Assembly (NCBI GenBank): GCA_963730185.1
Contig: CAVSQW010000004.1
Span: forward strand, 64,001 to 128,000
Direction: 5' to 3'
Length of the DNA: 64,000 nucleotides
Source: an uncultured Gemmatimonadales bacterium
Lineage (GTDB): Bacteria; Gemmatimonadota; Gemmatimonadetes; Gemmatimonadales; GWC2-71-9
The notes below the pieces were generated by a model. That model was not told the origin of the DNA. It saw nothing but the letters and a program-made list of their open reading frames with translations, and made no database searches. Of the stretch, positions 1 to 64,000 are shown one piece after another. Position 1 is the stretch's first letter. Each line of letters starts with the position of its first letter. A program made the position numbers and the translations under genes.

Positions 1-260
1 GGGCTCCCGTGGAGCAGGATGATCGGAGTCCGGTCGTCGGCGCTGTCGGCGCTGTCGGGCCGAACGTCGAGGAAGGCGAGCCGGACCGTGCCCGCCACCA
101 CCTTCGCCCCCCGCACCGCGCCGACCGGCACGACCCGTTCGGTCGGGCGGGGTGTCGGGACGAACGGGTGGGCCGAGCGCCACAGGTGTGACAGCGCGAC
201 CAGGACGGCCCAGACTCCCACGACCCATCGGAGCCAATGGCGCCGGGGCCGGCCGGTCAT
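1..260 (-). CDS. Alpha/beta-fold hydrolase with N-terminal membrane anchor (partial, runs off window start)
   Basis: Not in the ORF track. Hand translation from ATG 260 gives MTGRPRRHWLRWVVGVWAVLVALSHLW...VRLAFLDV...RTPIILLHGSP, with the LLHG oxyanion motif. The start overlaps the NRDE stop (TGATG). Confidence 0.7.
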   Translation of the reverse strand, partial: MTGRPRRHWLRWVVGVWAVLVALSHLWRSAHPFVPTPRPTERVVPVGAVRGAKVVAGTVRLAFLDVRPDSADSADDRTPIILLHGS

Positions 261-994
261 CAAGCGGGCTCGCCCCGGCGGGGAAGGGAGAGCGTGGTCA
301 CCGGGCCGCCCTCGCAGGGGGCGCCGTCCACGTGGGCGAGCTGGACCTGGTGGGTCTCGACCGTGACGACCGTGTATCCCCGGGTTGCCGCCTCGGGCCG
401 GTGCATGCACACCGAGAAGGGCCCCCGCTCGGGGTCGTGGCTCCGGTGGAACCGATCGAGCCGATCGCGGGTGACCGGGCCGTCGCCCAGCATCGCCCGC
501 CAGGCCGCGCTCCGCGCCCGCTCGGCCTCGGCCTGATCGCGGCCCGAGCTGGTCCGGATCATCCCGGGCGTCTCCACCAGCGCGCGGAGCAGCAGGGCGC
601 CGGTCCAGTCGGTGAGCAGGACTTCGCGGCCGGGGTCGACGGCGGCCAGGGTGAACGGCTGATACCGACCCAGCGTGGCTGGCGCCAGCCGGTCGATGGC
701 GCGGCCGGCCGTTCGGGCATCGAGCAGCGAGCGAACCAGGAGGCCGCGGCTCACCCGGTTGGGTTCTGGATCGGGCGGCGACTCGGCGTACCGGTTGAGG
801 AGCGCGATGGTGACCCCGTACTCGTTGACCCCGATCCAGGTACCGCCGAAGTCGCCGTCGGTGGGGGCGAGATAGGCTACACCCTCGCGCTCGCCCCGCG
901 TCGGCGGCAGGGCAGGGGCCCGGGTCAGACGCTCGTCGCGGTTGAAGTAGAGGGCGTAGCCGTCGGGCTCACCGAGCCAGCTCAGAGTACACAC
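260..994 (-). CDS. NRDE / TANGO2 family protein (Ntn-hydrolase-like, N-terminal Cys)
   Basis: GTG start gives MCTLSW...YFNRDE, GGTWIGVNEYG, SRGLLV, YQPFTL. The start overlaps the DinB stop (TAGTG). Confidence 0.9.
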   Translation of the reverse strand: MCTLSWLGEPDGYALYFNRDERLTRAPALPPTRGEREGVAYLAPTDGDFGGTWIGVNEYGVTIALLNRYAESPPDPEPNRVSRGLLVRSLLDARTAGRAIDRLAPATLGRYQPFTLAAVDPGREVLLTDWTGALLLRALVETPGMIRTSSGRDQAEAERARSAAWRAMLGDGPVTRDRLDRFHRSHDPERGPFSVCMHRPEAATRGYTVVTVETHQVQLAHVDGAPCEGGPVTTLSLPRRGEPA

Positions 995-1509
995 TACCGC
1001 TCGGCCCGAGCGTGCGCCTGGGTCGAAGGGGCCACGCCGAAGTCGGGGCCGAGGGTCACCGGCTCGTCGGCCAGGAGGAGCTTGATCAGGGCGAAGTGAT
1101 GCACGGTATGACTCACCAGAAACTGGATCTCGCGGGCCACCGTGGACCGCGACCACTCGGGCTCGGGCGCGTCGACGGCGGTCCGGAGCTGGACGGCCAC
1201 CGGCCGATCGGGCTCGATGCCTTGGAGCGAGGCCAGGCCGTCGAGGGCCTCGCGGGTGGCTTGGGCGGCGCGAGTCGGGTCCTGCTCGAGCCGGGCGTCG
1301 CGCCGCCGGGCATCGTAGTCTATCGCCCCGGTGGCCACCCCGGCCAGGAAACACTGATAGTGCTCCACCACGTGCCGGTACTGCGCCCCGACCGGCGCCC
1401 AGCCGCCCCGGTGGGCCGCGTACCGCTCCGGAGACAGCGCGACCAGCAGGGCGAGGGCCTGTTCCAGGAGCAGGCGATTGGCGTCGAGGCCGGTTTCCAG
1501 CGGGTTCAT
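994..1509 (-). CDS. DinB family protein
   Basis: VGAQYRHVVEHY, IDYDARRRD, STVAREIQFLVSHTVHHFALI, FGVAPST. ATGA overlap with the upstream gene. Confidence 0.85.
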   Translation of the reverse strand: MNPLETGLDANRLLLEQALALLVALSPERYAAHRGGWAPVGAQYRHVVEHYQCFLAGVATGAIDYDARRRDARLEQDPTRAAQATREALDGLASLQGIEPDRPVAVQLRTAVDAPEPEWSRSTVAREIQFLVSHTVHHFALIKLLLADEPVTLGPDFGVAPSTQAHARAER

Positions 1510-2363
1510 GCGCTCTCCACGGTTCCGGCCCGGGCCGACTCGAGGCGGCGGGCCATCAGCGATCGGGCCCGCGCCGCCAACGCGCTCCGGTCGTCGGCGA
1601 CGAGGCCCTCGGGCTCGAAGGTGACGGTAGCATGGAACCCGGGCAACTGACAGAGCCCGAGCACGTGGGGCACGAACGCCATGTCGCCCCACCAGCACAC
1701 CGCGTCCCGCGCCGGCGGCGAGCCGGCGGGGGTCTGATAGCGGATCGTGGCCACGCGGACCGGCGATCCGGAGCGGACGGCCCACTCGAAGAGCGCCGGC
1801 CGCAATTGAGAAACGTCGTCACCGTGGGAGCTGGTTCCCTCGGGGAACACCACCACGCCGAGCCCCCGGGCGACGCCCTGGTCGATCGCGTCGAGGACCC
1901 GGATGGCGTCGCGCGGGCTCGACCGGTCCAGGAATATGGTGCCCACCAGCCGGGTCAGATACCCGACGATCGGCCACTGGTTGAGCTCCCGCTTGGCCAC
2001 GAAGACCACGTCGACCTGGCTCATCAGAAGCACGATGTCCACGTAGCTCAAGTGGTTCGCCACCAGGAAGAAGGGCGGTTCCGGCACCGGCCCTTCGATC
2101 GTGACCCGCATGCCGACGGAGCGGCTCATGCCCCGGGCCCAGAGCCGTGCCATCCGGGCCAGCCACCGCTGCCGGGCCCGGGCCCAGGGCGTCAGGATGC
2201 CGATCCCGACCAGCGCGACGGTGAGGCACCCGGTGGTCCACCAGCTCATCAGCAGGAGCCGCCAGAACGGCCGGACCGAGCCGGCGCGGATGAGTCCCGC
2301 CAGCTCGGCCGGGAGGCTCTGGCCGAGCACCTCACGGCGGATCTCCGAAGGGGCGTCGCTCAC
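1506..2363 (-). CDS. Lysophospholipid / lyso-ornithine-lipid acyltransferase (PlsC/OlsA-like)
   Basis: NHLSYVD (HX4D), FVAK, FLDR, FPEGT, WWGDM. GTGA overlap with the GNAT stop. Confidence 0.88.
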   Translation of the reverse strand: MSDAPSEIRREVLGQSLPAELAGLIRAGSVRPFWRLLLMSWWTTGCLTVALVGIGILTPWARARQRWLARMARLWARGMSRSVGMRVTIEGPVPEPPFFLVANHLSYVDIVLLMSQVDVVFVAKRELNQWPIVGYLTRLVGTIFLDRSSPRDAIRVLDAIDQGVARGLGVVVFPEGTSSHGDDVSQLRPALFEWAVRSGSPVRVATIRYQTPAGSPPARDAVCWWGDMAFVPHVLGLCQLPGFHATVTFEPEGLVADDRSALAARARSLMARRLESARAGTVESA

Positions 2364-3184
2364 CGGAAGAAGGTGCGGAAGGTCGCCGGGTCGATGGTCC
2401 TCACGTCGAGCATCACCAGCCAGTCGATGGTCTTGAACAGGGGATCGATTGCCGGCGGGCCGGCCACCTTCGCTCCGAGCGCCAGATAGGTCTGGAACAG
2501 CGCCGGGACGTGCGGCTCGGGCAGCGGGGCGTCCGGATCGGCCACCGCGCACCGTCCGGCCGGGCGGGGCTGCACCCCGAACCGCTCGTCCACCGCGCCG
2601 ATCCGCTCCAGGTGGCGGTGGACCGAGACGCCGACCGCCGGATCCATGCTGTTGACCGAACAGCAGCCGAAAAGATAGTGCTTCCGGTTCCAGGTCAGGT
2701 AGGAGGCCAATCCCCGCCAGAGGAGGTGCAGCACCCGGCCGTTCCGATGGGCCTTGGCCACGCAGGCCCGCCCGATTTCGACGGCACCCCCTTCGACGTC
2801 GGCGGGGAGGCCGCTCAGATCGAACTCGCCGTCCGAGTAGTAGCCGCCGCCTTCGCGGGCCATCTCGGCGGTCTGCATCCGGTAGGTCCCCACCACCTCG
2901 GTGCCGGAGCGGTCGAGGATCATCAGGTGGTGGAAGCGCTGATCGAGGTCGTCCTCGTCACGGCCGTTCTGATGCGAGCTGTCGAGGCCTTCGCCCAGCT
3001 CCAGGTTGAAGACCTCGTAGCGGAGCCGGAGGAGCCGGTCGAGGTCGGCCGCGGTGCGGGCGAACCGGACCAAGTAGTTGCCGGCCTCGAGGTGGAGATC
3101 CGGCAGGGCGTCGGGCGCGATCGGGTACTCGGCCGTGGCGGGCTCGAGACTCCGGATCGAACGGCGACGGATGGGCTCGATCAT
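2360..3184 (-). CDS. GNAT N-acyltransferase, OlsB / putative hemolysin family
   Basis: RLRYEVFNLELGEG, DEDDLD..FHHL, VVGTYR, YYSDGEFDL, EIGRACV, YLFGCCS, PALFQTYLALGAKV, DPLFKTID. Confidence 0.88.
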   Translation of the reverse strand: MIEPIRRRSIRSLEPATAEYPIAPDALPDLHLEAGNYLVRFARTAADLDRLLRLRYEVFNLELGEGLDSSHQNGRDEDDLDQRFHHLMILDRSGTEVVGTYRMQTAEMAREGGGYYSDGEFDLSGLPADVEGGAVEIGRACVAKAHRNGRVLHLLWRGLASYLTWNRKHYLFGCCSVNSMDPAVGVSVHRHLERIGAVDERFGVQPRPAGRCAVADPDAPLPEPHVPALFQTYLALGAKVAGPPAIDPLFKTIDWLVMLDVRTIDPATFRTFFR

Positions 3185-4962
3185 GCGGCACTCCGGAGCG
3201 AAGAAGGATCGGCTTCGAGGAGCCAGAGGTCGCCGAGGCGGGCGACCCGGCCGGTGACGGCGACCGGCCGTCCCACCCAACGCGCGAGGCCCGCGATCGG
3301 TTGCCCGCGGCGATCGACCAGGAGCAACTCCAGCCGGTGGCCCTGCTCGTCCCGCACCACCAGCATCGGAGGTAGGCCGCCCGCCACGCAACGCGCGGCG
3401 CACTCCCGGTGGGTCTTGCCCTCCCCCGGGTTCATTACCCCCAAGTAGCACTTGCCGTCCACGATCTCCCCTACGAGATCGAAGGTACCGAGGTTCTGGG
3501 GCGCGGCGGCGGGCGCGGCCGGCTCGGGACGGGGCGCCGTGCCGCTCACCTCGAGCAGGGTCAGCCCGTCGCGATAGGCCAGGGTACCCCGGAGCACCGC
3601 GCGGCGGCCGTCGAGCGGCCCGGCGATCGCCTGGGCGCCGTGCTTGCCGGCCGCCGCCAGCAGATAGCGGCTGACCCGTTCGCTGCCGGGCCGCTGAACT
3701 TCGAGGAGCGGGTAGGGGGCGGTTCGAACCGTGCCGATCAGCTCCGTCGGGTGGCCGTACTCGAACGTTGCCGGCGCGAAGCGATCCTGCGCAAGAGCCA
3801 AGACGCCCACGATGGCTCCGACCAGTACCAGAGCGGCCACGACCAGGTGCCGGGTGAATCGGGCCAGCCCGGTGGGGGCGGTGGGCACGTAGCCGACGTA
3901 GAACTCGTCCCGGCCCGCGGGCGCGGACGGGGACGAGGGGGCGGCCACCGGCTCGACCCGGGTTCCGGGGGCGTTGGGGATCCGATGCACCAGCACCCGA
4001 TCGCCGGCCAGGCGGAGGTTGAAGGTGGGAATCCGGTCGTCGAACGGCGGCGGCGCGGTGCCGCTGTCGGGGCGATACTGGTAGCCGTGCCAGGGACAGG
4101 TGATGCAGCCATCGACGATCCGGCCTTCGCCCAGGGGGCCGTTCTGGTGCCGGCAGACGTTGGAGACCGCCGAGAGCCGGCCCTCGTGCCGGAACACCGC
4201 GACCCGCTCGCCGCCCACCACGCCGACGATGGCGCGGCCCTCGGGGATCGAGGCGGCCGAGCCCACGTCCTCCCAATCCTGGTCCGGCGCCCCCTCGCGA
4301 TCGCGGGCCCGCTCCCGGAGGGCCGCGGCCAGGTGCAACCCCCCGATCGCGACCGCGCCCAGGGCGAAGGGCGCGGCGTACCACAGGCTCCGCTCATCCT
4401 GAAGCACGCCCAGCCCCACGTGGCCGAGGAGCAGCAGGTAGGCTGGGTACACGAGGAGGTGGAGCCGCTTCCAGGCCGGCGGGGTGAGGACCGAGAGCCA
4501 GTAGTCGTGGCTGGTGGCGGCCATCAGGACCAGGATCACCAGCGCGCCGAGGCCCAGCAGCTCGAACGGAAAGCCGCTCACGCTGGTCCAGCTCCGATTC
4601 GAGATCAGCACGCTCACGAGAGGGTTCACGTTGCCGAAGGCGTGGAACTGAACCAGCGCGAACCCGGCATGCGCCAATGCCAGGAGCGCCATGGCGATGC
4701 CCAGGTGGCGGCGGTTGTAGAGCAGGGGCAGAAAGCGCCGGTCCAGGCGAGCCAGCGGGCCGATGGCGAGGATCAGGTGGAGCAAGACGATCCCCGCGAG
4801 GCCGAGCCCCCGGATCAGGATCGTCTCGGCGGTGGCGTCGGGGTGGGTGAGCGCCGTGAGGCCCCCGAACCACGCCACCAGGCCGACCGCCGTGACCCCG
4901 AGAACCGCGTCGTAGATCCGCTTCTGACGGTTCCAGTTGACGGCCCGGTAGGCGACGCTCAT
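3181..4962 (-). CDS. Ferric-reductase-like transmembrane domain + Rieske [2Fe-2S] + C-terminal Cys/His-motif domain fusion
   Basis: NRRHLG...LAH and WKRLH...LGH heme-b His pairs; CRH...CPWH Rieske motif; then DEFYVGY, a TM helix and KCYLGVMNPGEGKTHRECAARC. Confidence 0.85.
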   Translation of the reverse strand: MSVAYRAVNWNRQKRIYDAVLGVTAVGLVAWFGGLTALTHPDATAETILIRGLGLAGIVLLHLILAIGPLARLDRRFLPLLYNRRHLGIAMALLALAHAGFALVQFHAFGNVNPLVSVLISNRSWTSVSGFPFELLGLGALVILVLMAATSHDYWLSVLTPPAWKRLHLLVYPAYLLLLGHVGLGVLQDERSLWYAAPFALGAVAIGGLHLAAALRERARDREGAPDQDWEDVGSAASIPEGRAIVGVVGGERVAVFRHEGRLSAVSNVCRHQNGPLGEGRIVDGCITCPWHGYQYRPDSGTAPPPFDDRIPTFNLRLAGDRVLVHRIPNAPGTRVEPVAAPSSPSAPAGRDEFYVGYVPTAPTGLARFTRHLVVAALVLVGAIVGVLALAQDRFAPATFEYGHPTELIGTVRTAPYPLLEVQRPGSERVSRYLLAAAGKHGAQAIAGPLDGRRAVLRGTLAYRDGLTLLEVSGTAPRPEPAAPAAAPQNLGTFDLVGEIVDGKCYLGVMNPGEGKTHRECAARCVAGGLPPMLVVRDEQGHRLELLLVDRRGQPIAGLARWVGRPVAVTGRVARLGDLWLLEADPSSLRSAA

Positions 4963-5426
4963 CGGGGCCCTCCCCTCGGGCGGAGCGGGGTGACGGCTTC
5001 GACCCGACCTGGCCCGTTGCTCCAGAGTATGGCCGTCAGCCTCCCACTCGGGAGCCGAAGCCGCTCGGAGACGGCGCGAGGCGCGCCGACCGCGCCGACC
5101 AGGATGGCGTCCGCGGGAAGCCCGCCGGTGCTCGATACGCCCGGGGCCAGGTAGAGCAGGGGGTCGGCCGCCCGGATCGGAAACCGCGGTCGGGTGGTCA
5201 CCACCGTCTCCCCGGTGGCTGGGTTGCCGGCGAGCGACACGATGAGCGGGAAGGTCGAGTCGGCCACCAGGTCGTCGGTCGCAGGGTCCGAGGTGCCGGG
5301 AAGGACGGCGACCACGAGCCGCGACGGATCGGGTCGGGCGGCGAGCGCCCCGAGCACGATGGTCGGCCCGACCGTGACCAACGCCACCGACCAGGCCAGG
5401 TGCCGTCGTCGGAGCCTTCGGATCAT
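4959..5426 (-). CDS. Hypothetical membrane-anchored protein
   Basis: MIRRLRRRHLAWSVALV plus a hydrophobic helix, ADPLLYL. ATGA overlaps at both ends. Confidence 0.7.
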   Translation of the reverse strand: MIRRLRRRHLAWSVALVTVGPTIVLGALAARPDPSRLVVAVLPGTSDPATDDLVADSTFPLIVSLAGNPATGETVVTTRPRFPIRAADPLLYLAPGVSSTGGLPADAILVGAVGAPRAVSERLRLPSGRLTAILWSNGPGRVEAVTPLRPRGGPR

Positions 5427-5695
5427 CCGGGCGGCCTGGCTCGGGCGGCGTCGCGATGGGCGTCGTGCGGCTCGGGCGGGGCTGGGCCTCCGCGGGACAC
5501 CCGCCACACGATCGCCGGCCAGAGCAGCGCGGCGCCGGGCACGATCAGGAGTCGAAAGCCCCAGGTCCCGTGGCCGGCCGCGGGATCGAGCCGACCGGCC
5601 CCACGGAACGCCAGCCACGCCGCGCACCCGGCGCCCACCGCCAGGTAAGCCGCGGTGAGGAGGACGATGGTGGAGGCGGTCTGGATCGCGGTCAT
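5423..5695 (-). CDS. Small hypothetical membrane protein (2 TM)
   Basis: YLAVGAGCAAWLAFRGAGRLDPAA..TWGFRLLIVPGAALLWP. First gene of the coupled operon. Confidence 0.72.
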   Translation of the reverse strand: MTAIQTASTIVLLTAAYLAVGAGCAAWLAFRGAGRLDPAAGHGTWGFRLLIVPGAALLWPAIVWRVSRGGPAPPEPHDAHRDAARARPPG

Positions 5696-5890
5696 GTGAG
5701 AGTCCCAATCTCTGGTTCGGCGGGGGCTTTGGCCAGACCGGACATCCAAGGAACGCCGTCGGCGGGTGTTCGGTTCCGAGGCGGGCCGCCGCGGGTGGGC
5801 GCTCCCGCCATCCGGGGGATCGGGCCGCTCGCGGGTCGATCTCGGCGGGCGGCGAGGCCGACTAGTATTCGGGTGGAGGAAGGGCATCAG

Positions 5891-8592
<2,702 letters not shown>

Positions 8593-8596
<4 letters not shown>

Positions 8597-9456
8597 CCTT
8601 ACCCAGCGAGACCGGCATTCCCGTTGCGTCCACCTTCATCGATCGCCCGGCCCCTCGGCTGCTCGCGGGCCAGAACGTCCTGGTGACCGGCGCCAGCTCG
8701 GGCATCGGCAAAGCCGTCGCCTTCGCCATGGCCTCCGCCGGCGCCGACGTCTGCGTCAACTATCCGGTCGAGACCGAGATGGCCAAGGCCGAAGGCGAGG
8801 TCGAGGAGATCAAACAACTGGGTGGCCGGGCCTGGGCCCACCAGTGCGACGTCTCGAAGGAGGACGAGGTGATCGCGATGTTCGACCGGATTCGTCGCGA
8901 GATGGGCACGGTCGACATCGTGGTGGCCAACGCCGGGATCCAGCGCGACGCGCCGTTCCATGAGATGACCCTCGACCAGTGGAACCGCGTGCTCGCGGTG
9001 AACCTGACGGGCCAGTTCCTGTGCATCCGCGAGGCGGTCAAGGAGTTCCGCCGGCGCGGCTTCCGGGACGTGTCACGCGCGCTGGGGAAGGTGATCTGCA
9101 TGAGTTCGGTCCACGAGGTGATTCCCTGGGCCGGGCACGTGAACTACGCCGCGTCGAAGGGTGGGGTGATGCTGATGATGAAGAGCATCGCCCAGGAGGT
9201 CGCGCCCCAGAAGATCCGGGTCCTCGCGGTGGCCCCCGGCGCCATCCGGACCCCGATCAACAAGGACGCCTGGGATACCCCCGAGGCCCTGAACAAGCTG
9301 CTCACCCTGATCCCGGCCAAGCGGATCGGCGAGACCGAGGACATCGCCCGGACCTGCGTCTGGCTGGCCTCGGACGAAGCCGACTACATCACCGGGACGA
9401 CGCTCTTCGTCGACGGCGGGATGACCCTCTACCCGGGCTTCGAAGCCGGGGGATGA
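8593..9456 (+). CDS. SDR, glucose 1-dehydrogenase-like
   Basis: TGASSGIG, ANAGIQ, SSVHEVIPW, YAASK, PGAIRTPIN, DGGMTLYPGF. ATGA overlap with GH63. Confidence 0.9.
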
Positions 9457-9459
9457 ATC

Positions 9460-9592
9460 TAGGGAGTGGTGAGTAGGGAGGAGGGAATAGGGAGTGAGTG
9501 GGGAGTGGGGAGTGGGGGCGCCTGGCTCGTGACTGGGCACTCCTCCCTACTCACCCACTCCCTACGCACGACCCACGACTCCCTACTCCCAA
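9460..9592. repeat. Degenerate heptamer (TAGGGAG-like) inverted-repeat element, copy A
   Basis: G-rich arm tagggag tggtgag tagggag gagggaa tagggag tgag tggggag tggggag, short core, then C-rich arm ctccctactcacccactcccta...ctccctactccc. Confidence 0.8.
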
Positions 9593-9612
9593 TCTGAAAC
9601 CGCCCGGCGATC

Positions 9613-9630
9613 CGAATCGTACATAATTCG
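9613..9630 (+). promoter_or_regulatory. Candidate PadR auto-operator overlapping a -10 element
   Basis: CGAAT-N8-ATTCG inverted repeat overlapping CATAAT (9622-9627), which lies 8 nt upstream of ATG 9636. Confidence 0.4.
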
Positions 9631-9635
9631 ACATT

Positions 9636-9968
9636 ATGCGCGATCGCCCCTCGCTCCCGCCCCTCTCACACCTCCAGGCGCTGGCCTTGGGCCTGCTCCG
9701 ATCGGGCGACCGACCAGGCCGGTTGGTGCGAGAGGCGATGGCCGGCTACGGCGTTCGCCATTCCGCGGCCGCGTTCTACCAGATGATGGCCCGCCTCGAG
9801 CGCGACGGGTTCGTCACCGGGCGCTACGAGGCGGTCTGGGCCGGCGACCAGGAGGTGACCGAGCGGTGGTACCTGCTGACCGCCGCCGGTGAGCGGGCGT
9901 GGCAGCGCACCCAGGCCTTCTACGAAGCCATCGGCCGGGCAGCCGACGAGGGCTATTCACCTGCCTGA
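9636..9968 (+). CDS. PadR-like winged-helix regulator
   Basis: AAFYQMMARLERDGFV...RWYLLTAAG. Directly precedes an ADOP permease. Confidence 0.8.
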   Translation: MRDRPSLPPLSHLQALALGLLRSGDRPGRLVREAMAGYGVRHSAAAFYQMMARLERDGFVTGRYEAVWAGDQEVTERWYLLTAAGERAWQRTQAFYEAIGRAADEGYSPA

Positions 9969-12624
9969 CCGCGTCCCCGGCTCCCGGATCCGTCGCCTCC
10001 TCCCCCGGCGCGCTCGCGACTGGTACGACCCCGCCGCGGCCGACCTGGTACTCGGACGCCGGGCTTCCGCCGGGTCCTGGGCCGCGATCCGGAACCGTCT
10101 GGCGCTCCTGTTGCTCTTCCTCGATTGCTGGCGGTTGCTCGTCCTCGAGCTGCCCGAGCGGTGGCTCGGCGGGCGGCCGCCCGGGCCCGAATCCTCTCGC
10201 CGGGAGCGCTTCCCCATGTTCTTCACTCAGCTCCGCTACGCCGTCCGCCGACTCTGGCGGGAGCCCACGTTCACCGCCACCGCGGTGCTCACCCTGGCGC
10301 TCGGGGTCGGGGCCAACGTCGCGGTGTTCGAGCTGGTCGAGGCGGCGCTGCTCCGCCCACTGCCCTATCCGAACGCCGACGAGCTGATGGTCGTTCGTCA
10401 TCGGGACCAGCGCACCGGCATCACCAAGCCGTTCATCGCAATGGGCGACTACGTCGACCTGGCCCGTCGTCAGACCGTCTTCGAGTCCCTCGGGGCCTAC
10501 GGCACCGACCAGGCAACGATCTTCGGTGAAGGCGACCCGTTCCAGGCGTCCGCGCTTTTCGCCGCGCCGGCGATGCTCCAGATGCTCCGGTTCCGTCCGC
10601 TCATCGGCCGCGGACTCACCGCGGCCGACGCGGTTGAGGGCGGGGGCCAGGTCGTGATCCTGGGCTACGAGCTCTGGCGAACCCGATTCGGGGCGGACTC
10701 CGCCATGGTGGGCCGGAGCGTCCGGTTCGCGTCCGGGCCGCGGTTGGTAATCGGGGTGGCGCCGCCCGGGTTCCGCTTTCCGCCGGACGTCTCGACCGGC
10801 GTCATCGTCCCGATGCCGGTGCCGGTCGAGACGCCGGCGGTGCGGAAGTCGGGATGGACCTTTGCGCTGGCGCGGCGGAAGCCCGGCCGGACGGCGGTCG
10901 AGGCCACGGCCGAATTGGACGCGATCTCCCGGCAGCTGGCGACGGAGTATCCGGTGGACAACCAGGGATCGCAGTACTACGCCGTGCCGTTGCGCGACGA
11001 CACGGTCGGCGACGCCAAACCGGCCCTCCTGCTCCTGCTCGCGGCGGTCGGGGTGGTCCTGCTGATCGCGTGCGTCAACGTCGCGAACCTGCTGGTGGCC
11101 CGCTCCCTGACCCGCCATCGGGAAATGGCGGTTCGGATGACGCTCGGCGCCAACCGGTGGCGCCTGGTGAGCCAACTCCTGACCGAGAGCCTGGTGCTGG
11201 CGTTGCTCGCCGGCGCGGCCGGCGTCGCGGTGGCCGGGGTGGCGGCCCGGGGTCTCACGAGCCTCGCTCCGGCGTCGTTGGACGTGAGTGGTTTGGGTCA
11301 GATCGCCCTCGACCCGACCGTGCTCGGCTTCGCGCTGGTCGTCACCGTCGCGACGGCGCTCGCCTGTGGGACCGTCGCGGCGGTCACGGTCCCCCTCGGC
11401 GAATCGGCTGGTCCCCTGGTGGTCGGCGGCCGCGCCAGTCAGACGGCCGCGGCACGGAGAGCCACCACCACGCTCGTGGTGGTGGAGGTGGCGTTCGCGG
11501 TCGTGCTCCTGATCGGCGCGGGCTTGATTCTCCGGAGCTTTGCCGGGCTCCTGTCGGTGGATCCCGGCTTCCGGACGGACCACGTGCTCACCCTGGAGCT
11601 CTCCCTCCCGGCCGACCGCTACGACGCCGAAGGCGCGCGGGTGGGCTTCTACGACCAGGCGGCCACCGCGATCGGCGCCTTGCCCGGGGTGACCGCCGTG
11701 GGCGAGGCGGTGGTGGTGCCGCTCACCGGCAACAACTGGACGGTGCCGTTCGAGCGGGCCGATCAGCCGGTCCGAACGGGCGAGCGCCCGCCGGATGTGG
11801 GCTGGCAGGTGGCGTCGGGCGGCTATTTCCGCGCCCTTGGGATTCCGCTCCGTTCGGGGCGGCTCTTCGACGAGAGAGACCGACCGGGGAGCGCCAGGGC
11901 GGTGATCGTGAGCGACGCGATTGCCGAGCGGTTCTTTCCCGGCGATTCGGCGGTGGGCCACGCCCTCCGGATCTCGGCCGACCAGACCGCCGAGATCGTG
12001 GGCGTAGTGGGCGACATCCGACGGGCCGGGCTCACGGACGAGCCGCGGGCCGACCTCTACTTCCCGTTCGAGCGCCAGCCGTCGACCGGGATCACCCTGT
12101 TTGTCCGCACCAGCGACGGTCCCGCTCGCCTGGCGGGGCCGGTTCAGGCGGCCCTGCGGAAAGTCGAGCCGAATGTGGTGCTGACGAGGGTCCGCACCAT
12201 GGCCGAGATCGCCCTCCGGTCGATGCGGCTCACCACCCTGGTGCTCTGGTTGCTGGGGGTCTTCGCGGCGCTCGCCCTGGTCCTGGCGGCGATCGGCATC
12301 TACGGCGTGATGTCGGAGGTGGTGCGGCAGCGGTCCCGTGAGATCGGCACCCGGATGGCGCTCGGCGCGCCCCGGAGCGGGATCCTGTGGATGGTGGCGC
12401 GGATGGGCCTGTCGCTCGCGGGTATCGGGACGGCGGTGGGTCTGGCGATTGGTCTGGCCGGGGCCCGGGCGCTCCGCGGCATGCTCTATGGGGTGAGTGC
12501 AGGCGATCCCCTGGTGCTGCTGGGGGCGACCGGGATGATCTTCTTCACGGCCGCCGCGGCGTGCTACCTCCCGGCTCGCCGGGCGGCGAGCGTCGATCCG
12601 GCCCGGACGCTGGCGGAGCCCTGA
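9961..12624 (+). CDS. ADOP-type duplicated ABC permease (MacB/FtsX domains); start uncertain (CTG 9961 or ATG 10216)
   Basis: QLRYAVRRLWREPTFT, LALGVGAN, LLIACVNVANLL, EMAVRMTLGA, VDPGF, REIGTRMALGA, PARRAASVDP. Confidence 0.92.
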   Translation: MPDRVPGSRIRRLLPRRARDWYDPAAADLVLGRRASAGSWAAIRNRLALLLLFLDCWRLLVLELPERWLGGRPPGPESSRRERFPMFFTQLRYAVRRLWREPTFTATAVLTLALGVGANVAVFELVEAALLRPLPYPNADELMVVRHRDQRTGITKPFIAMGDYVDLARRQTVFESLGAYGTDQATIFGEGDPFQASALFAAPAMLQMLRFRPLIGRGLTAADAVEGGGQVVILGYELWRTRFGADSAMVGRSVRFASGPRLVIGVAPPGFRFPPDVSTGVIVPMPVPVETPAVRKSGWTFALARRKPGRTAVEATAELDAISRQLATEYPVDNQGSQYYAVPLRDDTVGDAKPALLLLLAAVGVVLLIACVNVANLLVARSLTRHREMAVRMTLGANRWRLVSQLLTESLVLALLAGAAGVAVAGVAARGLTSLAPASLDVSGLGQIALDPTVLGFALVVTVATALACGTVAAVTVPLGESAGPLVVGGRASQTAAARRATTTLVVVEVAFAVVLLIGAGLILRSFAGLLSVDPGFRTDHVLTLELSLPADRYDAEGARVGFYDQAATAIGALPGVTAVGEAVVVPLTGNNWTVPFERADQPVRTGERPPDVGWQVASGGYFRALGIPLRSGRLFDERDRPGSARAVIVSDAIAERFFPGDSAVGHALRISADQTAEIVGVVGDIRRAGLTDEPRADLYFPFERQPSTGITLFVRTSDGPARLAGPVQAALRKVEPNVVLTRVRTMAEIALRSMRLTTLVLWLLGVFAALALVLAAIGIYGVMSEVVRQRSREIGTRMALGAPRSGILWMVARMGLSLAGIGTAVGLAIGLAGARALRGMLYGVSAGDPLVLLGATGMIFFTAAAACYLPARRAASVDPARTLAEP

Positions 12625-12636
12625 GGCCGCCGCGGG

Positions 12637-13677
12637 TCAGCGGCCGCCGGTGGGTGGCCCGGCCACGACGTCGATCGAGACGCTCCGCCGTCGCTCCGCG
12701 TTGGCGGCGAGCGCGGCGTCATGCTCCCGCTGCCAGCTGGTCCGGAGGGCCTGGTTGGCCGCGAGGTGGGCCGCGGCGGCCCGGCCGGGCTGGCGGGTTA
12801 TGAAACCGATCACCCCGGCCAGGCTCAAGGTGGCGCCCGCGGCGTAGGGAGCCGGACCCAACGAGGTGCCGGAGGAGACCGCGTTGGGAACCACCGCCGC
12901 GAGCAGGCCGGTCGCCAGGCCACCCACCAGAAAGGCGATCGCCGGACCCTGATCGCGCCGTTCGGGGAAGAAGGCCGAGGCCGGGAGCGGGGTGGGGAGG
13001 GGAAGCGTGTCGGCCAGGGCGGCGGAGGCGGTGATCGGGACCGTCACCACCCGGTCGGCCGCCATTCGGGAGCGCGCTCGGATCCGGAGGTCGAAGCGCC
13101 CTCGCGCCGGCGCGCCGCCGGCCGCCCGGCCGTCCCAGGCGACCACGGCGCTGTCGCCGACGGCGCCGGTGTAGATCTCGCGGCCCTCGTCGGCTCCGTC
13201 GGCCGCCGCCAGCGTGACCGTCACGTCCAGGGGCGCGCTGGTGTACACCCGAAGCCGATAGGGATGTCCGGCATCGATCCGAAACGCGGGCGGCGCCGCC
13301 ACTGCGACGTAGTTGCTGGTCCGCCGCACGCCGTCGAACGCCTCGGTCACGGCCGGCGGGAAGATCAGGGCGTTGGGCCGGCTCTTGGGCGAGGTTTCGA
13401 GCGCTTCCCGAAATGCGGCTGCGGCGGCGTCGCGACGGCCGCCGAAGAGCTCCGCCGCGCCAAGGTAGATGAGGATGTCGGCCCGGGCCGAGTCGACCAG
13501 GGCCGCGGGACCGCCCACCGCCAGGCTTTGGCGCAGCAACGTGGCGGCGCTCTGGTATTCCAGGGCGCGATAGGCCGCGAGCCCCTTGGCCGCGAGATCG
13601 CCGGCATCCTGCCCCCAGGCAGGGGCGGCGGCCAGCGCGGTCAGCAAGACGAGCGTCCCGACCAGCCGCCGCATCAC
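12637..13677 (-). CDS. Exported hypothetical protein (TPR-like N-terminus, Ig-like middle, two C-terminal hydrophobic helices)
   Basis: Signal peptide ...AAAPAWG; YLGAAE...AAAAFREAL; VAWDGR. GTGA overlap with the kinase. Confidence 0.7.
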   Translation of the reverse strand: MMRRLVGTLVLLTALAAAPAWGQDAGDLAAKGLAAYRALEYQSAATLLRQSLAVGGPAALVDSARADILIYLGAAELFGGRRDAAAAAFREALETSPKSRPNALIFPPAVTEAFDGVRRTSNYVAVAAPPAFRIDAGHPYRLRVYTSAPLDVTVTLAAADGADEGREIYTGAVGDSAVVAWDGRAAGGAPARGRFDLRIRARSRMAADRVVTVPITASAALADTLPLPTPLPASAFFPERRDQGPAIAFLVGGLATGLLAAVVPNAVSSGTSLGPAPYAAGATLSLAGVIGFITRQPGRAAAAHLAANQALRTSWQREHDAALAANAERRRSVSIDVVAGPPTGGR

Positions 13678-15182
13678 GACGCCGGCTCCAGGATCTGGTC
13701 GATCAGTCGCACCGCCTGGCCGGCCGGCACCACCACCTCGCGCTCGAACGGTGTGAACCCGTCGCGAACGATCCGGAGTCGATGAGTGCCAGCGGTGATC
13801 TCCACGTTGGCCTGGGGCGTGTTACCGATCAGCTTGTCGTCCACGTAAAGCGCTCCCCAGGGCCGCGAGCTCACGAAGAGCCGGCCGGTTTGGGCGTCGG
13901 AGGAAGCCACCCGTCCGGCGGCCGTGGTCTGGCGCGTCGGTTCGGGGCTCGGGCCGGGGCGTTCCGCTCTCGCGGCCGGCCGGGTGGCTGGTGCCGGCGG
14001 CGGTGTCGGCGCGGGCTCGTCGGGCGGCGGCTCGGCCGGGGCCACGGCCATCGTGGCGGTGTCGAGCGCCCCGCTGGTCGAGTCCGAGGCCGGGGCCACC
14101 GCCACCTGTCGACTCAGGCCAGGCTGGCTCCCGTTCGAGCGGAGAAACCAGGCGGCGAGCACCGCGCCGATCACGACCGCTGCGATGATGCCCCCGGTCA
14201 GCAGCGGGCTCCGGCGAGCGGGCGGCGCGTCGGAGACCTCGGGCTCGCCCGGGTCGGGGGGGAACACCAAGGTGTGCTGCGCCAGCGAGGGCGGCTGATG
14301 GCGGTGCGGTGCCCCGCCGGGGGCGGCTGCTCCGGCCAAGGCGGCAGCCAGGCTCCGCGCGAAGGTGCCGATCGTGGGGAACCGGTCGCGCGGGTCGGGG
14401 CTCAGGGCCCGGTTCACCACCCGATGCACGGCCGACGGAAGCTCCGCCGATTCGTCGACGGCGGCCCTGAAGGTCGCAGCGAGGGCGTACTGGTCGGTGG
14501 CCGGACCGGGGTCCCTGCCGGCCAGCTCCTCCGGGGATTCGAACTGCGCTGGCCGGCTCTTGCCGCCGAAGGCCGGAATCCGGTCGAGGATCGGTCCGAC
14601 CGCCAACTCGGTGAGGAGCGCCACCCCGCCGTCGTCGCAGACGATGATGTCGGCCGGACTCAGACTGCCGTGGATCACGTCGCGCCGGTGGGCCTCGTCG
14701 AGGGCATCGGCAGCCTGGCCCACCAACCGGGTTACCCGGTCCGGCGGCAGACGTCCCTGTCCCTGGAGCAGCTCCGCCAACGACTGCCCCCCGGCGAACC
14801 GGGTGGCGTACCAGGCCAGGTTGGCGGTGGTGCCGAAACGGTAGATGGGAACGATGTTGGGGTGATCCAGCGCGTTGACGGCCGCCATGGCACGCCACCA
14901 GCGGTCGGCCTGGCCGGCCCGTTCGATCGGCGCCCGCGACAGGACCCGGAGCGCCAAGGTCACGTCGGGATCGGCGCGACGGGCCACGTAGACGGCCGAG
15001 TGCGGGCTCCGGGCCAGCTCCTCGCCGATCTCGAATTGGGGGGAGAGCTCGTAGTGCACCCAGGCGTCGAGATCGTCCGGCAAAGGCCGATCAGAGGCTG
15101 CCCCGTCCGGCGAGTAGCCGCAACGCGCACACGTCCCCGTCTCCGGTGAGATCTCCTCGGCAGCGCAGAACGGACAGATCAC
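13674..15182 (-). CDS. Ser/Thr kinase-like protein (probable pseudokinase) with N-terminal zinc ribbon, TM helix and C-terminal PEGA domain
   Basis: CPFC...CARC; LDHPNIVPIY; IHGSLSPADI; SPEE; TDQYAL; PRDRF; TM; GRLFVSSRPWGALYVDDKLIGNTP. Confidence 0.85.
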   Translation of the reverse strand: MICPFCAAEEISPETGTCARCGYSPDGAASDRPLPDDLDAWVHYELSPQFEIGEELARSPHSAVYVARRADPDVTLALRVLSRAPIERAGQADRWWRAMAAVNALDHPNIVPIYRFGTTANLAWYATRFAGGQSLAELLQGQGRLPPDRVTRLVGQAADALDEAHRRDVIHGSLSPADIIVCDDGGVALLTELAVGPILDRIPAFGGKSRPAQFESPEELAGRDPGPATDQYALAATFRAAVDESAELPSAVHRVVNRALSPDPRDRFPTIGTFARSLAAALAGAAAPGGAPHRHQPPSLAQHTLVFPPDPGEPEVSDAPPARRSPLLTGGIIAAVVIGAVLAAWFLRSNGSQPGLSRQVAVAPASDSTSGALDTATMAVAPAEPPPDEPAPTPPPAPATRPAARAERPGPSPEPTRQTTAAGRVASSDAQTGRLFVSSRPWGALYVDDKLIGNTPQANVEITAGTHRLRIVRDGFTPFEREVVVPAGQAVRLIDQILEPAS

Positions 15183-15243
15183 GATACCAGCCCTTCACCC
15201 CGGCGCCGGCTCCGAAACCGGCGACCCAAGAACACTCGACGCC

Positions 15244-15280
15244 AAAACCGCCCCCAGGGGTAGGACACCCCCGGGGGTAG
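15244..15280 (-). terminator. GC hairpin: possible terminator downstream of the RraA gene, or a tandem regulator site upstream of the kinase
   Basis: CCCCCAGGGGT-aggac-ACCCCCGGGGG stem, followed on the minus strand by CGGTTTT. It also reads as the direct repeat CCCCC(A/G)GGGGTAG at 15251 and 15268. Confidence 0.35.
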
Positions 15281-15325
15281 CGGTTGTACTCAGCTATGGA
15301 GGGTAGGGTGGGAACGCTCCGGTGG

Positions 15326-16030
15326 CTAGTCCCCTCGGGCCAGGTCGGGTACCGGCACCCCGGCGTCGATTCGGGCCACCCGGGCGGCCTCCCCGGCGAT
15401 CCGGCGACGGACGCCGGCCAAGACGTCCTCGGCCCGCTCCCGAGGGACGAAGCAAACCCCGGTGTCGTCCGCCACCACGAGATCCCCTGGGTGGACGGTG
15501 ACCCCGTGGATCGAAACCGCCCCGTTGATGGCCACGGTCCGGAGCCGGTACTTGCCGGTCCGGGGGCTCGGTCCGCGGGCCCAGACCGGGAAGCCGAGCC
15601 GGCGGAGCCCGCCCACGTCCCGCACCGCGCCGTCGACCACCGCGCCGGCTTCGCGCTGCCGCCTGCCGATCCGGGCCGAGATGGCGCCCATGCTGGAGAC
15701 CTCGGGGGCGCCCTGGACAACGAGGACGTCGCCGGGCTCGGCGAGGTTGTGGCATTCCAGATCGCCCATCCGGCTCCCCGGCACCTCCACAGACCCCCGG
15801 AGCTCGGTGGCGACCGTGAGGGCTGGACCGACGATTCGCCCGCCGGCCACCATCGGCACCAGCACGCTGCCCGGCACGGCACCGTCGAGGCCGAGGGCGT
15901 CCAGGACGTCCGAGACCGTGCCGGTCAGGTCGTCGATCGCAAGCAGCTCTCGAAGCAGATCCGCCGGCGGCCGGGGAACCTCGCGAAGCCGGACCATCTC
16001 GGCCGGGAAGAGACCGGTGAGGGGGCGCAT
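15326..16030 (-). CDS. RraA family / HMG-CHA aldolase-like protein
   Basis: VSDVLD, IVGPALTV, GAVVDGAVRD, VHPGDLVVADDTGVCFVP. Confidence 0.88.
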   Translation of the reverse strand: MRPLTGLFPAEMVRLREVPRPPADLLRELLAIDDLTGTVSDVLDALGLDGAVPGSVLVPMVAGGRIVGPALTVATELRGSVEVPGSRMGDLECHNLAEPGDVLVVQGAPEVSSMGAISARIGRRQREAGAVVDGAVRDVGGLRRLGFPVWARGPSPRTGKYRLRTVAINGAVSIHGVTVHPGDLVVADDTGVCFVPRERAEDVLAGVRRRIAGEAARVARIDAGVPVPDLARGD

Positions 16031-16069
16031 GGCAGCGAGGTTACCGCGACGAGGACGGCTTGGCCATGG

Positions 16070-16942
16070 TCACCCTCGGAACCGGGGCTCGGGCAAGCCG
16101 ACGGCGGCGGTCCGGATGGCGAAGAGGGAGCCGGCCAAGGGTTCCCGGGCCAGCTGCTCCGGGGTCAAGCGCTGCCGGGCGGACGTGACGAACAGGGTGT
16201 CGAGTCCGGGGCCGCCGAAAGCGCAGCTGGTCGGGTTCGACACCGGCATGGGAATCACCCGGTCCACTCGACCGGCCGGCGTGTACCGCACCACCCGGCC
16301 GCCGGCATACTCGGCGTTCCAGAGACAGCCGTCGGCATCGACGGCGGAGCCGTCCGGTCGGCCCGGCGCGGCGGTCAGGTCGACCAGCACCCGCGGCGAC
16401 GACGGCACTCCGCGCTCGGCGTCGAAGGCGAAGGCCGAGATCCGATGGCGGTAGGTGTCGGCGAAGTACATGACCCGGGCGTCCGGGCTCCAGGCCAGGC
16501 TGTTGGGCACGATGACGTCGCCGAAGAGTCGGTGGCAAGCGCCGTCGGGGTCGAGCCGGTAGAGCGCGCCCGTGGGATCGCGGCGGACGTCGTTCATCGT
16601 TCCCGCCCAGAAGCGTCCCTGCCGGTCCACCCGGCCGTCGTTGAACCGGTTGTCCGGCTGATCGGCCTCGGGGTCGACGATCGGTTCGAGCATGCCGGTC
16701 TCGGGGTCGAGCCGGTGAAAGCCGTCGGCCATCGCGGCCACGAGTCCCGCCCCCTCGCGGAGCGCGATCGCCCCGACCAGCGACGGCAGGGGCACCCGGC
16801 GCGGCGAGGTGCCGCCGGACTCGATCCACTGGAGCGTGGGACCCCGGGCGTCGACCCAATAGAGGCGGCCGGACCGCTCGCACCACACCGGGCTCTCGCC
16901 CAGCCGATCGGTGCCCGGGACGATCGCGTCGACGGTGGTCAC
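16070..16942 (-). CDS. SMP-30/gluconolactonase/LRE family lactonase
   Basis: LGESPVW, NRFNDGRVD..GRFWAGTM, PNSLAWSPD, PDGSAVDADG, PTSCAFGG. Confidence 0.92.
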   Translation of the reverse strand: MTTVDAIVPGTDRLGESPVWCERSGRLYWVDARGPTLQWIESGGTSPRRVPLPSLVGAIALREGAGLVAAMADGFHRLDPETGMLEPIVDPEADQPDNRFNDGRVDRQGRFWAGTMNDVRRDPTGALYRLDPDGACHRLFGDVIVPNSLAWSPDARVMYFADTYRHRISAFAFDAERGVPSSPRVLVDLTAAPGRPDGSAVDADGCLWNAEYAGGRVVRYTPAGRVDRVIPMPVSNPTSCAFGGPGLDTLFVTSARQRLTPEQLAREPLAGSLFAIRTAAVGLPEPRFRG

Positions 16943-17919
16943 GCCGCCGGTGACCGATAGACCACGTTGCGCGGGGCCTCACCCCGGGCCACCCGATCGA
17001 TGTTGTCGGCGATCTCGGTCCAGCGCCGGTCGATCATCCCCCGGGTCCAGGCCGAGCAGTGCGGGGTCATCAACACGTTGTCGAGCTCGTGGAAGGGAAA
17101 GCGCGAGGGCCTGAGGTCGGGCGCCTCCGGCGTCGGATACCGATACCAGGTGTCGATCACCGCGCCGGCGATGGTGCGATCCACCAGGGCCCGATAGAGC
17201 GCCTCCTCCGCCACGATCGGGCCCCGGGAGACGTTGATCAGCACCGCGGTAGGGCGCATCGCGCGGAAGCTCTCGGCATCGATCAACCCCTCGGTCTCGG
17301 GGCCGAGACCCGACGCCACCACGACGAAGTCGCTCTCGGCGTAGAGGGCGGGCAGGGCGCCGAGGGGGCGGAGCCACGCGAGCCCGGGGGCCGGCCCCAC
17401 CCGCCGGGCGCAGGCCACCACCCGGGCGCCGAAGGCGCGGGCTCGGGGCACGATCGCCCGGCCGATCTGCCCGTAGCCGATCAACCCTACCGTCTTGCCG
17501 CCCAGCTCTTCCCCCAGCGGCCCGCCGGTCCGACCGCCCAAGGCCCAGCTCCCGGCCCGAAAGCTCCGTTCGGCGGCGAGGAACCGGGTGCCGGAGAGCA
17601 GCAGGCTCAAGAGGACGTACTCGGCGACCGCTTCGCCGTGTCCGTAGGCGTTGGCCACCACGGTGCCGGGTGGAAGCCGCCGGACGTCGATCCCATCGTA
17701 ACCCGTGCCGCCCGCCTGTACGAAGCGGAGCCTGGGGGCGGGGGGCATGCCGTCGTCGTAGTGGAGGGTGATCATCAGCTCCGCCGAGGCCAGCGCCTCC
17801 CGCCGGACCGGATCCGGAGCGTCGTCGGGCACCGGGACGATCTCGAGCGGGGTCCGGAGCTTCCCGACCAGGGTCGCGTGTTGCTCGCAGGCGAGCGAGC
17901 CGAGGAGCACGAGCCGCAC
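16939..17919 (-). CDS. D-isomer-specific 2-hydroxyacid dehydrogenase
   Basis: GLIGYGQIG, LINVSRG, AVIDTWY, NVLMTPHCS. Confidence 0.9.
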   Translation of the reverse strand: MRLVLLGSLACEQHATLVGKLRTPLEIVPVPDDAPDPVRREALASAELMITLHYDDGMPPAPRLRFVQAGGTGYDGIDVRRLPPGTVVANAYGHGEAVAEYVLLSLLLSGTRFLAAERSFRAGSWALGGRTGGPLGEELGGKTVGLIGYGQIGRAIVPRARAFGARVVACARRVGPAPGLAWLRPLGALPALYAESDFVVVASGLGPETEGLIDAESFRAMRPTAVLINVSRGPIVAEEALYRALVDRTIAGAVIDTWYRYPTPEAPDLRPSRFPFHELDNVLMTPHCSAWTRGMIDRRWTEIADNIDRVARGEAPRNVVYRSPAA

Positions 17920-17921
17920 GC

Positions 17922-18605
17922 TCAGCCGGCCGGTTCCAGCCGGACCCGACGGCGACCGTCGATGCCGAGGTAGCGGAGGAAGAGGCGGGTCAGCTCGTCG
18001 GCCAGGATCGGGGCGGGGAACGCGGAGCCGCCCGGCCAGCGCTCGTCGAAGAGCACCAGCTCGCGGAGCGTGCTCCGGATGGTCAGGAGCCCGATCTCGA
18101 GCCCCCGCTCCGGATCAGGATGGCGGATCCCGCCGTGGCGAAGCAGGAAGTCGAGCACCCGCGGCGGACCCTCGGCGTTGAGCCGCTCGAGTCGCCTCCG
18201 AAGGCCGGCATCGGTGTGCGACCGGAGGACCAGCGCCCGGCCGGCGCCCCGGGTGGCGTGGTACACCGTCACCAGGTCGTCGAGGTAGGCGCGGAGGGCC
18301 TCGGCCACCGTGGTCCCCTGCCAGCGGGCCGGGTCGGTGGCCCGAGACACCACGCCGAGCACCGCGTCGGTGACCCGCTCCTCGAGCGCCTCGAGCAGGG
18401 CATCCTTGTCGGGGAAGCGAGCGTAGAAGGCGCCGATCGTTACCCCCGCCCGCTCGGCCACCGCGGCGACGCTCACCGCCTCGAAGCTCCGGTCGGCGAG
18501 GAGGGCCTCGGCGGCGTCGAGCATCCGGCGATAGGTCGCCTGGCTCCGGGCCTGTCGGGGGGCCCGGGTGCGCGACCGGCGGCGGGGGCGGCTTGCAGAA
18601 AACAT
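17922..18605 (-). CDS. TetR/AcrR family regulator
   Basis: RQARSQATYRRMLDAA...SVAAVAERAGVTIGAFYARFPDK HTH. Confidence 0.92.
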   Translation of the reverse strand: MFSASRPRRRSRTRAPRQARSQATYRRMLDAAEALLADRSFEAVSVAAVAERAGVTIGAFYARFPDKDALLEALEERVTDAVLGVVSRATDPARWQGTTVAEALRAYLDDLVTVYHATRGAGRALVLRSHTDAGLRRRLERLNAEGPPRVLDFLLRHGGIRHPDPERGLEIGLLTIRSTLRELVLFDERWPGGSAFPAPILADELTRLFLRYLGIDGRRRVRLEPAG

Positions 18606-18647
18606 AGTGAATGCTATGATATTTGATCGAAGCTCCGCATCCGTCAA
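18593..18647. promoter_or_regulatory. Overlapping divergent promoters with a candidate TetR operator
   Basis: Plus strand TTGCAG (18593)-16 nt-TATGAT (18615) with an extended TG; minus strand TTGACG (18647-18642); inverted repeat CATAG-N6-CTATG (18603-18618). AT-rich island. Confidence 0.55.
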
Positions 18648-18653
18648 GAGGCC

Positions 18654-19454
18654 ATGTCCCAGCCGTCGACCATCACTCGGGTCACCCTGCGCCGGGTTGC
18701 CGGCCCGCCGAGCCTCCTCTTGGCCGAGGTCGGTGACGGTCGTTGGACCGGGCTGGCCACCGCGGCGGACCGGCCCGGGCTGGCCGAGGCCGCGGGGCGG
18801 CGGGGGGCCGGGTGGATCGGTCGCTCGGCCGACCACGGACCGGGGCCGGGCGCGATCGGGGGCGACTGGCTCCGCGACGATGCGGACTGGACGGCGTTCG
18901 GGCTGCTTGAATCGGCCCGGCACGATCTGGCCGCCCGCCGGCATGACGTCCCGCTCTGGCGGTGGCTGGGCGGCGCGGTGCGACGAGTGGTGGGGGTGAG
19001 CGGGTCGACGGACGAGCGTCCGGCCGGAGCCGGCGGGCCCCGGGTGGCGGACCCGTCGCGCTGGTCGGAGCTCCAGGGCGACCTGCTGGCCGACCGGGTC
19101 GACGGGCTCAGGGTGGATCCGTTGCGGGCAGGTGGACCCGCCGGGGTGCTCCGGCTCGACGCCATCGCGCGAACCTTCCGGGTCGGGCTCGCGCTCGCCT
19201 CCGGTGCCACCCTGGCCGGCCGGGCGTTGGCGGTTCACCTGGCCATGGCGGCCACGATGGCAAGCCTCCCGCTCGACTGGCCGGACGACGACCCGCCGGA
19301 CCAGGCATGGCTCGGCCCGGCCCGGGCCTATCGGCCCGACGGGGGCCGGGTGACCGCGCCGGAGGCGGCGGGATTGGGGCTCGCGATCGAGGCCGGCCGG
19401 TTGGGGCCGTTGGTAACCGAGCGCTGGTCTCTGGGCGAGGACGACCGCGGGTGA
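18654..19454 (+). CDS. Shortened, degenerate enolase-superfamily (MR/MLE-like) protein
   Basis: Capping domain LLESARHDLAARRHDVPLWRWLGG and C-terminal VTAPEAAGLG are present. Only 266 aa, with no KxK or clear metal-ligand segments. Confidence 0.65.
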   Translation: MSQPSTITRVTLRRVAGPPSLLLAEVGDGRWTGLATAADRPGLAEAAGRRGAGWIGRSADHGPGPGAIGGDWLRDDADWTAFGLLESARHDLAARRHDVPLWRWLGGAVRRVVGVSGSTDERPAGAGGPRVADPSRWSELQGDLLADRVDGLRVDPLRAGGPAGVLRLDAIARTFRVGLALASGATLAGRALAVHLAMAATMASLPLDWPDDDPPDQAWLGPARAYRPDGGRVTAPEAAGLGLAIEAGRLGPLVTERWSLGEDDRG

Positions 19455-20626
19455 GCGGGGCGCTCCGGATCGAGCGGGTGCGGCTCAGCCGGGTGAAGAT
19501 CCCGCTCGCCACCGTGTACGTGAGCTCGATGTACGTGATGCCCGCCACCTGGCGCACGGTGATCGAGGTGGAGGCGGGCGGCGGGTTGGTCGGCCTGGGC
19601 GAAACGCTGGGCACGGACGAGGTCTTCCGCCTGACGGCCGCGCTCGCGAGCCGCTGGATCGGACACGACCCCCTGGACCGGCGCGGGTTGACGGCGAGCT
19701 TCGCCCGCTCGGGCTTCGACAACCGGGCCGGCCGGAACGGGTGGTCGGCGCTGGGGGGGCTCGAGCTGGCCCTCTGGGACCTGGCGGGCCGGGCGTTCGG
19801 GGTGTCGGTCTCGGCCCTCCTGGGTGGGGCGACCCGCGAGCGGGTCGAGCTGGTCTGCCCGATCCCGGCCGTGGCGGTGGAGCGGCCGGTCACCCCGGTG
19901 GAGCTCGACCGTCACCAGGCCGACCTGGGCAACGTGGACCGGGTGGCCGACTGGGCCGAGGCGCAGCGGGAGCAGTCGGGGTTCGGCGCGTTCAAGTACA
20001 AGAGCACCGCCCGGTCGCCGGCGTGGGACGAGGCGGTGATGCGCGCGCTCCGGGCGCGGCTCGGGGCCGAGGCGCGCCTCCGGTTCGATCCCAACGGCGG
20101 GTATCCGCCGGTCGAGGCGATCCGGCTCTGCGATCGCTTGGAGGAGCTGGACCTGGAGTTCTTCGAGGATCCGACCGACGACTTGGAGGGTCTGGCTCGG
20201 CTCCGGCGGCGGGCCCGCACCCCGGTTGCCACCAACATGGCTGTGGTGGAGCCGGCTCATCTGCCCGCGGCGATTCGACGGAAGGCGGTGGACGTGGTGC
20301 TGGCGGACGTCTTCATGTGGGGTGGGGTGGGCCGGTGGCGCGATCTCGTCGCGGTGGCCGACGGTTTCGGGCTCGAGGTCGGGGTCCACAGCCTGTTCGA
20401 GACGGGCGTGGCCACGGCGCTGAACCTCCACCTGGCGGCTGCCCATCCATCCATCCGCCGGGCCAACGACTCGGGCCTCCACCTGATGGGGGCCGACGTC
20501 ACCACCGGGCTCGGCCCGATCGCGAACGGGGCGCTCGGGGTGCCGACCGGCCCGGGACTTGGGGTGACGCTCGACCGGGCCGAGCTCGATCGCTGGACCG
20601 TCGGCCCGGTCACCGTGGTGGACTGA
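19451..20626 (+). CDS. Enolase superfamily, glucarate-dehydratase-related
   Basis: ELALWDLAG, FKYK (KxK), FDPNG / FEDP / ATNM (D-E-N metal ligands), GVHS, VPTGPGLG. GTGA overlap. Confidence 0.85.
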   Translation: MSGALRIERVRLSRVKIPLATVYVSSMYVMPATWRTVIEVEAGGGLVGLGETLGTDEVFRLTAALASRWIGHDPLDRRGLTASFARSGFDNRAGRNGWSALGGLELALWDLAGRAFGVSVSALLGGATRERVELVCPIPAVAVERPVTPVELDRHQADLGNVDRVADWAEAQREQSGFGAFKYKSTARSPAWDEAVMRALRARLGAEARLRFDPNGGYPPVEAIRLCDRLEELDLEFFEDPTDDLEGLARLRRRARTPVATNMAVVEPAHLPAAIRRKAVDVVLADVFMWGGVGRWRDLVAVADGFGLEVGVHSLFETGVATALNLHLAAAHPSIRRANDSGLHLMGADVTTGLGPIANGALGVPTGPGLGVTLDRAELDRWTVGPVTVVD

Positions 20627-20631
20627 CGATC

Positions 20632-21372
20632 ATGGCCGGCCCCGTCTCGACCGTTCCGCCCAGCGATCCCGCGGGGCAGCCCGCCCGGGCCATCGCGGGG
20701 TATCCGCGGAGCCTGGACCGGACCCCTGCCGCCGAGCCGATCCGGCGCTTTCTCTCCCGGGCCGACCTGTTGGGTCCGGCCCGGGTGATCGAGGCCGCGG
20801 CCGTCTCCGTGCTCGACCTGTCCCGGCTCCGCCCCACGGCGCCTCGAGCGCTGGGACAGCTGGTCCGGGTGAGGGGTCGGGTGCTCGACGAGGACGGCCG
20901 ACCCGTCTCGGGCGCGGTGCTCGAGGTGTGGCAGGCCAACGCCGCCGGCAAGTACCTCCATCCCAACGATCCCTCGCCGGTGCCGGTCGATCCCAACTTC
21001 GCCGGGGTGGGGCGGATCGTGGTGGGTCCGGACGGGGGGTTCGAGCTCGTCACCATCAAGCCGGGCGCCTACGCGGTCCCGTACGAGGAACAGGGCGGTG
21101 CCACCGACTGGTGGCGCCCGCCGCACATCCACGTCTCGATCTTCGGGCCCGCCTTCGCGAGCCGGTTGGTGACCCAGGTGTACTTCCCCGGCGAGGTGCT
21201 GAACGAGCGCGACCTCCTGCTCAACAGCATCCCCGACCCGCGGGCTCGGGAGCGGCTGGTGGCCCGGTTCGTCCCGGCGCTCTCGACCGCGACCGGCGGG
21301 TTGGGTTTCGCCCACGACCTGGTGCTCCGAGGCCGCCGCGCGACGCCCTTCGAGCGGGGCGGACATGCCTGA
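20632..21372 (+). CDS. pcaH: Protocatechuate 3,4-dioxygenase-like beta subunit (intradiol)
   Basis: GRVLDEDGRPV, EVWQANAAGKY, DPNFAGVGR, TIKPGAY, WRPPHIH, RLVTQVYF. All four Fe ligands (2 Tyr, 2 His) are present. Confidence 0.85.
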   Translation: MAGPVSTVPPSDPAGQPARAIAGYPRSLDRTPAAEPIRRFLSRADLLGPARVIEAAAVSVLDLSRLRPTAPRALGQLVRVRGRVLDEDGRPVSGAVLEVWQANAAGKYLHPNDPSPVPVDPNFAGVGRIVVGPDGGFELVTIKPGAYAVPYEEQGGATDWWRPPHIHVSIFGPAFASRLVTQVYFPGEVLNERDLLLNSIPDPRARERLVARFVPALSTATGGLGFAHDLVLRGRRATPFERGGHA

Positions 21373-21958
21373 GCTGCGAACGCCGCACCACACCACCGGG
21401 CCCTTCTTCCCGCCGGCCTTCGTGGGCGAGAGCGGAAGTGACCTGACCCGGCACGGCGGACGCGTCGCCGAGGGCACGGTCCTCGAGCTGGCCGGCCGGG
21501 TCCTGGACCGGCGCGGCCGCCCGGCGGTCAACGTGATCCTCGAGCTCTGGCAGGCCGACGCCCGAGGGGTGTTCCACGACCCGGCCGACCCTCGCCACGC
21601 CGAGCGCGACCCGGGCTTCGCGGGCTGGGGGCGGACCTGGACCGACTCGCACGGAGGGTACCGGTTCCGGACGGTGCGGCCGGGGAGCTATCCCGCGCTC
21701 GATGCCGGTGACTGGATCCGCCCGCCGCATCTCCGGCTCCTGGTGCTCGGGTCGGGGCTGATGCGCCCGCTGGTGACGGAGGTGTTCTTCCCCGGCGAGC
21801 CGCTCAACGAAACCGACCGCCATTGGAGCCAGCTCGGGCCGGAGCGCCGGGGCCGCCTGCTCGCGGTGCCGGCGCCCGATGGGTCGAGCGCCGGGGAGCG
21901 GTTCGGATTCGACCTGGTGCTGAGCGGCCCCCACGAGACCCCATTCCTGGACGACTGA
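21365..21958 (+). CDS. pcaG: Protocatechuate 3,4-dioxygenase-like alpha subunit
   Basis: TPHHTTGPFF, ELWQADARG, GFAGWGR, FRTVRPG, ETPFLD. The Fe ligand set is incomplete, as expected for an alpha chain. Confidence 0.82.
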   Translation: MPELRTPHHTTGPFFPPAFVGESGSDLTRHGGRVAEGTVLELAGRVLDRRGRPAVNVILELWQADARGVFHDPADPRHAERDPGFAGWGRTWTDSHGGYRFRTVRPGSYPALDAGDWIRPPHLRLLVLGSGLMRPLVTEVFFPGEPLNETDRHWSQLGPERRGRLLAVPAPDGSSAGERFGFDLVLSGPHETPFLDD

Positions 21959-21972
21959 TCGAGAGAGATGCC

Positions 21973-22338
21973 ATGATCGTCGAGCATCGGACCTACACCC
22001 TGAAGCCGGGCACCCTGAACGAGTACTTCCGCCTCTACCAGTCGGAGGGCCTGCCGATCCAGCGGCGCTACCTCCCCGCGATGGTCGGGTACTACACCAC
22101 CGAGGTCGGTCCGCTGAACCAGGTGATCCACCTCTGGGCTTATCGGACGTTCGAGGAGCGCACGGCCTGCCGGACCGCCATGCGGGCCGACCCGGGTTGG
22201 GCTCCCTATCTCGGCAAGATCCATCCGCTGCTGGTCACGATGGAGAGCAAACTCCTGACCCCGGCGCCCTTCTTCGACGTCGCCTCCCTGATCGAGGCGC
22301 TTTCCGGCACCCCCGCCGGGAAAGGACCCGACGCATGA
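21973..22338 (+). CDS. NIPSNAP family protein
   Basis: MIVEHRTYTLKPG, EVGPLNQVIHLWAY..EER, LLTPAPF. Confidence 0.9.
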   Translation: MIVEHRTYTLKPGTLNEYFRLYQSEGLPIQRRYLPAMVGYYTTEVGPLNQVIHLWAYRTFEERTACRTAMRADPGWAPYLGKIHPLLVTMESKLLTPAPFFDVASLIEALSGTPAGKGPDA

Positions 22339-23852
22339 CCGCCGCTTCCCGAGCCTCGACCCCGGCCCCGCCGGCGCCCGAGCCCACGGGTGCCCGACGG
22401 GGCGCCGACCTCCTGAACCGCCTCCGCGAAGCGCCGCCGGAGCTCTGGTACCGCGGCGAGCGGGTGCCCGACCCGACGGCGCACCCGGCCCTGCGCCGGG
22501 GGCTGGCCTCCCTGGCGGGACTCTACGACCTCCAGTGGGAGGATCCGGACACCATGCTGTTCGACTCGCCGAGCAGCGGACGGAAGGTGGGCCGGTCGTT
22601 CATGATCCCGAGAACCGCCGGCGACCTGGACCGGATCTCCGCCGCGATGAAGCGCTGGGCCGACGCGAGCTTCGGGATGATGGGACGCTCGCCGGACTAC
22701 ATCAACCGGGCGATGACGTCCTACGCCGCCGGCTCGGCGTTTCTGGGCGAGGCCGACCCCCGGTTCGGGGTCAACGCCCGCGCCTATCACGAGTACATCC
22801 GGGAGCGCGACCTCTGCCTCACCCACACCCTGAGCTCGCCCCAGGCCAACCGCTCCCGCCACGCCGCCCAGCAGGCCGACCCGTTCCTGGCGGCCAAGGT
22901 CAAGGAGGAGACCGACGCCGGGATCGTGATCCGAGGTTGCCGGATGCTGGCGACGCTCCCGGTGTCCGACGAAATCATGGTCTTTCCGTCGACCTTCCTC
23001 CGGAACGAGCCGGACCATGAGCCCTATGCCTACGGGGTTTGCATCCCCTCGGCGACGCCCGGGCTCCGGTTCCAGTGTCGGGAGAGCTACGACTACGAGC
23101 GGTCCAGCTACGACCACCCGCTGGCCTCGCGGTTCGAGGAGATGGATGCGGTGGTGATCTTCGACGACGTGTTCGTGCCCTGGGAGCGGGTCTTCCTCTA
23201 TCGCGACATTCCCCGGTGCAACGAGGCGTACGCCCGGACCGGCGCGCTCGCGGCCATGGCGCACCAGGTGGTCGTCAAGAACCTGGCCAAGGCCGAGTAT
23301 CTCATGGGGCTGGCCTCGCTCCTGGTCGACACGATCGCGATCGAGGGCTTTCAGCACGTCCAGGAGAAGCTGGCCGAGATCTGGGTCAACATGGAGACGA
23401 TGCGGGCCTTTCTCCGGGCCTCCCTGGCCGACGCCGAGGTCGACGAGTTCGGGGTGATGCGCCCGGCGTGGGACCCGCTCGACGCGGCCCGGAACCTCCA
23501 TCCCCGGCTCTACCCCCGGATGGTCGAGATCATCCAGCAGCTCGGCGCCGCCGGATTGGTGGCCATGCCCACCGAAGCCGACGTGACCGGGCCGCTCGCC
23601 GCCGACGTCCAACGGTTCTTCCAGGCCGCCCGGGCGGAGGCCCACGAGCGGATCCCGATCTTCCGGCTGGCCTGGGACACGGCGATGTCGGCCTTCGGGT
23701 CGCGGCAGGTGCTCTACGAGCGCTACTTCTTCGGCGATCCGGTTCGGATGGCGGGCGCGCTGGTGGCGAGTCACGACCGGAAACGCTACATGGACCGGGT
23801 GCGCCACTTCCTCGAGCAGTCGCGCGACGAGGCGGCCCGGGCGGCGGGATGA
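22335..23852 (+). CDS. hpaB: 4-hydroxyphenylacetate 3-monooxygenase family, oxygenase component
   Basis: GMMGRSPDY, THTLSSPQANRS, GIVIRG.RMLAT, DHPLASRFEEMDA, FDDVFVPWERVF, RQVLYERYFFGDP. Confidence 0.9.
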   Translation: MTAASRASTPAPPAPEPTGARRGADLLNRLREAPPELWYRGERVPDPTAHPALRRGLASLAGLYDLQWEDPDTMLFDSPSSGRKVGRSFMIPRTAGDLDRISAAMKRWADASFGMMGRSPDYINRAMTSYAAGSAFLGEADPRFGVNARAYHEYIRERDLCLTHTLSSPQANRSRHAAQQADPFLAAKVKEETDAGIVIRGCRMLATLPVSDEIMVFPSTFLRNEPDHEPYAYGVCIPSATPGLRFQCRESYDYERSSYDHPLASRFEEMDAVVIFDDVFVPWERVFLYRDIPRCNEAYARTGALAAMAHQVVVKNLAKAEYLMGLASLLVDTIAIEGFQHVQEKLAEIWVNMETMRAFLRASLADAEVDEFGVMRPAWDPLDAARNLHPRLYPRMVEIIQQLGAAGLVAMPTEADVTGPLAADVQRFFQAARAEAHERIPIFRLAWDTAMSAFGSRQVLYERYFFGDPVRMAGALVASHDRKRYMDRVRHFLEQSRDEAARAAG

Positions 23853-24397
23853 CGATCGACGGCCAGGCCTTCCGCCGGGCGATGGGGCATTTCGCCACCG
23901 GCGTCGGGGTGATCACCGCCGACCGCGAAGGCGCGGTGCGCGCCATGACCGCCAACGCCTTCACGTCGGTCTCGCTCGACCCTCCGCTGGTGCTGGTGGC
24001 CCTGGACCGGCGGACCCGGATGGCCGGATTGCTCGACCCGGGGACGGGATTCGCGGTCAATCTGCTGCGGGAGGACCAGCAGGCCTTGAGCCGGTTCTTC
24101 GCCGGCGCCTGGAAAGAGGCCGCCCGGCCCCCGTTTCGGTTCGTCCCGTTCGCCGGGGGGCCGCGGCTCGAGGGCGCCTCCGCCACGGTCGGCTGCGAGG
24201 TCGACCGGCGCCACGACGGGGGCGATCACTGGCTCGTCGTCGGCCGGGTGCTCGATGTCCACGTCGGGGTGACGCCCCACTACCCGCTGGTCTTTTTCCG
24301 GGGCGAGTACCGGGAGCTGGCCCGGGACCATGTGACCGAAGCGCCGGAGATCGAGCTGGGCGGCGAGTCGGCCCAGGTCTTCTACGAGTCCTGGTAG
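23849..24397 (+). CDS. hpaC: Flavin reductase (HpaC family)
   Basis: FRRAMGHFATGV, MTANAFTSVSLDPPLVLV, GGDH, PLVFFRGEY. Confidence 0.9.
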   Translation: MTIDGQAFRRAMGHFATGVGVITADREGAVRAMTANAFTSVSLDPPLVLVALDRRTRMAGLLDPGTGFAVNLLREDQQALSRFFAGAWKEAARPPFRFVPFAGGPRLEGASATVGCEVDRRHDGGDHWLVVGRVLDVHVGVTPHYPLVFFRGEYRELARDHVTEAPEIELGGESAQVFYESW

Positions 24398-26343
24398 TGG
24401 CCGCCGGTCCGGTCCTGCCCCCGCTGGAGGCCGAATGGCTGGAGGCCGATGGGCTCGGCGGGTTCGCCTCGGGTACCGCCGGCGGCCCGCGGCGGCGGCG
24501 CTACCATGCCCTCCTGCTGACGGCCCTGACGCCGCCGACCGGCCGGGTCGCTCTGGTCGGGGGCTTCGACGCCTGGGTGGAGCGCGACGGCCGGCCACCC
24601 GAGTTTCTGACCGTTCAGCGCTACGTCCCCGACCTGACCTCGCGGACGTTCGATCATCTGGTCGGCTTCGAGTGGGATCCCTGGCCGGCCTGGACGTTCC
24701 GGTTGGCCGACGGACTCGAGATCCGGCAGGAGCTGCTCGCGACCAAGGGCCGGGCCGTGGTGGCGATCCGGTGGCGGCTGCTCCGGAAGCGCGGCGGGAT
24801 CCGGCTGGTGGCTCGGCCGTTCCTGCTGGGTCGCGACGCCCACGCGCTGCACCGAGAGAACCCCGACTTCCGGTTCGATGCCCAGGTCGCCGGCGGCACG
24901 GTGCGCTGGCGGCCGTACGGCTCGCTCCCCGGCGTTCTCAGCCTCCAGAACGGCGTCTATCGCCACGACCCCGTCTGGTACCGGGCCTTTCAGCTCGACG
25001 AGGAGCGGGCCCGGGGACTCGACTTCACGGAAGACGCGGGATCGCCGGGTCGAATCGAGTGGGACCTGTCGGCCGGGCAGGCTGCGTGGGTCCTGGCCGC
25101 CGATGATCCCGCCGGCAAGGCGGAGGGCCTCGACGGGCCGGCCGAGACGATCGTCGCCCGCCTGGTCCGGCGGGAACGAGCCCGCCGGTCGCGCTGGGCC
25201 ACGCCCCTGGTTCGCGCCGCGGACGCCTACCTGGTGGCTCGGGGCGCGGGCCGCTCGATCGTCGCCGGCTATCCCTGGTTCACCGACTGGGGGCGCGACA
25301 CCTTCATCGCGATGCGGGGGCTCTGCCTGGCGACCGGACGTCTGGCCGACGCCCGGTCGATCCTCGGGACCTGGGCGGAGACGGTGTCGGAGGGAATGCT
25401 TCCCAATCGCTTTCCGGACGGCGGCGATCCGGAGTTCAACTCGGTCGACGCCTCCCTCTGGTACGTGGTGGTGGTGGGTGAGGTGCTCGAGGCGCTCGCC
25501 GCGGCCGGCCGGTCGCTCGGGCGGGGCGAGCGCGGGCGCCTGTTGGGGGCGGTGGACGCCATCCTCACCGGCTACGCCAGGGGCACCCGCTACGGAATCC
25601 GGATGGACGAAGACGGCTTGATCGCCGCCGGCGAGCCCGGGGTCCAGTTGACCTGGATGGATGCCAGAGTCGGCGACCGGGTCGTGACCCCCCGGATCGG
25701 GAAGCCGGTCGAGGTCCAGGCGCTCTGGATCGCCGCGCTCCGGGTGGGGCAGGGCCTCGACCGGCGCTGGGGCACCGTCGCCGACCGGGCCACGGCGGCG
25801 TTCGCCGATCGGTTCTTCGATCCCGACCGCGGGGCGCTCCGCGACGTGGTCGACGTCGACCACGTGGCGGGGCGGGTGGACGGCTCGCTCCGGCCCAATC
25901 AGATCTTCGCCGTGGGCGGGCTGCCGGTCCGGCTCTTGGAGCCGGCCCGCGAGGCGGCGGTCGTCGATCTGGTGGAGCGGGAGCTGCTCACCCCGGTCGG
26001 CCTCCGGAGTCTCGGTCCGGCTGAGCCGGGTTACCGGGGCCGATACGAGGGCGGTCCCGCCGAGCGCGACTCGGCCTACCATCAAGGGACCGTCTGGCCC
26101 TGGTTGTTGGGGCCCTTCGTCGAGGCGTGGCTCCGGCGCCGGGGAGCCGGTCCCGCCGAACGGGCGGCGGCCCGGGAGCGGTTTCTCGCGCCCCTTCTGG
26201 CCCATCTCGGTGAGGCCGGACTCGATCACGTTTCGGAGATCGCCGACGGCGAGCCGCCGTTCACGCCGCGAGGCTGCCCGTTCCAGGCCTGGTCGGTGGG
26301 CGAGGCGCTCCGGATCGAGCGCCTGACCCGATCCGGAGCCTGA
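24397..26343 (+). CDS. Amylo-alpha-1,6-glucosidase (glycogen debranching enzyme family)
   Basis: EWLEADGLGGFASGT, AGYPWFTDWGRDT, LTWMDA, RPNQ, AYHQGTVWPWL, GCPFQAWS. Confidence 0.92.
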   Translation: MAAGPVLPPLEAEWLEADGLGGFASGTAGGPRRRRYHALLLTALTPPTGRVALVGGFDAWVERDGRPPEFLTVQRYVPDLTSRTFDHLVGFEWDPWPAWTFRLADGLEIRQELLATKGRAVVAIRWRLLRKRGGIRLVARPFLLGRDAHALHRENPDFRFDAQVAGGTVRWRPYGSLPGVLSLQNGVYRHDPVWYRAFQLDEERARGLDFTEDAGSPGRIEWDLSAGQAAWVLAADDPAGKAEGLDGPAETIVARLVRRERARRSRWATPLVRAADAYLVARGAGRSIVAGYPWFTDWGRDTFIAMRGLCLATGRLADARSILGTWAETVSEGMLPNRFPDGGDPEFNSVDASLWYVVVVGEVLEALAAAGRSLGRGERGRLLGAVDAILTGYARGTRYGIRMDEDGLIAAGEPGVQLTWMDARVGDRVVTPRIGKPVEVQALWIAALRVGQGLDRRWGTVADRATAAFADRFFDPDRGALRDVVDVDHVAGRVDGSLRPNQIFAVGGLPVRLLEPAREAAVVDLVERELLTPVGLRSLGPAEPGYRGRYEGGPAERDSAYHQGTVWPWLLGPFVEAWLRRRGAGPAERAAARERFLAPLLAHLGEAGLDHVSEIADGEPPFTPRGCPFQAWSVGEALRIERLTRSGA

Positions 26344-26429
26344 CCCGACCTTCGGCTGCCGGCTGGCCCTCCGGCCGGCCGGGCCGCGTGCCCGGGGCCT
26401 CGGTCGGGCGATCCCGCTATTTTCCGACC

Positions 26430-26918
26430 GTGCGATTTCGCCTCGGTCTTCTCGTGCTCGCGGTGGCGGTGTCCGCCTGCGGCGATTCCGCCAGGGCGCC
26501 CAGTGGCGCGCCGGCCGACTCGATCGCGGCGGCTCCGGCCGACTCCGCGCCACGACCCGCGATCGTCGCCCTCGACCTCGGGACCCAGGAGGGGAGGGAA
26601 CAGCTCGACGACGATCTCCTCCACGCCGTGGTGCCGGGCGACACCGTCCGGCTCGACCTCGCGCTCTCCCCGGACCAGATCCGTGACCTTCCTTCCGTGA
26701 TCTCCGACGGGTGGTGGATCGCCCTCACCTACCGGCGCGACGACGGGGCGGAAGCTGGGTCGGAGCTACACATCCTGTTCGGTCCCGAGGGGCAGCGCGG
26801 CGACCTGGTAGTGGATTCCACCGGGGCCACTCCGAGGCTCCAAGGCCGGATCACGATCCGGGAGGTCCGGGGGCCGCACATGGGGCTGATGTCGATCTTT
26901 GCGGCCCCGGTCCAGTAG
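26430..26918 (+). CDS. Hypothetical lipoprotein
   Basis: GTG start gives MRFRLGLLVLAVAVSAC, a lipobox-like VSA|C. Confidence 0.6.
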   Translation: MRFRLGLLVLAVAVSACGDSARAPSGAPADSIAAAPADSAPRPAIVALDLGTQEGREQLDDDLLHAVVPGDTVRLDLALSPDQIRDLPSVISDGWWIALTYRRDDGAEAGSELHILFGPEGQRGDLVVDSTGATPRLQGRITIREVRGPHMGLMSIFAAPVQ

Positions 26919-27034
26919 CTGGACGTCTCGTGCTCCGCTGGCGAGGCCCCGGGCTCGTGGGGGGCGCTCGCTGGCACAAAGTCCACGCCGCCCTCTACAT
27001 TGCCAGTCCCCACCTACTCGGTCAGGGAGTTCTG

Positions 27035-29500
27035 ATGGCGTCCATCATGGAGCGGCCGCGGAGCGCGGCGCTGCCCTTGTTCATGTTGTTGTCCCTCGGT
27101 ACCGCGTCGTTGTCCGCGCAGGCCCTTCCTTCGATCGCGGCCAAGACCCAGGGGATGCAGAAGATCGACGGCTTCATCCCGATGTACTGGGATCCGTCGG
27201 CCGGCAAGCTCTGGCTCGAGATCGACAAGCTCGGACAGGAGATTCTCTACGTGGTGTCGCTGCCCGACGGCATCGGCTCGAACGACATCGGGCTGGACCG
27301 CGGGCAGATCGGCGGCGAGCGAATCGTGCGATTCGATCGAGTCGGTCCGCGGGTGCTGATGGTGCAGCCTAACTACGAGTTCCGGGCGGGAACCGACAAT
27401 GCCGACGAGCGGCGGGCGGTGGAGCAGTCGTTCGCCCAGTCGGTGCTCTGGGGCTTCAAGGTCGAGGCCGAGAGTGACGGGGCGGTGCTGGTCGACGCGA
27501 CCGACTTCGCGCTCCACGATGCCCACGACGTGATCGGCGGGCTCCGCCGGACCCGCCAGGGCAGCTTCCGGCTCGACGCCTCCCGGAGCGCACTCTACCT
27601 GGAGCGGACCAAGGGCTTTCCCAAGAACACCGAGATCGAGGCCATCCTCACCTTTACCGGCGATAGCCCGGGCCGCTGGGTGCGCGACGTGACGCCCACG
27701 GCCGACGCGATCACCGTCCACGAGCATCAGTCGTTCGTCGAGCTCCCCGGGCCGGGCTACCGGACCCGCCTGGCCGATCCGCGGTCCGGCTTCTATCCGA
27801 TGACGTACTACGACTACGCCACGCCGATCGACCAGCCCTTGGTGCAGCGGTTCACGGCCCGGCACCGGCTGGCCAAGCGGGACCCGAGCGCCGCGATCAG
27901 CGATCCGGTCGAGCCGATCGTCTATTACCTCGACCGCGGGGTCCCCGAGCCGATTCGCTCGGCCCTGCTCGACGGCGCCCGTTGGTGGAATCAGGCCTTC
28001 GAGGCCGCCGGGTATCGCAACGCCTTCCGGGTGGAGCTCATGCCCGAAGGCGCCGATCCGATGGACATCCGGTACAACGTGATCCAGTGGGTCCACCGGT
28101 TCACCCGCGGCTGGAGCTACGGCAACACCATCACCGACCCGCGGACCGGCGAGATCCTCAAGGGCCAGGTTTCCCTCGGCTCGCTCCGGGTGCGGCAAGA
28201 TCTCCTGATCGCCGAAGGGCTGCTCCAGCCGTTCGTCCGCGGCGACGAGGATCCGACCACCGCCAAGGCGATGGCGCTGGCCCGGATCCGACAGCTGGCG
28301 GCCCACGAGGTGGGGCACACGCTGGGGCTCCAGCACAACTACATCTCGAGCAGCGAAGGCCGCTCGTCGGTGATGGACTACCCCCACCCGCTGATCAAGC
28401 TCGACGCCAACGGCGCCATCGACGTCTCCGATGCGTACGCCACCGGCATCGGTGCCTGGGACCAGGAAGCGATCAAGTGGGGCTATTCGGATTTCCCGCC
28501 GGGGACCGACGAGAAGACGGCGCTCGACGGCGTGATCCGAGAGGCGCGCGCCAAGGGGCTCACCTTCCTCACGGACCAGGATGCCCGGCCGGCCGGGAGC
28601 GCGCATCCCAACACCCATCTCTGGGACAACGGCACCAGCGCGGCGGCCGAGCTGGATCGGGTGATGACCGTGCGCCGGGCGGCGCTCCGGCAGTTCGGCG
28701 AGCACGCGATTCGGCTCGGCCAGCCGATGGCGACGATCGAAGACGTGCTGGTGCCGATCTACCTCTTCCATCGCTACCAGGTGGAGGCGGCTACCAAGGT
28801 GATCGGCGGCCAATACTACGATTACGCCCTCCGCGGCGACGGCGTCACCCCGGTCAGGGAGGTGCCGGCCGCCGAGCAGATCGAGGCGCTCACCTCGGTG
28901 CTCCGGACCCTCACCCCCCAGGCGCTGGCCCTGCCTCGCTCGGTGCTCCAGCTCATCCCGCCCCGGCCGTCGACCTATCCGATGCATCGGGAGCTCTTCC
29001 AGCGCACCACCGGGCTCGTGTTCGACGCCGTTTCGCCGGCCACGTCCGCGGCGGATCTGGCGGTCGGTTTCCTGCTCAACGACGAACGGGCGGCGCGCCT
29101 GGTCGAGCAGCATGCCCTCGATCCCAAGCTTCCCGGGCTCGAAGACGTGCTCGATCGCCTGATCGCCGCCACCTTCGACCTGGCCCCCGCCGACGGGTAC
29201 CAGGCGGAAATCGGCCGGGCGGTGCAGCGGGTGGTCGTGGACCAGCTGATGCACCTCGCGGCCACGGCCGAGCTTCCTCAGGCTCGGGCGGTGGCCGCTC
29301 GGAAACTTTCGGAGCTGGCGGGTCGTTCCGTGAGAACGGCGGCGCCGAGCCCGGCCGACCGCGCGGCCCGAGCCCTCTTCGCCGCCGACATCCACCGCTT
29401 CCTCGAGCGTCCCTACGATCCGACCCGCCTCACCTCGGCGCCGGAAGCGCCGCCGGGCAGCCCGATCGGAGACTTCGAGGAAGTCGTCACCGTTCCGTGA
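27035..29500 (+). CDS. Secreted zinc metalloprotease (metzincin, DUF5117/DUF4953 type)
   Basis: Signal peptide; EPIVYYLD; WWNQAFEAAG; DPRTGEILKG; HEVGHTLGLQHN; SVMDY Met-turn. Confidence 0.9.
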   Translation: MASIMERPRSAALPLFMLLSLGTASLSAQALPSIAAKTQGMQKIDGFIPMYWDPSAGKLWLEIDKLGQEILYVVSLPDGIGSNDIGLDRGQIGGERIVRFDRVGPRVLMVQPNYEFRAGTDNADERRAVEQSFAQSVLWGFKVEAESDGAVLVDATDFALHDAHDVIGGLRRTRQGSFRLDASRSALYLERTKGFPKNTEIEAILTFTGDSPGRWVRDVTPTADAITVHEHQSFVELPGPGYRTRLADPRSGFYPMTYYDYATPIDQPLVQRFTARHRLAKRDPSAAISDPVEPIVYYLDRGVPEPIRSALLDGARWWNQAFEAAGYRNAFRVELMPEGADPMDIRYNVIQWVHRFTRGWSYGNTITDPRTGEILKGQVSLGSLRVRQDLLIAEGLLQPFVRGDEDPTTAKAMALARIRQLAAHEVGHTLGLQHNYISSSEGRSSVMDYPHPLIKLDANGAIDVSDAYATGIGAWDQEAIKWGYSDFPPGTDEKTALDGVIREARAKGLTFLTDQDARPAGSAHPNTHLWDNGTSAAAELDRVMTVRRAALRQFGEHAIRLGQPMATIEDVLVPIYLFHRYQVEAATKVIGGQYYDYALRGDGVTPVREVPAAEQIEALTSVLRTLTPQALALPRSVLQLIPPRPSTYPMHRELFQRTTGLVFDAVSPATSAADLAVGFLLNDERAARLVEQHALDPKLPGLEDVLDRLIAATFDLAPADGYQAEIGRAVQRVVVDQLMHLAATAELPQARAVAARKLSELAGRSVRTAAPSPADRAARALFAADIHRFLERPYDPTRLTSAPEAPPGSPIGDFEEVVTVP

Positions 29501-29520
29501 ACCGAGAAGGGGGAGGAAAA

Positions 29521-30093
29521 GTGCGCAGTCCGACGAACCAGAGCAGTGAGCCCAGGAAGCCGGGGACCGGCCGCTGGCGGAGCGGGGTCGTCGCCCTCCT
29601 CCTCGCCTCCGCGACCAGCGCCGCGGCGCAAACGCCCATGGCCAAGCCGGAAGACGTGAGCTCGATCGACGCGATCATGAAGGCCGTCTACGACGTGATT
29701 TCGGGTCCGGCCGGACAGAAGCGCGACTGGGACCGCTTCCGTTCGCTGTTCGCCCCGGGTGGTCGGTTGATTCCCACCGGCGTCAATCCGCAAGGCGAGC
29801 ACCGGATCGGGGCGCTCACGCCTGACGAATACATTCAGCGAAGCGGTCCGTTCCTCGAGGGCAAGGGCTTCTTCGAGCGCGAGATCGGGCGGACGATGGA
29901 GCGCTACGGGAACATCGTCCAGGCGTTCAGCGCCTACGAGTCTCGTAACAAGCTCGACGACCCCAAACCGTTCGCCCGCGGGATCAACAGCTTCCAGCTC
30001 TGGTTCGACGGGAACCGCTGGTGGGTGGTGACGATCTTCTGGCAGGGCGAGACGCCGGACACGCCCATCCCCGCCAAGTACCTCAACAAATAG
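29521..30093 (+). CDS. Secreted hypothetical protein, NTF2/SnoaL-like fold likely
   Basis: GGAGG RBS; signal peptide; YDVISGPAG..RDWDRFRSLF, GFFERE, RGINSFQL, RWW. Confidence 0.75.
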   Translation: MRSPTNQSSEPRKPGTGRWRSGVVALLLASATSAAAQTPMAKPEDVSSIDAIMKAVYDVISGPAGQKRDWDRFRSLFAPGGRLIPTGVNPQGEHRIGALTPDEYIQRSGPFLEGKGFFEREIGRTMERYGNIVQAFSAYESRNKLDDPKPFARGINSFQLWFDGNRWWVVTIFWQGETPDTPIPAKYLNK

Positions 30094-30100
30094 GACGGAC

Positions 30101-32269
30101 GTGCTCCGTTGGTCTCCTCTGGTTGCGTTGGCGGCGGTGGCCCTCCTCGGTGGAGTGGCGCCGCCGCCGGCGCCGGTGGCCGGGCTGTGCGGGCCGGACG
30201 GCCCGGCCCTCCGGCCCAGCACCGATCTCTATTGCATGGAGCTCATTACCCGACCCGACCTGAACGGCATCACGGCCACGGTCGAGCTGGGACGGGCTGC
30301 GTCGCCGATCGACGTCGCGGTCACGGCCGACGGCAACCAGCGCTACGACGCCACCGTCGAGATCCACGGCCTGCCTGAGCCCGCGTCGCTTGGGCCGTAT
30401 CACACGTACGTCGCCTGGATCACCCCGCCCGCCCTGGATCCGGTCGTCAAGCTGGGCGAGGTGAAGGACGGCCGCACCCACCTGGGTGAGATCGCCTTCG
30501 ACAAGTTTCTCGTCTTCGTCACGGCCGAAGCGTCGGCCGAGGTGTCGGAGCGGTCGGGGCGGATGGTGCTCCGCGGCATGTCGCCCAGCGTCCGGATGCA
30601 GCAGCACTCGATGTTCGCGCTCTCCCGCGAGGTGGACTCGAGCATGGAGCACATGCGGCACGACGTGCCGGACGGCCGGATCGCGGCGGCCCGGTGGACC
30701 ATGCCCGCGATGCGCGCCAACACGCCGATGCTCCCCATGCCCGGCGTCGAGGGCCTGGTGCCGGCCGCCGCGCCGTTCCTGCCGGGCGCCGGTCTCGAGC
30801 TCGCCCGCCTGCCCGAAGCGAAGCCGCGCCGCCTGGTCCGGCTCGCGAACGGCGACACCTTGGAGCTTCGGGCCTCGCTCGTCCGCCGCACCATCAACGG
30901 CCAGACCCTGGCGATGTACGCCTACAACGAGCAGTACCCGGGACCGCTGATCCAGGTGGACCAGGACGCCACGATCTACGTCCGGTTCCGGAACGCGATC
31001 GACCAGCCGAGCTCGGTCCACTGGCACGGGGTCCGGCTCGACAACGCGAGCGACGGCGTGCCGGGCGTAACCCAGGACCCGGTCCAACCAGGCCAGGGGT
31101 TCTTCTACCGGGTCAAGTTCCCGGACGCCGGCATCTACTGGTACCATCCCCACGTGCGGGAGGACATCCAACAGGACTTGGGGTTGTACGGCAACATCCT
31201 GGTCAAGCCGAAGCGCCCCGACGCGTTCGGGCCGGCCAACCGGGAGGAGACCCTCATCCTCGATGATCTCCTCCTGGGCGGCGACGGGCTGGTCCCGTAC
31301 GGGATCGATCACGCGACCCACGCGCTGATGGGCCGGTTCGGGAACGTCCTGCTGGTGAACGGCGATCCGAGCTGGCACTTCGACGCGCACCCCGGTGAGG
31401 TGGTCCGCCTCTATCTCACCAACGTGTCGAACACCCGGACCTTCAACGTGGCGCTCCCCGGCGCCCGGATGAAGCTGGTCGGCGCCGACGTGGGCCGCTA
31501 CGAGCGGGAGGCCTGGGTCGAGAGCGTGGCCATCGCGCCGGCCCAGCGCTACATCGTCGACGTCCGGTTCCCGGCCGCCGGCCGCTACCCGCTGATGAAC
31601 CGGGTTCAGGCGATCGATCACACCATCGGGAGCTTCTTCCCGGAGTACGATACGCTGGGGATGGTGACGGCCGGCGCGGAGCCGGCGACGCCCGACTACG
31701 GCGCCGCCTTCGAGACCCTTCGCGAGAACCGCGACGTGGTGACGGAGATCGACCGGTACCGGCCCTGGTTCAGCCGCCCGCCCGACAAGCGCCTGGTGCT
31801 GACCGTCCGCCTCGGCGAGCTCCCCTTCGGCGTGGTCCAGCTGCTCCGCCGCGACCGGATGTACTCGCACCCGGTCGAGTGGAGCGGCACCATGCCGATG
31901 ATGGACTGGCTGCCCACCACCGCCGAGACCCACTGGGTGCTCCGCGATCCGGACAGCGGCAAGGAGAACATGGCGATCGACTGGCACTTCAAGCTGGGCG
32001 ATCGGGTGAAGATCCGGATGGCCAACGATCGCGCGACTCTCCACCCGATGCCGCACCCGATCCATCTGCACGGGCAGCGCTTCCTGGTGTTGGCCTACAA
32101 CGACGTGCCCAACCCCAACCTGGTCTGGAAGGACACCGTCCTCATTCCGGTGGGCGGCACGGTCGACATCCTGGTGGAGATGAGCAACCCCGGGAAGTGG
32201 ATGATGCATTGCCACATCGCCGAACATCTGGAGTCCGGCATGATGGGAGTCTTCACGGTCGACCGCTGA
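30101..32269 (+). CDS. Multicopper oxidase with extra N-terminal domain
   Basis: HWHG, WYHPH, HPIHLHG, HCHIAEHLESGM. Met-rich linker. Confidence 0.93.
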   Translation: MLRWSPLVALAAVALLGGVAPPPAPVAGLCGPDGPALRPSTDLYCMELITRPDLNGITATVELGRAASPIDVAVTADGNQRYDATVEIHGLPEPASLGPYHTYVAWITPPALDPVVKLGEVKDGRTHLGEIAFDKFLVFVTAEASAEVSERSGRMVLRGMSPSVRMQQHSMFALSREVDSSMEHMRHDVPDGRIAAARWTMPAMRANTPMLPMPGVEGLVPAAAPFLPGAGLELARLPEAKPRRLVRLANGDTLELRASLVRRTINGQTLAMYAYNEQYPGPLIQVDQDATIYVRFRNAIDQPSSVHWHGVRLDNASDGVPGVTQDPVQPGQGFFYRVKFPDAGIYWYHPHVREDIQQDLGLYGNILVKPKRPDAFGPANREETLILDDLLLGGDGLVPYGIDHATHALMGRFGNVLLVNGDPSWHFDAHPGEVVRLYLTNVSNTRTFNVALPGARMKLVGADVGRYEREAWVESVAIAPAQRYIVDVRFPAAGRYPLMNRVQAIDHTIGSFFPEYDTLGMVTAGAEPATPDYGAAFETLRENRDVVTEIDRYRPWFSRPPDKRLVLTVRLGELPFGVVQLLRRDRMYSHPVEWSGTMPMMDWLPTTAETHWVLRDPDSGKENMAIDWHFKLGDRVKIRMANDRATLHPMPHPIHLHGQRFLVLAYNDVPNPNLVWKDTVLIPVGGTVDILVEMSNPGKWMMHCHIAEHLESGMMGVFTVDR

Positions 32270-32346
32270 CCCCTTCGATGGTGCAGGCTGAAACCGCACT
32301 ACCGTCCCCGTCGTAGGATCGACCGATTGAGCCCGGGCTGGCCCCA

Positions 32347-34580
32347 GTGTTCGCTGCCGTACTATTCGTCGTTGCCACGCTTCAGATTCCGGACACGTCC
32401 GCCGTTCCATCCGACTCCTATGCCGACTCGGCCACGGCTCAGCTGGTCCGTCGCGCCCGCTCGGCCCGGGACCGGAACGAGCGGCTGGTCACGGCGTACA
32501 CGGCCAAGGTGAGTCAACGGATCGGGGTCGGGATCCGGGCCATGGCTCGCGACCGGATGCTCTATCGCCAGGAGACGGTAGCTCGGATTTCCTGGCGCCG
32601 GGACTCGGTCAGCACGATCGAGGTGATCGGCGCCCGGGAAGGGATCCCGATCGCGATCCGCGGGGACCGGGTGCCGGAGGATCTCGACGACGAGCTCCGC
32701 GGCCTGGTGCTGAACCCCGCCGAGGACTACCTCCGGGTGATCGGGGCCCAGGACGACGACGGGTTCGTCTACCCCCTCAAGGTCGGGGGGGAGGCCGACT
32801 ACCGCTTCGCGGTGGGAGACACCACCAAGATCGCGCTCCCGTCGGGCAAGGTGATCCGGCTGGCCGCGCTCCGGGTGATCCCGCGGCGGGCGGACTGGCG
32901 GTTGATGTCGGGAACCCTGTGGTTCGACCTCGATACCTACGGCCTGGTCCGGGCCGTCTTCCGTCCAGCCCGCGCCTACGAGTTCCGGCGGGACTCGGAC
33001 CCCGAGGACCGGGAAGACGTGCCCGGTTTCGTGAATCCCAAGGCGGAGGTCAAGTACGTCACCCTGGAGTACGGCTTCTACGAGAACCGCTGGTGGCTCC
33101 CCCGCTACGTAGCCATCGACGCCTACGGGACCATGGGCTCCTGGCTCAACGTGCCGGTCAAGATCGAGCGGGTCTACGACGACTACGAGGTCGAGGGCGG
33201 AACGCCGCCCGATCCCAATAGCAACTTCCGGCCGGCCGGTACGGTCCGGAGGTCGGCGGCCGACACCATCGCGGACCCGGTGGAGGCGAAGCGGGTGGCC
33301 GACAGCGTCCAGACAGCCATCCGGGGCTGCCTCAAGGAGGCCGAGCGGGACGAGGACGTCAACTGGCGGGATGCGGAGTCCCGCCGTCGGTATCGGGAGC
33401 GGATCCGTCAGTGCACCCACCCGCGCCGGGATACGACCCTCACGTTCGTCATTCCATCCGACACCGCCGCGCTCGTGACCAGCTCCGAATTGGGCCCGCC
33501 CATCCTCGACATGGGCGACCTGATCAACGAGCAGGAGCTCCGGAGCTTTGGCGACGCGCTGGGCAAGCTCCCCGGAACCCCCTGGCAGGCCCACCTCGAG
33601 CTGCCGCACGGGGTCGGGGCGCTGCTCAGAACGCCCGGTACAACCGGGTCGAAGCCCTATCTCTGGGAGCTCGAGGCGCGCTGGACCTGGGCAAGCTCGC
33701 CGTGGAAGGCTCGGCCCGGATCGGCCTGGCGGATTTCGTGCCCAACGCCGAGCTCCACGTGGCGAGAAGCTCTCCCACCACCCGCTGGGCCCTGGGGGGC
33801 TACCGGCGCCTGGCGGCGGCCAATCCGGATGCCCACCCGTTCGGCGCGGTAAACAGCACGATGAGTCTCCTGGCCCAGCGTGACGACGGCCAGTACTTCC
33901 GGTCGCTCGGTGCGGAGGTGACAGTCGAGAACACCGCAAGCGGTTGGTGGACCGCTCGGCTCTACTTGGAGCGGCAGCGTCCGGCGCGGGTCGAAACCAA
34001 GGCAAGCTTGCCGTATCTTTTCAACAATTCTAATACTTTTGGTCCCAATATCGCGGCCGATTCCGCTGTCGAGGCTGGGTTTGCGCTGACCCTCCGTGGG
34101 ACGAAGGTGTTCTCGCATTCCTTCTCCGTCGGGGCTCAGGCCACCGTCGACGGAGCCACCGGCGACTACGACTTCGGTCGGGCTGCGCTCACCCTGCGGG
34201 CCTTCATTACTCCGCCTGGTCCGCTCGCTGGCGCCCTCACCGCGGCGGCCGGAACCAGCACCGGCCCGGTTCCGATTCAGAGCGCCTTCTTCCTCGGCGG
34301 GCCCAGCACGCTCCGGGGATACAACGGTGGGGTGCTCTCGGGATCGGCCTTCTGGCTCGCCCGGGCGGAGATCGGGAACTCGTTCCCGGCTGCCAGGATC
34401 ACGGCCTTCAGCGACGTGGGGTGGGCCGGCGATCGGGCTGGGTTCTCCGGTGGCCGGCCGCTGATGAGCGTCGGGATGGGGGCAAGCTTTCTCGACGGGC
34501 TGGTCCGGATCGACCTTGCCCGCGGGCTCCGGGCGCCGACCGGCTGGCGGCTGGACTTCTACTTCGACGGCGTAATTTGA
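32347..34580 (+). CDS. Outer-membrane beta-barrel protein (Omp85/BamA-like C-terminus), frameshifted near 33627
   Basis: N-terminal part in track ORF 32347, C-terminal part in ORF 33411 (RYNRVEALSLG...FFLGGPSTLRGY...FSDVGWAG...LDGLVRIDLARG). Joined by a one-base slip at ctgctcagaac. Confidence 0.7.
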
Positions 34581-34589
34581 TACTCTGTC

Positions 34590-34638
34590 TCCGGACCCCG
34601 AGGCGGCCGGCCCCTGCGGGGCGGCCGCCGGGTCCGGA
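34590..34638 (+). terminator. GC-rich stem-loop after the OM protein gene
   Basis: tccggaccc..ggcggccg..cggccgcc.gggtccgga. No U-tract. Confidence 0.3.
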
Positions 34639-34676
34639 CGTCGCCCACCTCCCGAACGGAAAGTGAGGCACCACCC

Positions 34677-36176
34677 GTGCGACTGCTCGAATGGGGCGTG
34701 GTGCTCGCGCTGGTCTTGGCGGTACTCGGCGCGCTGGCCGGGCGCCGCTGGCCCTGGCAGGCAGGCCGAGCCTGGGCCCTGATTCTGGTCGTGCTGGTGG
34801 CGCTCCAGATCGGCATCGAGGGGGCCCGAATGCCGATGGCGCCGGCTTACGGGCTCGCCTTGATCCTGGTGCTGGGCGGGCTCGCGGGGCGGCGGCCGAC
34901 CGCGAAGCGGCCCGGATGGCTGGGGGTCGGCCTGCGCTGGGCGCTCGGGATCGGACTGACGTTGCTGGCGGTGCTCCCCCCATGGCTCTTTCCGGTCTTC
35001 CAGCTGCCGGCCCCGACCGGTCCCTTTGCCGTCGGAACGCTGTCGTTCGCGCTGACCGACTCGTCGAGGACGGAGGCGTTCGGGCCGGCGCCGGGAGGGC
35101 CGCGCGCCTACGCGGTCCGGGTCTGGTACCCGGCTCCGGCGGGGACGGACGGCCCCACCGCCCCGTACGCTACCGCGGCCGAGCTCACCGGCGGGATCCT
35201 CGGCCTGATGCCGGGCGGCCGGTTCGCCAGCGGGCAGCTTTCCTACGTCAGGACCCACAGTCACCCCGGGGCCTCGGTCGCCTCCGCGCCCGACCGGTTT
35301 CCGGTGCTGGTCTTCTCACATGGCTACACCGGCTTTTCGGCCCAGAACACGCCCCAGATGGAGGAGCTGGCTAGCCGCGGGTACGTGGTCTTCAGCCTGA
35401 GCCACACCTTCGACGCCGGAGCGACGGTGTTCCCAGATGGTCGGGTGATTCCGCTCGATCCCGTGATCCTCGAGACGTTTGCCCATCGCGACTCGGCCCG
35501 GACCGACTCGACGACCCGGGCCCTCGCGGCCCTCGCGGCGGCCACGACCCCGGAGGCCCGCGAGGCGGCGTTCCTCCAATTCAACCGATTCGACCCGCCA
35601 CGGATCGTGGCCTCGGTGCCCGTGTGGTCGGGTGACACCCGGCACCTGCTGGACTACCTGGAGGGTCTCGCGTCCGGCCGGCCGGGGGGAGCGCTGAGCG
35701 GTCGGCTCGACCTCGAGCGGATCGGAATCTTCGGTATGTCGTTCGGCGGCTCGAACACCGGGGAAGTGTGCCGGGTCGATCCGCGCTGCAAGGCGGGCAT
35801 CAACATCGACGGGGAGCAGTTCGGGTCGCTGGCCGTCGACGACAGTGTGACCGCTCCTTTCATGATCATCGCCAGCAACACCGCCGTGCCGCTGCATCGG
35901 GTCCTCTTCGACCACCTCCGCGGGCCCGCCTACCTGGTGCACTTGGTGGGAACTCAGCACGTCGGTCTCACCGACATGGGCTATGTCGGGCCTCACCTGT
36001 TCCGGTGGCTTGGGCTGATCGGCACCATGCCGGTGGACCGGACCGAGGCGCTCCTCACCCGGTACGTCGTCGCCTTCTTCGATCGCTATCTTCGCGGTAT
36101 GCCGGCCCCCGAGCTGTCGCGCCCCGACGGCGCCACCGACGTCGAGTTCGAGTTCCGAGCGGCCACCACGCCATGA
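34677..36176 (+). CDS. Membrane-anchored alpha/beta hydrolase (PAF-acetylhydrolase-like)
   Basis: N-terminal TM helices; LPAPTGPFAVG; FSHG; ELASRGYVV; GMSFGG; INIDG. Confidence 0.88.
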   Translation: MRLLEWGVVLALVLAVLGALAGRRWPWQAGRAWALILVVLVALQIGIEGARMPMAPAYGLALILVLGGLAGRRPTAKRPGWLGVGLRWALGIGLTLLAVLPPWLFPVFQLPAPTGPFAVGTLSFALTDSSRTEAFGPAPGGPRAYAVRVWYPAPAGTDGPTAPYATAAELTGGILGLMPGGRFASGQLSYVRTHSHPGASVASAPDRFPVLVFSHGYTGFSAQNTPQMEELASRGYVVFSLSHTFDAGATVFPDGRVIPLDPVILETFAHRDSARTDSTTRALAALAAATTPEAREAAFLQFNRFDPPRIVASVPVWSGDTRHLLDYLEGLASGRPGGALSGRLDLERIGIFGMSFGGSNTGEVCRVDPRCKAGINIDGEQFGSLAVDDSVTAPFMIIASNTAVPLHRVLFDHLRGPAYLVHLVGTQHVGLTDMGYVGPHLFRWLGLIGTMPVDRTEALLTRYVVAFFDRYLRGMPAPELSRPDGATDVEFEFRAATTP

Positions 36177-36316
36177 TCGTCGTGCCGTCCGCCACCGGCC
36201 TATGTGGAGCCCGCCGTGGAGGCCATCATTCGGTCCCCCCGGACCGGCGAGCCCGGAGGCGACCCGATCCAAGTCCTCAGGTTGAGGCCCCCCGCCTTTC
36301 GACCGATACTTGAAGC

Positions 36317-36820
36317 ATGATCCGCGTCCGATTCCTTCCGATCTTGGTTCTGGCGTCGCTCTGCCTGGCGGCGCCGGCGCGGGCCCAGGTCTCGTACTCG
36401 GCCGACGCGCTGGAGGAGATCCGCTCGCTGACGGTCCGGGTGGACGTGAGCGGCGGTGGGGTGGAGGACGGCCGCCTCACGGGGCTCCTGACCGAGGTGA
36501 TCCGCCAGGAGCTCCGCCGGGCGGACATCCTCTGGGAGCAGGCCGTGCCGAGGGCGGGGGATTGCTGCGTGCTCCGGCTCGACGTCCGGATGACGTCGGG
36601 GACCGGCCGGTCGCGCTTCGGCGTCGCCTACACCCTCCGGCTGGAGCTGGGCCTCGTCGACGCGCTCGGCTCGCTCCCCACCTGGACGACGATCTGGGCC
36701 GGGCGGATGCTGGGCAACGTGGTCGAGCGCCCCGACCTGACCGAGTCCCTCCGCTTTGCCACCCGCGAGCTGGCGGGGGACTTCGTGGATCGCTATCGGG
36801 AGCGATTCCCGATTAGGTAG
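36317..36820 (+). CDS. Secreted hypothetical protein
   Basis: Signal peptide ...LAAPARA|Q; GC3-rich codon pattern. Confidence 0.65.
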   Translation: MIRVRFLPILVLASLCLAAPARAQVSYSADALEEIRSLTVRVDVSGGGVEDGRLTGLLTEVIRQELRRADILWEQAVPRAGDCCVLRLDVRMTSGTGRSRFGVAYTLRLELGLVDALGSLPTWTTIWAGRMLGNVVERPDLTESLRFATRELAGDFVDRYRERFPIR

Positions 36821-36963
36821 GGAGTTGGGATTGGGGAGTGGTGAATAGGGAGTGAGTAGGCGGTTGGGAGTAGGGGCACCTGCTCCCGACTCACTCCCTA
36901 ATCCCCCCTACTCCCGACTCCCCATTCACTCCCTAGTCACCACTCTCTACTCATTAGTCCCTA
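36818..36963. repeat. Degenerate heptamer inverted-repeat element, copy B (fills the gap between convergent genes)
   Basis: tagggag ttgggat tggggag tggtgaa tagggag tgag taggcgg ttgggag tagggg, core cacctg, then ctcccga ctca ctcccta...ctctcta ctcatta gtcccta. Confidence 0.82.
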
Positions 36964-38457
36964 CTTCTTCATCTCCACGTACGACGCCAGCGAGTAGTAC
37001 ACCCTCGGCAGGTCGGGGGTCTGAGCGTTGACCATGCCTTCGAGGGTGCCGTCCACCAGCAGGACGTCGAGCTGAAGGGCGTGGAGGTGCCGGTCGACGT
37101 CCGGGGTTGGAATCCGGCCCCAGAAGTCGCCGACCAGACGCCCGTTCCGGAAGGTCGGGTGGTCCAGAACCGACGCGAGCTCGTCGCCGAGTTGGACGTG
37201 GGTGTCGCCGTCCGGTCCGATCCGGAGGGTGATCGGGATGGTGTCCTGCCAAGTGCGGACGTGGCCATGCCACTCGCCGGCCAGGGCGGGGGTCGGATGG
37301 AACGGCAGGGGAGCGGGCGGGGTCGCGCGGGCTCGACGGGCCTGGGCGGAGTCGGCATAACCCGGCAGCATGACTCCGGCCAGGGCCGCGGCCACCGGTT
37401 CGGGGCGGATGCTCGAGTTGACCAGCATCACGATCGCCAGGTCCTTCTCGGGATAGAGCCAAAGCAGGGTCGCCACCCCGGGCATGCCGCCCGAGTGGGC
37501 GACCCGCCGGTAGCCGTTATCGTCGTCGGTGACGATCCAGCCCAGCCCGTAGTCGGCCGGTGCCACCGCTCGGTGCATCAGGTCGATCGTGCGGTCGGCG
37601 AGGATGCGTCGCTGGTCGGCCAGATGGTCCTTCAGGTGGAACATCCCGAAACGCACCAGGTCGTGGGCGCTCGAGTAGACCGCCGAAGCGCCGATGTGGT
37701 CGAACGTGTACCAGGCGATCGGCTGCTGGTGGGCGTAGTAGCGCTCGGCCGCGTACCGCTCCAGACCCGGACCGACGTCGACGCTGGTATGGGTGAGCCC
37801 GAGCGGGAGGAACACCTCCTCGCGCATGAAATCGCGATAGGCCCGGCCCGACACCCGGGTGATGATGTGGTCGATGATCCCGTAGCCGAGGTTGCAGTAC
37901 TGGTAGACGGCGCCGGGCGGGAAGACCAGGATGCCGTACCGCGAGATGGTTTCGTCCATCGACGGCGGGGCATAGCCGCCGTCATCGTAGAAGAACTGGT
38001 AGTGGAGCGGTAAGCCGGCCGTGTGGCTCATGACCCGCCGGACCGTGGCCAGGCTGGCGTCGCCGGCGAGCCCGGTGATCCGACCCAATCCGAGGTAGTC
38101 GTTGGCGGGGTGGGTAATGTCCACCCGGCCGCGTTCCGCCAGCACCATCAATCCGGTGGCCGTGAACGGTTTCGAGATCGATGCCAGCGAGTACATCGTG
38201 TTCGGGGTCGCCGGCGTCAAGGTCTCGCGGTTGGCCCACCCGAAACCCTCCTCCCAGAGGATCTTGCCGTGCTGGGCGACGGCCACGGTGAGCGACGCGG
38301 CCCCGGTCGAGTCGAGAAAGCCCTGAATCCGGGCCCGGATCGGCGAGAATCGATCGGGCTGCTGGGCGGCCGCGAGGGCGGGGGCGGTCGCCGCCAGGCA
38401 CCAGAGTCCGAGGAGCAGTCGGGCCGGGGCCCGCGCGTGACTGGGCCTGCGGGTCAT
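36961..38457 (-). CDS. Serine hydrolase, beta-lactamase (class C-like) family
   Basis: LASISK (SxxK), YCN, HSGG; signal peptide. Confidence 0.9.
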   Translation of the reverse strand: MTRRPSHARAPARLLLGLWCLAATAPALAAAQQPDRFSPIRARIQGFLDSTGAASLTVAVAQHGKILWEEGFGWANRETLTPATPNTMYSLASISKPFTATGLMVLAERGRVDITHPANDYLGLGRITGLAGDASLATVRRVMSHTAGLPLHYQFFYDDGGYAPPSMDETISRYGILVFPPGAVYQYCNLGYGIIDHIITRVSGRAYRDFMREEVFLPLGLTHTSVDVGPGLERYAAERYYAHQQPIAWYTFDHIGASAVYSSAHDLVRFGMFHLKDHLADQRRILADRTIDLMHRAVAPADYGLGWIVTDDDNGYRRVAHSGGMPGVATLLWLYPEKDLAIVMLVNSSIRPEPVAAALAGVMLPGYADSAQARRARATPPAPLPFHPTPALAGEWHGHVRTWQDTIPITLRIGPDGDTHVQLGDELASVLDHPTFRNGRLVGDFWGRIPTPDVDRHLHALQLDVLLVDGTLEGMVNAQTPDLPRVYYSLASYVEMKK

Positions 38458-38554
38458 GGGTAACCTCCGGGGAGCCGAATGGGTCTTCACGGGGAGCTTG
38501 AATGATAGGCTTTGGATGCGATATTGTATACACACTCCAACCGGCGCGCTCCCG

Positions 38555-40231
38555 ATGCTTCGATCCCCAACGATGGTCGTTGGCCTGCTCTTCGTGGCCG
38601 CGTTCCCACCGGTCGCCGTGGCGCAGGCGCCGGCCGGCGAGGCGAGCCCGGCCGCGATCGATTCGGTCTTCAGGCAGTACGATCACAGCTCGACGCCCGG
38701 CTGCGCCCTGGGCGTCTTTCGCGACGGGCGGATCGTCTACGAGCGGGGCTACGGGATGGCGGACCTCAACCAGGGGATCGCCATCACCCCGCATACCGTC
38801 TTCTACATCGCGTCCACCTCCAAACAGTTCACCGCGTTCGCCACGGCACTGCTGGTCGAGCAGGGGCGGATCGCCCTCTCGGACCCGGTCCGGAAGTACG
38901 TTCCCGAGCTCCCGGCCTGGGGCGATTCGATCACGGTGGACGAGCTGGTGCACCACACCAGCGGCGCGCGCGACTACCTGGGGCTCTGGGGCATGTCGGG
39001 CCGTTCGTTCGCTGACGAGATCCCGAGCGTCGAGGCGCTGGCGCTGATTTCCCGGCAGCGGGCGCTCAACTTCGCGCCGGGGAGCGAGTGGTCGTACAGC
39101 AACTCCGGCTTCTTCCTGCTCTCGGAGATCGTCGGGCGGGTGACGGGTGGCTCGCTCCGGCAGTTCACCGAGCAGGCGATGTTCGGTCCGCTGGGGATGC
39201 GGTCGACGCACTTCCACGACGACAACGCCGAGATCGTGCCGGATCGGGCGGAGGGCTATCAGCCGGACGGGGCGGGCGGGTTCCAGATCGTCCGAACCAG
39301 CTTCGCCCTGGTGGGCGACGGCGGGCTTCTCACCACGGTGGAAGACCTCGCCAAGTGGGACGAGAACTTCTACCACAACCGGCTGGGCGGGGGCCAGGCC
39401 CTGATCGACCGGGTCACCACGCCGGGGCATCTCGCCGACGGCGAGGCAATCGACTACGCCTTCGGCCTCTTCAAGGGCACCCACCGCGGCCTGACCATGA
39501 TCCAGCACGGCGGGTCGTTTATCGGCTTCCGGGCGCAGCTGACCCGGTTTCCGACCGAGCACTTCTCGGTGGCGGTGCTCTGCAACGACTATACGGCGCA
39601 GCCCGAGGCGATGGCCCTCCGGGTGGCCGACCGGTATCTGGCCGATCGGCTGGCGCCGGAGCCGACCAAGGCGGCGGGGCCCGGCGGCGCCGGGGTGCCG
39701 GTGTCTCTGGCGGCCTTGGACCGGTTGGTGGGCCGCTATGCGATCGTGCCCGGCCTGGTGGTTTCCGTGGTCCGGGATTCGGGCGGCCTGGCCGCCCGAA
39801 TCCGGGGCGCCCCGCCGATGTCGTTGCGGGCCACCTCCGACTCCACCTTCACGGCGGAGGGTCTCCCCGGCGAGCTTCGCTTCACCGGATCCGGGGCGCC
39901 CGCCTTGGCCGTGCCCGGAATGGGCGTCAAGGTGCCGGCGCCCCGGCTCGTCGACCCGCCGCCGCTCACGCCGTCGGCGCTGGCGGCCTACACCGGTCGC
40001 TACACCAGCGACGAGCTCGACACCTGGGTCGAGCTCCGGGCCGCCGACGGCGGTCTGGAGGTTCGGCGCCGGTTCCAGCCCTGGGAGAAGCTCCAGGCCA
40101 TCGCTCCGGATCGGTTCGTGGGCGGCGGCTCGGAGGCCCGCTTCGAGCGTGACCGTCGGGGCCGGGTGACCGGGTTCACCCTCAATGCAGCCCGGGTGCT
40201 GGGTATCCAGTTCGTGAAAGCCGGACCCTGA
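38555..40231 (+). CDS. Serine hydrolase, beta-lactamase / D-aminopeptidase family
   Basis: PGCA, IASTSKQF, YSNSG, GDGG, HGG; C-terminal YTGRYTSDEL domain. Confidence 0.92.
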   Translation: MLRSPTMVVGLLFVAAFPPVAVAQAPAGEASPAAIDSVFRQYDHSSTPGCALGVFRDGRIVYERGYGMADLNQGIAITPHTVFYIASTSKQFTAFATALLVEQGRIALSDPVRKYVPELPAWGDSITVDELVHHTSGARDYLGLWGMSGRSFADEIPSVEALALISRQRALNFAPGSEWSYSNSGFFLLSEIVGRVTGGSLRQFTEQAMFGPLGMRSTHFHDDNAEIVPDRAEGYQPDGAGGFQIVRTSFALVGDGGLLTTVEDLAKWDENFYHNRLGGGQALIDRVTTPGHLADGEAIDYAFGLFKGTHRGLTMIQHGGSFIGFRAQLTRFPTEHFSVAVLCNDYTAQPEAMALRVADRYLADRLAPEPTKAAGPGGAGVPVSLAALDRLVGRYAIVPGLVVSVVRDSGGLAARIRGAPPMSLRATSDSTFTAEGLPGELRFTGSGAPALAVPGMGVKVPAPRLVDPPPLTPSALAAYTGRYTSDELDTWVELRAADGGLEVRRRFQPWEKLQAIAPDRFVGGGSEARFERDRRGRVTGFTLNAARVLGIQFVKAGP

Positions 40232-40254
40232 TCTTCATCCCACTTCGAGGCGCC

Positions 40255-42327
40255 ATGTCGACTCGTCCCTTGCTTCGGGTCCTGCTGCTGCTCGCGATCG
40301 CGACGCCGCTCCAGGCCCAGGATGCCACCCTCGACGCGCTCCTGGGCGCGCCCTTTCCCGAAGATCTCGTGGCCGCGCCCACCGGCGGCACGGTCGCGTG
40401 GGTGCACATCACCCGGGGCGTGCGGAACGTCTGGGCGGCCGCCGGGCCGGACTATCGCGGCCGCCAGCTCACCGCCTACACCGTCGACGACGGTCAGGAG
40501 ATCGCGGACCTGGCCTTCTCGGCCGACGGCCGCACGCTCTACTACGTCCGGGGCGGAGCCCCCAATCGTTCAGGCGAGATCCCCAACCCGGACAGCGACC
40601 CCGCGGGTCAGGAGCGGGCGGTCTGGCGGGTGAGCGTCAGTGGCGGCGCCCCGGTCCGGGTCGGGGTGGGGTCGGGGCCGGCCCCGGCGCCCAAGGGCGA
40701 CGCGCTGCTCTTCCTCAATCGGGGGCAGATCTGGTCCGCGGGCGAACGAGGCGAGGCCCGGCAGCTGGTGAAGGCGCGGGGCTCGATCGGCGAGCTGGTC
40801 TGGTCGCCGGACGGATCGAAGGTCGCCTTCTCGAGCCGGCGGGGCGATCACGCCTTCGTCGGGGTCTACGATGTCGGCGCCAAGCGGCTCGCGTGGATCG
40901 ATCCGAGTTTCGATACCGATGTGGATCCGGCCTGGTCGCCGGACGGCCGGCGGATCGCCTTCATCCGGATTCCGGCCGGCTTCAACCCGCCGCTCTTCGG
41001 TCCGATCCGCCAGTACCAGCCGTGGTCGATTCGGGTGGCCGACGTGGCCACCGGCGCGGGGCATGAGGTCTGGCGCGCTCTGGACGGGAAGGGAAGCGTG
41101 CTGCACGGCGTGGTCGGCCCGACCTTGATCTGGGCCGCCGGAGACCGGCTGGTGTTTCCCTGGGAACGCGACGGCTGGAGCCACCTCTACGCTCTGGACG
41201 CGGCCGGCGGGCAGCCCACGCTCCTCACCCCGGGGGAGGGTGAGGTGGAGTACGTGGCGGCCGCGCCGGATCGGCGGTCGATCATCTACAACACCAACAT
41301 CGGCGACATCGATCGCCGCCACCTCTTCCAGGTGTCGGTGGCCGGTGGCGCGCCGACCGCGCTCACCACCGGGACCGGGATCGAGTGGGCGCCCGCGCCG
41401 ACGGCCGATGGACAGGCGCTCGCCTTCCTGGCGTCGGATGCGACGACGCCCGGCCATCCGGCGGTCGAGATCGGCGGACAGGTCCGGTCCATGGTGGAGG
41501 GTGCGCTGCCGGCCGGCTTCCCCAGTGCCCAGCTGGTCACGCCGGAACAGGTGATCTTTTCGGCCTCGGACGGTCTCCAGATCCACGGCCAGCTCTTCCT
41601 GCCCAAGAACGCCCGGGCCGGCGACCATCGACCGGCGCTGCTCTTCTTCCACGGCGGCTCCCGGCGTCAGATGCTCCTGGGCTGGCACTACATGTTCTAC
41701 TACAGCAACGCGTACGCGATGAACCAGTACCTGGCCGGTCTCGGCTACGTGGTGCTCTCGGTGAACTACCGGAGCGGGGTCGGCTACGGGATGGAGTTCC
41801 GCGAGGCGCTCGACTACGGTGCGACCGGCGCGACGGAGTTCAACGACGTGATGGGCGCCGGCCTCTATCTTCAGCATCGCCCGGAGGTGGATCCCGACCG
41901 GATCGGGCTCTGGGGCGGGTCGTACGGTGGCTACCTCACGGCGATGGGGCTCGCGAAGGCCTCGAACCTGTTCAAGGCCGGCGTCGACCTGCACGGAGTG
42001 CACGACTGGAACGAAGGCATCCAAACGTTCGTGCCGAGCTACAACCCGCTGGACCGCCCCGAGGCCGCGCGGCTGGCATTCGAGTCGTCGCCGCTGGCCT
42101 GGGTGGATACCTGGAAGTCCCCGGTCCTGGTGATCCAGGGCGACGACGACCGGAACGTGGACTTCCACCAGACGGTACGCCTGATCACGGCGCTCCGGGC
42201 GCGGGGCGTCACGGTGGAGCAGCTGGCCTTTCCGGACGAAGTGCACGACTTCCTGGCGGGCGTGACTTGGCGCCGAGCCTACGCCGCGACGGCGGACTTC
42301 TTCCAACGGCGGCTGGGTCGGCCGTGA
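40255..42327 (+). CDS. S9 family peptidase with PD40/TolB propeller
   Basis: WSPDG repeats, HGG, NYRSG, GGSYGG, QGDDD, DEVH. Confidence 0.92.
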   Translation: MSTRPLLRVLLLLAIATPLQAQDATLDALLGAPFPEDLVAAPTGGTVAWVHITRGVRNVWAAAGPDYRGRQLTAYTVDDGQEIADLAFSADGRTLYYVRGGAPNRSGEIPNPDSDPAGQERAVWRVSVSGGAPVRVGVGSGPAPAPKGDALLFLNRGQIWSAGERGEARQLVKARGSIGELVWSPDGSKVAFSSRRGDHAFVGVYDVGAKRLAWIDPSFDTDVDPAWSPDGRRIAFIRIPAGFNPPLFGPIRQYQPWSIRVADVATGAGHEVWRALDGKGSVLHGVVGPTLIWAAGDRLVFPWERDGWSHLYALDAAGGQPTLLTPGEGEVEYVAAAPDRRSIIYNTNIGDIDRRHLFQVSVAGGAPTALTTGTGIEWAPAPTADGQALAFLASDATTPGHPAVEIGGQVRSMVEGALPAGFPSAQLVTPEQVIFSASDGLQIHGQLFLPKNARAGDHRPALLFFHGGSRRQMLLGWHYMFYYSNAYAMNQYLAGLGYVVLSVNYRSGVGYGMEFREALDYGATGATEFNDVMGAGLYLQHRPEVDPDRIGLWGGSYGGYLTAMGLAKASNLFKAGVDLHGVHDWNEGIQTFVPSYNPLDRPEAARLAFESSPLAWVDTWKSPVLVIQGDDDRNVDFHQTVRLITALRARGVTVEQLAFPDEVHDFLAGVTWRRAYAATADFFQRRLGRP

Positions 42328-42361
42328 CCGCGGAGCTGGATGTCCGGCGGCGGAGTCGGTG

Positions 42362-43606
42362 ATGAAGCGAACCATCGTGGTGGGCGCCGGCGCGGTCGGC
42401 CTCGGATGCGCCTATGCGCTTCGGCGGCGGGGCCGTGACGTAATCGTCCTGGACCGGGGCCAGCCGGGTCAGGCCTGCACCCGCGGCAACGCGGGCTGGA
42501 TCACGCCGTCGATCTCGGGGCCGATCCCGGCCCCGGGACTGACCTGGACCTCGCTCAAGTGGATGCTCCGGAGCGACAGCCCGCTCTACATCTCGCCCCG
42601 GGCGGTGCCGTCGCTCTCCCGCTGGCTCTGGCGCTTCTGGCGCCACTGCAACCAGCGGGACTTCGTCCACGGGCTCCGGGCTACGGCGGAGCTCAACCGC
42701 CGGACGTTTGCGCTCTTCGACCAGCTGGAGCGGGAGGGGGTCGAGTTCGAGCTCCATCGGCAGGGGCTCCTCTACGTGTTCCTCGACGAGCGCTACCTGC
42801 GTGCCGCGCTCCAGGACTTTCCCTACTACAAGGAATACGGATACGACGTGCCGGAGCCGCTCAGCGCCGAGGCGCTCCGGCGCGAGGAGCCGTCGCTCTC
42901 GGCCCGGGTGAAGGGCGGCTTTCTGGTCCCTCAGGAGTACCACGTCCGGCCCGAGACGTTGGCCCGAGGTTATGCCGAGCGCCTGGCCGGGCTCGGGGTG
43001 GAGATCCGACCGGGGGTCGAGGTCACCGGGCTGGTGCGGCGCCAGGATATCGCGGTCGGGGTGGAGACGGCGGGTGGCCTGGTCGAGGGTGATAGCGTGC
43101 TGGTCGCGGCCGGGGCGTGGAGCGGTCAGGTGATCGAGGGCTTCGGGGTGTCGCTGCCGGTCCAGGCGGGCAAGGGCTACAGTATCACCTTCAACGGCGC
43201 CGGTCCCCAGCTCAAGCGCCCGCTCTATCTCGGGGAGGCGAAGGTGGGATGCTCGCCGTTCGAGGGCGCCGTGCGGTTCGCGGGCACGATGGAGCTCTCC
43301 GGCGTGAACACGGTGCTCGATCCCCGGCGGGTGGTGGGCATCCGCCGGGGGATCCAGCCCTACTTCGACCTCGACGTGCAGGGTGCCCCCGGGGAGGAGT
43401 GGGTCGGGATGCGGCCCCTCACGCCCGACGGCCTGCCGCTGCTGGGCCGGGTGCCGGGCCATCGGAACCTCTTCGTGGCCACCGGGCACGCGATGCTGGG
43501 CATCACCCTGGCGCCGGTCACCGGTGAGGTGATGGCCGACCTGATCACCGAGGCCGTGCCTGACACCCAGTACGCGGCGTTCGAGCCGGGACGCTTCCGA
43601 TGGTAG
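42362..43606 (+). CDS. D-amino acid dehydrogenase (DadA-like) FAD oxidoreductase
   Basis: VVGAGAVG, GNAG, GKGYS, GTME, GMRPLTPDGLP, GHAMLG. Confidence 0.88.
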   Translation: MKRTIVVGAGAVGLGCAYALRRRGRDVIVLDRGQPGQACTRGNAGWITPSISGPIPAPGLTWTSLKWMLRSDSPLYISPRAVPSLSRWLWRFWRHCNQRDFVHGLRATAELNRRTFALFDQLEREGVEFELHRQGLLYVFLDERYLRAALQDFPYYKEYGYDVPEPLSAEALRREEPSLSARVKGGFLVPQEYHVRPETLARGYAERLAGLGVEIRPGVEVTGLVRRQDIAVGVETAGGLVEGDSVLVAAGAWSGQVIEGFGVSLPVQAGKGYSITFNGAGPQLKRPLYLGEAKVGCSPFEGAVRFAGTMELSGVNTVLDPRRVVGIRRGIQPYFDLDVQGAPGEEWVGMRPLTPDGLPLLGRVPGHRNLFVATGHAMLGITLAPVTGEVMADLITEAVPDTQYAAFEPGRFRW

Positions 43607-44724
43607 CCGACGCCATCGCCGCCGAAGCGCGGGCCCTGCACCAGCGATCGCTGGTGTGGGACGCGCACATGGACACCCTCCAGGCCCCGGTGTGCGAGGG
43701 CGTCGATCTCGGCGAGCCAAACCCGGGCTGGCCCGATCTCGGTCACTGGCGCCGAGGCGGGATCCGGGCGCAGGTGTTCGCGGTCTGGGTCGACACGATC
43801 TACGGTCCGGCCTGGGGCCTCCGGCGCGCGCTCCAGCAGGTCGAGGCGTTTCACCGCCTCTGCGAGCGGCATCCCGATCAGATCGAAGCGGCCCGAACCG
43901 GCGCCGACATCCGGCGGATCGTCAAGTCGGGGCGGTTGGCCGGGCTCCTGTCGCTCGAGGGCGGGATGGCCATCCAGAACGACCTCGCGGTGCTCCGGAC
44001 CTTTCATCGGCTCGGGGTGAGCTCGATGACCCTGACCCACTCCAACTCGATCGACTGGGTCGATTCGTCGACGGACGTGCCCCGGTCCAACGGGCTGAGC
44101 GAGTTCGGTCGAGAGGTGGTGCGGGAGATGAACCGGCTGGGGATGGTGGTCGACGTCTCCCACGTGTCGGACCAGGCGGTCCGCGATGTGCTGGCCACCT
44201 CGACCCACCCGGTGGTCGCGACCCATTCCTGTGCCCACGCGCTCCACGCCCACCCGAGGAACCTGACCGATCAGTTGATCCGGAGCATCGCCGACGGCGG
44301 TGGGGTGGTGGGTCTCAACTTCATGTCGATGTTCCTCGAGGCCGAGATCTGGCGGACCTGTCTGGAGCTCGACCAGGATCTGCTCGCCGAGCTCAACCGG
44401 CCGCCGACCGTCGCTCCGGCGGATCTCGACGCGGAGGCGGCTCGCCGGGTCCGGGCGTTCTTCACGGCCAGCCTGCCTCCCGTCCCGCTCGACCGGCTGG
44501 CCGACCATCTGATTCACTTCCTGTCGGTCGCGGGCGAGGACCACGTGGGGCTGGGCAGTGACATGGGCTCGCCCGGACTGGCGTTTCCCGTGGGGCTCGA
44601 CTCGCCGGCCGACTTTCCGCGGGTGACCGAGGTGCTGCTCCGGCGCGGGGTGAGCCCGGGCGTGGTGGAGAAGGTGTTGGGGAAGAACTTTCTCCGGGTC
44701 TGGGAGGAAGTGACCCGGAGCTGA
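43600..44724 (+). CDS. Membrane dipeptidase family (M19)
   Basis: DAHMD, SLEGG, TLTH, EMNRLGMVVDVSH, ATHS, RNLTD, GLGSD, LGKNFLRV. Confidence 0.92.
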   Translation: MVADAIAAEARALHQRSLVWDAHMDTLQAPVCEGVDLGEPNPGWPDLGHWRRGGIRAQVFAVWVDTIYGPAWGLRRALQQVEAFHRLCERHPDQIEAARTGADIRRIVKSGRLAGLLSLEGGMAIQNDLAVLRTFHRLGVSSMTLTHSNSIDWVDSSTDVPRSNGLSEFGREVVREMNRLGMVVDVSHVSDQAVRDVLATSTHPVVATHSCAHALHAHPRNLTDQLIRSIADGGGVVGLNFMSMFLEAEIWRTCLELDQDLLAELNRPPTVAPADLDAEAARRVRAFFTASLPPVPLDRLADHLIHFLSVAGEDHVGLGSDMGSPGLAFPVGLDSPADFPRVTEVLLRRGVSPGVVEKVLGKNFLRVWEEVTRS

Positions 44725-44730
44725 TACGGC

Positions 44731-45311
44731 TCAGCCTGCCGCCCGTTTGTCCCAAGAGCGGGCCAGGCCGTGGTAGCTGGTCCGGAAGTCGGCGAACCCC
44801 GCATAGGTGGCGATGTCGTCCGGCGAGCCCAAGGCGGCCGGCCGGCCCATGATCTCGGCGTGGAACCGGTCGGCCCGCGCGCCGTCGGTCAGGTCCTGGT
44901 CGGGCCGGAGCCGGCGGGCCGTTCCGGCCCTGTCGGCGATCGGGCACCGGGAGGAAGGGCCCCCAGAGCGAGTCCATCCAATCCCCGTAGATTCGGGTGG
45001 CGCTCGCCGGCAGCTTGGCCGGATCGACGAGGTGTCGGGCGCCCCGTTCGTGGACGTTCGACCGTGACCTCCGGATTGACCTGGGCCAGTGATCCGACCG
45101 CGCCGGCGTGGTCGAGGTGGATGTGGCTGAGGAGCACGGCGTGGAGATCGCCCACCCCCAGGCCGCGCTCGGCCAGCCCCGCCTCCAGCGCCGCCACGGT
45201 GGAGCCCGGCCCGGTATCGATCGGCACGGGGCCCCGACCGGTGGCGAGGACCTCGACCGCGACGTACTCGCTCCGGCCTTGGTGCCTGGTGTCGATCGTG
45301 AAATCTTCCAT
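44731..45311 (-). pseudogene. MBL-fold hydrolase remnant (frameshifts and an internal deletion)
   Basis: Three frames: IDTGP..SHIHLDHAG; then VHERGARHLVDPAKL..SATRIYG..LWG.FLPVP; then SYHGLARSWDKR*. The middle His/Asp ligand region is absent. Confidence 0.75.
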
Positions 45312-45321
45312 GGAGATACGG

Positions 45322-45541
45322 ATTGGTGAGTCGTGAGTGGTGAATGGGGAGTGAGTGGGCGGTGATGAGTAGGGGGGCGCCCGGTGCGCCCGAGGAGAAT
45401 ACACCGTATCATACCCGGCGGCCTCGCTTCGGGAATTCGGGTCGCCGTCCGTCGCCCGCGCCATGCATGACCCACGACCCACGACCCACTCGCTACTCAC
45501 GAGTCACTCCCGATTCACCACTCACGAGCCACGAATCACGA
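45322..45541. repeat. Degenerate heptamer inverted-repeat element, copy C (arms flank a ~90 nt core between divergent genes)
   Basis: tggtgag tcgtgag tggtgaa tggggag tgag tgggcgg tgatgag taggggg; right arm cccacga cccacga ccca ctcgcta ctcacga gtca ctcccga ttcacca ctcacga gccacga atcacga. Confidence 0.8.
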
Positions 45542-45542
45542 T

Positions 45543-46301
45543 ATGGCCAGGGTCATCATCACCGCCGCGGCATCCGGCATCGGTCGGGCGATCGCCGAGC
45601 GATTTCTCGCCGACGAGGCTCGGGTCTTCATCTGCGACGTCGACGGGGCCGCGCTGGAGCGGACCCTGGCCGAGCTCCCGGGGCTGGCCGGGTCGGTGAC
45701 CGACGTCGGGTCGGCGCCGGCGGTCGAGCGGATGATCGGCCAGGCGCTCGACACCCTCGGCGGGGTCGACGTGCTGATCAACAACCACGGGATTGCCGGG
45801 CCGCGGGGGCCGGTGGAGACGATCCCCTACGACGAGTGGGACCGCACCATCACGGTCAACCTGAACGGGATGTTCTACACCATCCGGAACGTGGTCCCGG
45901 CGATGAAGGCGCAGGGGAGTGGCTGCATCCTCAACCTGGCGACGACCTCGGCTCGGACCGGGCTGCCCAACCGCTCGCCCTACGTCGCCGGCAAGGTGGG
46001 CGTGCTCGGTCTCACCAAGACGCTGGCGCGCGAGCTGGGGCCGTCCAACATCCGGGTCAACGCGGTGCTCCCCGGCTTCATGGACAACCCGCGGGGGCGG
46101 GGCGTGCTGGCCAAGGTCGCGAAGGCCAAGGGGGTGTCGCTGGAGGCGATGGAGCGGGACGCGCTCCGCTACGTCTCGATGCGCACTTGGATCCAGATGA
46201 GCGAGGTGGCCGACGCCTGCGCCTTTCTGGCGAGCGATGCCGCCCGCCATGTCTCGGGCCAGGAGTTGGCGGTGTGCGGCAACGCCGAATGGGAGGAATA
46301 G
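45543..46301 (+). CDS. SDR family oxidoreductase
   Basis: TAAASGIG, NNHG, YVAGK, IRVNAVLPG. Confidence 0.9.
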   Translation: MARVIITAAASGIGRAIAERFLADEARVFICDVDGAALERTLAELPGLAGSVTDVGSAPAVERMIGQALDTLGGVDVLINNHGIAGPRGPVETIPYDEWDRTITVNLNGMFYTIRNVVPAMKAQGSGCILNLATTSARTGLPNRSPYVAGKVGVLGLTKTLARELGPSNIRVNAVLPGFMDNPRGRGVLAKVAKAKGVSLEAMERDALRYVSMRTWIQMSEVADACAFLASDAARHVSGQELAVCGNAEWEE

Positions 46302-46303
46302 CC

Positions 46304-47461
46304 GTGCGATACGACGTGGCGGTGGTCGGTCTTGGCGCGATGGGCAGCATGACCGCGTGGCGGCTGGCCCGGCGAGGGCTCAAGGTGATCGGCTTCGACC
46401 GCTTCCATCCTCCGCACGCCAACGGGTCGTCGGCCGGGCTCAGCCGGATCATTCGGGAGTGCTACTTCGAGCAGCGGTACTACGTCCCGCTGGTGCAGCG
46501 GGCCTACGGGCTCTGGGCCGAGCTCGAGCGGGCCTCGGGGCGGACCCTCTACACCCGGACCGGGGGGCTGAACATCGGGCGGCCCGAGAGCGCGATCGCC
46601 TCCGGGGCGGTCGCCAGCGCGGAGGCGTTCGGCATCGCGGCCGAGCTGCTCACCGCCGCCGAGGTGCACCGCCGGTTTCCGCCGTTTCGCCTCCGGTCCG
46701 ACGAGGTAGCCCTCTACGAACCGCGGGCCGGGGCGCTGATGCCCGAAGACGCGATCGCGGCCGCGCTCGAGGTCGCCGCCGGGGCGGGCGCCGAGCTCCG
46801 CTACGACGAGCCGGTGCTCGGCTGGGAAGCGACCACGCCGCTCCGGGTTACGACGTCCCGGGGAACGATCGAGGCCGAACGGCTGGTGCTCGCCGCCGGC
46901 GCCTGGATGGCGGGCGACCTGCCCCGCCTCGGCGTGCCGCTGACCCCGACCCGGCAGGTGCTCTTCTGGCTCGAGCCCGGGGGCGGGCGGCAGCGCTTCG
47001 CGGCCGACCGCTTCCCGGTCTTCATCTGGCAGTGGAGTCCGGGCCACTCGATCTACGGATTCCCCGATCAGGGGGTCGGCCTCAAGGTGGCGATCCACCA
47101 CGAGGGGCAGAGGGTCGATCCCGATCACGTGGACCGCACGGTGCGGGCGGCCGAGGCAGCGACCTTGCTCGAGGTGCTGGGCGAGATTTTGCCCGACGCG
47201 GTGGGGCCGGTTACCCGGTCGTCGGTCTGCCTCTATACCAACACCCGGGACGAAGACTTCGTGATCGACTTCCATCCCGACGACGCCAGGGTGGTGGTCG
47301 CGAGCCCGTGCTCCGGCCACGGCTTCAAGTTCGCGTCGGCGGTGGGCGAAGTGCTGACCGACCTGGTGACGAGCGGCGGCACCGACTTCGATCTCACGCC
47401 CTTCCGGGTGAATCGAGCGGGACTGGTCGGGCCCCGGCTCCAGACGGACGCGCACGGGTAA
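46304..47461 (+). CDS. solA: N-methyltryptophan / monomeric sarcosine oxidase family
   Basis: VVGLGAMG, GSSAGLSRIIR, VCLYTNT (flavinylated Cys position), SPCSGHGFKF. Confidence 0.88.
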   Translation: MRYDVAVVGLGAMGSMTAWRLARRGLKVIGFDRFHPPHANGSSAGLSRIIRECYFEQRYYVPLVQRAYGLWAELERASGRTLYTRTGGLNIGRPESAIASGAVASAEAFGIAAELLTAAEVHRRFPPFRLRSDEVALYEPRAGALMPEDAIAAALEVAAGAGAELRYDEPVLGWEATTPLRVTTSRGTIEAERLVLAAGAWMAGDLPRLGVPLTPTRQVLFWLEPGGGRQRFAADRFPVFIWQWSPGHSIYGFPDQGVGLKVAIHHEGQRVDPDHVDRTVRAAEAATLLEVLGEILPDAVGPVTRSSVCLYTNTRDEDFVIDFHPDDARVVVASPCSGHGFKFASAVGEVLTDLVTSGGTDFDLTPFRVNRAGLVGPRLQTDAHG

Positions 47462-47469
47462 AGGCGTCG

Positions 47470-48723
47470 TCAGGCCGGTCTCGGCGGCGCCTCCCGTTCC
47501 AGCCGCTCCCGGGGCAGGGCCAGCCAGAGGAGGGCCGAGAGCACGGCCACGCCGGCCCACACAAGGAGCAGCGCGGTCCAGCCCCAGGCCTCCTGCATGC
47601 GCGGCACCGCCCAGATCGAGATGATGCCGCCCAAATTCCCCATGAAGTTGAGTACCCCCCCGGCCGCGCCCGGGTTGCGGTGGCCCATGATGGTGGCGGT
47701 GGTCCAGAACGGGCTCTCGGTGGCATTGATGCACCCGACCGACAGCGAGAGCGCCGCGACGGCGAGGAAGGCGTTGGACAGGTTGGCGCCGATCACCACC
47801 AGCGCCGCCGCGGTCAGCAGGCCGCCCATCGCGACCCGTCGGCGGGCCCGGCCGGCCGGCATCCGGCGGGCGAGTCGGTCGACGGCGAGGCCACCCAGCG
47901 GGCCGAGCAGAAAGGCGACGAAGTAAGGCGCGCTTCCCCAGACGCCGCTCGCCAGCACACTGAAGCCCCGGCCCTCGACCAAGTAGCGAAAGAACCAGAA
48001 GACGAACACGAAGAAGACCGCCGCCTCCATCACGTAGGCGAGGCCCAGAATCATCAGGTCGCGATCGAAGAGGAGCGCCAGCGAGGCCCGGAACTGGGCG
48101 CCGAGTGGCGGCATCAGGCCTCGCTCCTCCCGGCTCGGCGGTGGGGGCGCCGCCCCGAACCAGACCACCGCCATCAGGAGGGCCACCACCCCGCTCGCGA
48201 GGAACACCGGCCGCCATCCGGCCCGGACCATCAGGGGGGCCAGTGTGAGCGGGGCGAGGGCCGCGCCGAGGAGCGCGGCCGCGATGAAGACGCCGTTGGC
48301 GGTGGCCCGGCGGTCGGCCGGGACGTGGCGGTAGATGGCCATCGCCCCCACCGGGTAGGTGGCGGCCTCGGTCACGCCGAGGAAGAACCGGGCCCCGAAG
48401 AGCGCGAAGAACGCGGCGCCGGCGGCGGGTGGCAGCAGGCCCGACGCGAACGAGGCCACCGCCCAGCCCAGGAGCGCCAGGCCGAGCACCAGGCGGGCGC
48501 CGAAGCGGTCACCGAGGAAACCGGCCGGGACCTGGAACAGGGCATAGGCCAGCTGAAAGCCCCAGGCGGAGATGGTGCCCATGTCCTTCATGCTGAGCCC
48601 GAGCTCGGGCGCCAGGTACTCCTGGGCGATCGAGATGTTGGTCCGGAGGGCGTAGCTCACCAGGCTCACCAGAGCCAGCAGCACCACGAGGCGGACGGGA
48701 TGCTTGGTCGACCGCGTCATCAC
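47470..48723 (-). CDS. MFS transporter (ACS-like)
   Basis: SYALRTNISIA, FQVPAGFLGDRFGAR, RFFLGVTEA, GWRPVF. Confidence 0.9.
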   Translation of the reverse strand: MMTRSTKHPVRLVVLLALVSLVSYALRTNISIAQEYLAPELGLSMKDMGTISAWGFQLAYALFQVPAGFLGDRFGARLVLGLALLGWAVASFASGLLPPAAGAAFFALFGARFFLGVTEAATYPVGAMAIYRHVPADRRATANGVFIAAALLGAALAPLTLAPLMVRAGWRPVFLASGVVALLMAVVWFGAAPPPPSREERGLMPPLGAQFRASLALLFDRDLMILGLAYVMEAAVFFVFVFWFFRYLVEGRGFSVLASGVWGSAPYFVAFLLGPLGGLAVDRLARRMPAGRARRRVAMGGLLTAAALVVIGANLSNAFLAVAALSLSVGCINATESPFWTTATIMGHRNPGAAGGVLNFMGNLGGIISIWAVPRMQEAWGWTALLLVWAGVAVLSALLWLALPRERLEREAPPRPA

Positions 48724-48840
48724 ACCTCGGGGGCGGGGGCCGCCGGCGATGGGAACACCGAGCCGTCGCCGGCGCGCTTGCGACGCCGGGAGCGGCAGGA
48801 TACGATGCGAGGGTCAAAATCCGGGAACCAGTCCAACATT

Positions 48841-50586
48841 ATGGGACATCCCCCCTTCCAGAACCGGCGCGCCCTCGTCGCCGGGCTGATCCTCGTTGGC
48901 CTGGTCGCCGGGGCACGACCGGTCGCGGCGCAGGGCGCCGTCGGACACCCGCGGTTCGGCGTCTGGATTCCGATGCGCGACGGGATCCGGCTTTCGGCCA
49001 ACCTCTGGACGCCGAGCGACAGCGGACGCTACCCGACGATCCTGATCCGAACGCCTTACGTCAAGACCGCGCAGTTCCGGCGCTATGGGCTGGCCGCGTA
49101 CGTGGAGCATGGGTACGCCGTGGTCCTCCAGGACACCCGCGGGCGGGGTGACTCCGAGGGCGAGTTCGATTTCTACTTCCCCGAGGGGCGCGACGGGTAC
49201 GACACGATCGAGTGGATCGCCCGACAGCCGTGGTCCAACGGCCGGGTGGGGATGGACGGGGGGTCGTATCTCGGGACCGTCCAGTGGTTGGCGGCTCGCG
49301 AGCACCCGCCGTCGCTGGCCTGCATTGCGCCGACGGCGCCGTCCGGGCGGATCTTCGACGAGCTGCCCTACCTCGGCGGCGCCTTCCGGATGGAGTGGGC
49401 GCTGCCCTGGCTCAACTCGGTTGCCGGCCACGTGGCGCAGGACGAGCTGGCCGGTCTGGTGGACTGGGGCCGGGTCGCCGCCCACCGGCCCCTCCTTACC
49501 ATGGACGAGGCCTTCGGCCGGCCGATGCGGCTCTACCGCGAGTTCCTCCAGCACCCGACCCTCGACGACTACTGGCGTCGGCTGGTGTTCTCCCCGGCCG
49601 ATTTCGCCGCGATCGACGTCCCCGCGCTGATGGTCACGGGGTGGTTCGACGGCGATCAGCCGGGGGCGCTGTCGTACTGGGACGGGCTGGAGCGCCACAA
49701 CAGCCGCCGCGGCGATCGGTTCCTGATCGTGGGTCCCTGGACCCATGCGATGACCTACCTCGGCGGGGGCGACAAGGTCGGCGAGATCGCGCTCCCCCGG
49801 AATTCGGTGCTGGACATTCAGGCCATCAGGATCGCGTTCTTCGACTGGTGTCTCAAGCGGTCGAGCCCGCGGTTCGACGAGCCCCGGGTTCGGGTCTATC
49901 TCACCGGCGCCGATCGATGGGTCGACGCCGATCGCTACCCGCTGCCCGAGGCCACGATTCGCGAGCTCTACCTCGGGAGCGACGGGGCCGCCAATTCCGC
50001 GGCCGGCGACGGTCGGCTGACCTGGGCCCCCCCCGGGCGGGAGCGGGCCGACACCTTCACCTTCGATCCCCGGCATCCGGTGCCGTCCAAGGGCATCACC
50101 CAGGACCATCGAGACATCGAGCGGCGGGGCGACGTGCTGGTCTATACCTCGGCGCCCCTTACCGTGCCGGTCGATCTGCTGGGCCGGGTGTTCGTTCGCC
50201 TCGTGGCGGCCAGCGACGCCGTCGACACCGACTTCACCGCCAAGCTGCTCGACGTGGACCCCGACGGGCGGGCGGTCCTGCTCGGTCCCGAGGATGTCGG
50301 CGTTCGCCGGGCCCGGTACCGGAGCGGCTATGAGCGCGAGGTCTCGCTCACCCCCGGTGCACCGACCGAGCTCGAGATCGAGCTCTTCGACATCGGCCAC
50401 CGCTTCGGGGTCGGTCATCGGATCCGGGTGGAGATCTCCAGCAGCGGGTCGCCCTTCGTCGATCCCAATCCGAACACAGGTCTTCCGATCGCGACCGACA
50501 CCACCTGGCGGGTCGCGCGGCAGACGGTTTATCACGAGTCCGGGCATCGGTCGCGGGTGCTGTTGCCGGTACTCCCGACCCCCTGA
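48841..50586 (+). CDS. CocE/NonD family hydrolase (secreted)
   Basis: PMRDGIRL, RTPY, QDTRGRGDSEG, GGSYLG, GWFD, GPWTH. Confidence 0.92.
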   Translation: MGHPPFQNRRALVAGLILVGLVAGARPVAAQGAVGHPRFGVWIPMRDGIRLSANLWTPSDSGRYPTILIRTPYVKTAQFRRYGLAAYVEHGYAVVLQDTRGRGDSEGEFDFYFPEGRDGYDTIEWIARQPWSNGRVGMDGGSYLGTVQWLAAREHPPSLACIAPTAPSGRIFDELPYLGGAFRMEWALPWLNSVAGHVAQDELAGLVDWGRVAAHRPLLTMDEAFGRPMRLYREFLQHPTLDDYWRRLVFSPADFAAIDVPALMVTGWFDGDQPGALSYWDGLERHNSRRGDRFLIVGPWTHAMTYLGGGDKVGEIALPRNSVLDIQAIRIAFFDWCLKRSSPRFDEPRVRVYLTGADRWVDADRYPLPEATIRELYLGSDGAANSAAGDGRLTWAPPGRERADTFTFDPRHPVPSKGITQDHRDIERRGDVLVYTSAPLTVPVDLLGRVFVRLVAASDAVDTDFTAKLLDVDPDGRAVLLGPEDVGVRRARYRSGYEREVSLTPGAPTELEIELFDIGHRFGVGHRIRVEISSSGSPFVDPNPNTGLPIATDTTWRVARQTVYHESGHRSRVLLPVLPTP

Positions 50587-50604
50587 GGCGACCGCCGTCA
50601 CGAG

Positions 50605-52833
50605 ATGGAGCGCGTCATGACACGATGGATTCGTCTGGTGACCGTCGCCCTGGTCGCCGCCGTGCTGCCCGGCGCGGCGGAAGCCCAGGCTCGGGGGATG
50701 GCCCTGTTCGGCGCGATGGTCGGCGGCAACCTGGCCCCGATCACGGGCACCACGGACGTCCGCTGGCTCCCGGACGGGATGGGTTACCTGGAGCGCGACT
50801 CGACCGCGGCTGGATGGCGCTACTTCAAGGTGGATCCACCGACCGGCCGCCGAAGTCCGCTCTTCGACGCCGGCACCACCGCGGCGCTTGGCCGGGAGCT
50901 CGAGCGGATGGGGCGACCGAAGGCCGCGGCTCTGCCGTTCGGTGATTTCAGGTACGAGCAGGCGGGTCGGTCGATCCGGTTCACGCTCGACGGCGAGCAG
51001 TACCTCTTCGACCTTGGGGCTCGGGCCCTCCGAAGGCTCCGGATGCCGAGGCGGGTGGGCCCGCTCGACCAGGCGACCACCGAGGCGGGGACCTTCTCGC
51101 CCGACTTCCGTTGGTACGCCTTCATCCGCGACTACGACAACCTCTTCCTGTGCGACACGGAGACCGGCCGGGAGGAGCGGCTCACGACCGGGACCTCGGA
51201 GAACAACCTGGTGGGCTTTCTCGACGCGGGGCCGTGGTACGTCTGGTCGCCCGACGGGAAGCGGGTGGCCTATCTCACGGCCGATCAGAGCGAGATCTAC
51301 CGCTATCCGCTGCTCCACAACCTGGAGCCCAAGGCCACGGTCGAGCTTTTCCGGTACCCGCTTACCATCAGCCCCAATCCGACCCTCACCCTCCACGTGA
51401 TCGACGTGGCCACGAAGGTCGATCGGGTCATCCTCACCACCACGCAGGAGGATCCGTACCTGCGGGACATCGTCTGGCTCGACGACGGGAGCGAGGTGAC
51501 GTTCCGGGTGGTGGGGCAGTGGATGAACCATCGGGAGCTCCGGGCGGCGGATCCCGAGTCCGGCCGGATGCGGACGATCCTGGTCGACTCGCTCGATACC
51601 TACTTCGACCCGGAGGACGGCTACCGCCAGCTGAGCGACGGCCAGCACTTCACCTGGAGCTCGGAGCGGAGCGGGTGGAAGCAGCTGTACCTCTACGACC
51701 GCTCGGGGCATGAGGTCCGCCAACTGACCACCGGGGAATGGGACAAGGGGCCGATTGCGGGCGTCGACGAGCGGGGCGGGTGGGTCTACTTCACGGGGGC
51801 CACGCGGCTCGGGCTCGAGCAGCACCTGTTTCGCGTCAAGTTGGACGGGACGGGGCTCGAGCGGCTCACCCCGGAGCCCGGAATGCACTCCACCTCGATG
51901 GACCCCTCCGCCCGCTGGTTCACCGACCGCGCCTCCTCGCTGACCATGGCCCCGCGAGTGACCCTGCGGTCGGCCGCCGGCAAGGCGCTCCGGACGCTGG
52001 CGACCACTGACACGACCCAGGTCGCGGCGCTCGGCCTTCAGCCGCCCGAGCTGCTGACCCTCCAGACCGCCGACGGGCAGCCGATGCACGGGATGCTGTA
52101 CCGGCCCGCGGACTTCGATTCGACCCGGAAGTATCCCGTCATCGTGAGCGTCTATGGCGGTCCCCACACCAAGGCTGTCCACGACAGCTGGGAGACGACC
52201 GGCTTCTCGGCCGCGATGACCCAGCTCGGGTTCCTGGTGGCGGAGTTCGATGCCCGCGGCACCCTTGGTCGCGGCAAGGCCTTCCAGGCCGGGAACTATC
52301 TGAAGATGGGGCAGGTGGACGTCGACGATCAGGCGGCGGCGATGAAGCAGCTCGAGGCGCGTCCCTACGTCGACGCGAGCCGGGTGGGGGTCACCGGCAT
52401 CTCGCACGGCGGCTACATGACGCTGATGATGATGCTCCGCTATCCCGACGTGTATCAGGTCGGCGTGGCCGGCGCACCGCTCACCGATCTTCGGAACGGC
52501 CCCCGTCAGTACATCGGGCGCTTCATGCGGACCCCCGCCGCCAACCCCGACGGCTACGAGAAGGCCAACGTGCTCAACTACGCCGATCGGCTCCAGGGGC
52601 GGCTCCTGATCTACCACGGCACCAAAGACCAGAACGCGGTGATCGGGAACACGATGCAGCTGGTGCGAAAGCTGGTCGATCTGGGCAAACCGATCGACCT
52701 GATGATCTACCCGGAAGGGGTCCACGTGCCGGTGGGGCTCGACGCGCCCCATAGCCTTCGGACGATCGTGAGCTACTTTCTGGAACATCTCCGTCCCGAT
52801 GGTTGGGAGGCGAGCCGGGCCGCGATCTGGTAG
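50605..52833 (+). CDS. S9B / DPP IV-like peptidase
   Basis: DPPIV-N propeller; KYPVIVSVYGGP; GISHGG; HGTKD; YPEGVH. Confidence 0.92.
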   Translation: MERVMTRWIRLVTVALVAAVLPGAAEAQARGMALFGAMVGGNLAPITGTTDVRWLPDGMGYLERDSTAAGWRYFKVDPPTGRRSPLFDAGTTAALGRELERMGRPKAAALPFGDFRYEQAGRSIRFTLDGEQYLFDLGARALRRLRMPRRVGPLDQATTEAGTFSPDFRWYAFIRDYDNLFLCDTETGREERLTTGTSENNLVGFLDAGPWYVWSPDGKRVAYLTADQSEIYRYPLLHNLEPKATVELFRYPLTISPNPTLTLHVIDVATKVDRVILTTTQEDPYLRDIVWLDDGSEVTFRVVGQWMNHRELRAADPESGRMRTILVDSLDTYFDPEDGYRQLSDGQHFTWSSERSGWKQLYLYDRSGHEVRQLTTGEWDKGPIAGVDERGGWVYFTGATRLGLEQHLFRVKLDGTGLERLTPEPGMHSTSMDPSARWFTDRASSLTMAPRVTLRSAAGKALRTLATTDTTQVAALGLQPPELLTLQTADGQPMHGMLYRPADFDSTRKYPVIVSVYGGPHTKAVHDSWETTGFSAAMTQLGFLVAEFDARGTLGRGKAFQAGNYLKMGQVDVDDQAAAMKQLEARPYVDASRVGVTGISHGGYMTLMMMLRYPDVYQVGVAGAPLTDLRNGPRQYIGRFMRTPAANPDGYEKANVLNYADRLQGRLLIYHGTKDQNAVIGNTMQLVRKLVDLGKPIDLMIYPEGVHVPVGLDAPHSLRTIVSYFLEHLRPDGWEASRAAIW

Positions 52834-52890
52834 GCGGCCCGGGGGCGGAGGGCCATTCCCCGATTCATTCCAGCAGGAGGGAGGCGAGGC

Positions 52891-54807
52891 ATGCCCCGCG
52901 CGTTTCGTGTCGTCCTTACCGGCCTGGCGCTCTGCGGCGCCGCGTGCGGCCGCGACTCCTCCACCGGCGCCGACAGGGTCTCGGAGTTCGGCCGCTACGA
53001 GGGCTACACGCCCGAGATCTTCTCGGAGTGGGTAACGGCCAGCCACTACGTGACCATGCGCGACGGCGTCAAGCTGGCCGTCGACATCACCCGGCCGGCC
53101 CGGAACGGCGTCGCCGTGGACACGGCCCTCCCGGTGGTGTGGACTCACTCCCGCTATCACCGGAAGGTGCCCTCGGCGGCTGCGATGGCGGCGAGCCAAG
53201 ACCTCGGCAACCTCCGGCCGGGCGAGCAGCCGCACGTCGTGGCCCCCGATTCGGTGCCGCCCGAGACCGGGTACGTCGACGCCCAACGGTCGCTCCAGCA
53301 GCTGGTCAAGCACGGCTACGTCGTGGTCACCGTGGGGGTCCGCGGCAGCGACGTGTCCTACGGGCGCTATCAGGGGCTCTTCTCGCCGGCCGAGACCCGG
53401 GACGCCTACGACGTGATGGACTGGATGACCAAGCAGCCCTGGTGCGACGGCAACATCGGGATGTTCGGCGGGTCGTATCTCGGGATCACCCAGTACATGG
53501 CGGCCAGCACCAAGCACCCCGCGCTCAAGGCCATCTTTCCGACGGTCGCGGCCTTTTCCATGTACGACGTGCTCTACGACGGCGGGGTTTATCGCCAGAA
53601 CATGATCCAGCACTGGGGGATCCTGACCCGGTTCATGGACGTGGCGGTGACCGCCACCCCGGTCGACGAAGACGAGATGGGCCGGATGGCCAAGGAGGCC
53701 GTGGCTCAGCACGCCGACAACTGGAACGTGATCGAGGAGTACCGGAAGGCGCCCTTCCGCGATCACGACACGCCGGATTTCGCCTGGAGCCGTGGGGAGC
53801 CGGCCGAGCTCCTGAGCGACATCAACCAGTCGGGCGTCGCGGCGTACCATTGGGGCGGGTGGTACGACATCTTCGCCCGCGACGAGATGCTCTGGGAAGC
53901 CAACTACACCGGCCCCGAGCGGGTGACCATGGGCCCCTGGTCGCACGCCTTCACCACCGACAGCGTGATGGCCGCGCAGCAGGCCCAGTACTCGAGCGCC
54001 GAGCAGTTCCGCTGGTTCGACCGCTGGCTCAAGGGCATCCGGAACGGAGTCGACACCGAGCCGCCGATCCACTACGCCCTGATGGACGACCCGGGGCGGT
54101 GGACCTGGAAGAGCGCCCGGGCGTGGCCGCCGGCCGGGGTCACCGACGCGAGCTACTACTTCGCCGGAGGCCCGTCCGGCAGCGTGGGCTCGGCCAACGA
54201 CGGCCTTCTCGTGGCCGATTCGACGGGGGCCAAGGGCGTCGACGTGTACCAGGTCGATCCCACCACCACCACGGGCACCGCCACCCGCTGGGACAACGCC
54301 GTGGGGCAGGGCCCGATGCGGTATCCGGACATGGCGGCGAACGACGCCAAGGCGCTCACCTACACCACCGCGCCGCTTGCGAAGGACGTGAAGGTGGTGG
54401 GCCACCCGGTGGTGACGCTCTACGTGTCGAGCGACCAGCGGGACGGTGACTTCTACGCCCTGCTCGAGGAGGTCGACTCGACCGGGCACTCGCGCTACGT
54501 CTCGGAAGGGATGCTGCGGGCGTCACACCGGAAGGTGTCCCCGGCGCCTTGGAACAACCTCGGGCTTCCGTACCACCGGAGCTATCGCGAGGACCTCGAG
54601 CCGCTGACCCCGGGAGAGACCGTGGAGCTGGCCTTCGACCTCGAGCCGACCGCCACGGTGTTCAACGCCGGCCACCGGATTCGGGTAACGATCACCGGGG
54701 CCGACACCGACAACACCGAGCCGGCCCCGGTCAAGGGCCGGCCGACCATCACGATGCGTCGGGGCGGAGCCCAGGCCTCGATGATCAAGCTGCCGGTCAT
54801 GCCGTGA
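52891..54807 (+). CDS. CocE/NonD family hydrolase (probable lipoprotein)
   Basis: GGAGG RBS; ...CGAACG lipobox-like; MRDGVKLA; GGSYLG; GWYD; GPWSH. Confidence 0.9.
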   Translation: MPRAFRVVLTGLALCGAACGRDSSTGADRVSEFGRYEGYTPEIFSEWVTASHYVTMRDGVKLAVDITRPARNGVAVDTALPVVWTHSRYHRKVPSAAAMAASQDLGNLRPGEQPHVVAPDSVPPETGYVDAQRSLQQLVKHGYVVVTVGVRGSDVSYGRYQGLFSPAETRDAYDVMDWMTKQPWCDGNIGMFGGSYLGITQYMAASTKHPALKAIFPTVAAFSMYDVLYDGGVYRQNMIQHWGILTRFMDVAVTATPVDEDEMGRMAKEAVAQHADNWNVIEEYRKAPFRDHDTPDFAWSRGEPAELLSDINQSGVAAYHWGGWYDIFARDEMLWEANYTGPERVTMGPWSHAFTTDSVMAAQQAQYSSAEQFRWFDRWLKGIRNGVDTEPPIHYALMDDPGRWTWKSARAWPPAGVTDASYYFAGGPSGSVGSANDGLLVADSTGAKGVDVYQVDPTTTTGTATRWDNAVGQGPMRYPDMAANDAKALTYTTAPLAKDVKVVGHPVVTLYVSSDQRDGDFYALLEEVDSTGHSRYVSEGMLRASHRKVSPAPWNNLGLPYHRSYREDLEPLTPGETVELAFDLEPTATVFNAGHRIRVTITGADTDNTEPAPVKGRPTITMRRGGAQASMIKLPVMP

Positions 54808-55759
54808 TCTCGCCCCGGCTCCGCCGGAGCACGTGATACGCGGCCACCAGATCCTGGGCCACGACGCCGAGCGAGTTGTAGAGGGTTACCTCGTCGTCGT
54901 CGCCGCGGCCCGGGATCTCCGCCAGCACCAGGCGACCAATCTCGCCGACGATGTGATCCTCGCCGATGGCGCCTTCCTGAATCGGAAGCAAGAGGTCGCC
55001 GCCCTCGTTCATGGTCGACTCGAACGAGTCGACGTACACCCGGGCCCGCACGATCAGGGCGGTATCGGCCTCGCGGGTCGTGGGGGAGTGCGCCCCGACC
55101 AGGTTCACGTGCGCGCCGGGCTTGACCCACTCGCCTCGGAGTACGGGAGTGGGTGAGCCGGTGACCGTGCAGATGAGGTCGGCGGCCGCGACTTCCTCGG
55201 CCGAGGCGGGCTCGACCGGGAGTCCGTGTCGCTCGGACTCCCGCTCGGCGAAGGCCCGTACCTTCTCGGGCGACCGGCCCCAGACCTTGACCGACTCGAT
55301 CGGCCGGACGGCCCGCATCGCCTCGAGGTGGGTCGACGCCTGCACCCCGGTCCCGAAGAGGCCGACCGTCCGGGCGTCGGAACGAGCCAGGAGTCGGGTG
55401 GCGAGTCCACTGGCCGCCGCGGTGCGGAGCCCGGTGATCTCGGCCCCGTCGAGCAGCGCCGTCGGCGTGCCGGTCTCGTGGTCGAAGAGCGCCACGAAGC
55501 CCTGAATCGCGGGGAGCCCGCGGCCGGGATTGGCGGGATGGAGACTGATGATCTTGGCGCCGTAGACGCGGGGCGCCGCCGACGAGCCGGGCATCACCCC
55601 GAAATATCCGCTCCGATCGATCAGCGGCATGATGATCCGCGGTGGCGTGGCCACCTGCCCGGTCGACGCCGCCACCATCGCCTCAGCCATCGCGTCGACG
55701 CAGGCGGGCATGGGCAGGAGCTCGCGGATCCGTCCGGCGTCGAGGTAGTCGAGTGGCAT
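54797..55759 (-). CDS. Ornithine cyclodeaminase / mu-crystallin family
   Basis: MPG, GAK, ITGLRTAAAS, GTGVQA, HVNLVGA, TLYNSLG..QD. Confidence 0.92.
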   Translation of the reverse strand: MPLDYLDAGRIRELLPMPACVDAMAEAMVAASTGQVATPPRIIMPLIDRSGYFGVMPGSSAAPRVYGAKIISLHPANPGRGLPAIQGFVALFDHETGTPTALLDGAEITGLRTAAASGLATRLLARSDARTVGLFGTGVQASTHLEAMRAVRPIESVKVWGRSPEKVRAFAERESERHGLPVEPASAEEVAAADLICTVTGSPTPVLRGEWVKPGAHVNLVGAHSPTTREADTALIVRARVYVDSFESTMNEGGDLLLPIQEGAIGEDHIVGEIGRLVLAEIPGRGDDDEVTLYNSLGVVAQDLVAAYHVLRRSRGEITA

Positions 55760-55873
55760 CGCAAAGGCTCGCTGGTCTGGGGTAATCGGGTCGGGCCGGG
55801 TGCCCGGGGTCGCGAAACGTGCGAGGAGTGACCGCCCGCTGTCCAGCCCGAGGGGTTGCCGGTCGTCCGGTCG

Positions 55874-55920
55874 GGTGGTACGCTTTCGCAAACGGTGGTA
55901 CGCCATCCCATTTGCTGGGA
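55874..55920. promoter_or_regulatory. Candidate regulator sites between the divergent OCD and IclR genes
   Basis: Exact direct repeat GGTGGTACGC at 55874 and 55894, followed by TCCCA-N5-TGGGA (55906-55920). Confidence 0.45.
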
Positions 55921-55924
55921 CGCC

Positions 55925-56740
55925 GTGACCGCGCCGTCCGGCGCCGTTCCCCGACCTTCGGACGCGATGCTTCGCAAAGCCAACGCCGTGCTCTCGCTCT
56001 TCACCCCCGATCGGCCGGAGCTGGCCGTGACGGAGATCGGCGAGCTGTTGGGCCGGCCGCGAAGCACGGTGTATCGGATGCTCGGGACCATGGCCGCGGA
56101 GGGGTTTCTCGACCAGGATCCGGCCACCGGGCGTTATCGAGTCGGGATGCGGCTCGCGGCGCTGGGCGAGCTGGCCCGGAGCTCGACGTCGCTCCAACGG
56201 GTGGGGCACGAGGTCCTGCTCGACCTGGCCGAGGCCACCGGCGAGCTCGCGTCGCTGATGGTGCCCAGCGGCGACGAGGGCGTGACGGTCGACGTGGTCG
56301 AGAGCTACCACCCGCTCAAGATTCCGGCCCACCTCGGCGGTCGGTTTCCGCTCCACGCCACCGCGGGCGGCCGGGTGATGTTGGCTGCCCAGCCCGAGGA
56401 TGTCGTCGAGCACGCCCTATCGCGACCGTTGGCGAGGGTCACGTCGGCCACGATCACCAGTCCGGACCGGCTTCGGCGGGAGCTAGGGAGGGTCCGGCGC
56501 CAGGGCTACTCCGTGGTCGAGGGCGAGTGGCTGGCGGACGTCAACGCGGTGGCGGCCCCGGTGCGCGATCATCGCGGCGCCCTGATCGCCGCGGTCGGCG
56601 CGGCGTCGCCGCCGACCCGCTGGAAGTCGTCGCACCGACGTGGCATGATCAAGACGGTGGTGGCCCATGCCGACCGGCTCTCTCGCGCCCTGGGCCACAC
56701 CCCCTCGGCCGGCAACGGCGACCGCCCCGCTCGGCGGTAG
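55925..56740 (+). CDS. IclR family regulator
   Basis: EIGELLGRPRSTVYRML, LHATAGGR, RVRRQGYS, AVAAPV. Start is GTG 55925 or ATG 55967. Confidence 0.92.
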   Translation: MTAPSGAVPRPSDAMLRKANAVLSLFTPDRPELAVTEIGELLGRPRSTVYRMLGTMAAEGFLDQDPATGRYRVGMRLAALGELARSSTSLQRVGHEVLLDLAEATGELASLMVPSGDEGVTVDVVESYHPLKIPAHLGGRFPLHATAGGRVMLAAQPEDVVEHALSRPLARVTSATITSPDRLRRELGRVRRQGYSVVEGEWLADVNAVAAPVRDHRGALIAAVGAASPPTRWKSSHRRGMIKTVVAHADRLSRALGHTPSAGNGDRPARR

Positions 56741-56799
56741 CCACGGTCCGCCGAGCCTTTTACCTCGACTGTTCTCTCACCCGATCGCCGGACGAACCG

Positions 56800-58416
56800 A
56801 TGCGTTTCCTTCGTACCTTGCTCGTTGCTCTCCTGGTCGGCGTCGCGCCGACCCTCTCCGCTCAGGCTCCGGAGTACGACATCGTCATCCGGAACGGCCG
56901 GGTCCTCGACGGAGCGGGGAACCCATTCATCCGCGCCGACGTCGCCATCAAGGACGGGCGGATCGCGAAGGTCGGGTTCGTGCCCGGCAAAGGCGCCCGT
57001 GAGCTCGACGCGACCGGGAAGTACGTCACGCCCGGCTTCATCGACATGATGGACCAGTCGGCCGGGGTGCTGGCCAAGAACGGCCTGGCCGAGAACAAGA
57101 TCCTCGAGGGCGTGACCACGGCGCTCTCGGGCGAGGGCGGGACTCCGGTGCCGCCCTCGGAGATCGCCGGCTGGTTCGCCGGGCTCGAGCAGTCCGGGAT
57201 CAGTCTCAACTTCGGCGACTACTACAGCGCCACCGCCGCCCGCCGCGCGGTGCTCGGCATGGCCGATCGTTCGCCGACGCCCGAGGAGCTCGATCGGATG
57301 CGGGCGATGGTGGACACCGCGATGCGGGCCGGGGTGTTCGGCATCACCACGGCGCTCATCTATCCGCCCAGCAGCTACCATCGCACCGACGAGCTGATCG
57401 AGCTCGCCAAGGTGTCGGCCAAATACGGCGGCTTCTACGCCAGCCACATCCGGGGCGAGGGCAAGGAGCTGCTGACGGCGGTGGGTGAGGCGATCAAGAT
57501 CGGCGAGGAGAGCGGCGCCCCGGTGGAGATCTACCACCTCAAGGCCGCCTATCAGCCCGGTTGGGGCACCCTGATGAAGAAGGCAGGCGCGCTGGTCGAT
57601 TCCGCCCGGGCTCGGGGCGTGGACGTGGCGGCCGACATGTACGTGTACACCGCGGGGGGCACCGGCCTCGAGGCGACGATTCCCTCGTGGGCCTTCGAGG
57701 GCGGGATGGACTCGCTCCGGGCCCGGCTCGAGAACCCGACCATCCGGGCCCGGCTCAAGCGCGAGGTGGAGACCGGCTCGCCGGGATGGTGGAACATCAT
57801 CGAGGCCGCGGGCGGCTGGAAGGGCGTGGTGCTGGCCAACGCCCGGAACCCCGACAACGCCAAGTACAACGGGATGACGCTCGACGCGATCGCCAAGGCC
57901 GAGCACAAGGACCCGCGCGACGCGGCCTGGGACCTGGTGCTCCAGGGCAAGGGCCGGGTCATGGCGATCTACTTCATGATGACCGAACCAGACATCGAGA
58001 CCGCGCTTCGGTTTCCGTGGACCAGCATCGGCAGCGACGCGGGCGCCGCCCTCCAGGCCGGCAACACCGACCTCTTGGGACTGCCTCACCCGCGAAGCTA
58101 CGGCAACTTCCCCCGCGTCATCGCCAAGTACGTGCGGGAGAATCACACGCTGACCCTGCCCGAGGCGATCCGGAAGATGACCGGCTGGCCGGCCGAGCGG
58201 ATGCGGATCGCGGGGCGGGGGCTGCTCCGGCCCGGTTTCTGGGCCGACGTTGTGGTCTTCGACTACGGCACCATCCAGGACCGCTCCACCTACGAGCACC
58301 CGACCGAGTCTCCGGCCGGGATCGACTACGTGCTGGTGAACGGCGTGGTGGTGGCCGATCACGGCACCCATACCGGCGCCAAGCCGGGCCAGGTGATCTA
58401 CGGCCCCGGACGTTAG
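56800..58416 (+). CDS. N-acyl-D-amino-acid deacylase (D-aminoacylase) family, secreted
   Basis: YDIVIRNGRVLDG, PGFID, ASHIRGE, IYHLK, IGSD, HPRSYGNFPR, ADVVVFD. Confidence 0.9.
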   Translation: MRFLRTLLVALLVGVAPTLSAQAPEYDIVIRNGRVLDGAGNPFIRADVAIKDGRIAKVGFVPGKGARELDATGKYVTPGFIDMMDQSAGVLAKNGLAENKILEGVTTALSGEGGTPVPPSEIAGWFAGLEQSGISLNFGDYYSATAARRAVLGMADRSPTPEELDRMRAMVDTAMRAGVFGITTALIYPPSSYHRTDELIELAKVSAKYGGFYASHIRGEGKELLTAVGEAIKIGEESGAPVEIYHLKAAYQPGWGTLMKKAGALVDSARARGVDVAADMYVYTAGGTGLEATIPSWAFEGGMDSLRARLENPTIRARLKREVETGSPGWWNIIEAAGGWKGVVLANARNPDNAKYNGMTLDAIAKAEHKDPRDAAWDLVLQGKGRVMAIYFMMTEPDIETALRFPWTSIGSDAGAALQAGNTDLLGLPHPRSYGNFPRVIAKYVRENHTLTLPEAIRKMTGWPAERMRIAGRGLLRPGFWADVVVFDYGTIQDRSTYEHPTESPAGIDYVLVNGVVVADHGTHTGAKPGQVIYGPGR

Positions 58417-58449
58417 GTGCCGGCCGACCGGACACTCGCGGAGGGGGCC

Positions 58450-59313
58450 ATGAACTCCATCTGGACGCGCCGTTCCCTGAAGGTGTTCTTCCTGGTGTCG
58501 TTCGGTCTGCCCTGGATCGGGTGGACGATCAACGCGTTCGGTCACACCGAGCCACCCCTCCGGACCGTCCTCTTCTACCTGGGCGACTTCATGGCCGTGG
58601 GTGGCCTGGTCGCCACCTGGGTGGCCGGCGGCGGGGTGGCCCTCCGGGGATTGCTCCGGCGGCTGGTGCGGGGAGGCGGTGCCGTCTGGTGGCTCTACGC
58701 CCTCCTGCTGCCGCTGGCGTGGTCGCTGGGGGCGCGGGTGGTGTACGGGCTGGCGCACGGGACCATGACCGCGCTCGACGTGAGCGGTCTGGCCGCGTTC
58801 GTGAGCACGCCGGCCCTGCTTGCCTGGACCACCGGCCCGATCGGCGAGGAGGCCGGCTGGCGGGGCTATCTCCTCCCCCGGCTGCTGACCCGCCACTCGC
58901 CCCTGGTGGCCACCCTGGTGCTCGGGCTGCTCTGGGACGTCTGGCACGTACCGCTCTACGTCCACTCGGTCTTCTCGAGCGGGAGCGGCGCCTTCCACTT
59001 CACGGTCGGCGTGCTCTGCTATACCGCCATGATGACGGTGCTGTTCTTCCGGACCAGGGGCAGCGTGCTCCTGGCCATGATCTTTCACTGGTCGGTGAAC
59101 GTCGCACCCGGGGTCGCCGATCGGATGCTTCCGGTGGCGCCCCACGGCGGCGCCGGCGGAGTTCTGAGCGGCTATCAGACCGGGGCGTCGGTGGTCGCGG
59201 CGCTGGCCGTGATGGCGCTGGCCGGGTGGCGGACGCTCGGTGCCCGGGCGGACTTCGAGCCCGCCCGCGACCTCGCGGACGAGTTCATCGCCGCCGATCG
59301 GCCGGCGACCTGA
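58450..59313 (+). CDS. CPBP (CAAX/Abi) intramembrane glutamic endopeptidase
   Basis: GEEAGWRGY, LWDVWHVP, FHWSVN; multiple TM helices. Confidence 0.9.
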   Translation: MNSIWTRRSLKVFFLVSFGLPWIGWTINAFGHTEPPLRTVLFYLGDFMAVGGLVATWVAGGGVALRGLLRRLVRGGGAVWWLYALLLPLAWSLGARVVYGLAHGTMTALDVSGLAAFVSTPALLAWTTGPIGEEAGWRGYLLPRLLTRHSPLVATLVLGLLWDVWHVPLYVHSVFSSGSGAFHFTVGVLCYTAMMTVLFFRTRGSVLLAMIFHWSVNVAPGVADRMLPVAPHGGAGGVLSGYQTGASVVAALAVMALAGWRTLGARADFEPARDLADEFIAADRPAT

Positions 59314-59365
59314 CCGACTCGCACGGGGTGGTCCCGACCGGGCTCGAGACCGAGGAGAACGAAGC

Positions 59366-60667
59366 GTGGAACGACGTGACGTGGTGAAAGCCATGGCGGC
59401 CGCGGCGATCCTCCCCGGGATGCGTCTCGGGCAGGCCCCCGACTGGACCGCCTGGCGGGTCGACGGCACCCGACTCAACGGCTGGATGGACCACATGGCC
59501 GGGATCGGGCACGGGCCCGACGGGTGGGTCCGGACCGGCTTCGGCGACGCGGTGATCCAGGCGCGCCAGTACGCGATGGAGCTGATGCGCGCGGCTGGGC
59601 TCGAGGTGAGCATCGATCCGGCGGGCAACATCATCGGCCGGCGGGCGGGGACCGATCCGACCCTCAAGCCGATCCTCTTCGGGTCGCACGTCGATTCGGT
59701 GATGAATGGCGGCAACTACGACGGGATCGTCGGGTCGCTCGGCGCGATCGCTGCAGCCACGACCATGGCCGAGCGGACGTACCGGAACCGCCACCCGCTC
59801 TGGGTCACGATCTGGTGCGACGAGGAATCCGGCCTGACGGGAAGCCGCGGCTTCCTGGGCGACATCTCCGCCGACGAGCTGGCCCGCCCCGGGCGGGACG
59901 GCGTCCCGCTCGGCGACAAGATCAAGCGGATCGGGGGCGACCCGGCCGCGATGGCGAGCTACCGCCACGCGAAGGGAGACCTCGCCGGCTACCTCGAGCT
60001 CCACATCGAGCAAGGCGGAACCCTGGAGAAGAAGGGGCTCCAGATTGGTGTGGTGGAGGGGATCGTGGGGATCCGCTCCTGGGACGTGACCATCACCGGG
60101 TTCGCCAACCACGCCGGCACCACGCCGATGGACGAGCGGCACAACGCCCTCCTCGCCGCCGCGGACCTGATCCTGGCGGTGGATCGGATCGTCCGGGCGG
60201 AGCCGGGGCGGCAGGTCGGCACGGTCGGGCGGCTGCTGGTCAAGCCCAACGCCCAGAACGTCATCCCCGGCGAGGTGGTCCACACGATCGAGCTCCGCGA
60301 CCTCTCGATGGACAAGCTGGCGCGGCTCTGGGACGCGATTCGGGCCGAGGGCGACCGGATCATGGCGCGCCGGGAGGTGACCTGGACCCACGTGGAACGG
60401 CCAATCAACGTGGCCGCACTGTCCGACCCGGCGGTGCGCGACCTGATCGCCGAGTCGGCCCGGACCCTCGGGCTCTCGAACCAGGTGATGCCGAGCGGGG
60501 CGGGGCACGATGCCCAGGATCTCGCCAAGCTGGGGCCGATGGGGATGATCTTCGTGCCCTCGATCGGGGGGATCAGCCACTCGCCGAAAGAGCTCACCCG
60601 CCCGGAGGACGTCACCAACGGCGCCAACGTGCTGCTTCAGTCGGTCCTCCGACTGGACCGTCGCTGA
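59366..60667 (+). CDS. M20 Zn amidohydrolase (N-carbamoyl-L-amino acid / allantoate type) with twin-arginine signal
   Basis: GAGGAG RBS; MERRDVVK; GSHVDSV..GG.YDG; DEE; ELHIEQG; NHAGTTPM; SGAGHDA; ISHSP. Confidence 0.9.
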   Translation: MERRDVVKAMAAAAILPGMRLGQAPDWTAWRVDGTRLNGWMDHMAGIGHGPDGWVRTGFGDAVIQARQYAMELMRAAGLEVSIDPAGNIIGRRAGTDPTLKPILFGSHVDSVMNGGNYDGIVGSLGAIAAATTMAERTYRNRHPLWVTIWCDEESGLTGSRGFLGDISADELARPGRDGVPLGDKIKRIGGDPAAMASYRHAKGDLAGYLELHIEQGGTLEKKGLQIGVVEGIVGIRSWDVTITGFANHAGTTPMDERHNALLAAADLILAVDRIVRAEPGRQVGTVGRLLVKPNAQNVIPGEVVHTIELRDLSMDKLARLWDAIRAEGDRIMARREVTWTHVERPINVAALSDPAVRDLIAESARTLGLSNQVMPSGAGHDAQDLAKLGPMGMIFVPSIGGISHSPKELTRPEDVTNGANVLLQSVLRLDRR

Positions 60668-60675
60668 GAGGGCCC

Positions 60676-63600
60676 ATGCCCACGCTCGACCGTCGGGCGG
60701 TCGCCGCCCTCGCTCTCGCCTGCCTGCTCGCCTGCGGCCGCTCCACTCCGGGAGACGTCGACCCCAGCGTGACCCTGCTTCCGCCGCAGGGAACGCCGCG
60801 GGTGGTCGACTTCACCACCGACGAAGGGACCTGGCTCTCGCTCGACGTGTCACCCGACGGGCGGACCATCGTGTTCGATCTGCTGGGGCAGATCTACCGC
60901 CTCCCGATCGCCGGCGGCCAGGCCGAGCCGCTCACGGCCAACAGCGGGGTCGCGCTCAACTTCCATCCGGCCTATTCGCCCGACGGGTCACGGATCGCCT
61001 TCATCTCCGACCGGCAGGGCCAGAACGACGTCTGGACCATGGCGGCCGACGGCTCCGATCCCCGGCCGGTGTTCCTCGATCGCGAGACCCGGTTCATGGC
61101 GCCGGCCTGGGCGCCGGACGGCAAGTCGATCGTCGCCGTTCGGGTCTTTCCGACGCCCGGACGGGGCTGGCATCGGCAGATGAGCGAGCTCTGGACCCTG
61201 CCGCTCGACGGGGGCGAACCGCGGCGGCTCCTCGGGCAGGCGCTCTCCCACTACGACGCGCCCCGATTCTCGGCCGACGGCAAATACCTCTACTTCCAGG
61301 TGTCGTACTCTACCGGCGAGGGCCTCGGCATGCTCACCGCGGGGCATCGCCTCCAGCGGCTCGAGCTCGCGACCGGCGCGGTGACCAACGTCCGCACCTC
61401 CGGACCGGCCGAGCTCAGTCCCGCCTACGTCGAGGCGCTCCGCCGGACCGGCTGGGCGGAGGACAACGACATCGACCCGCCGGCGGCTCTCGCTCCGGCG
61501 GTCTCGCCCGACGGGCGCTACCTCGCCTTCGGGCTCGAGCGGCGCGACACGACCTTCAGTTACCGCGGCCACGAGTACGCTCCCAGCACCTCGCTGGTGG
61601 TGCGGGATCTCCAGACCGGGGAGGAGCACATCGTTCTCTGGCCGGCCGCCAAGGACCTGACCCAGGTCAACGCCCAGTACGGCTACGGCGCGTTTCCGCG
61701 GGTGGCGTGGACGCCGGATTCGAAGGGCGTGGTGGCGTGGGCCGAGGGGAAGATTCACCGGGTGGACCTCACCGGCGCGAACGACCGGGTCGTGCCGTTC
61801 ACCGCCCGGGTCCACCGGGTCATGTCCGAGGCGGTCCGGGGCCGGATCCGGATCGACGATTCGAGCTTCGCCACCAAGTTCATCCAGTGGCCGGTGGCGT
61901 CGCCCGACGGGAAGCGGTTGGCCTTCGTGGCGGTCGGGAAGGTGTGGCTCATGGACCTGGCCGGCGGGGCGCCTCGCCCGCTCACCCCCGAGATGGCCCC
62001 GGCCGTGCAACTGACGCCGGCCTGGTCGCCGGCGGGCGACTCGGTGGCCTTCGCGGTCTGGGACGACTCGGCCAAGGGCGACGTGGCCGTCGCGGCGGCC
62101 GACGGAAGTGGGGCCCGCCGGCTCGGTCTCGACCCGGCGGAATACCTCTATCCCCACTACTCCCGGGATGGCGGGTCCATCGTGGTCTCGAAGGGTCCGG
62201 GACCGAGCCCCAACGGGACCGACTGGAACGGGTGGAACCGGGCGGTGGGGTGGACCGCGGTCCGGGTGCCGGTCGCGGGAGGAGGTGGCGTCCTGACGCT
62301 GGCGTCGCTGAGCGGGGCGGTGCGGACCTACGACGGTCCCGGCGGCCGGGTGTACTTCCAGTATCAGGACCACGCCGATCGGGCGCCCTCCCTGCTGTAC
62401 TACCCCTTCCCGAGTGATTCGGCGCTGGCCCTCACCATCCGGGTCCGATCGGTCGGCCCGGAAGGCGGCGCCGCGACCGATCACGCGGTGTTCCCGGCGG
62501 CGCGCGACAAGGGCGCTCAGCCGGTGCTCTCGCCCGGCGGAACCTGGGTCGCGTTCCAGGCGGGACAGTTCCTGTACGTCTCGCCGCTCGCCGGGGATGA
62601 GCAGGCCCCGGTGATCGACACCAAGCCCGACGACTCGGTGCCAGGCCGGCGGTACGTCGATCCCCGCGGCGGGGTGTATGCCTCGTGGCGCGACAGCACC
62701 ACGCTCCAGTACGCGGCGGGGAGCCGCTACCTCACCTACGACGTCGCCACCGGCCGGCGGACCACCACCGACATCGATCTCCGGATCCCGCGGCCCCGTC
62801 CGTCCGGGTCGATCGCGCTGGTCAACGCCAAGATCGTGACCGCCGACAGCGATCGGGTGATCGATCGGGGGACGGTCGTGGTGCAGGGCGCCCGGATCGC
62901 CTGCGTGGGGGAGTGCGACACCACCGGCGTGGACCGGGTCATGGACTTGTCCGGGAAGACGATCATTCCCGGTCTCTTCGACCTCCACGCCCACCACACC
63001 GCCGAGGAGAGCGGGATCGTCACCCCGCACCGGGTCTCGTCGGCGCTCGACCTCGCCTACGGCGTCACCACCATTCTCGACCCCGCCACCAGCTCCGAGT
63101 CGGCCTTTCCCCTGGCCGAGCTGATCGCGTCCGGCGCGATGGAGGGCCCGCGGACCTTCAGCGTGGCCGAGATCGTGATCTACCCCGGGGTGGCCTGGGG
63201 CGACCAGAAGATCCTGCTGACCGAGCAGGACGCCGACCGCGAGGTGGACCGGCGGGCCGACTGGGGCGCGGTGAGCATCAAGAACTACCGCCAGCCCGCC
63301 CGCTGGCAGCACGAGCTCCTGCTCCAGGCCGCTCGGCGGAGGGGCATCACGGTGACGGGCGAGGGTGGGCCGCTCTACTTCGACGTCGGCCTGGTGATGG
63401 ACGGCCAGACCGGCTGGGAACACCTGATCGCCAACCTCCCGGTCTACCACGACGTGGCCGAATTCTTTGGGCAGGCGCACGCCGTCTATTCGCCCACGGC
63501 GATCGTGGCCGGGCACGTGCTCGGCTCGATGCACTACTTCCGTCCCCGGCAGCATCTCGAGCGCGACGCCAAGTATCTCCGGTTCATGCCGCGGGCGGAG

Positions 63601-64000
63601 CTGGCGGCGCGGTCGGCGTCGGACCGAATGCGGCCCAAGTCGGCGTTCTCGTTCCCCTTCATCGCCGAAGGCATGGCCGACATCGTGCGGGCCGGCGGGT
63701 ACGGGGTCCTGGGCGAGCACGGCGAGCAACCCGGGATCGGGACCCACTGGGAGATCTGGAGCTACGCCGAGGCGCTCAAGCCTCTGGAGGCGATCCGGGT
63801 GGCGACGATCGACGGTGCCTACTTCATCGGGATCGACCACGAGACGGGCTCGATTACCCGAGGCAAGCTGGCCGACCTGGTGGTGCTCAACGCCGACCCC
63901 CTGGCCGACATCCACAACACGGCGGACATCGCCTCCGTGATGAAGGCCGGCCATCTCTACGACGACGACACGCTCGACGAGCTCTGGCCGGCTCGCCGGC
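60676..64000 (+). CDS. Lipoprotein with TolB/PD40 propellers and C-terminal amidohydrolase (partial, runs off window end)
   Basis: Not in the ORF track. MPTLDRR..LLAC; EGTWLSLDVSPDG; SPDG repeats; IPGLFDLHAH; GSITRGKLADLVVL.ADPL. The start and the last line of the window are in the same frame. Confidence 0.88.
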   Translation, partial: MPTLDRRAVAALALACLLACGRSTPGDVDPSVTLLPPQGTPRVVDFTTDEGTWLSLDVSPDGRTIVFDLLGQIYRLPIAGGQAEPLTANSGVALNFHPAYSPDGSRIAFISDRQGQNDVWTMAADGSDPRPVFLDRETRFMAPAWAPDGKSIVAVRVFPTPGRGWHRQMSELWTLPLDGGEPRRLLGQALSHYDAPRFSADGKYLYFQVSYSTGEGLGMLTAGHRLQRLELATGAVTNVRTSGPAELSPAYVEALRRTGWAEDNDIDPPAALAPAVSPDGRYLAFGLERRDTTFSYRGHEYAPSTSLVVRDLQTGEEHIVLWPAAKDLTQVNAQYGYGAFPRVAWTPDSKGVVAWAEGKIHRVDLTGANDRVVPFTARVHRVMSEAVRGRIRIDDSSFATKFIQWPVASPDGKRLAFVAVGKVWLMDLAGGAPRPLTPEMAPAVQLTPAWSPAGDSVAFAVWDDSAKGDVAVAAADGSGARRLGLDPAEYLYPHYSRDGGSIVVSKGPGPSPNGTDWNGWNRAVGWTAVRVPVAGGGGVLTLASLSGAVRTYDGPGGRVYFQYQDHADRAPSLLYYPFPSDSALALTIRVRSVGPEGGAATDHAVFPAARDKGAQPVLSPGGTWVAFQAGQFLYVSPLAGDEQAPVIDTKPDDSVPGRRYVDPRGGVYASWRDSTTLQYAAGSRYLTYDVATGRRTTTDIDLRIPRPRPSGSIALVNAKIVTADSDRVIDRGTVVVQGARIACVGECDTTGVDRVMDLSGKTIIPGLFDLHAHHTAEESGIVTPHRVSSALDLAYGVTTILDPATSSESAFPLAELIASGAMEGPRTFSVAEIVIYPGVAWGDQKILLTEQDADREVDRRADWGAVSIKNYRQPARWQHELLLQAARRRGITVTGEGGPLYFDVGLVMDGQTGWEHLIANLPVYHDVAEFFGQAHAVYSPTAIVAGHVLGSMHYFRPRQHLERDAKYLRFMPRAELAARSASDRMRPKSAFSFPFIAEGMADIVRAGGYGVLGEHGEQPGIGTHWEIWSYAEALKPLEAIRVATIDGAYFIGIDHETGSITRGKLADLVVLNADPLADIHNTADIASVMKAGHLYDDDTLDELWPARR

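Follow-up and report, generated by a model that had tools for sequence, protein, structure and literature searches.

The genes described here raise the question of which aromatic compound is degraded when a 4-hydroxyphenylacetate-type hydroxylase (HpaBC) is encoded next to an ortho-cleaving dioxygenase, and how the opened ring is broken down further. They lie in a 64,000-nucleotide stretch of DNA (the window) from an uncultured Gemmatimonadales bacterium. Homoprotocatechuate is the standard example of extradiol cleavage. In the part of PMC6375179 available to us, only the meta and homogentisate routes are given as background for 4-hydroxyphenylacetate. In our reading, the cluster probably encodes an ortho route for 4-hydroxyphenylacetate, combining a Thermus-type HpaBC with a divergent intradiol dioxygenase made of two subunits and a set of lower-pathway enzymes that lacks PcaB, PcaC, and PcaD. 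We found no description of this route in the literature searched, and it is apparently undescribed.

Gene content and conservation of the cluster

All eleven genes listed in the first-pass annotation proved to be real, as each is an intact open reading frame with a GC3 of 0.89 to 0.93 and the expected Pfam family (Table 1). Gaps inside each arm range from -8 to +39 nt, and 48 nt separate the two divergent arms. In six relatives, the enzyme genes all run in the same direction under a GntR-like regulator, which shows that the two arms belong to a single unit. The genes of both arms are interleaved in these six relatives, which supports the earlier proposal that they form one co-conserved pathway, in which hydroxylation and ortho cleavage lead into a lower route other than the beta-ketoadipate one. 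One carrier of the block, G302, belongs to another family. The relatives' cassette adjoins the phenylacetate genes paaABCD, and the carrier genomes are 82 to 98% complete.

Table 1. Features of the cluster, with positions in the window
Feature	Position	Strand	Evidence
RraA-like protein	15326..16030	-	PF03737 E 1.6e-28
SMP-30/regucalcin-type lactonase	16070..16942	-	PF08450 E 1.6e-87
D-2-hydroxyacid dehydrogenase	16939..17919	-	PF02826/PF00389
TetR-family regulator	17922..18605	-	PF00440 E 5.4e-16
Palindrome CATAG-N6-CTATG, candidate TetR operator	18603..18618	.	sequence
Eno1, truncated enolase-superfamily protein, 266 aa	18654..19454	+	PF13378 E 6e-11
Eno2, glucarate-dehydratase-like enolase	19451..20626	+	closest structures 2OQH/4DYE E 2e-55
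Intradiol dioxygenase beta subunit (pcaH-like)	20632..21372	+	Dioxygenase_C
Intradiol dioxygenase alpha subunit (pcaG-like)	21365..21958	+	Dioxygenase_C
NIPSNAP protein	21973..22338	+	PF07978 E 5.7e-28
HpaB, Thermus-type 4-hydroxyphenylacetate 3-monooxygenase oxygenase	22335..23852	+	TIGR02309 637.5 > 480.2
HpaC-type flavin reductase	23849..24397	+	PF01613 E 2.9e-38

The absence of HpaD and of the PcaB/C/D partners, first noticed in the window, extends to the whole assembly, which is 81.8% complete. HpaD, HpaF, and HpaH had no match in it and HpaE none over the cut-off. It gave no PcaB over the cut-off, and the same was true for all five carriers tested. By tblastn, PcaC, PobA, sulfomuconolactone hydrolase, and maleylacetate reductase had no match in this assembly, and PcaD retrieved only generic hydrolases with at most 35% identity. 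LigB was found neither in this assembly nor in any of the 22 genus genomes, and none of the eleven genes encodes an amidohydrolase-fold lactonase or hydratase of the LigI/LigJ type.

The hydroxylase and the probable exchange of ring-cleavage routes

HpaB matches the structure 2YYG with an E value of 2.9e-151. Its residues R118, Y122, H164, S219, and T220, equivalent to Arg100, Tyr104, His142, Ser197, and Thr198 of the Thermus enzyme, are invariant in 17/17 sequences, from ortho and meta genomes alike. According to the part of PMC6710988 available to us, Ser197 and Thr198 bind the carboxylate of 4-hydroxyphenylacetate, and these positions are His and Tyr in phenol, nitrophenol, and alkylphenol hydroxylases. 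From these residues, HpaB is likely to hydroxylate 4-hydroxyphenylacetate. The best NCBIfam model for the flavin reductase is HpaC_Thermus, under its cut-off.

HpaB is present over the cut-off in 16 of the 22 genus genomes. Ten of these have HpaD over its cut-off and lack the ortho block, and the other six (6/22 of the genus) contain the Eno2 and RraA orthologues without any HpaD match; HpaD is also unmatched in G302. Seven genes between the dehydrogenase gene and hpaC are lost jointly, exactly where HpaD is present. In all five HpaD loci read, HpaD lies within an hpaE-D-G-G-F-H run, one of which was confirmed gene by gene. Between the ortho and meta sets, HpaB is 70 to 85% identical, and of 516 columns only 2 separate the sets consistently, each by a conservative change. 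HpaD and the block are mutually exclusive, and the substrate residues of HpaB do not vary within or between the two sets; the block therefore probably takes the place of the meta route for homoprotocatechuate. The Fisher p value for this exclusion (1.2e-4) overstates the case, because the exchange may have happened just once in evolution; the HpaB tree requires one ortho/meta change, with a support of only 72/81. The substrate, left open among several phenols in the first-pass annotation, is narrowed by the HpaB residues and the HpaD swap to 4-hydroxyphenylacetate, with phenolsulfonate and 4-hydroxybenzoate disfavored. That 4-hydroxyphenylacetate is the substrate and is degraded by ortho cleavage we hold to be quite probable.

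The intradiol dioxygenase

The assignment as PcaHG can be kept only in part, since this is an intradiol alpha-beta pair with its iron ligands but not a canonical one: the pcaH-like and pcaG-like proteins score under the NCBIfam cut-offs (206.1 < 296.4 for TIGR02422 and 113.5 < 126.25 for TIGR02423). In the beta subunit, the two Tyr and two His iron ligands and the equivalent of Arg457 are Y108, Y147, H165, H167, and R162, invariant in 27/27 sequences. A gap in the HMMER pairwise alignment set Y151 against Tyr447, but position 151 varies and 147 does not. The beta subunit has V149 at the Trp449 position and a loop insertion, and the alpha subunit has S130 at the Arg133 position and F14 at the Tyr16 position. 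We take Trp449 and Arg133 to be the residues that hold the ring carboxylate of protocatechuate. Val and Ser occur jointly in 17 of the 49 parsed dioxygenase pairs and Trp and Arg in 30. The clade of this dioxygenase (support 100/100) includes neither ordinary PcaH nor the sulfocatechol enzyme.

In the genus, pcaB accompanies the canonical Trp-type dioxygenases at 9/9 loci. Nine genus genomes process 4-hydroxybenzoate through a separate canonical pcaHG next to pcaB, with pobA in the fetched stretch for eight of them. Both this and the loss of the alpha-subunit Arg133 disfavor 4-hydroxybenzoate as the substrate.

A proposed lower route without coenzyme A

In the proposed pathway, HpaBC probably converts 4-hydroxyphenylacetate into homoprotocatechuate, which the dioxygenase probably opens between the two hydroxyls to give 3-carboxymethyl-cis,cis-muconate. 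Eno2 would then close the side-chain carboxylate onto the diene, a delta-lactone-forming step for which we know of no precedent, and the SMP-30 enzyme would hydrolyze the delta-lactone to a 2-hydroxy triacid. The dehydrogenase may oxidize this to the 2-oxo acid, recovering the reductant spent by HpaC, after which NIPSNAP or Eno2 would isomerize or hydrate it to 4-hydroxy-4-carboxymethyl-2-oxoadipate. Cleavage by the RraA aldolase would yield pyruvate and 3-oxoglutarate, the latter decarboxylating to acetoacetate. The formulas balance, as adding two waters to the ring-cleavage product and removing 2H gives the sum of pyruvate and 3-oxoglutarate, and the cluster contains one dehydrogenase. The exact order of these steps is tentative. 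The G302 operon contains an extra CoA-acylating (methyl)malonate-semialdehyde dehydrogenase, which pyruvate and 3-oxoglutarate as products do not explain; such a dehydrogenase is present somewhere in the genome of 5/5 carriers tested.

The RraA-like protein, for which 6/22 genus genomes have an orthologue, is predicted from its sequence to be a class II 4-hydroxy-2-oxoacid aldolase acting last. It matches the HMG/CHA aldolase 3NOJ (E 3.3e-14) but stays under the cut-off of the corresponding LigK/GalC model (TIGR02798, 71 < 304.5). RraA-fold class II pyruvate aldolases have a catalytic Arg-Asp within one of two metal-binding motifs. R137 and D138 are invariant in 23/23 aligned relatives, but the protein fits neither motif exactly: the first position of the metal-binding region, A116 here, is Gly, Ala, or Arg among relatives, and the downstream acid is not kept. 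The SMP-30 protein resembles regucalcin (E 3.8e-51), with E16, N101, N147, and D197, presumably the Glu, Asn, Asn, Asp metal site, aligned to identical residues; its identity among carriers is 57 to 66%.

Of the two enolase-family genes reported earlier, both are enolase-like but only Eno2 can be catalytic. Eno1 has enolase-type Atlas matches, and a role as a second active enolase is ruled out by the missing KxK motif and metal ligands, which 5/5 aligned copies lack. As Eno2 homologues of about 600 aa bear N-terminal extensions resembling Eno1, it is predicted to be a partner subunit of Eno2. Eno2 carries the glucarate dehydratase subgroup set of KxK, Asp/Glu/Asn metal ligands, and His-Asp dyad, and K182, K184, D213, N215, E239, N262, D286, H313, and E317 are kept in 113 to 114 of 114 homologues. 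It is not glucarate dehydratase itself (TIGR03247, 99.9 < 828.7), and we predict a cycloisomerase or hydratase. The NIPSNAP gene is present in 7/7 carriers and its product matched only uncharacterized structures; it is predicted to be an isomerase, tautomerase, or hydratase.

The dehydrogenase keeps R232, H287, and GxGxxG, while the usual Glu is replaced within DxWYxYP (15/15). It probably prefers NADP(H), as in reductases, because there is no Asp after the second strand. In 8 of the 10 genomes without the ortho block it is kept with hpaB-hpaC as an intact gene that evolves under purifying selection (median dN/dS 0.21, 28 pairs), and it may therefore lie outside the lower route.

Alternative readings

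One alternative, which we find rather unlikely, is that HpaB adds a second hydroxyl and that ring opening of 3,4,5-trihydroxyphenylacetate by the dioxygenase gives a 2-hydroxymuconate or 2-pyrone. SMP-30, NIPSNAP, Eno2, and RraA would then pair one-to-one with lactonase, tautomerase, hydratase, and aldolase, the formula would balance with the dehydrogenase unused, and the travelling of the dehydrogenase with HpaBC would be accounted for. It would be a subcase of the 4-hydroxyphenylacetate reading, with substrate and end products unchanged. An unrelated Acinetobacter hydroxylase produces the trihydroxy acid, according to the part of PMC10537072 available to us. However, the active-site positions of HpaB are identical in ortho and meta genomes, the accessible portions of the literature consulted report no double hydroxylation for Thermus-type HpaB, and the G302 semialdehyde dehydrogenase stays unexplained unless the extra hydroxyl is at C2. 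The parallel with LigI/LigJ/LigK drawn in the first-pass annotation needs a pyrogallol-type substrate and is not favored, as HpaB has no diagnostic active-site change suggesting a second hydroxylation.

A substrate with an alpha-hydroxy or alpha-oxo side chain (4-hydroxymandelate/phenylglyoxylate or 4-hydroxyphenyllactate/pyruvate), with the dehydrogenase acting upstream together with HpaBC, seems improbable to us. It fits the retention of the dehydrogenase with hpaB-hpaC where the block is missing, an alpha-hydroxy acid would suit the glucarate-dehydratase-like site, and the formula agrees. From dihydroxymandelate, which the accessible part of the literature describes as having been made with E. 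coli HpaBC, the aldolase would release 2-oxoglutarate and malonate semialdehyde, in line with the semialdehyde dehydrogenase of G302 and the other carriers. Yet in sister genomes this HpaB supplies a canonical meta operon for homoprotocatechuate, and the lactate/pyruvate version would give maleylacetate, whereas an Fe-ADH of the maleylacetate reductase type was over the cut-off in none of the six carriers tested, this assembly among them.

Two unrelated neighboring modules, one of HpaBC plus the ortho dioxygenase and the other for sugar acids or polycarboxylates, are very hard to reconcile with the interleaving in the six relatives, the joint loss of the seven genes, and the lack of a transporter among the eleven, even though, among plasmid sequences, the dehydrogenase has its closest relatives in idonate-type clusters and Eno2 and RraA relatives are found elsewhere without this dioxygenase or other ring-cleavage genes. 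We give least credence to a phenolsulfonate route through ortho cleavage of 4-sulfocatechol, as by type II protocatechuate dioxygenases: Val at the Trp449 position is common to the Novosphingobium resinovorum SA1 enzyme of a sulfomuconolactone-hydrolase cluster, and a lactonase is present here, but the SA1 enzyme nests within canonical PcaH, outside the present clade, with Lys at alpha-133 and an extra Arg where Ser and Pro are found here, searches of the assembly for sulfomuconate cycloisomerase, sulfomuconolactone hydrolase, and maleylacetate reductase came up empty, and a sulfite exporter is missing from the eleven genes.

Relation to known pathways

On balance, we favor 4-hydroxyphenylacetate degradation by a third bacterial route, additional to the meta and homogentisate ones, with a dedicated homoprotocatechuate 3,4-dioxygenase from an uncharacterized multi-phylum PcaHG-like clade and a CoA-free lower route that removes the carbon branch by aldol cleavage. 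The homoprotocatechuate meta pathway (HpaBC, HpaD/E/F/G/H/I) shares the Thermus-type HpaB, whose orthologs supply hpaEDGGFH in ten sister genomes, but the extradiol step of that pathway is replaced here by intradiol fission. The beta-ketoadipate pathway shares the alpha-beta subunits, iron ligands, and Arg457 equivalent, whereas the Trp449-to-Val and Arg133-to-Ser changes, loop insertion, separate clade, and low scores, and the lack of pcaB, pcaC, and pobA, set our cluster apart. The SA1 sca cluster shares Val449 and ortho cleavage followed by a lactone hydrolase, but there the Val arose separately, its cationic residues are lacking here, and its fumarase-type cycloisomerase, hydrolase, and maleylacetate reductase were not found.

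The modified ortho pathway for 4-methylcatechol (Mml proteins) also cleaves a carbon-substituted catechol ortho and has an enolase-superfamily step. We take the NIPSNAP fold to be kin to CatC/MmlI, which makes the protein a candidate small alpha/beta-barrel isomerase like that of the Mml pathway. Unlike that pathway, our cluster has a two-subunit PcaHG-type enzyme and not CatA, a glucarate-dehydratase-like enolase and not an MLE-type one, and no CoA-transferase, the route ending with an aldolase. The LigI/LigU/LigJ/LigK route follows a lactonase, isomerase, and hydratase logic similar to that of the cluster. This gallate/protocatechuate 4,5 lower route (with GalB/C/D) likewise ends with an RraA-fold pyruvate aldolase, as stated in the part of PMC5065237 available to us, but here the lactonase and hydratase have other folds, LigB is missing, there is an extra dehydrogenase, and the aldolase is under the LigK cut-off.

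If the proposed route is correct, it would be a further central pathway and an example of how ortho cleavage deals with a carbon substituent that is unable to leave. The annotation "protocatechuate 3,4-dioxygenase" would have to be revised throughout a clade marked by Val449 and Ser133. The route would also give direct enzymatic access to branched muconates and provide first catalytic roles for a NIPSNAP protein and for a glucarate-dehydratase-like enolase whose partner subunit is dead. The natural HpaD swap makes the route testable by a single complementation, and several families without substrates could be assayed together.

Regulation

The divergent layout headed by a TetR gene is present as described earlier but was seen only in this genome. 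The TetR gene had no tblastn match in the relatives' loci, which contain the GntR-like gene, and it represents a local substitution. No site came out of the promoter scan; the palindrome listed in Table 1 overlies an extended -10 element called by eye and is the sole match of its kind in the assembly.

Results

Gene calls and family profiles confirmed that the eleven genes of the cluster are all present, intact and closely packed in two divergent arms, as the first-pass annotation had described, and the source label of their close homologues is Gemmatimonadales. That annotation had also counted two enolases; Eno2 is a complete enzyme, but Eno1 is a truncated copy without catalytic residues. 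Judging from sequence, Eno1 is probably a partner subunit, because homologues of about 600 amino acids carry an Eno1-like extension ahead of Eno2 (a likeness judged by eye, for which blastp gave no link). Folding Eno1 from its single sequence gave no useful model (pLDDT 36). A promoter scan found 0 sites.

The cluster was sought in a genus sample of 22 genomes and in two samples of 401 genomes each, one from the family and one from the phylum. Eno2 occurs in 6 of the 22 genus genomes and RraA in those same 6; G302, from another family, was the sole addition from outside the genus in the two larger samples, and the phylum sample holds three near orthologues of PcaH. The genes had been proposed to form one unit, and the set indeed recurs in six relatives. 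In G147, G126 and G415 it runs in one orientation (hpaB, dehydrogenase, SMP-30, rraA, eno1, eno2, pcaH, pcaG, NIPSNAP, hpaC) and adjoins a divergent GntR-like gene. G413 and G402 have the same order, broken over two contig ends inside rraA. G302 also shares it, except that eno1 is absent and a gene for a CoA-acylating (methyl)malonate-semialdehyde dehydrogenase (TIGR01722, 502 > 448) is inserted, of which its genome has a second copy. The TetR gene and the divergent arms are real in the window, but they are a local rearrangement, since the relatives have a single-orientation cassette with a GntR-like gene. In most relatives paaABCD adjoins the cassette, an adjacency that fits aryl-acetate catabolism but is also inherited; the paa genes of this genome are on a different contig. 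Plasmid searches found no copy of the cluster, and a search for Eno2 that covered 50 of the 80 genomes with PcaH gave 1 match, with no dioxygenase beside it.

Both PcaH and PcaG score below their family cut-offs. The iron ligands and the Arg457 equivalent show no variation in 27 relatives. Val replaces beta Trp449 (numbering of chain 2PCD_M), with a loop insertion, and Ser replaces alpha Arg133; we take 133 to be the alpha residue number and Arg133 and Trp449 to bind the ring carboxylate. Motif pairs could be parsed in 49 of 170 loci (Trp/Arg 30, Val/Ser 17, Tyr/Arg 1, Val/Lys 1), the remaining loci having unmatched patterns or only one subunit. When 63 beta subunits were placed in a tree (every one of the 36 non-Trp rows, plus 27 of the 112 Trp rows), a 34-row clade stood apart from canonical PcaH with support 100/100. 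Nine genomes of the genus encode a canonical Trp-type enzyme, each time adjoining pcaB, which is an internal control. The sulfocatechol reading was rejected: the N. resinovorum SA1 enzyme encoded in the sulfomuconolactone-hydrolase cluster has Val as here, but it nests in canonical PcaH, with Lys133 and an extra Arg against Ser here, whereas the window enzyme belongs to the separate clade.

The usual partners of these enzymes had been noted as missing from the window, and the rest of the assembly (5.27 Mb, 81.8% complete, with a single intradiol pair) bore this out for PcaB, which has no hit over the cut-off, and for PcaC, which has no tblastn match. PobA, sulfomuconolactone hydrolase and maleylacetate reductase likewise gave no tblastn match in this assembly; HpaD, LigB and Fe-ADH were not found in it, nor was HpaE over the cut-off, and HpaF and HpaH gave no match. 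Five carrier genomes that are 90-98% complete have no PcaB, HpaD or Fe-ADH over the cut-off.

HpaB scores over the TIGR02309 cut-off, as it does in 16/22 genus genomes, and retains all five of the residues by which, according to two papers (PMC10537072, PMC6710988), the Thermus enzyme holds 4-hydroxyphenylacetate. Ten of the HpaB genomes have only hpaB, the dehydrogenase and hpaC; 8 of them keep the dehydrogenase intact, G410 has one with an internal deletion and G409 has lost it. HpaD is over the cut-off in 11 of the 22 genomes, namely these ten and G405, in which hpaB was not found, and in 0 of the 6 genus carriers; five genomes have neither HpaD nor the ortho block. The five HpaD loci that were read are hpaE-D-G-G-F-H operons (backed by family scores in G190 and, for three genes, in G401). 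HpaI was over the cut-off in 0 of 4 meta-route genomes tested, with just a 145-148 bit homologue elsewhere. Between the ortho and meta sets, HpaB differs in 2 of 516 columns (I/L and T/A). The simplest reading of these sequences is that both sets would make homoprotocatechuate and open the ring with different enzymes. In the HpaB tree the reduced cassette needs one change (support 72/81), so that this form may have arisen once; the ortho/meta pattern may therefore be one natural experiment rather than sixteen.

Features of the window and of loci examined elsewhere (L, loci; P, Eno2 homologue sequences)
Feature	Location	Observation
Cluster	window 15326-24397	Eleven genes
Left arm flanks	window 9636-15182	PadR-like gene with long ABC permease; Ser/Thr kinase with PEGA domain
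Palindrome	window 18603-18618	Sole occurrence in assembly; overlaps extended -10 element read by eye
Archaeal-type glycogen debranching-like gene	window 24397-26343	One-base overlap with hpaC stop
Secreted multicopper-oxidase-like ORF	window 30101-32269	About 6 kb from cluster; called on His motifs in translation
Eno2 homologue, degenerate enolase-like N-terminal extension	L216:8860-10659	Among other enolases and tricarboxylate-type binding proteins; no dioxygenase
Same	L125:8234-9949	Metagenome; near Val-type PcaHG
Same (P0330, P0360, P0374, P0384)
Eno2 (L107)		Metagenome; near Val-type PcaHG
HpaB fragment (L109)		Metagenome; near Val-type PcaHG
SMP-30 orthologue (56%; L108)	L108:10001-16550	Metagenome; adjoins Val/Ser PcaHG and UbiD-family decarboxylase
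Val-type PcaHG (L001)	L001:2512-11336	Also MarR; Marinibaculum pumilum KCTC 42964 (named, cultured)
Val-type PcaHG, Ile at alpha-133 (L202)	L202:9950-11280	Paracoccus marcusii plasmid, cultured source for clade; sulfatase, two metallo-hydrolases, pcaF, CoA-transferase around it
Reduced cassettes (L235-L244)		gntR-hpaB-dehydrogenase-hpaC, mostly directly upstream of paaABCD; paaE not seen there; 2-oxoacid dehydrogenase E2-like gene follows
Meta operons (L259-L263)		hpaH is last gene

Discussion

The cluster is real and conserved and is likely a third route for 4-hydroxyphenylacetate, assembled from known folds, several of them with putative activities. Titles and abstract openings in the literature, with older and subscription papers largely outside their scope, mention no intradiol homoprotocatechuate route.

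For the lower route, the order of the reactions is proposed on chemical grounds. Aldolases of the RraA fold use a pyruvate enolate to cleave 4-hydroxy-2-oxo acids, and they decarboxylate oxaloacetate (PMC5065237). By formula balance, ortho cleavage of homoprotocatechuate gives C8H8O6, which is one oxidation short of an RraA-type substrate. With two waters added and 2H removed, the formula becomes C8H10O8, which matches either of two product pairs: pyruvate plus 3-oxoglutarate, or 2-oxoglutarate plus malonate semialdehyde. We favor the option in which the cluster's D-2-hydroxyacid dehydrogenase would supply the oxidation, because no change is apparent in HpaB and the dehydrogenase adjoins SMP-30 and rraA in 7 of 7 carriers, among them this genome, in which it lies apart from hpaB. 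Against this, the dehydrogenase is under purifying selection also where the block is lacking (median dN/dS 0.21 over 28 pairs; 0.28 among carriers), its usual Glu is missing, it appears to be specific for NADP(H), and the additional dehydrogenase in G302 suggests that an aldehyde is formed. The oxidation can also come from an alpha-hydroxy side chain of the substrate. A second ring hydroxylation can supply it too, but HpaB appears unchanged. A hydroxyphenyllactate substrate ending in maleylacetate lost weight, as maleylacetate reductase (Fe-ADH) was not found in this genome or the carriers tested.

Members of the Val clade carry the source labels Gemmatimonadota, Alpha- and Betaproteobacteria. 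In a genome-collection scan with PcaH, 78/80 loci lay outside the clade and none of the 80 had the cluster; in a metagenome scan with many short contigs, just 4/80 loci combine a clade member with a high-identity match to a cluster gene. The neighbors of Val-type enzymes also include HMG-CoA lyase, CoA-transferase, acyl-CoA ligase and enoyl-CoA hydratases (L001, on family scores; L002, L121, L122, L126, L129, L131, L135 and L167 in part, by gene calls). This set would be an alternative means of cutting a branched acid, which fits a clade opening catechols with carbon substituents, and these neighborhoods are probably a second undescribed lower route. In the L108 lineage, the UbiD-family gene suggests a decarboxylated catechol as the putative substrate.
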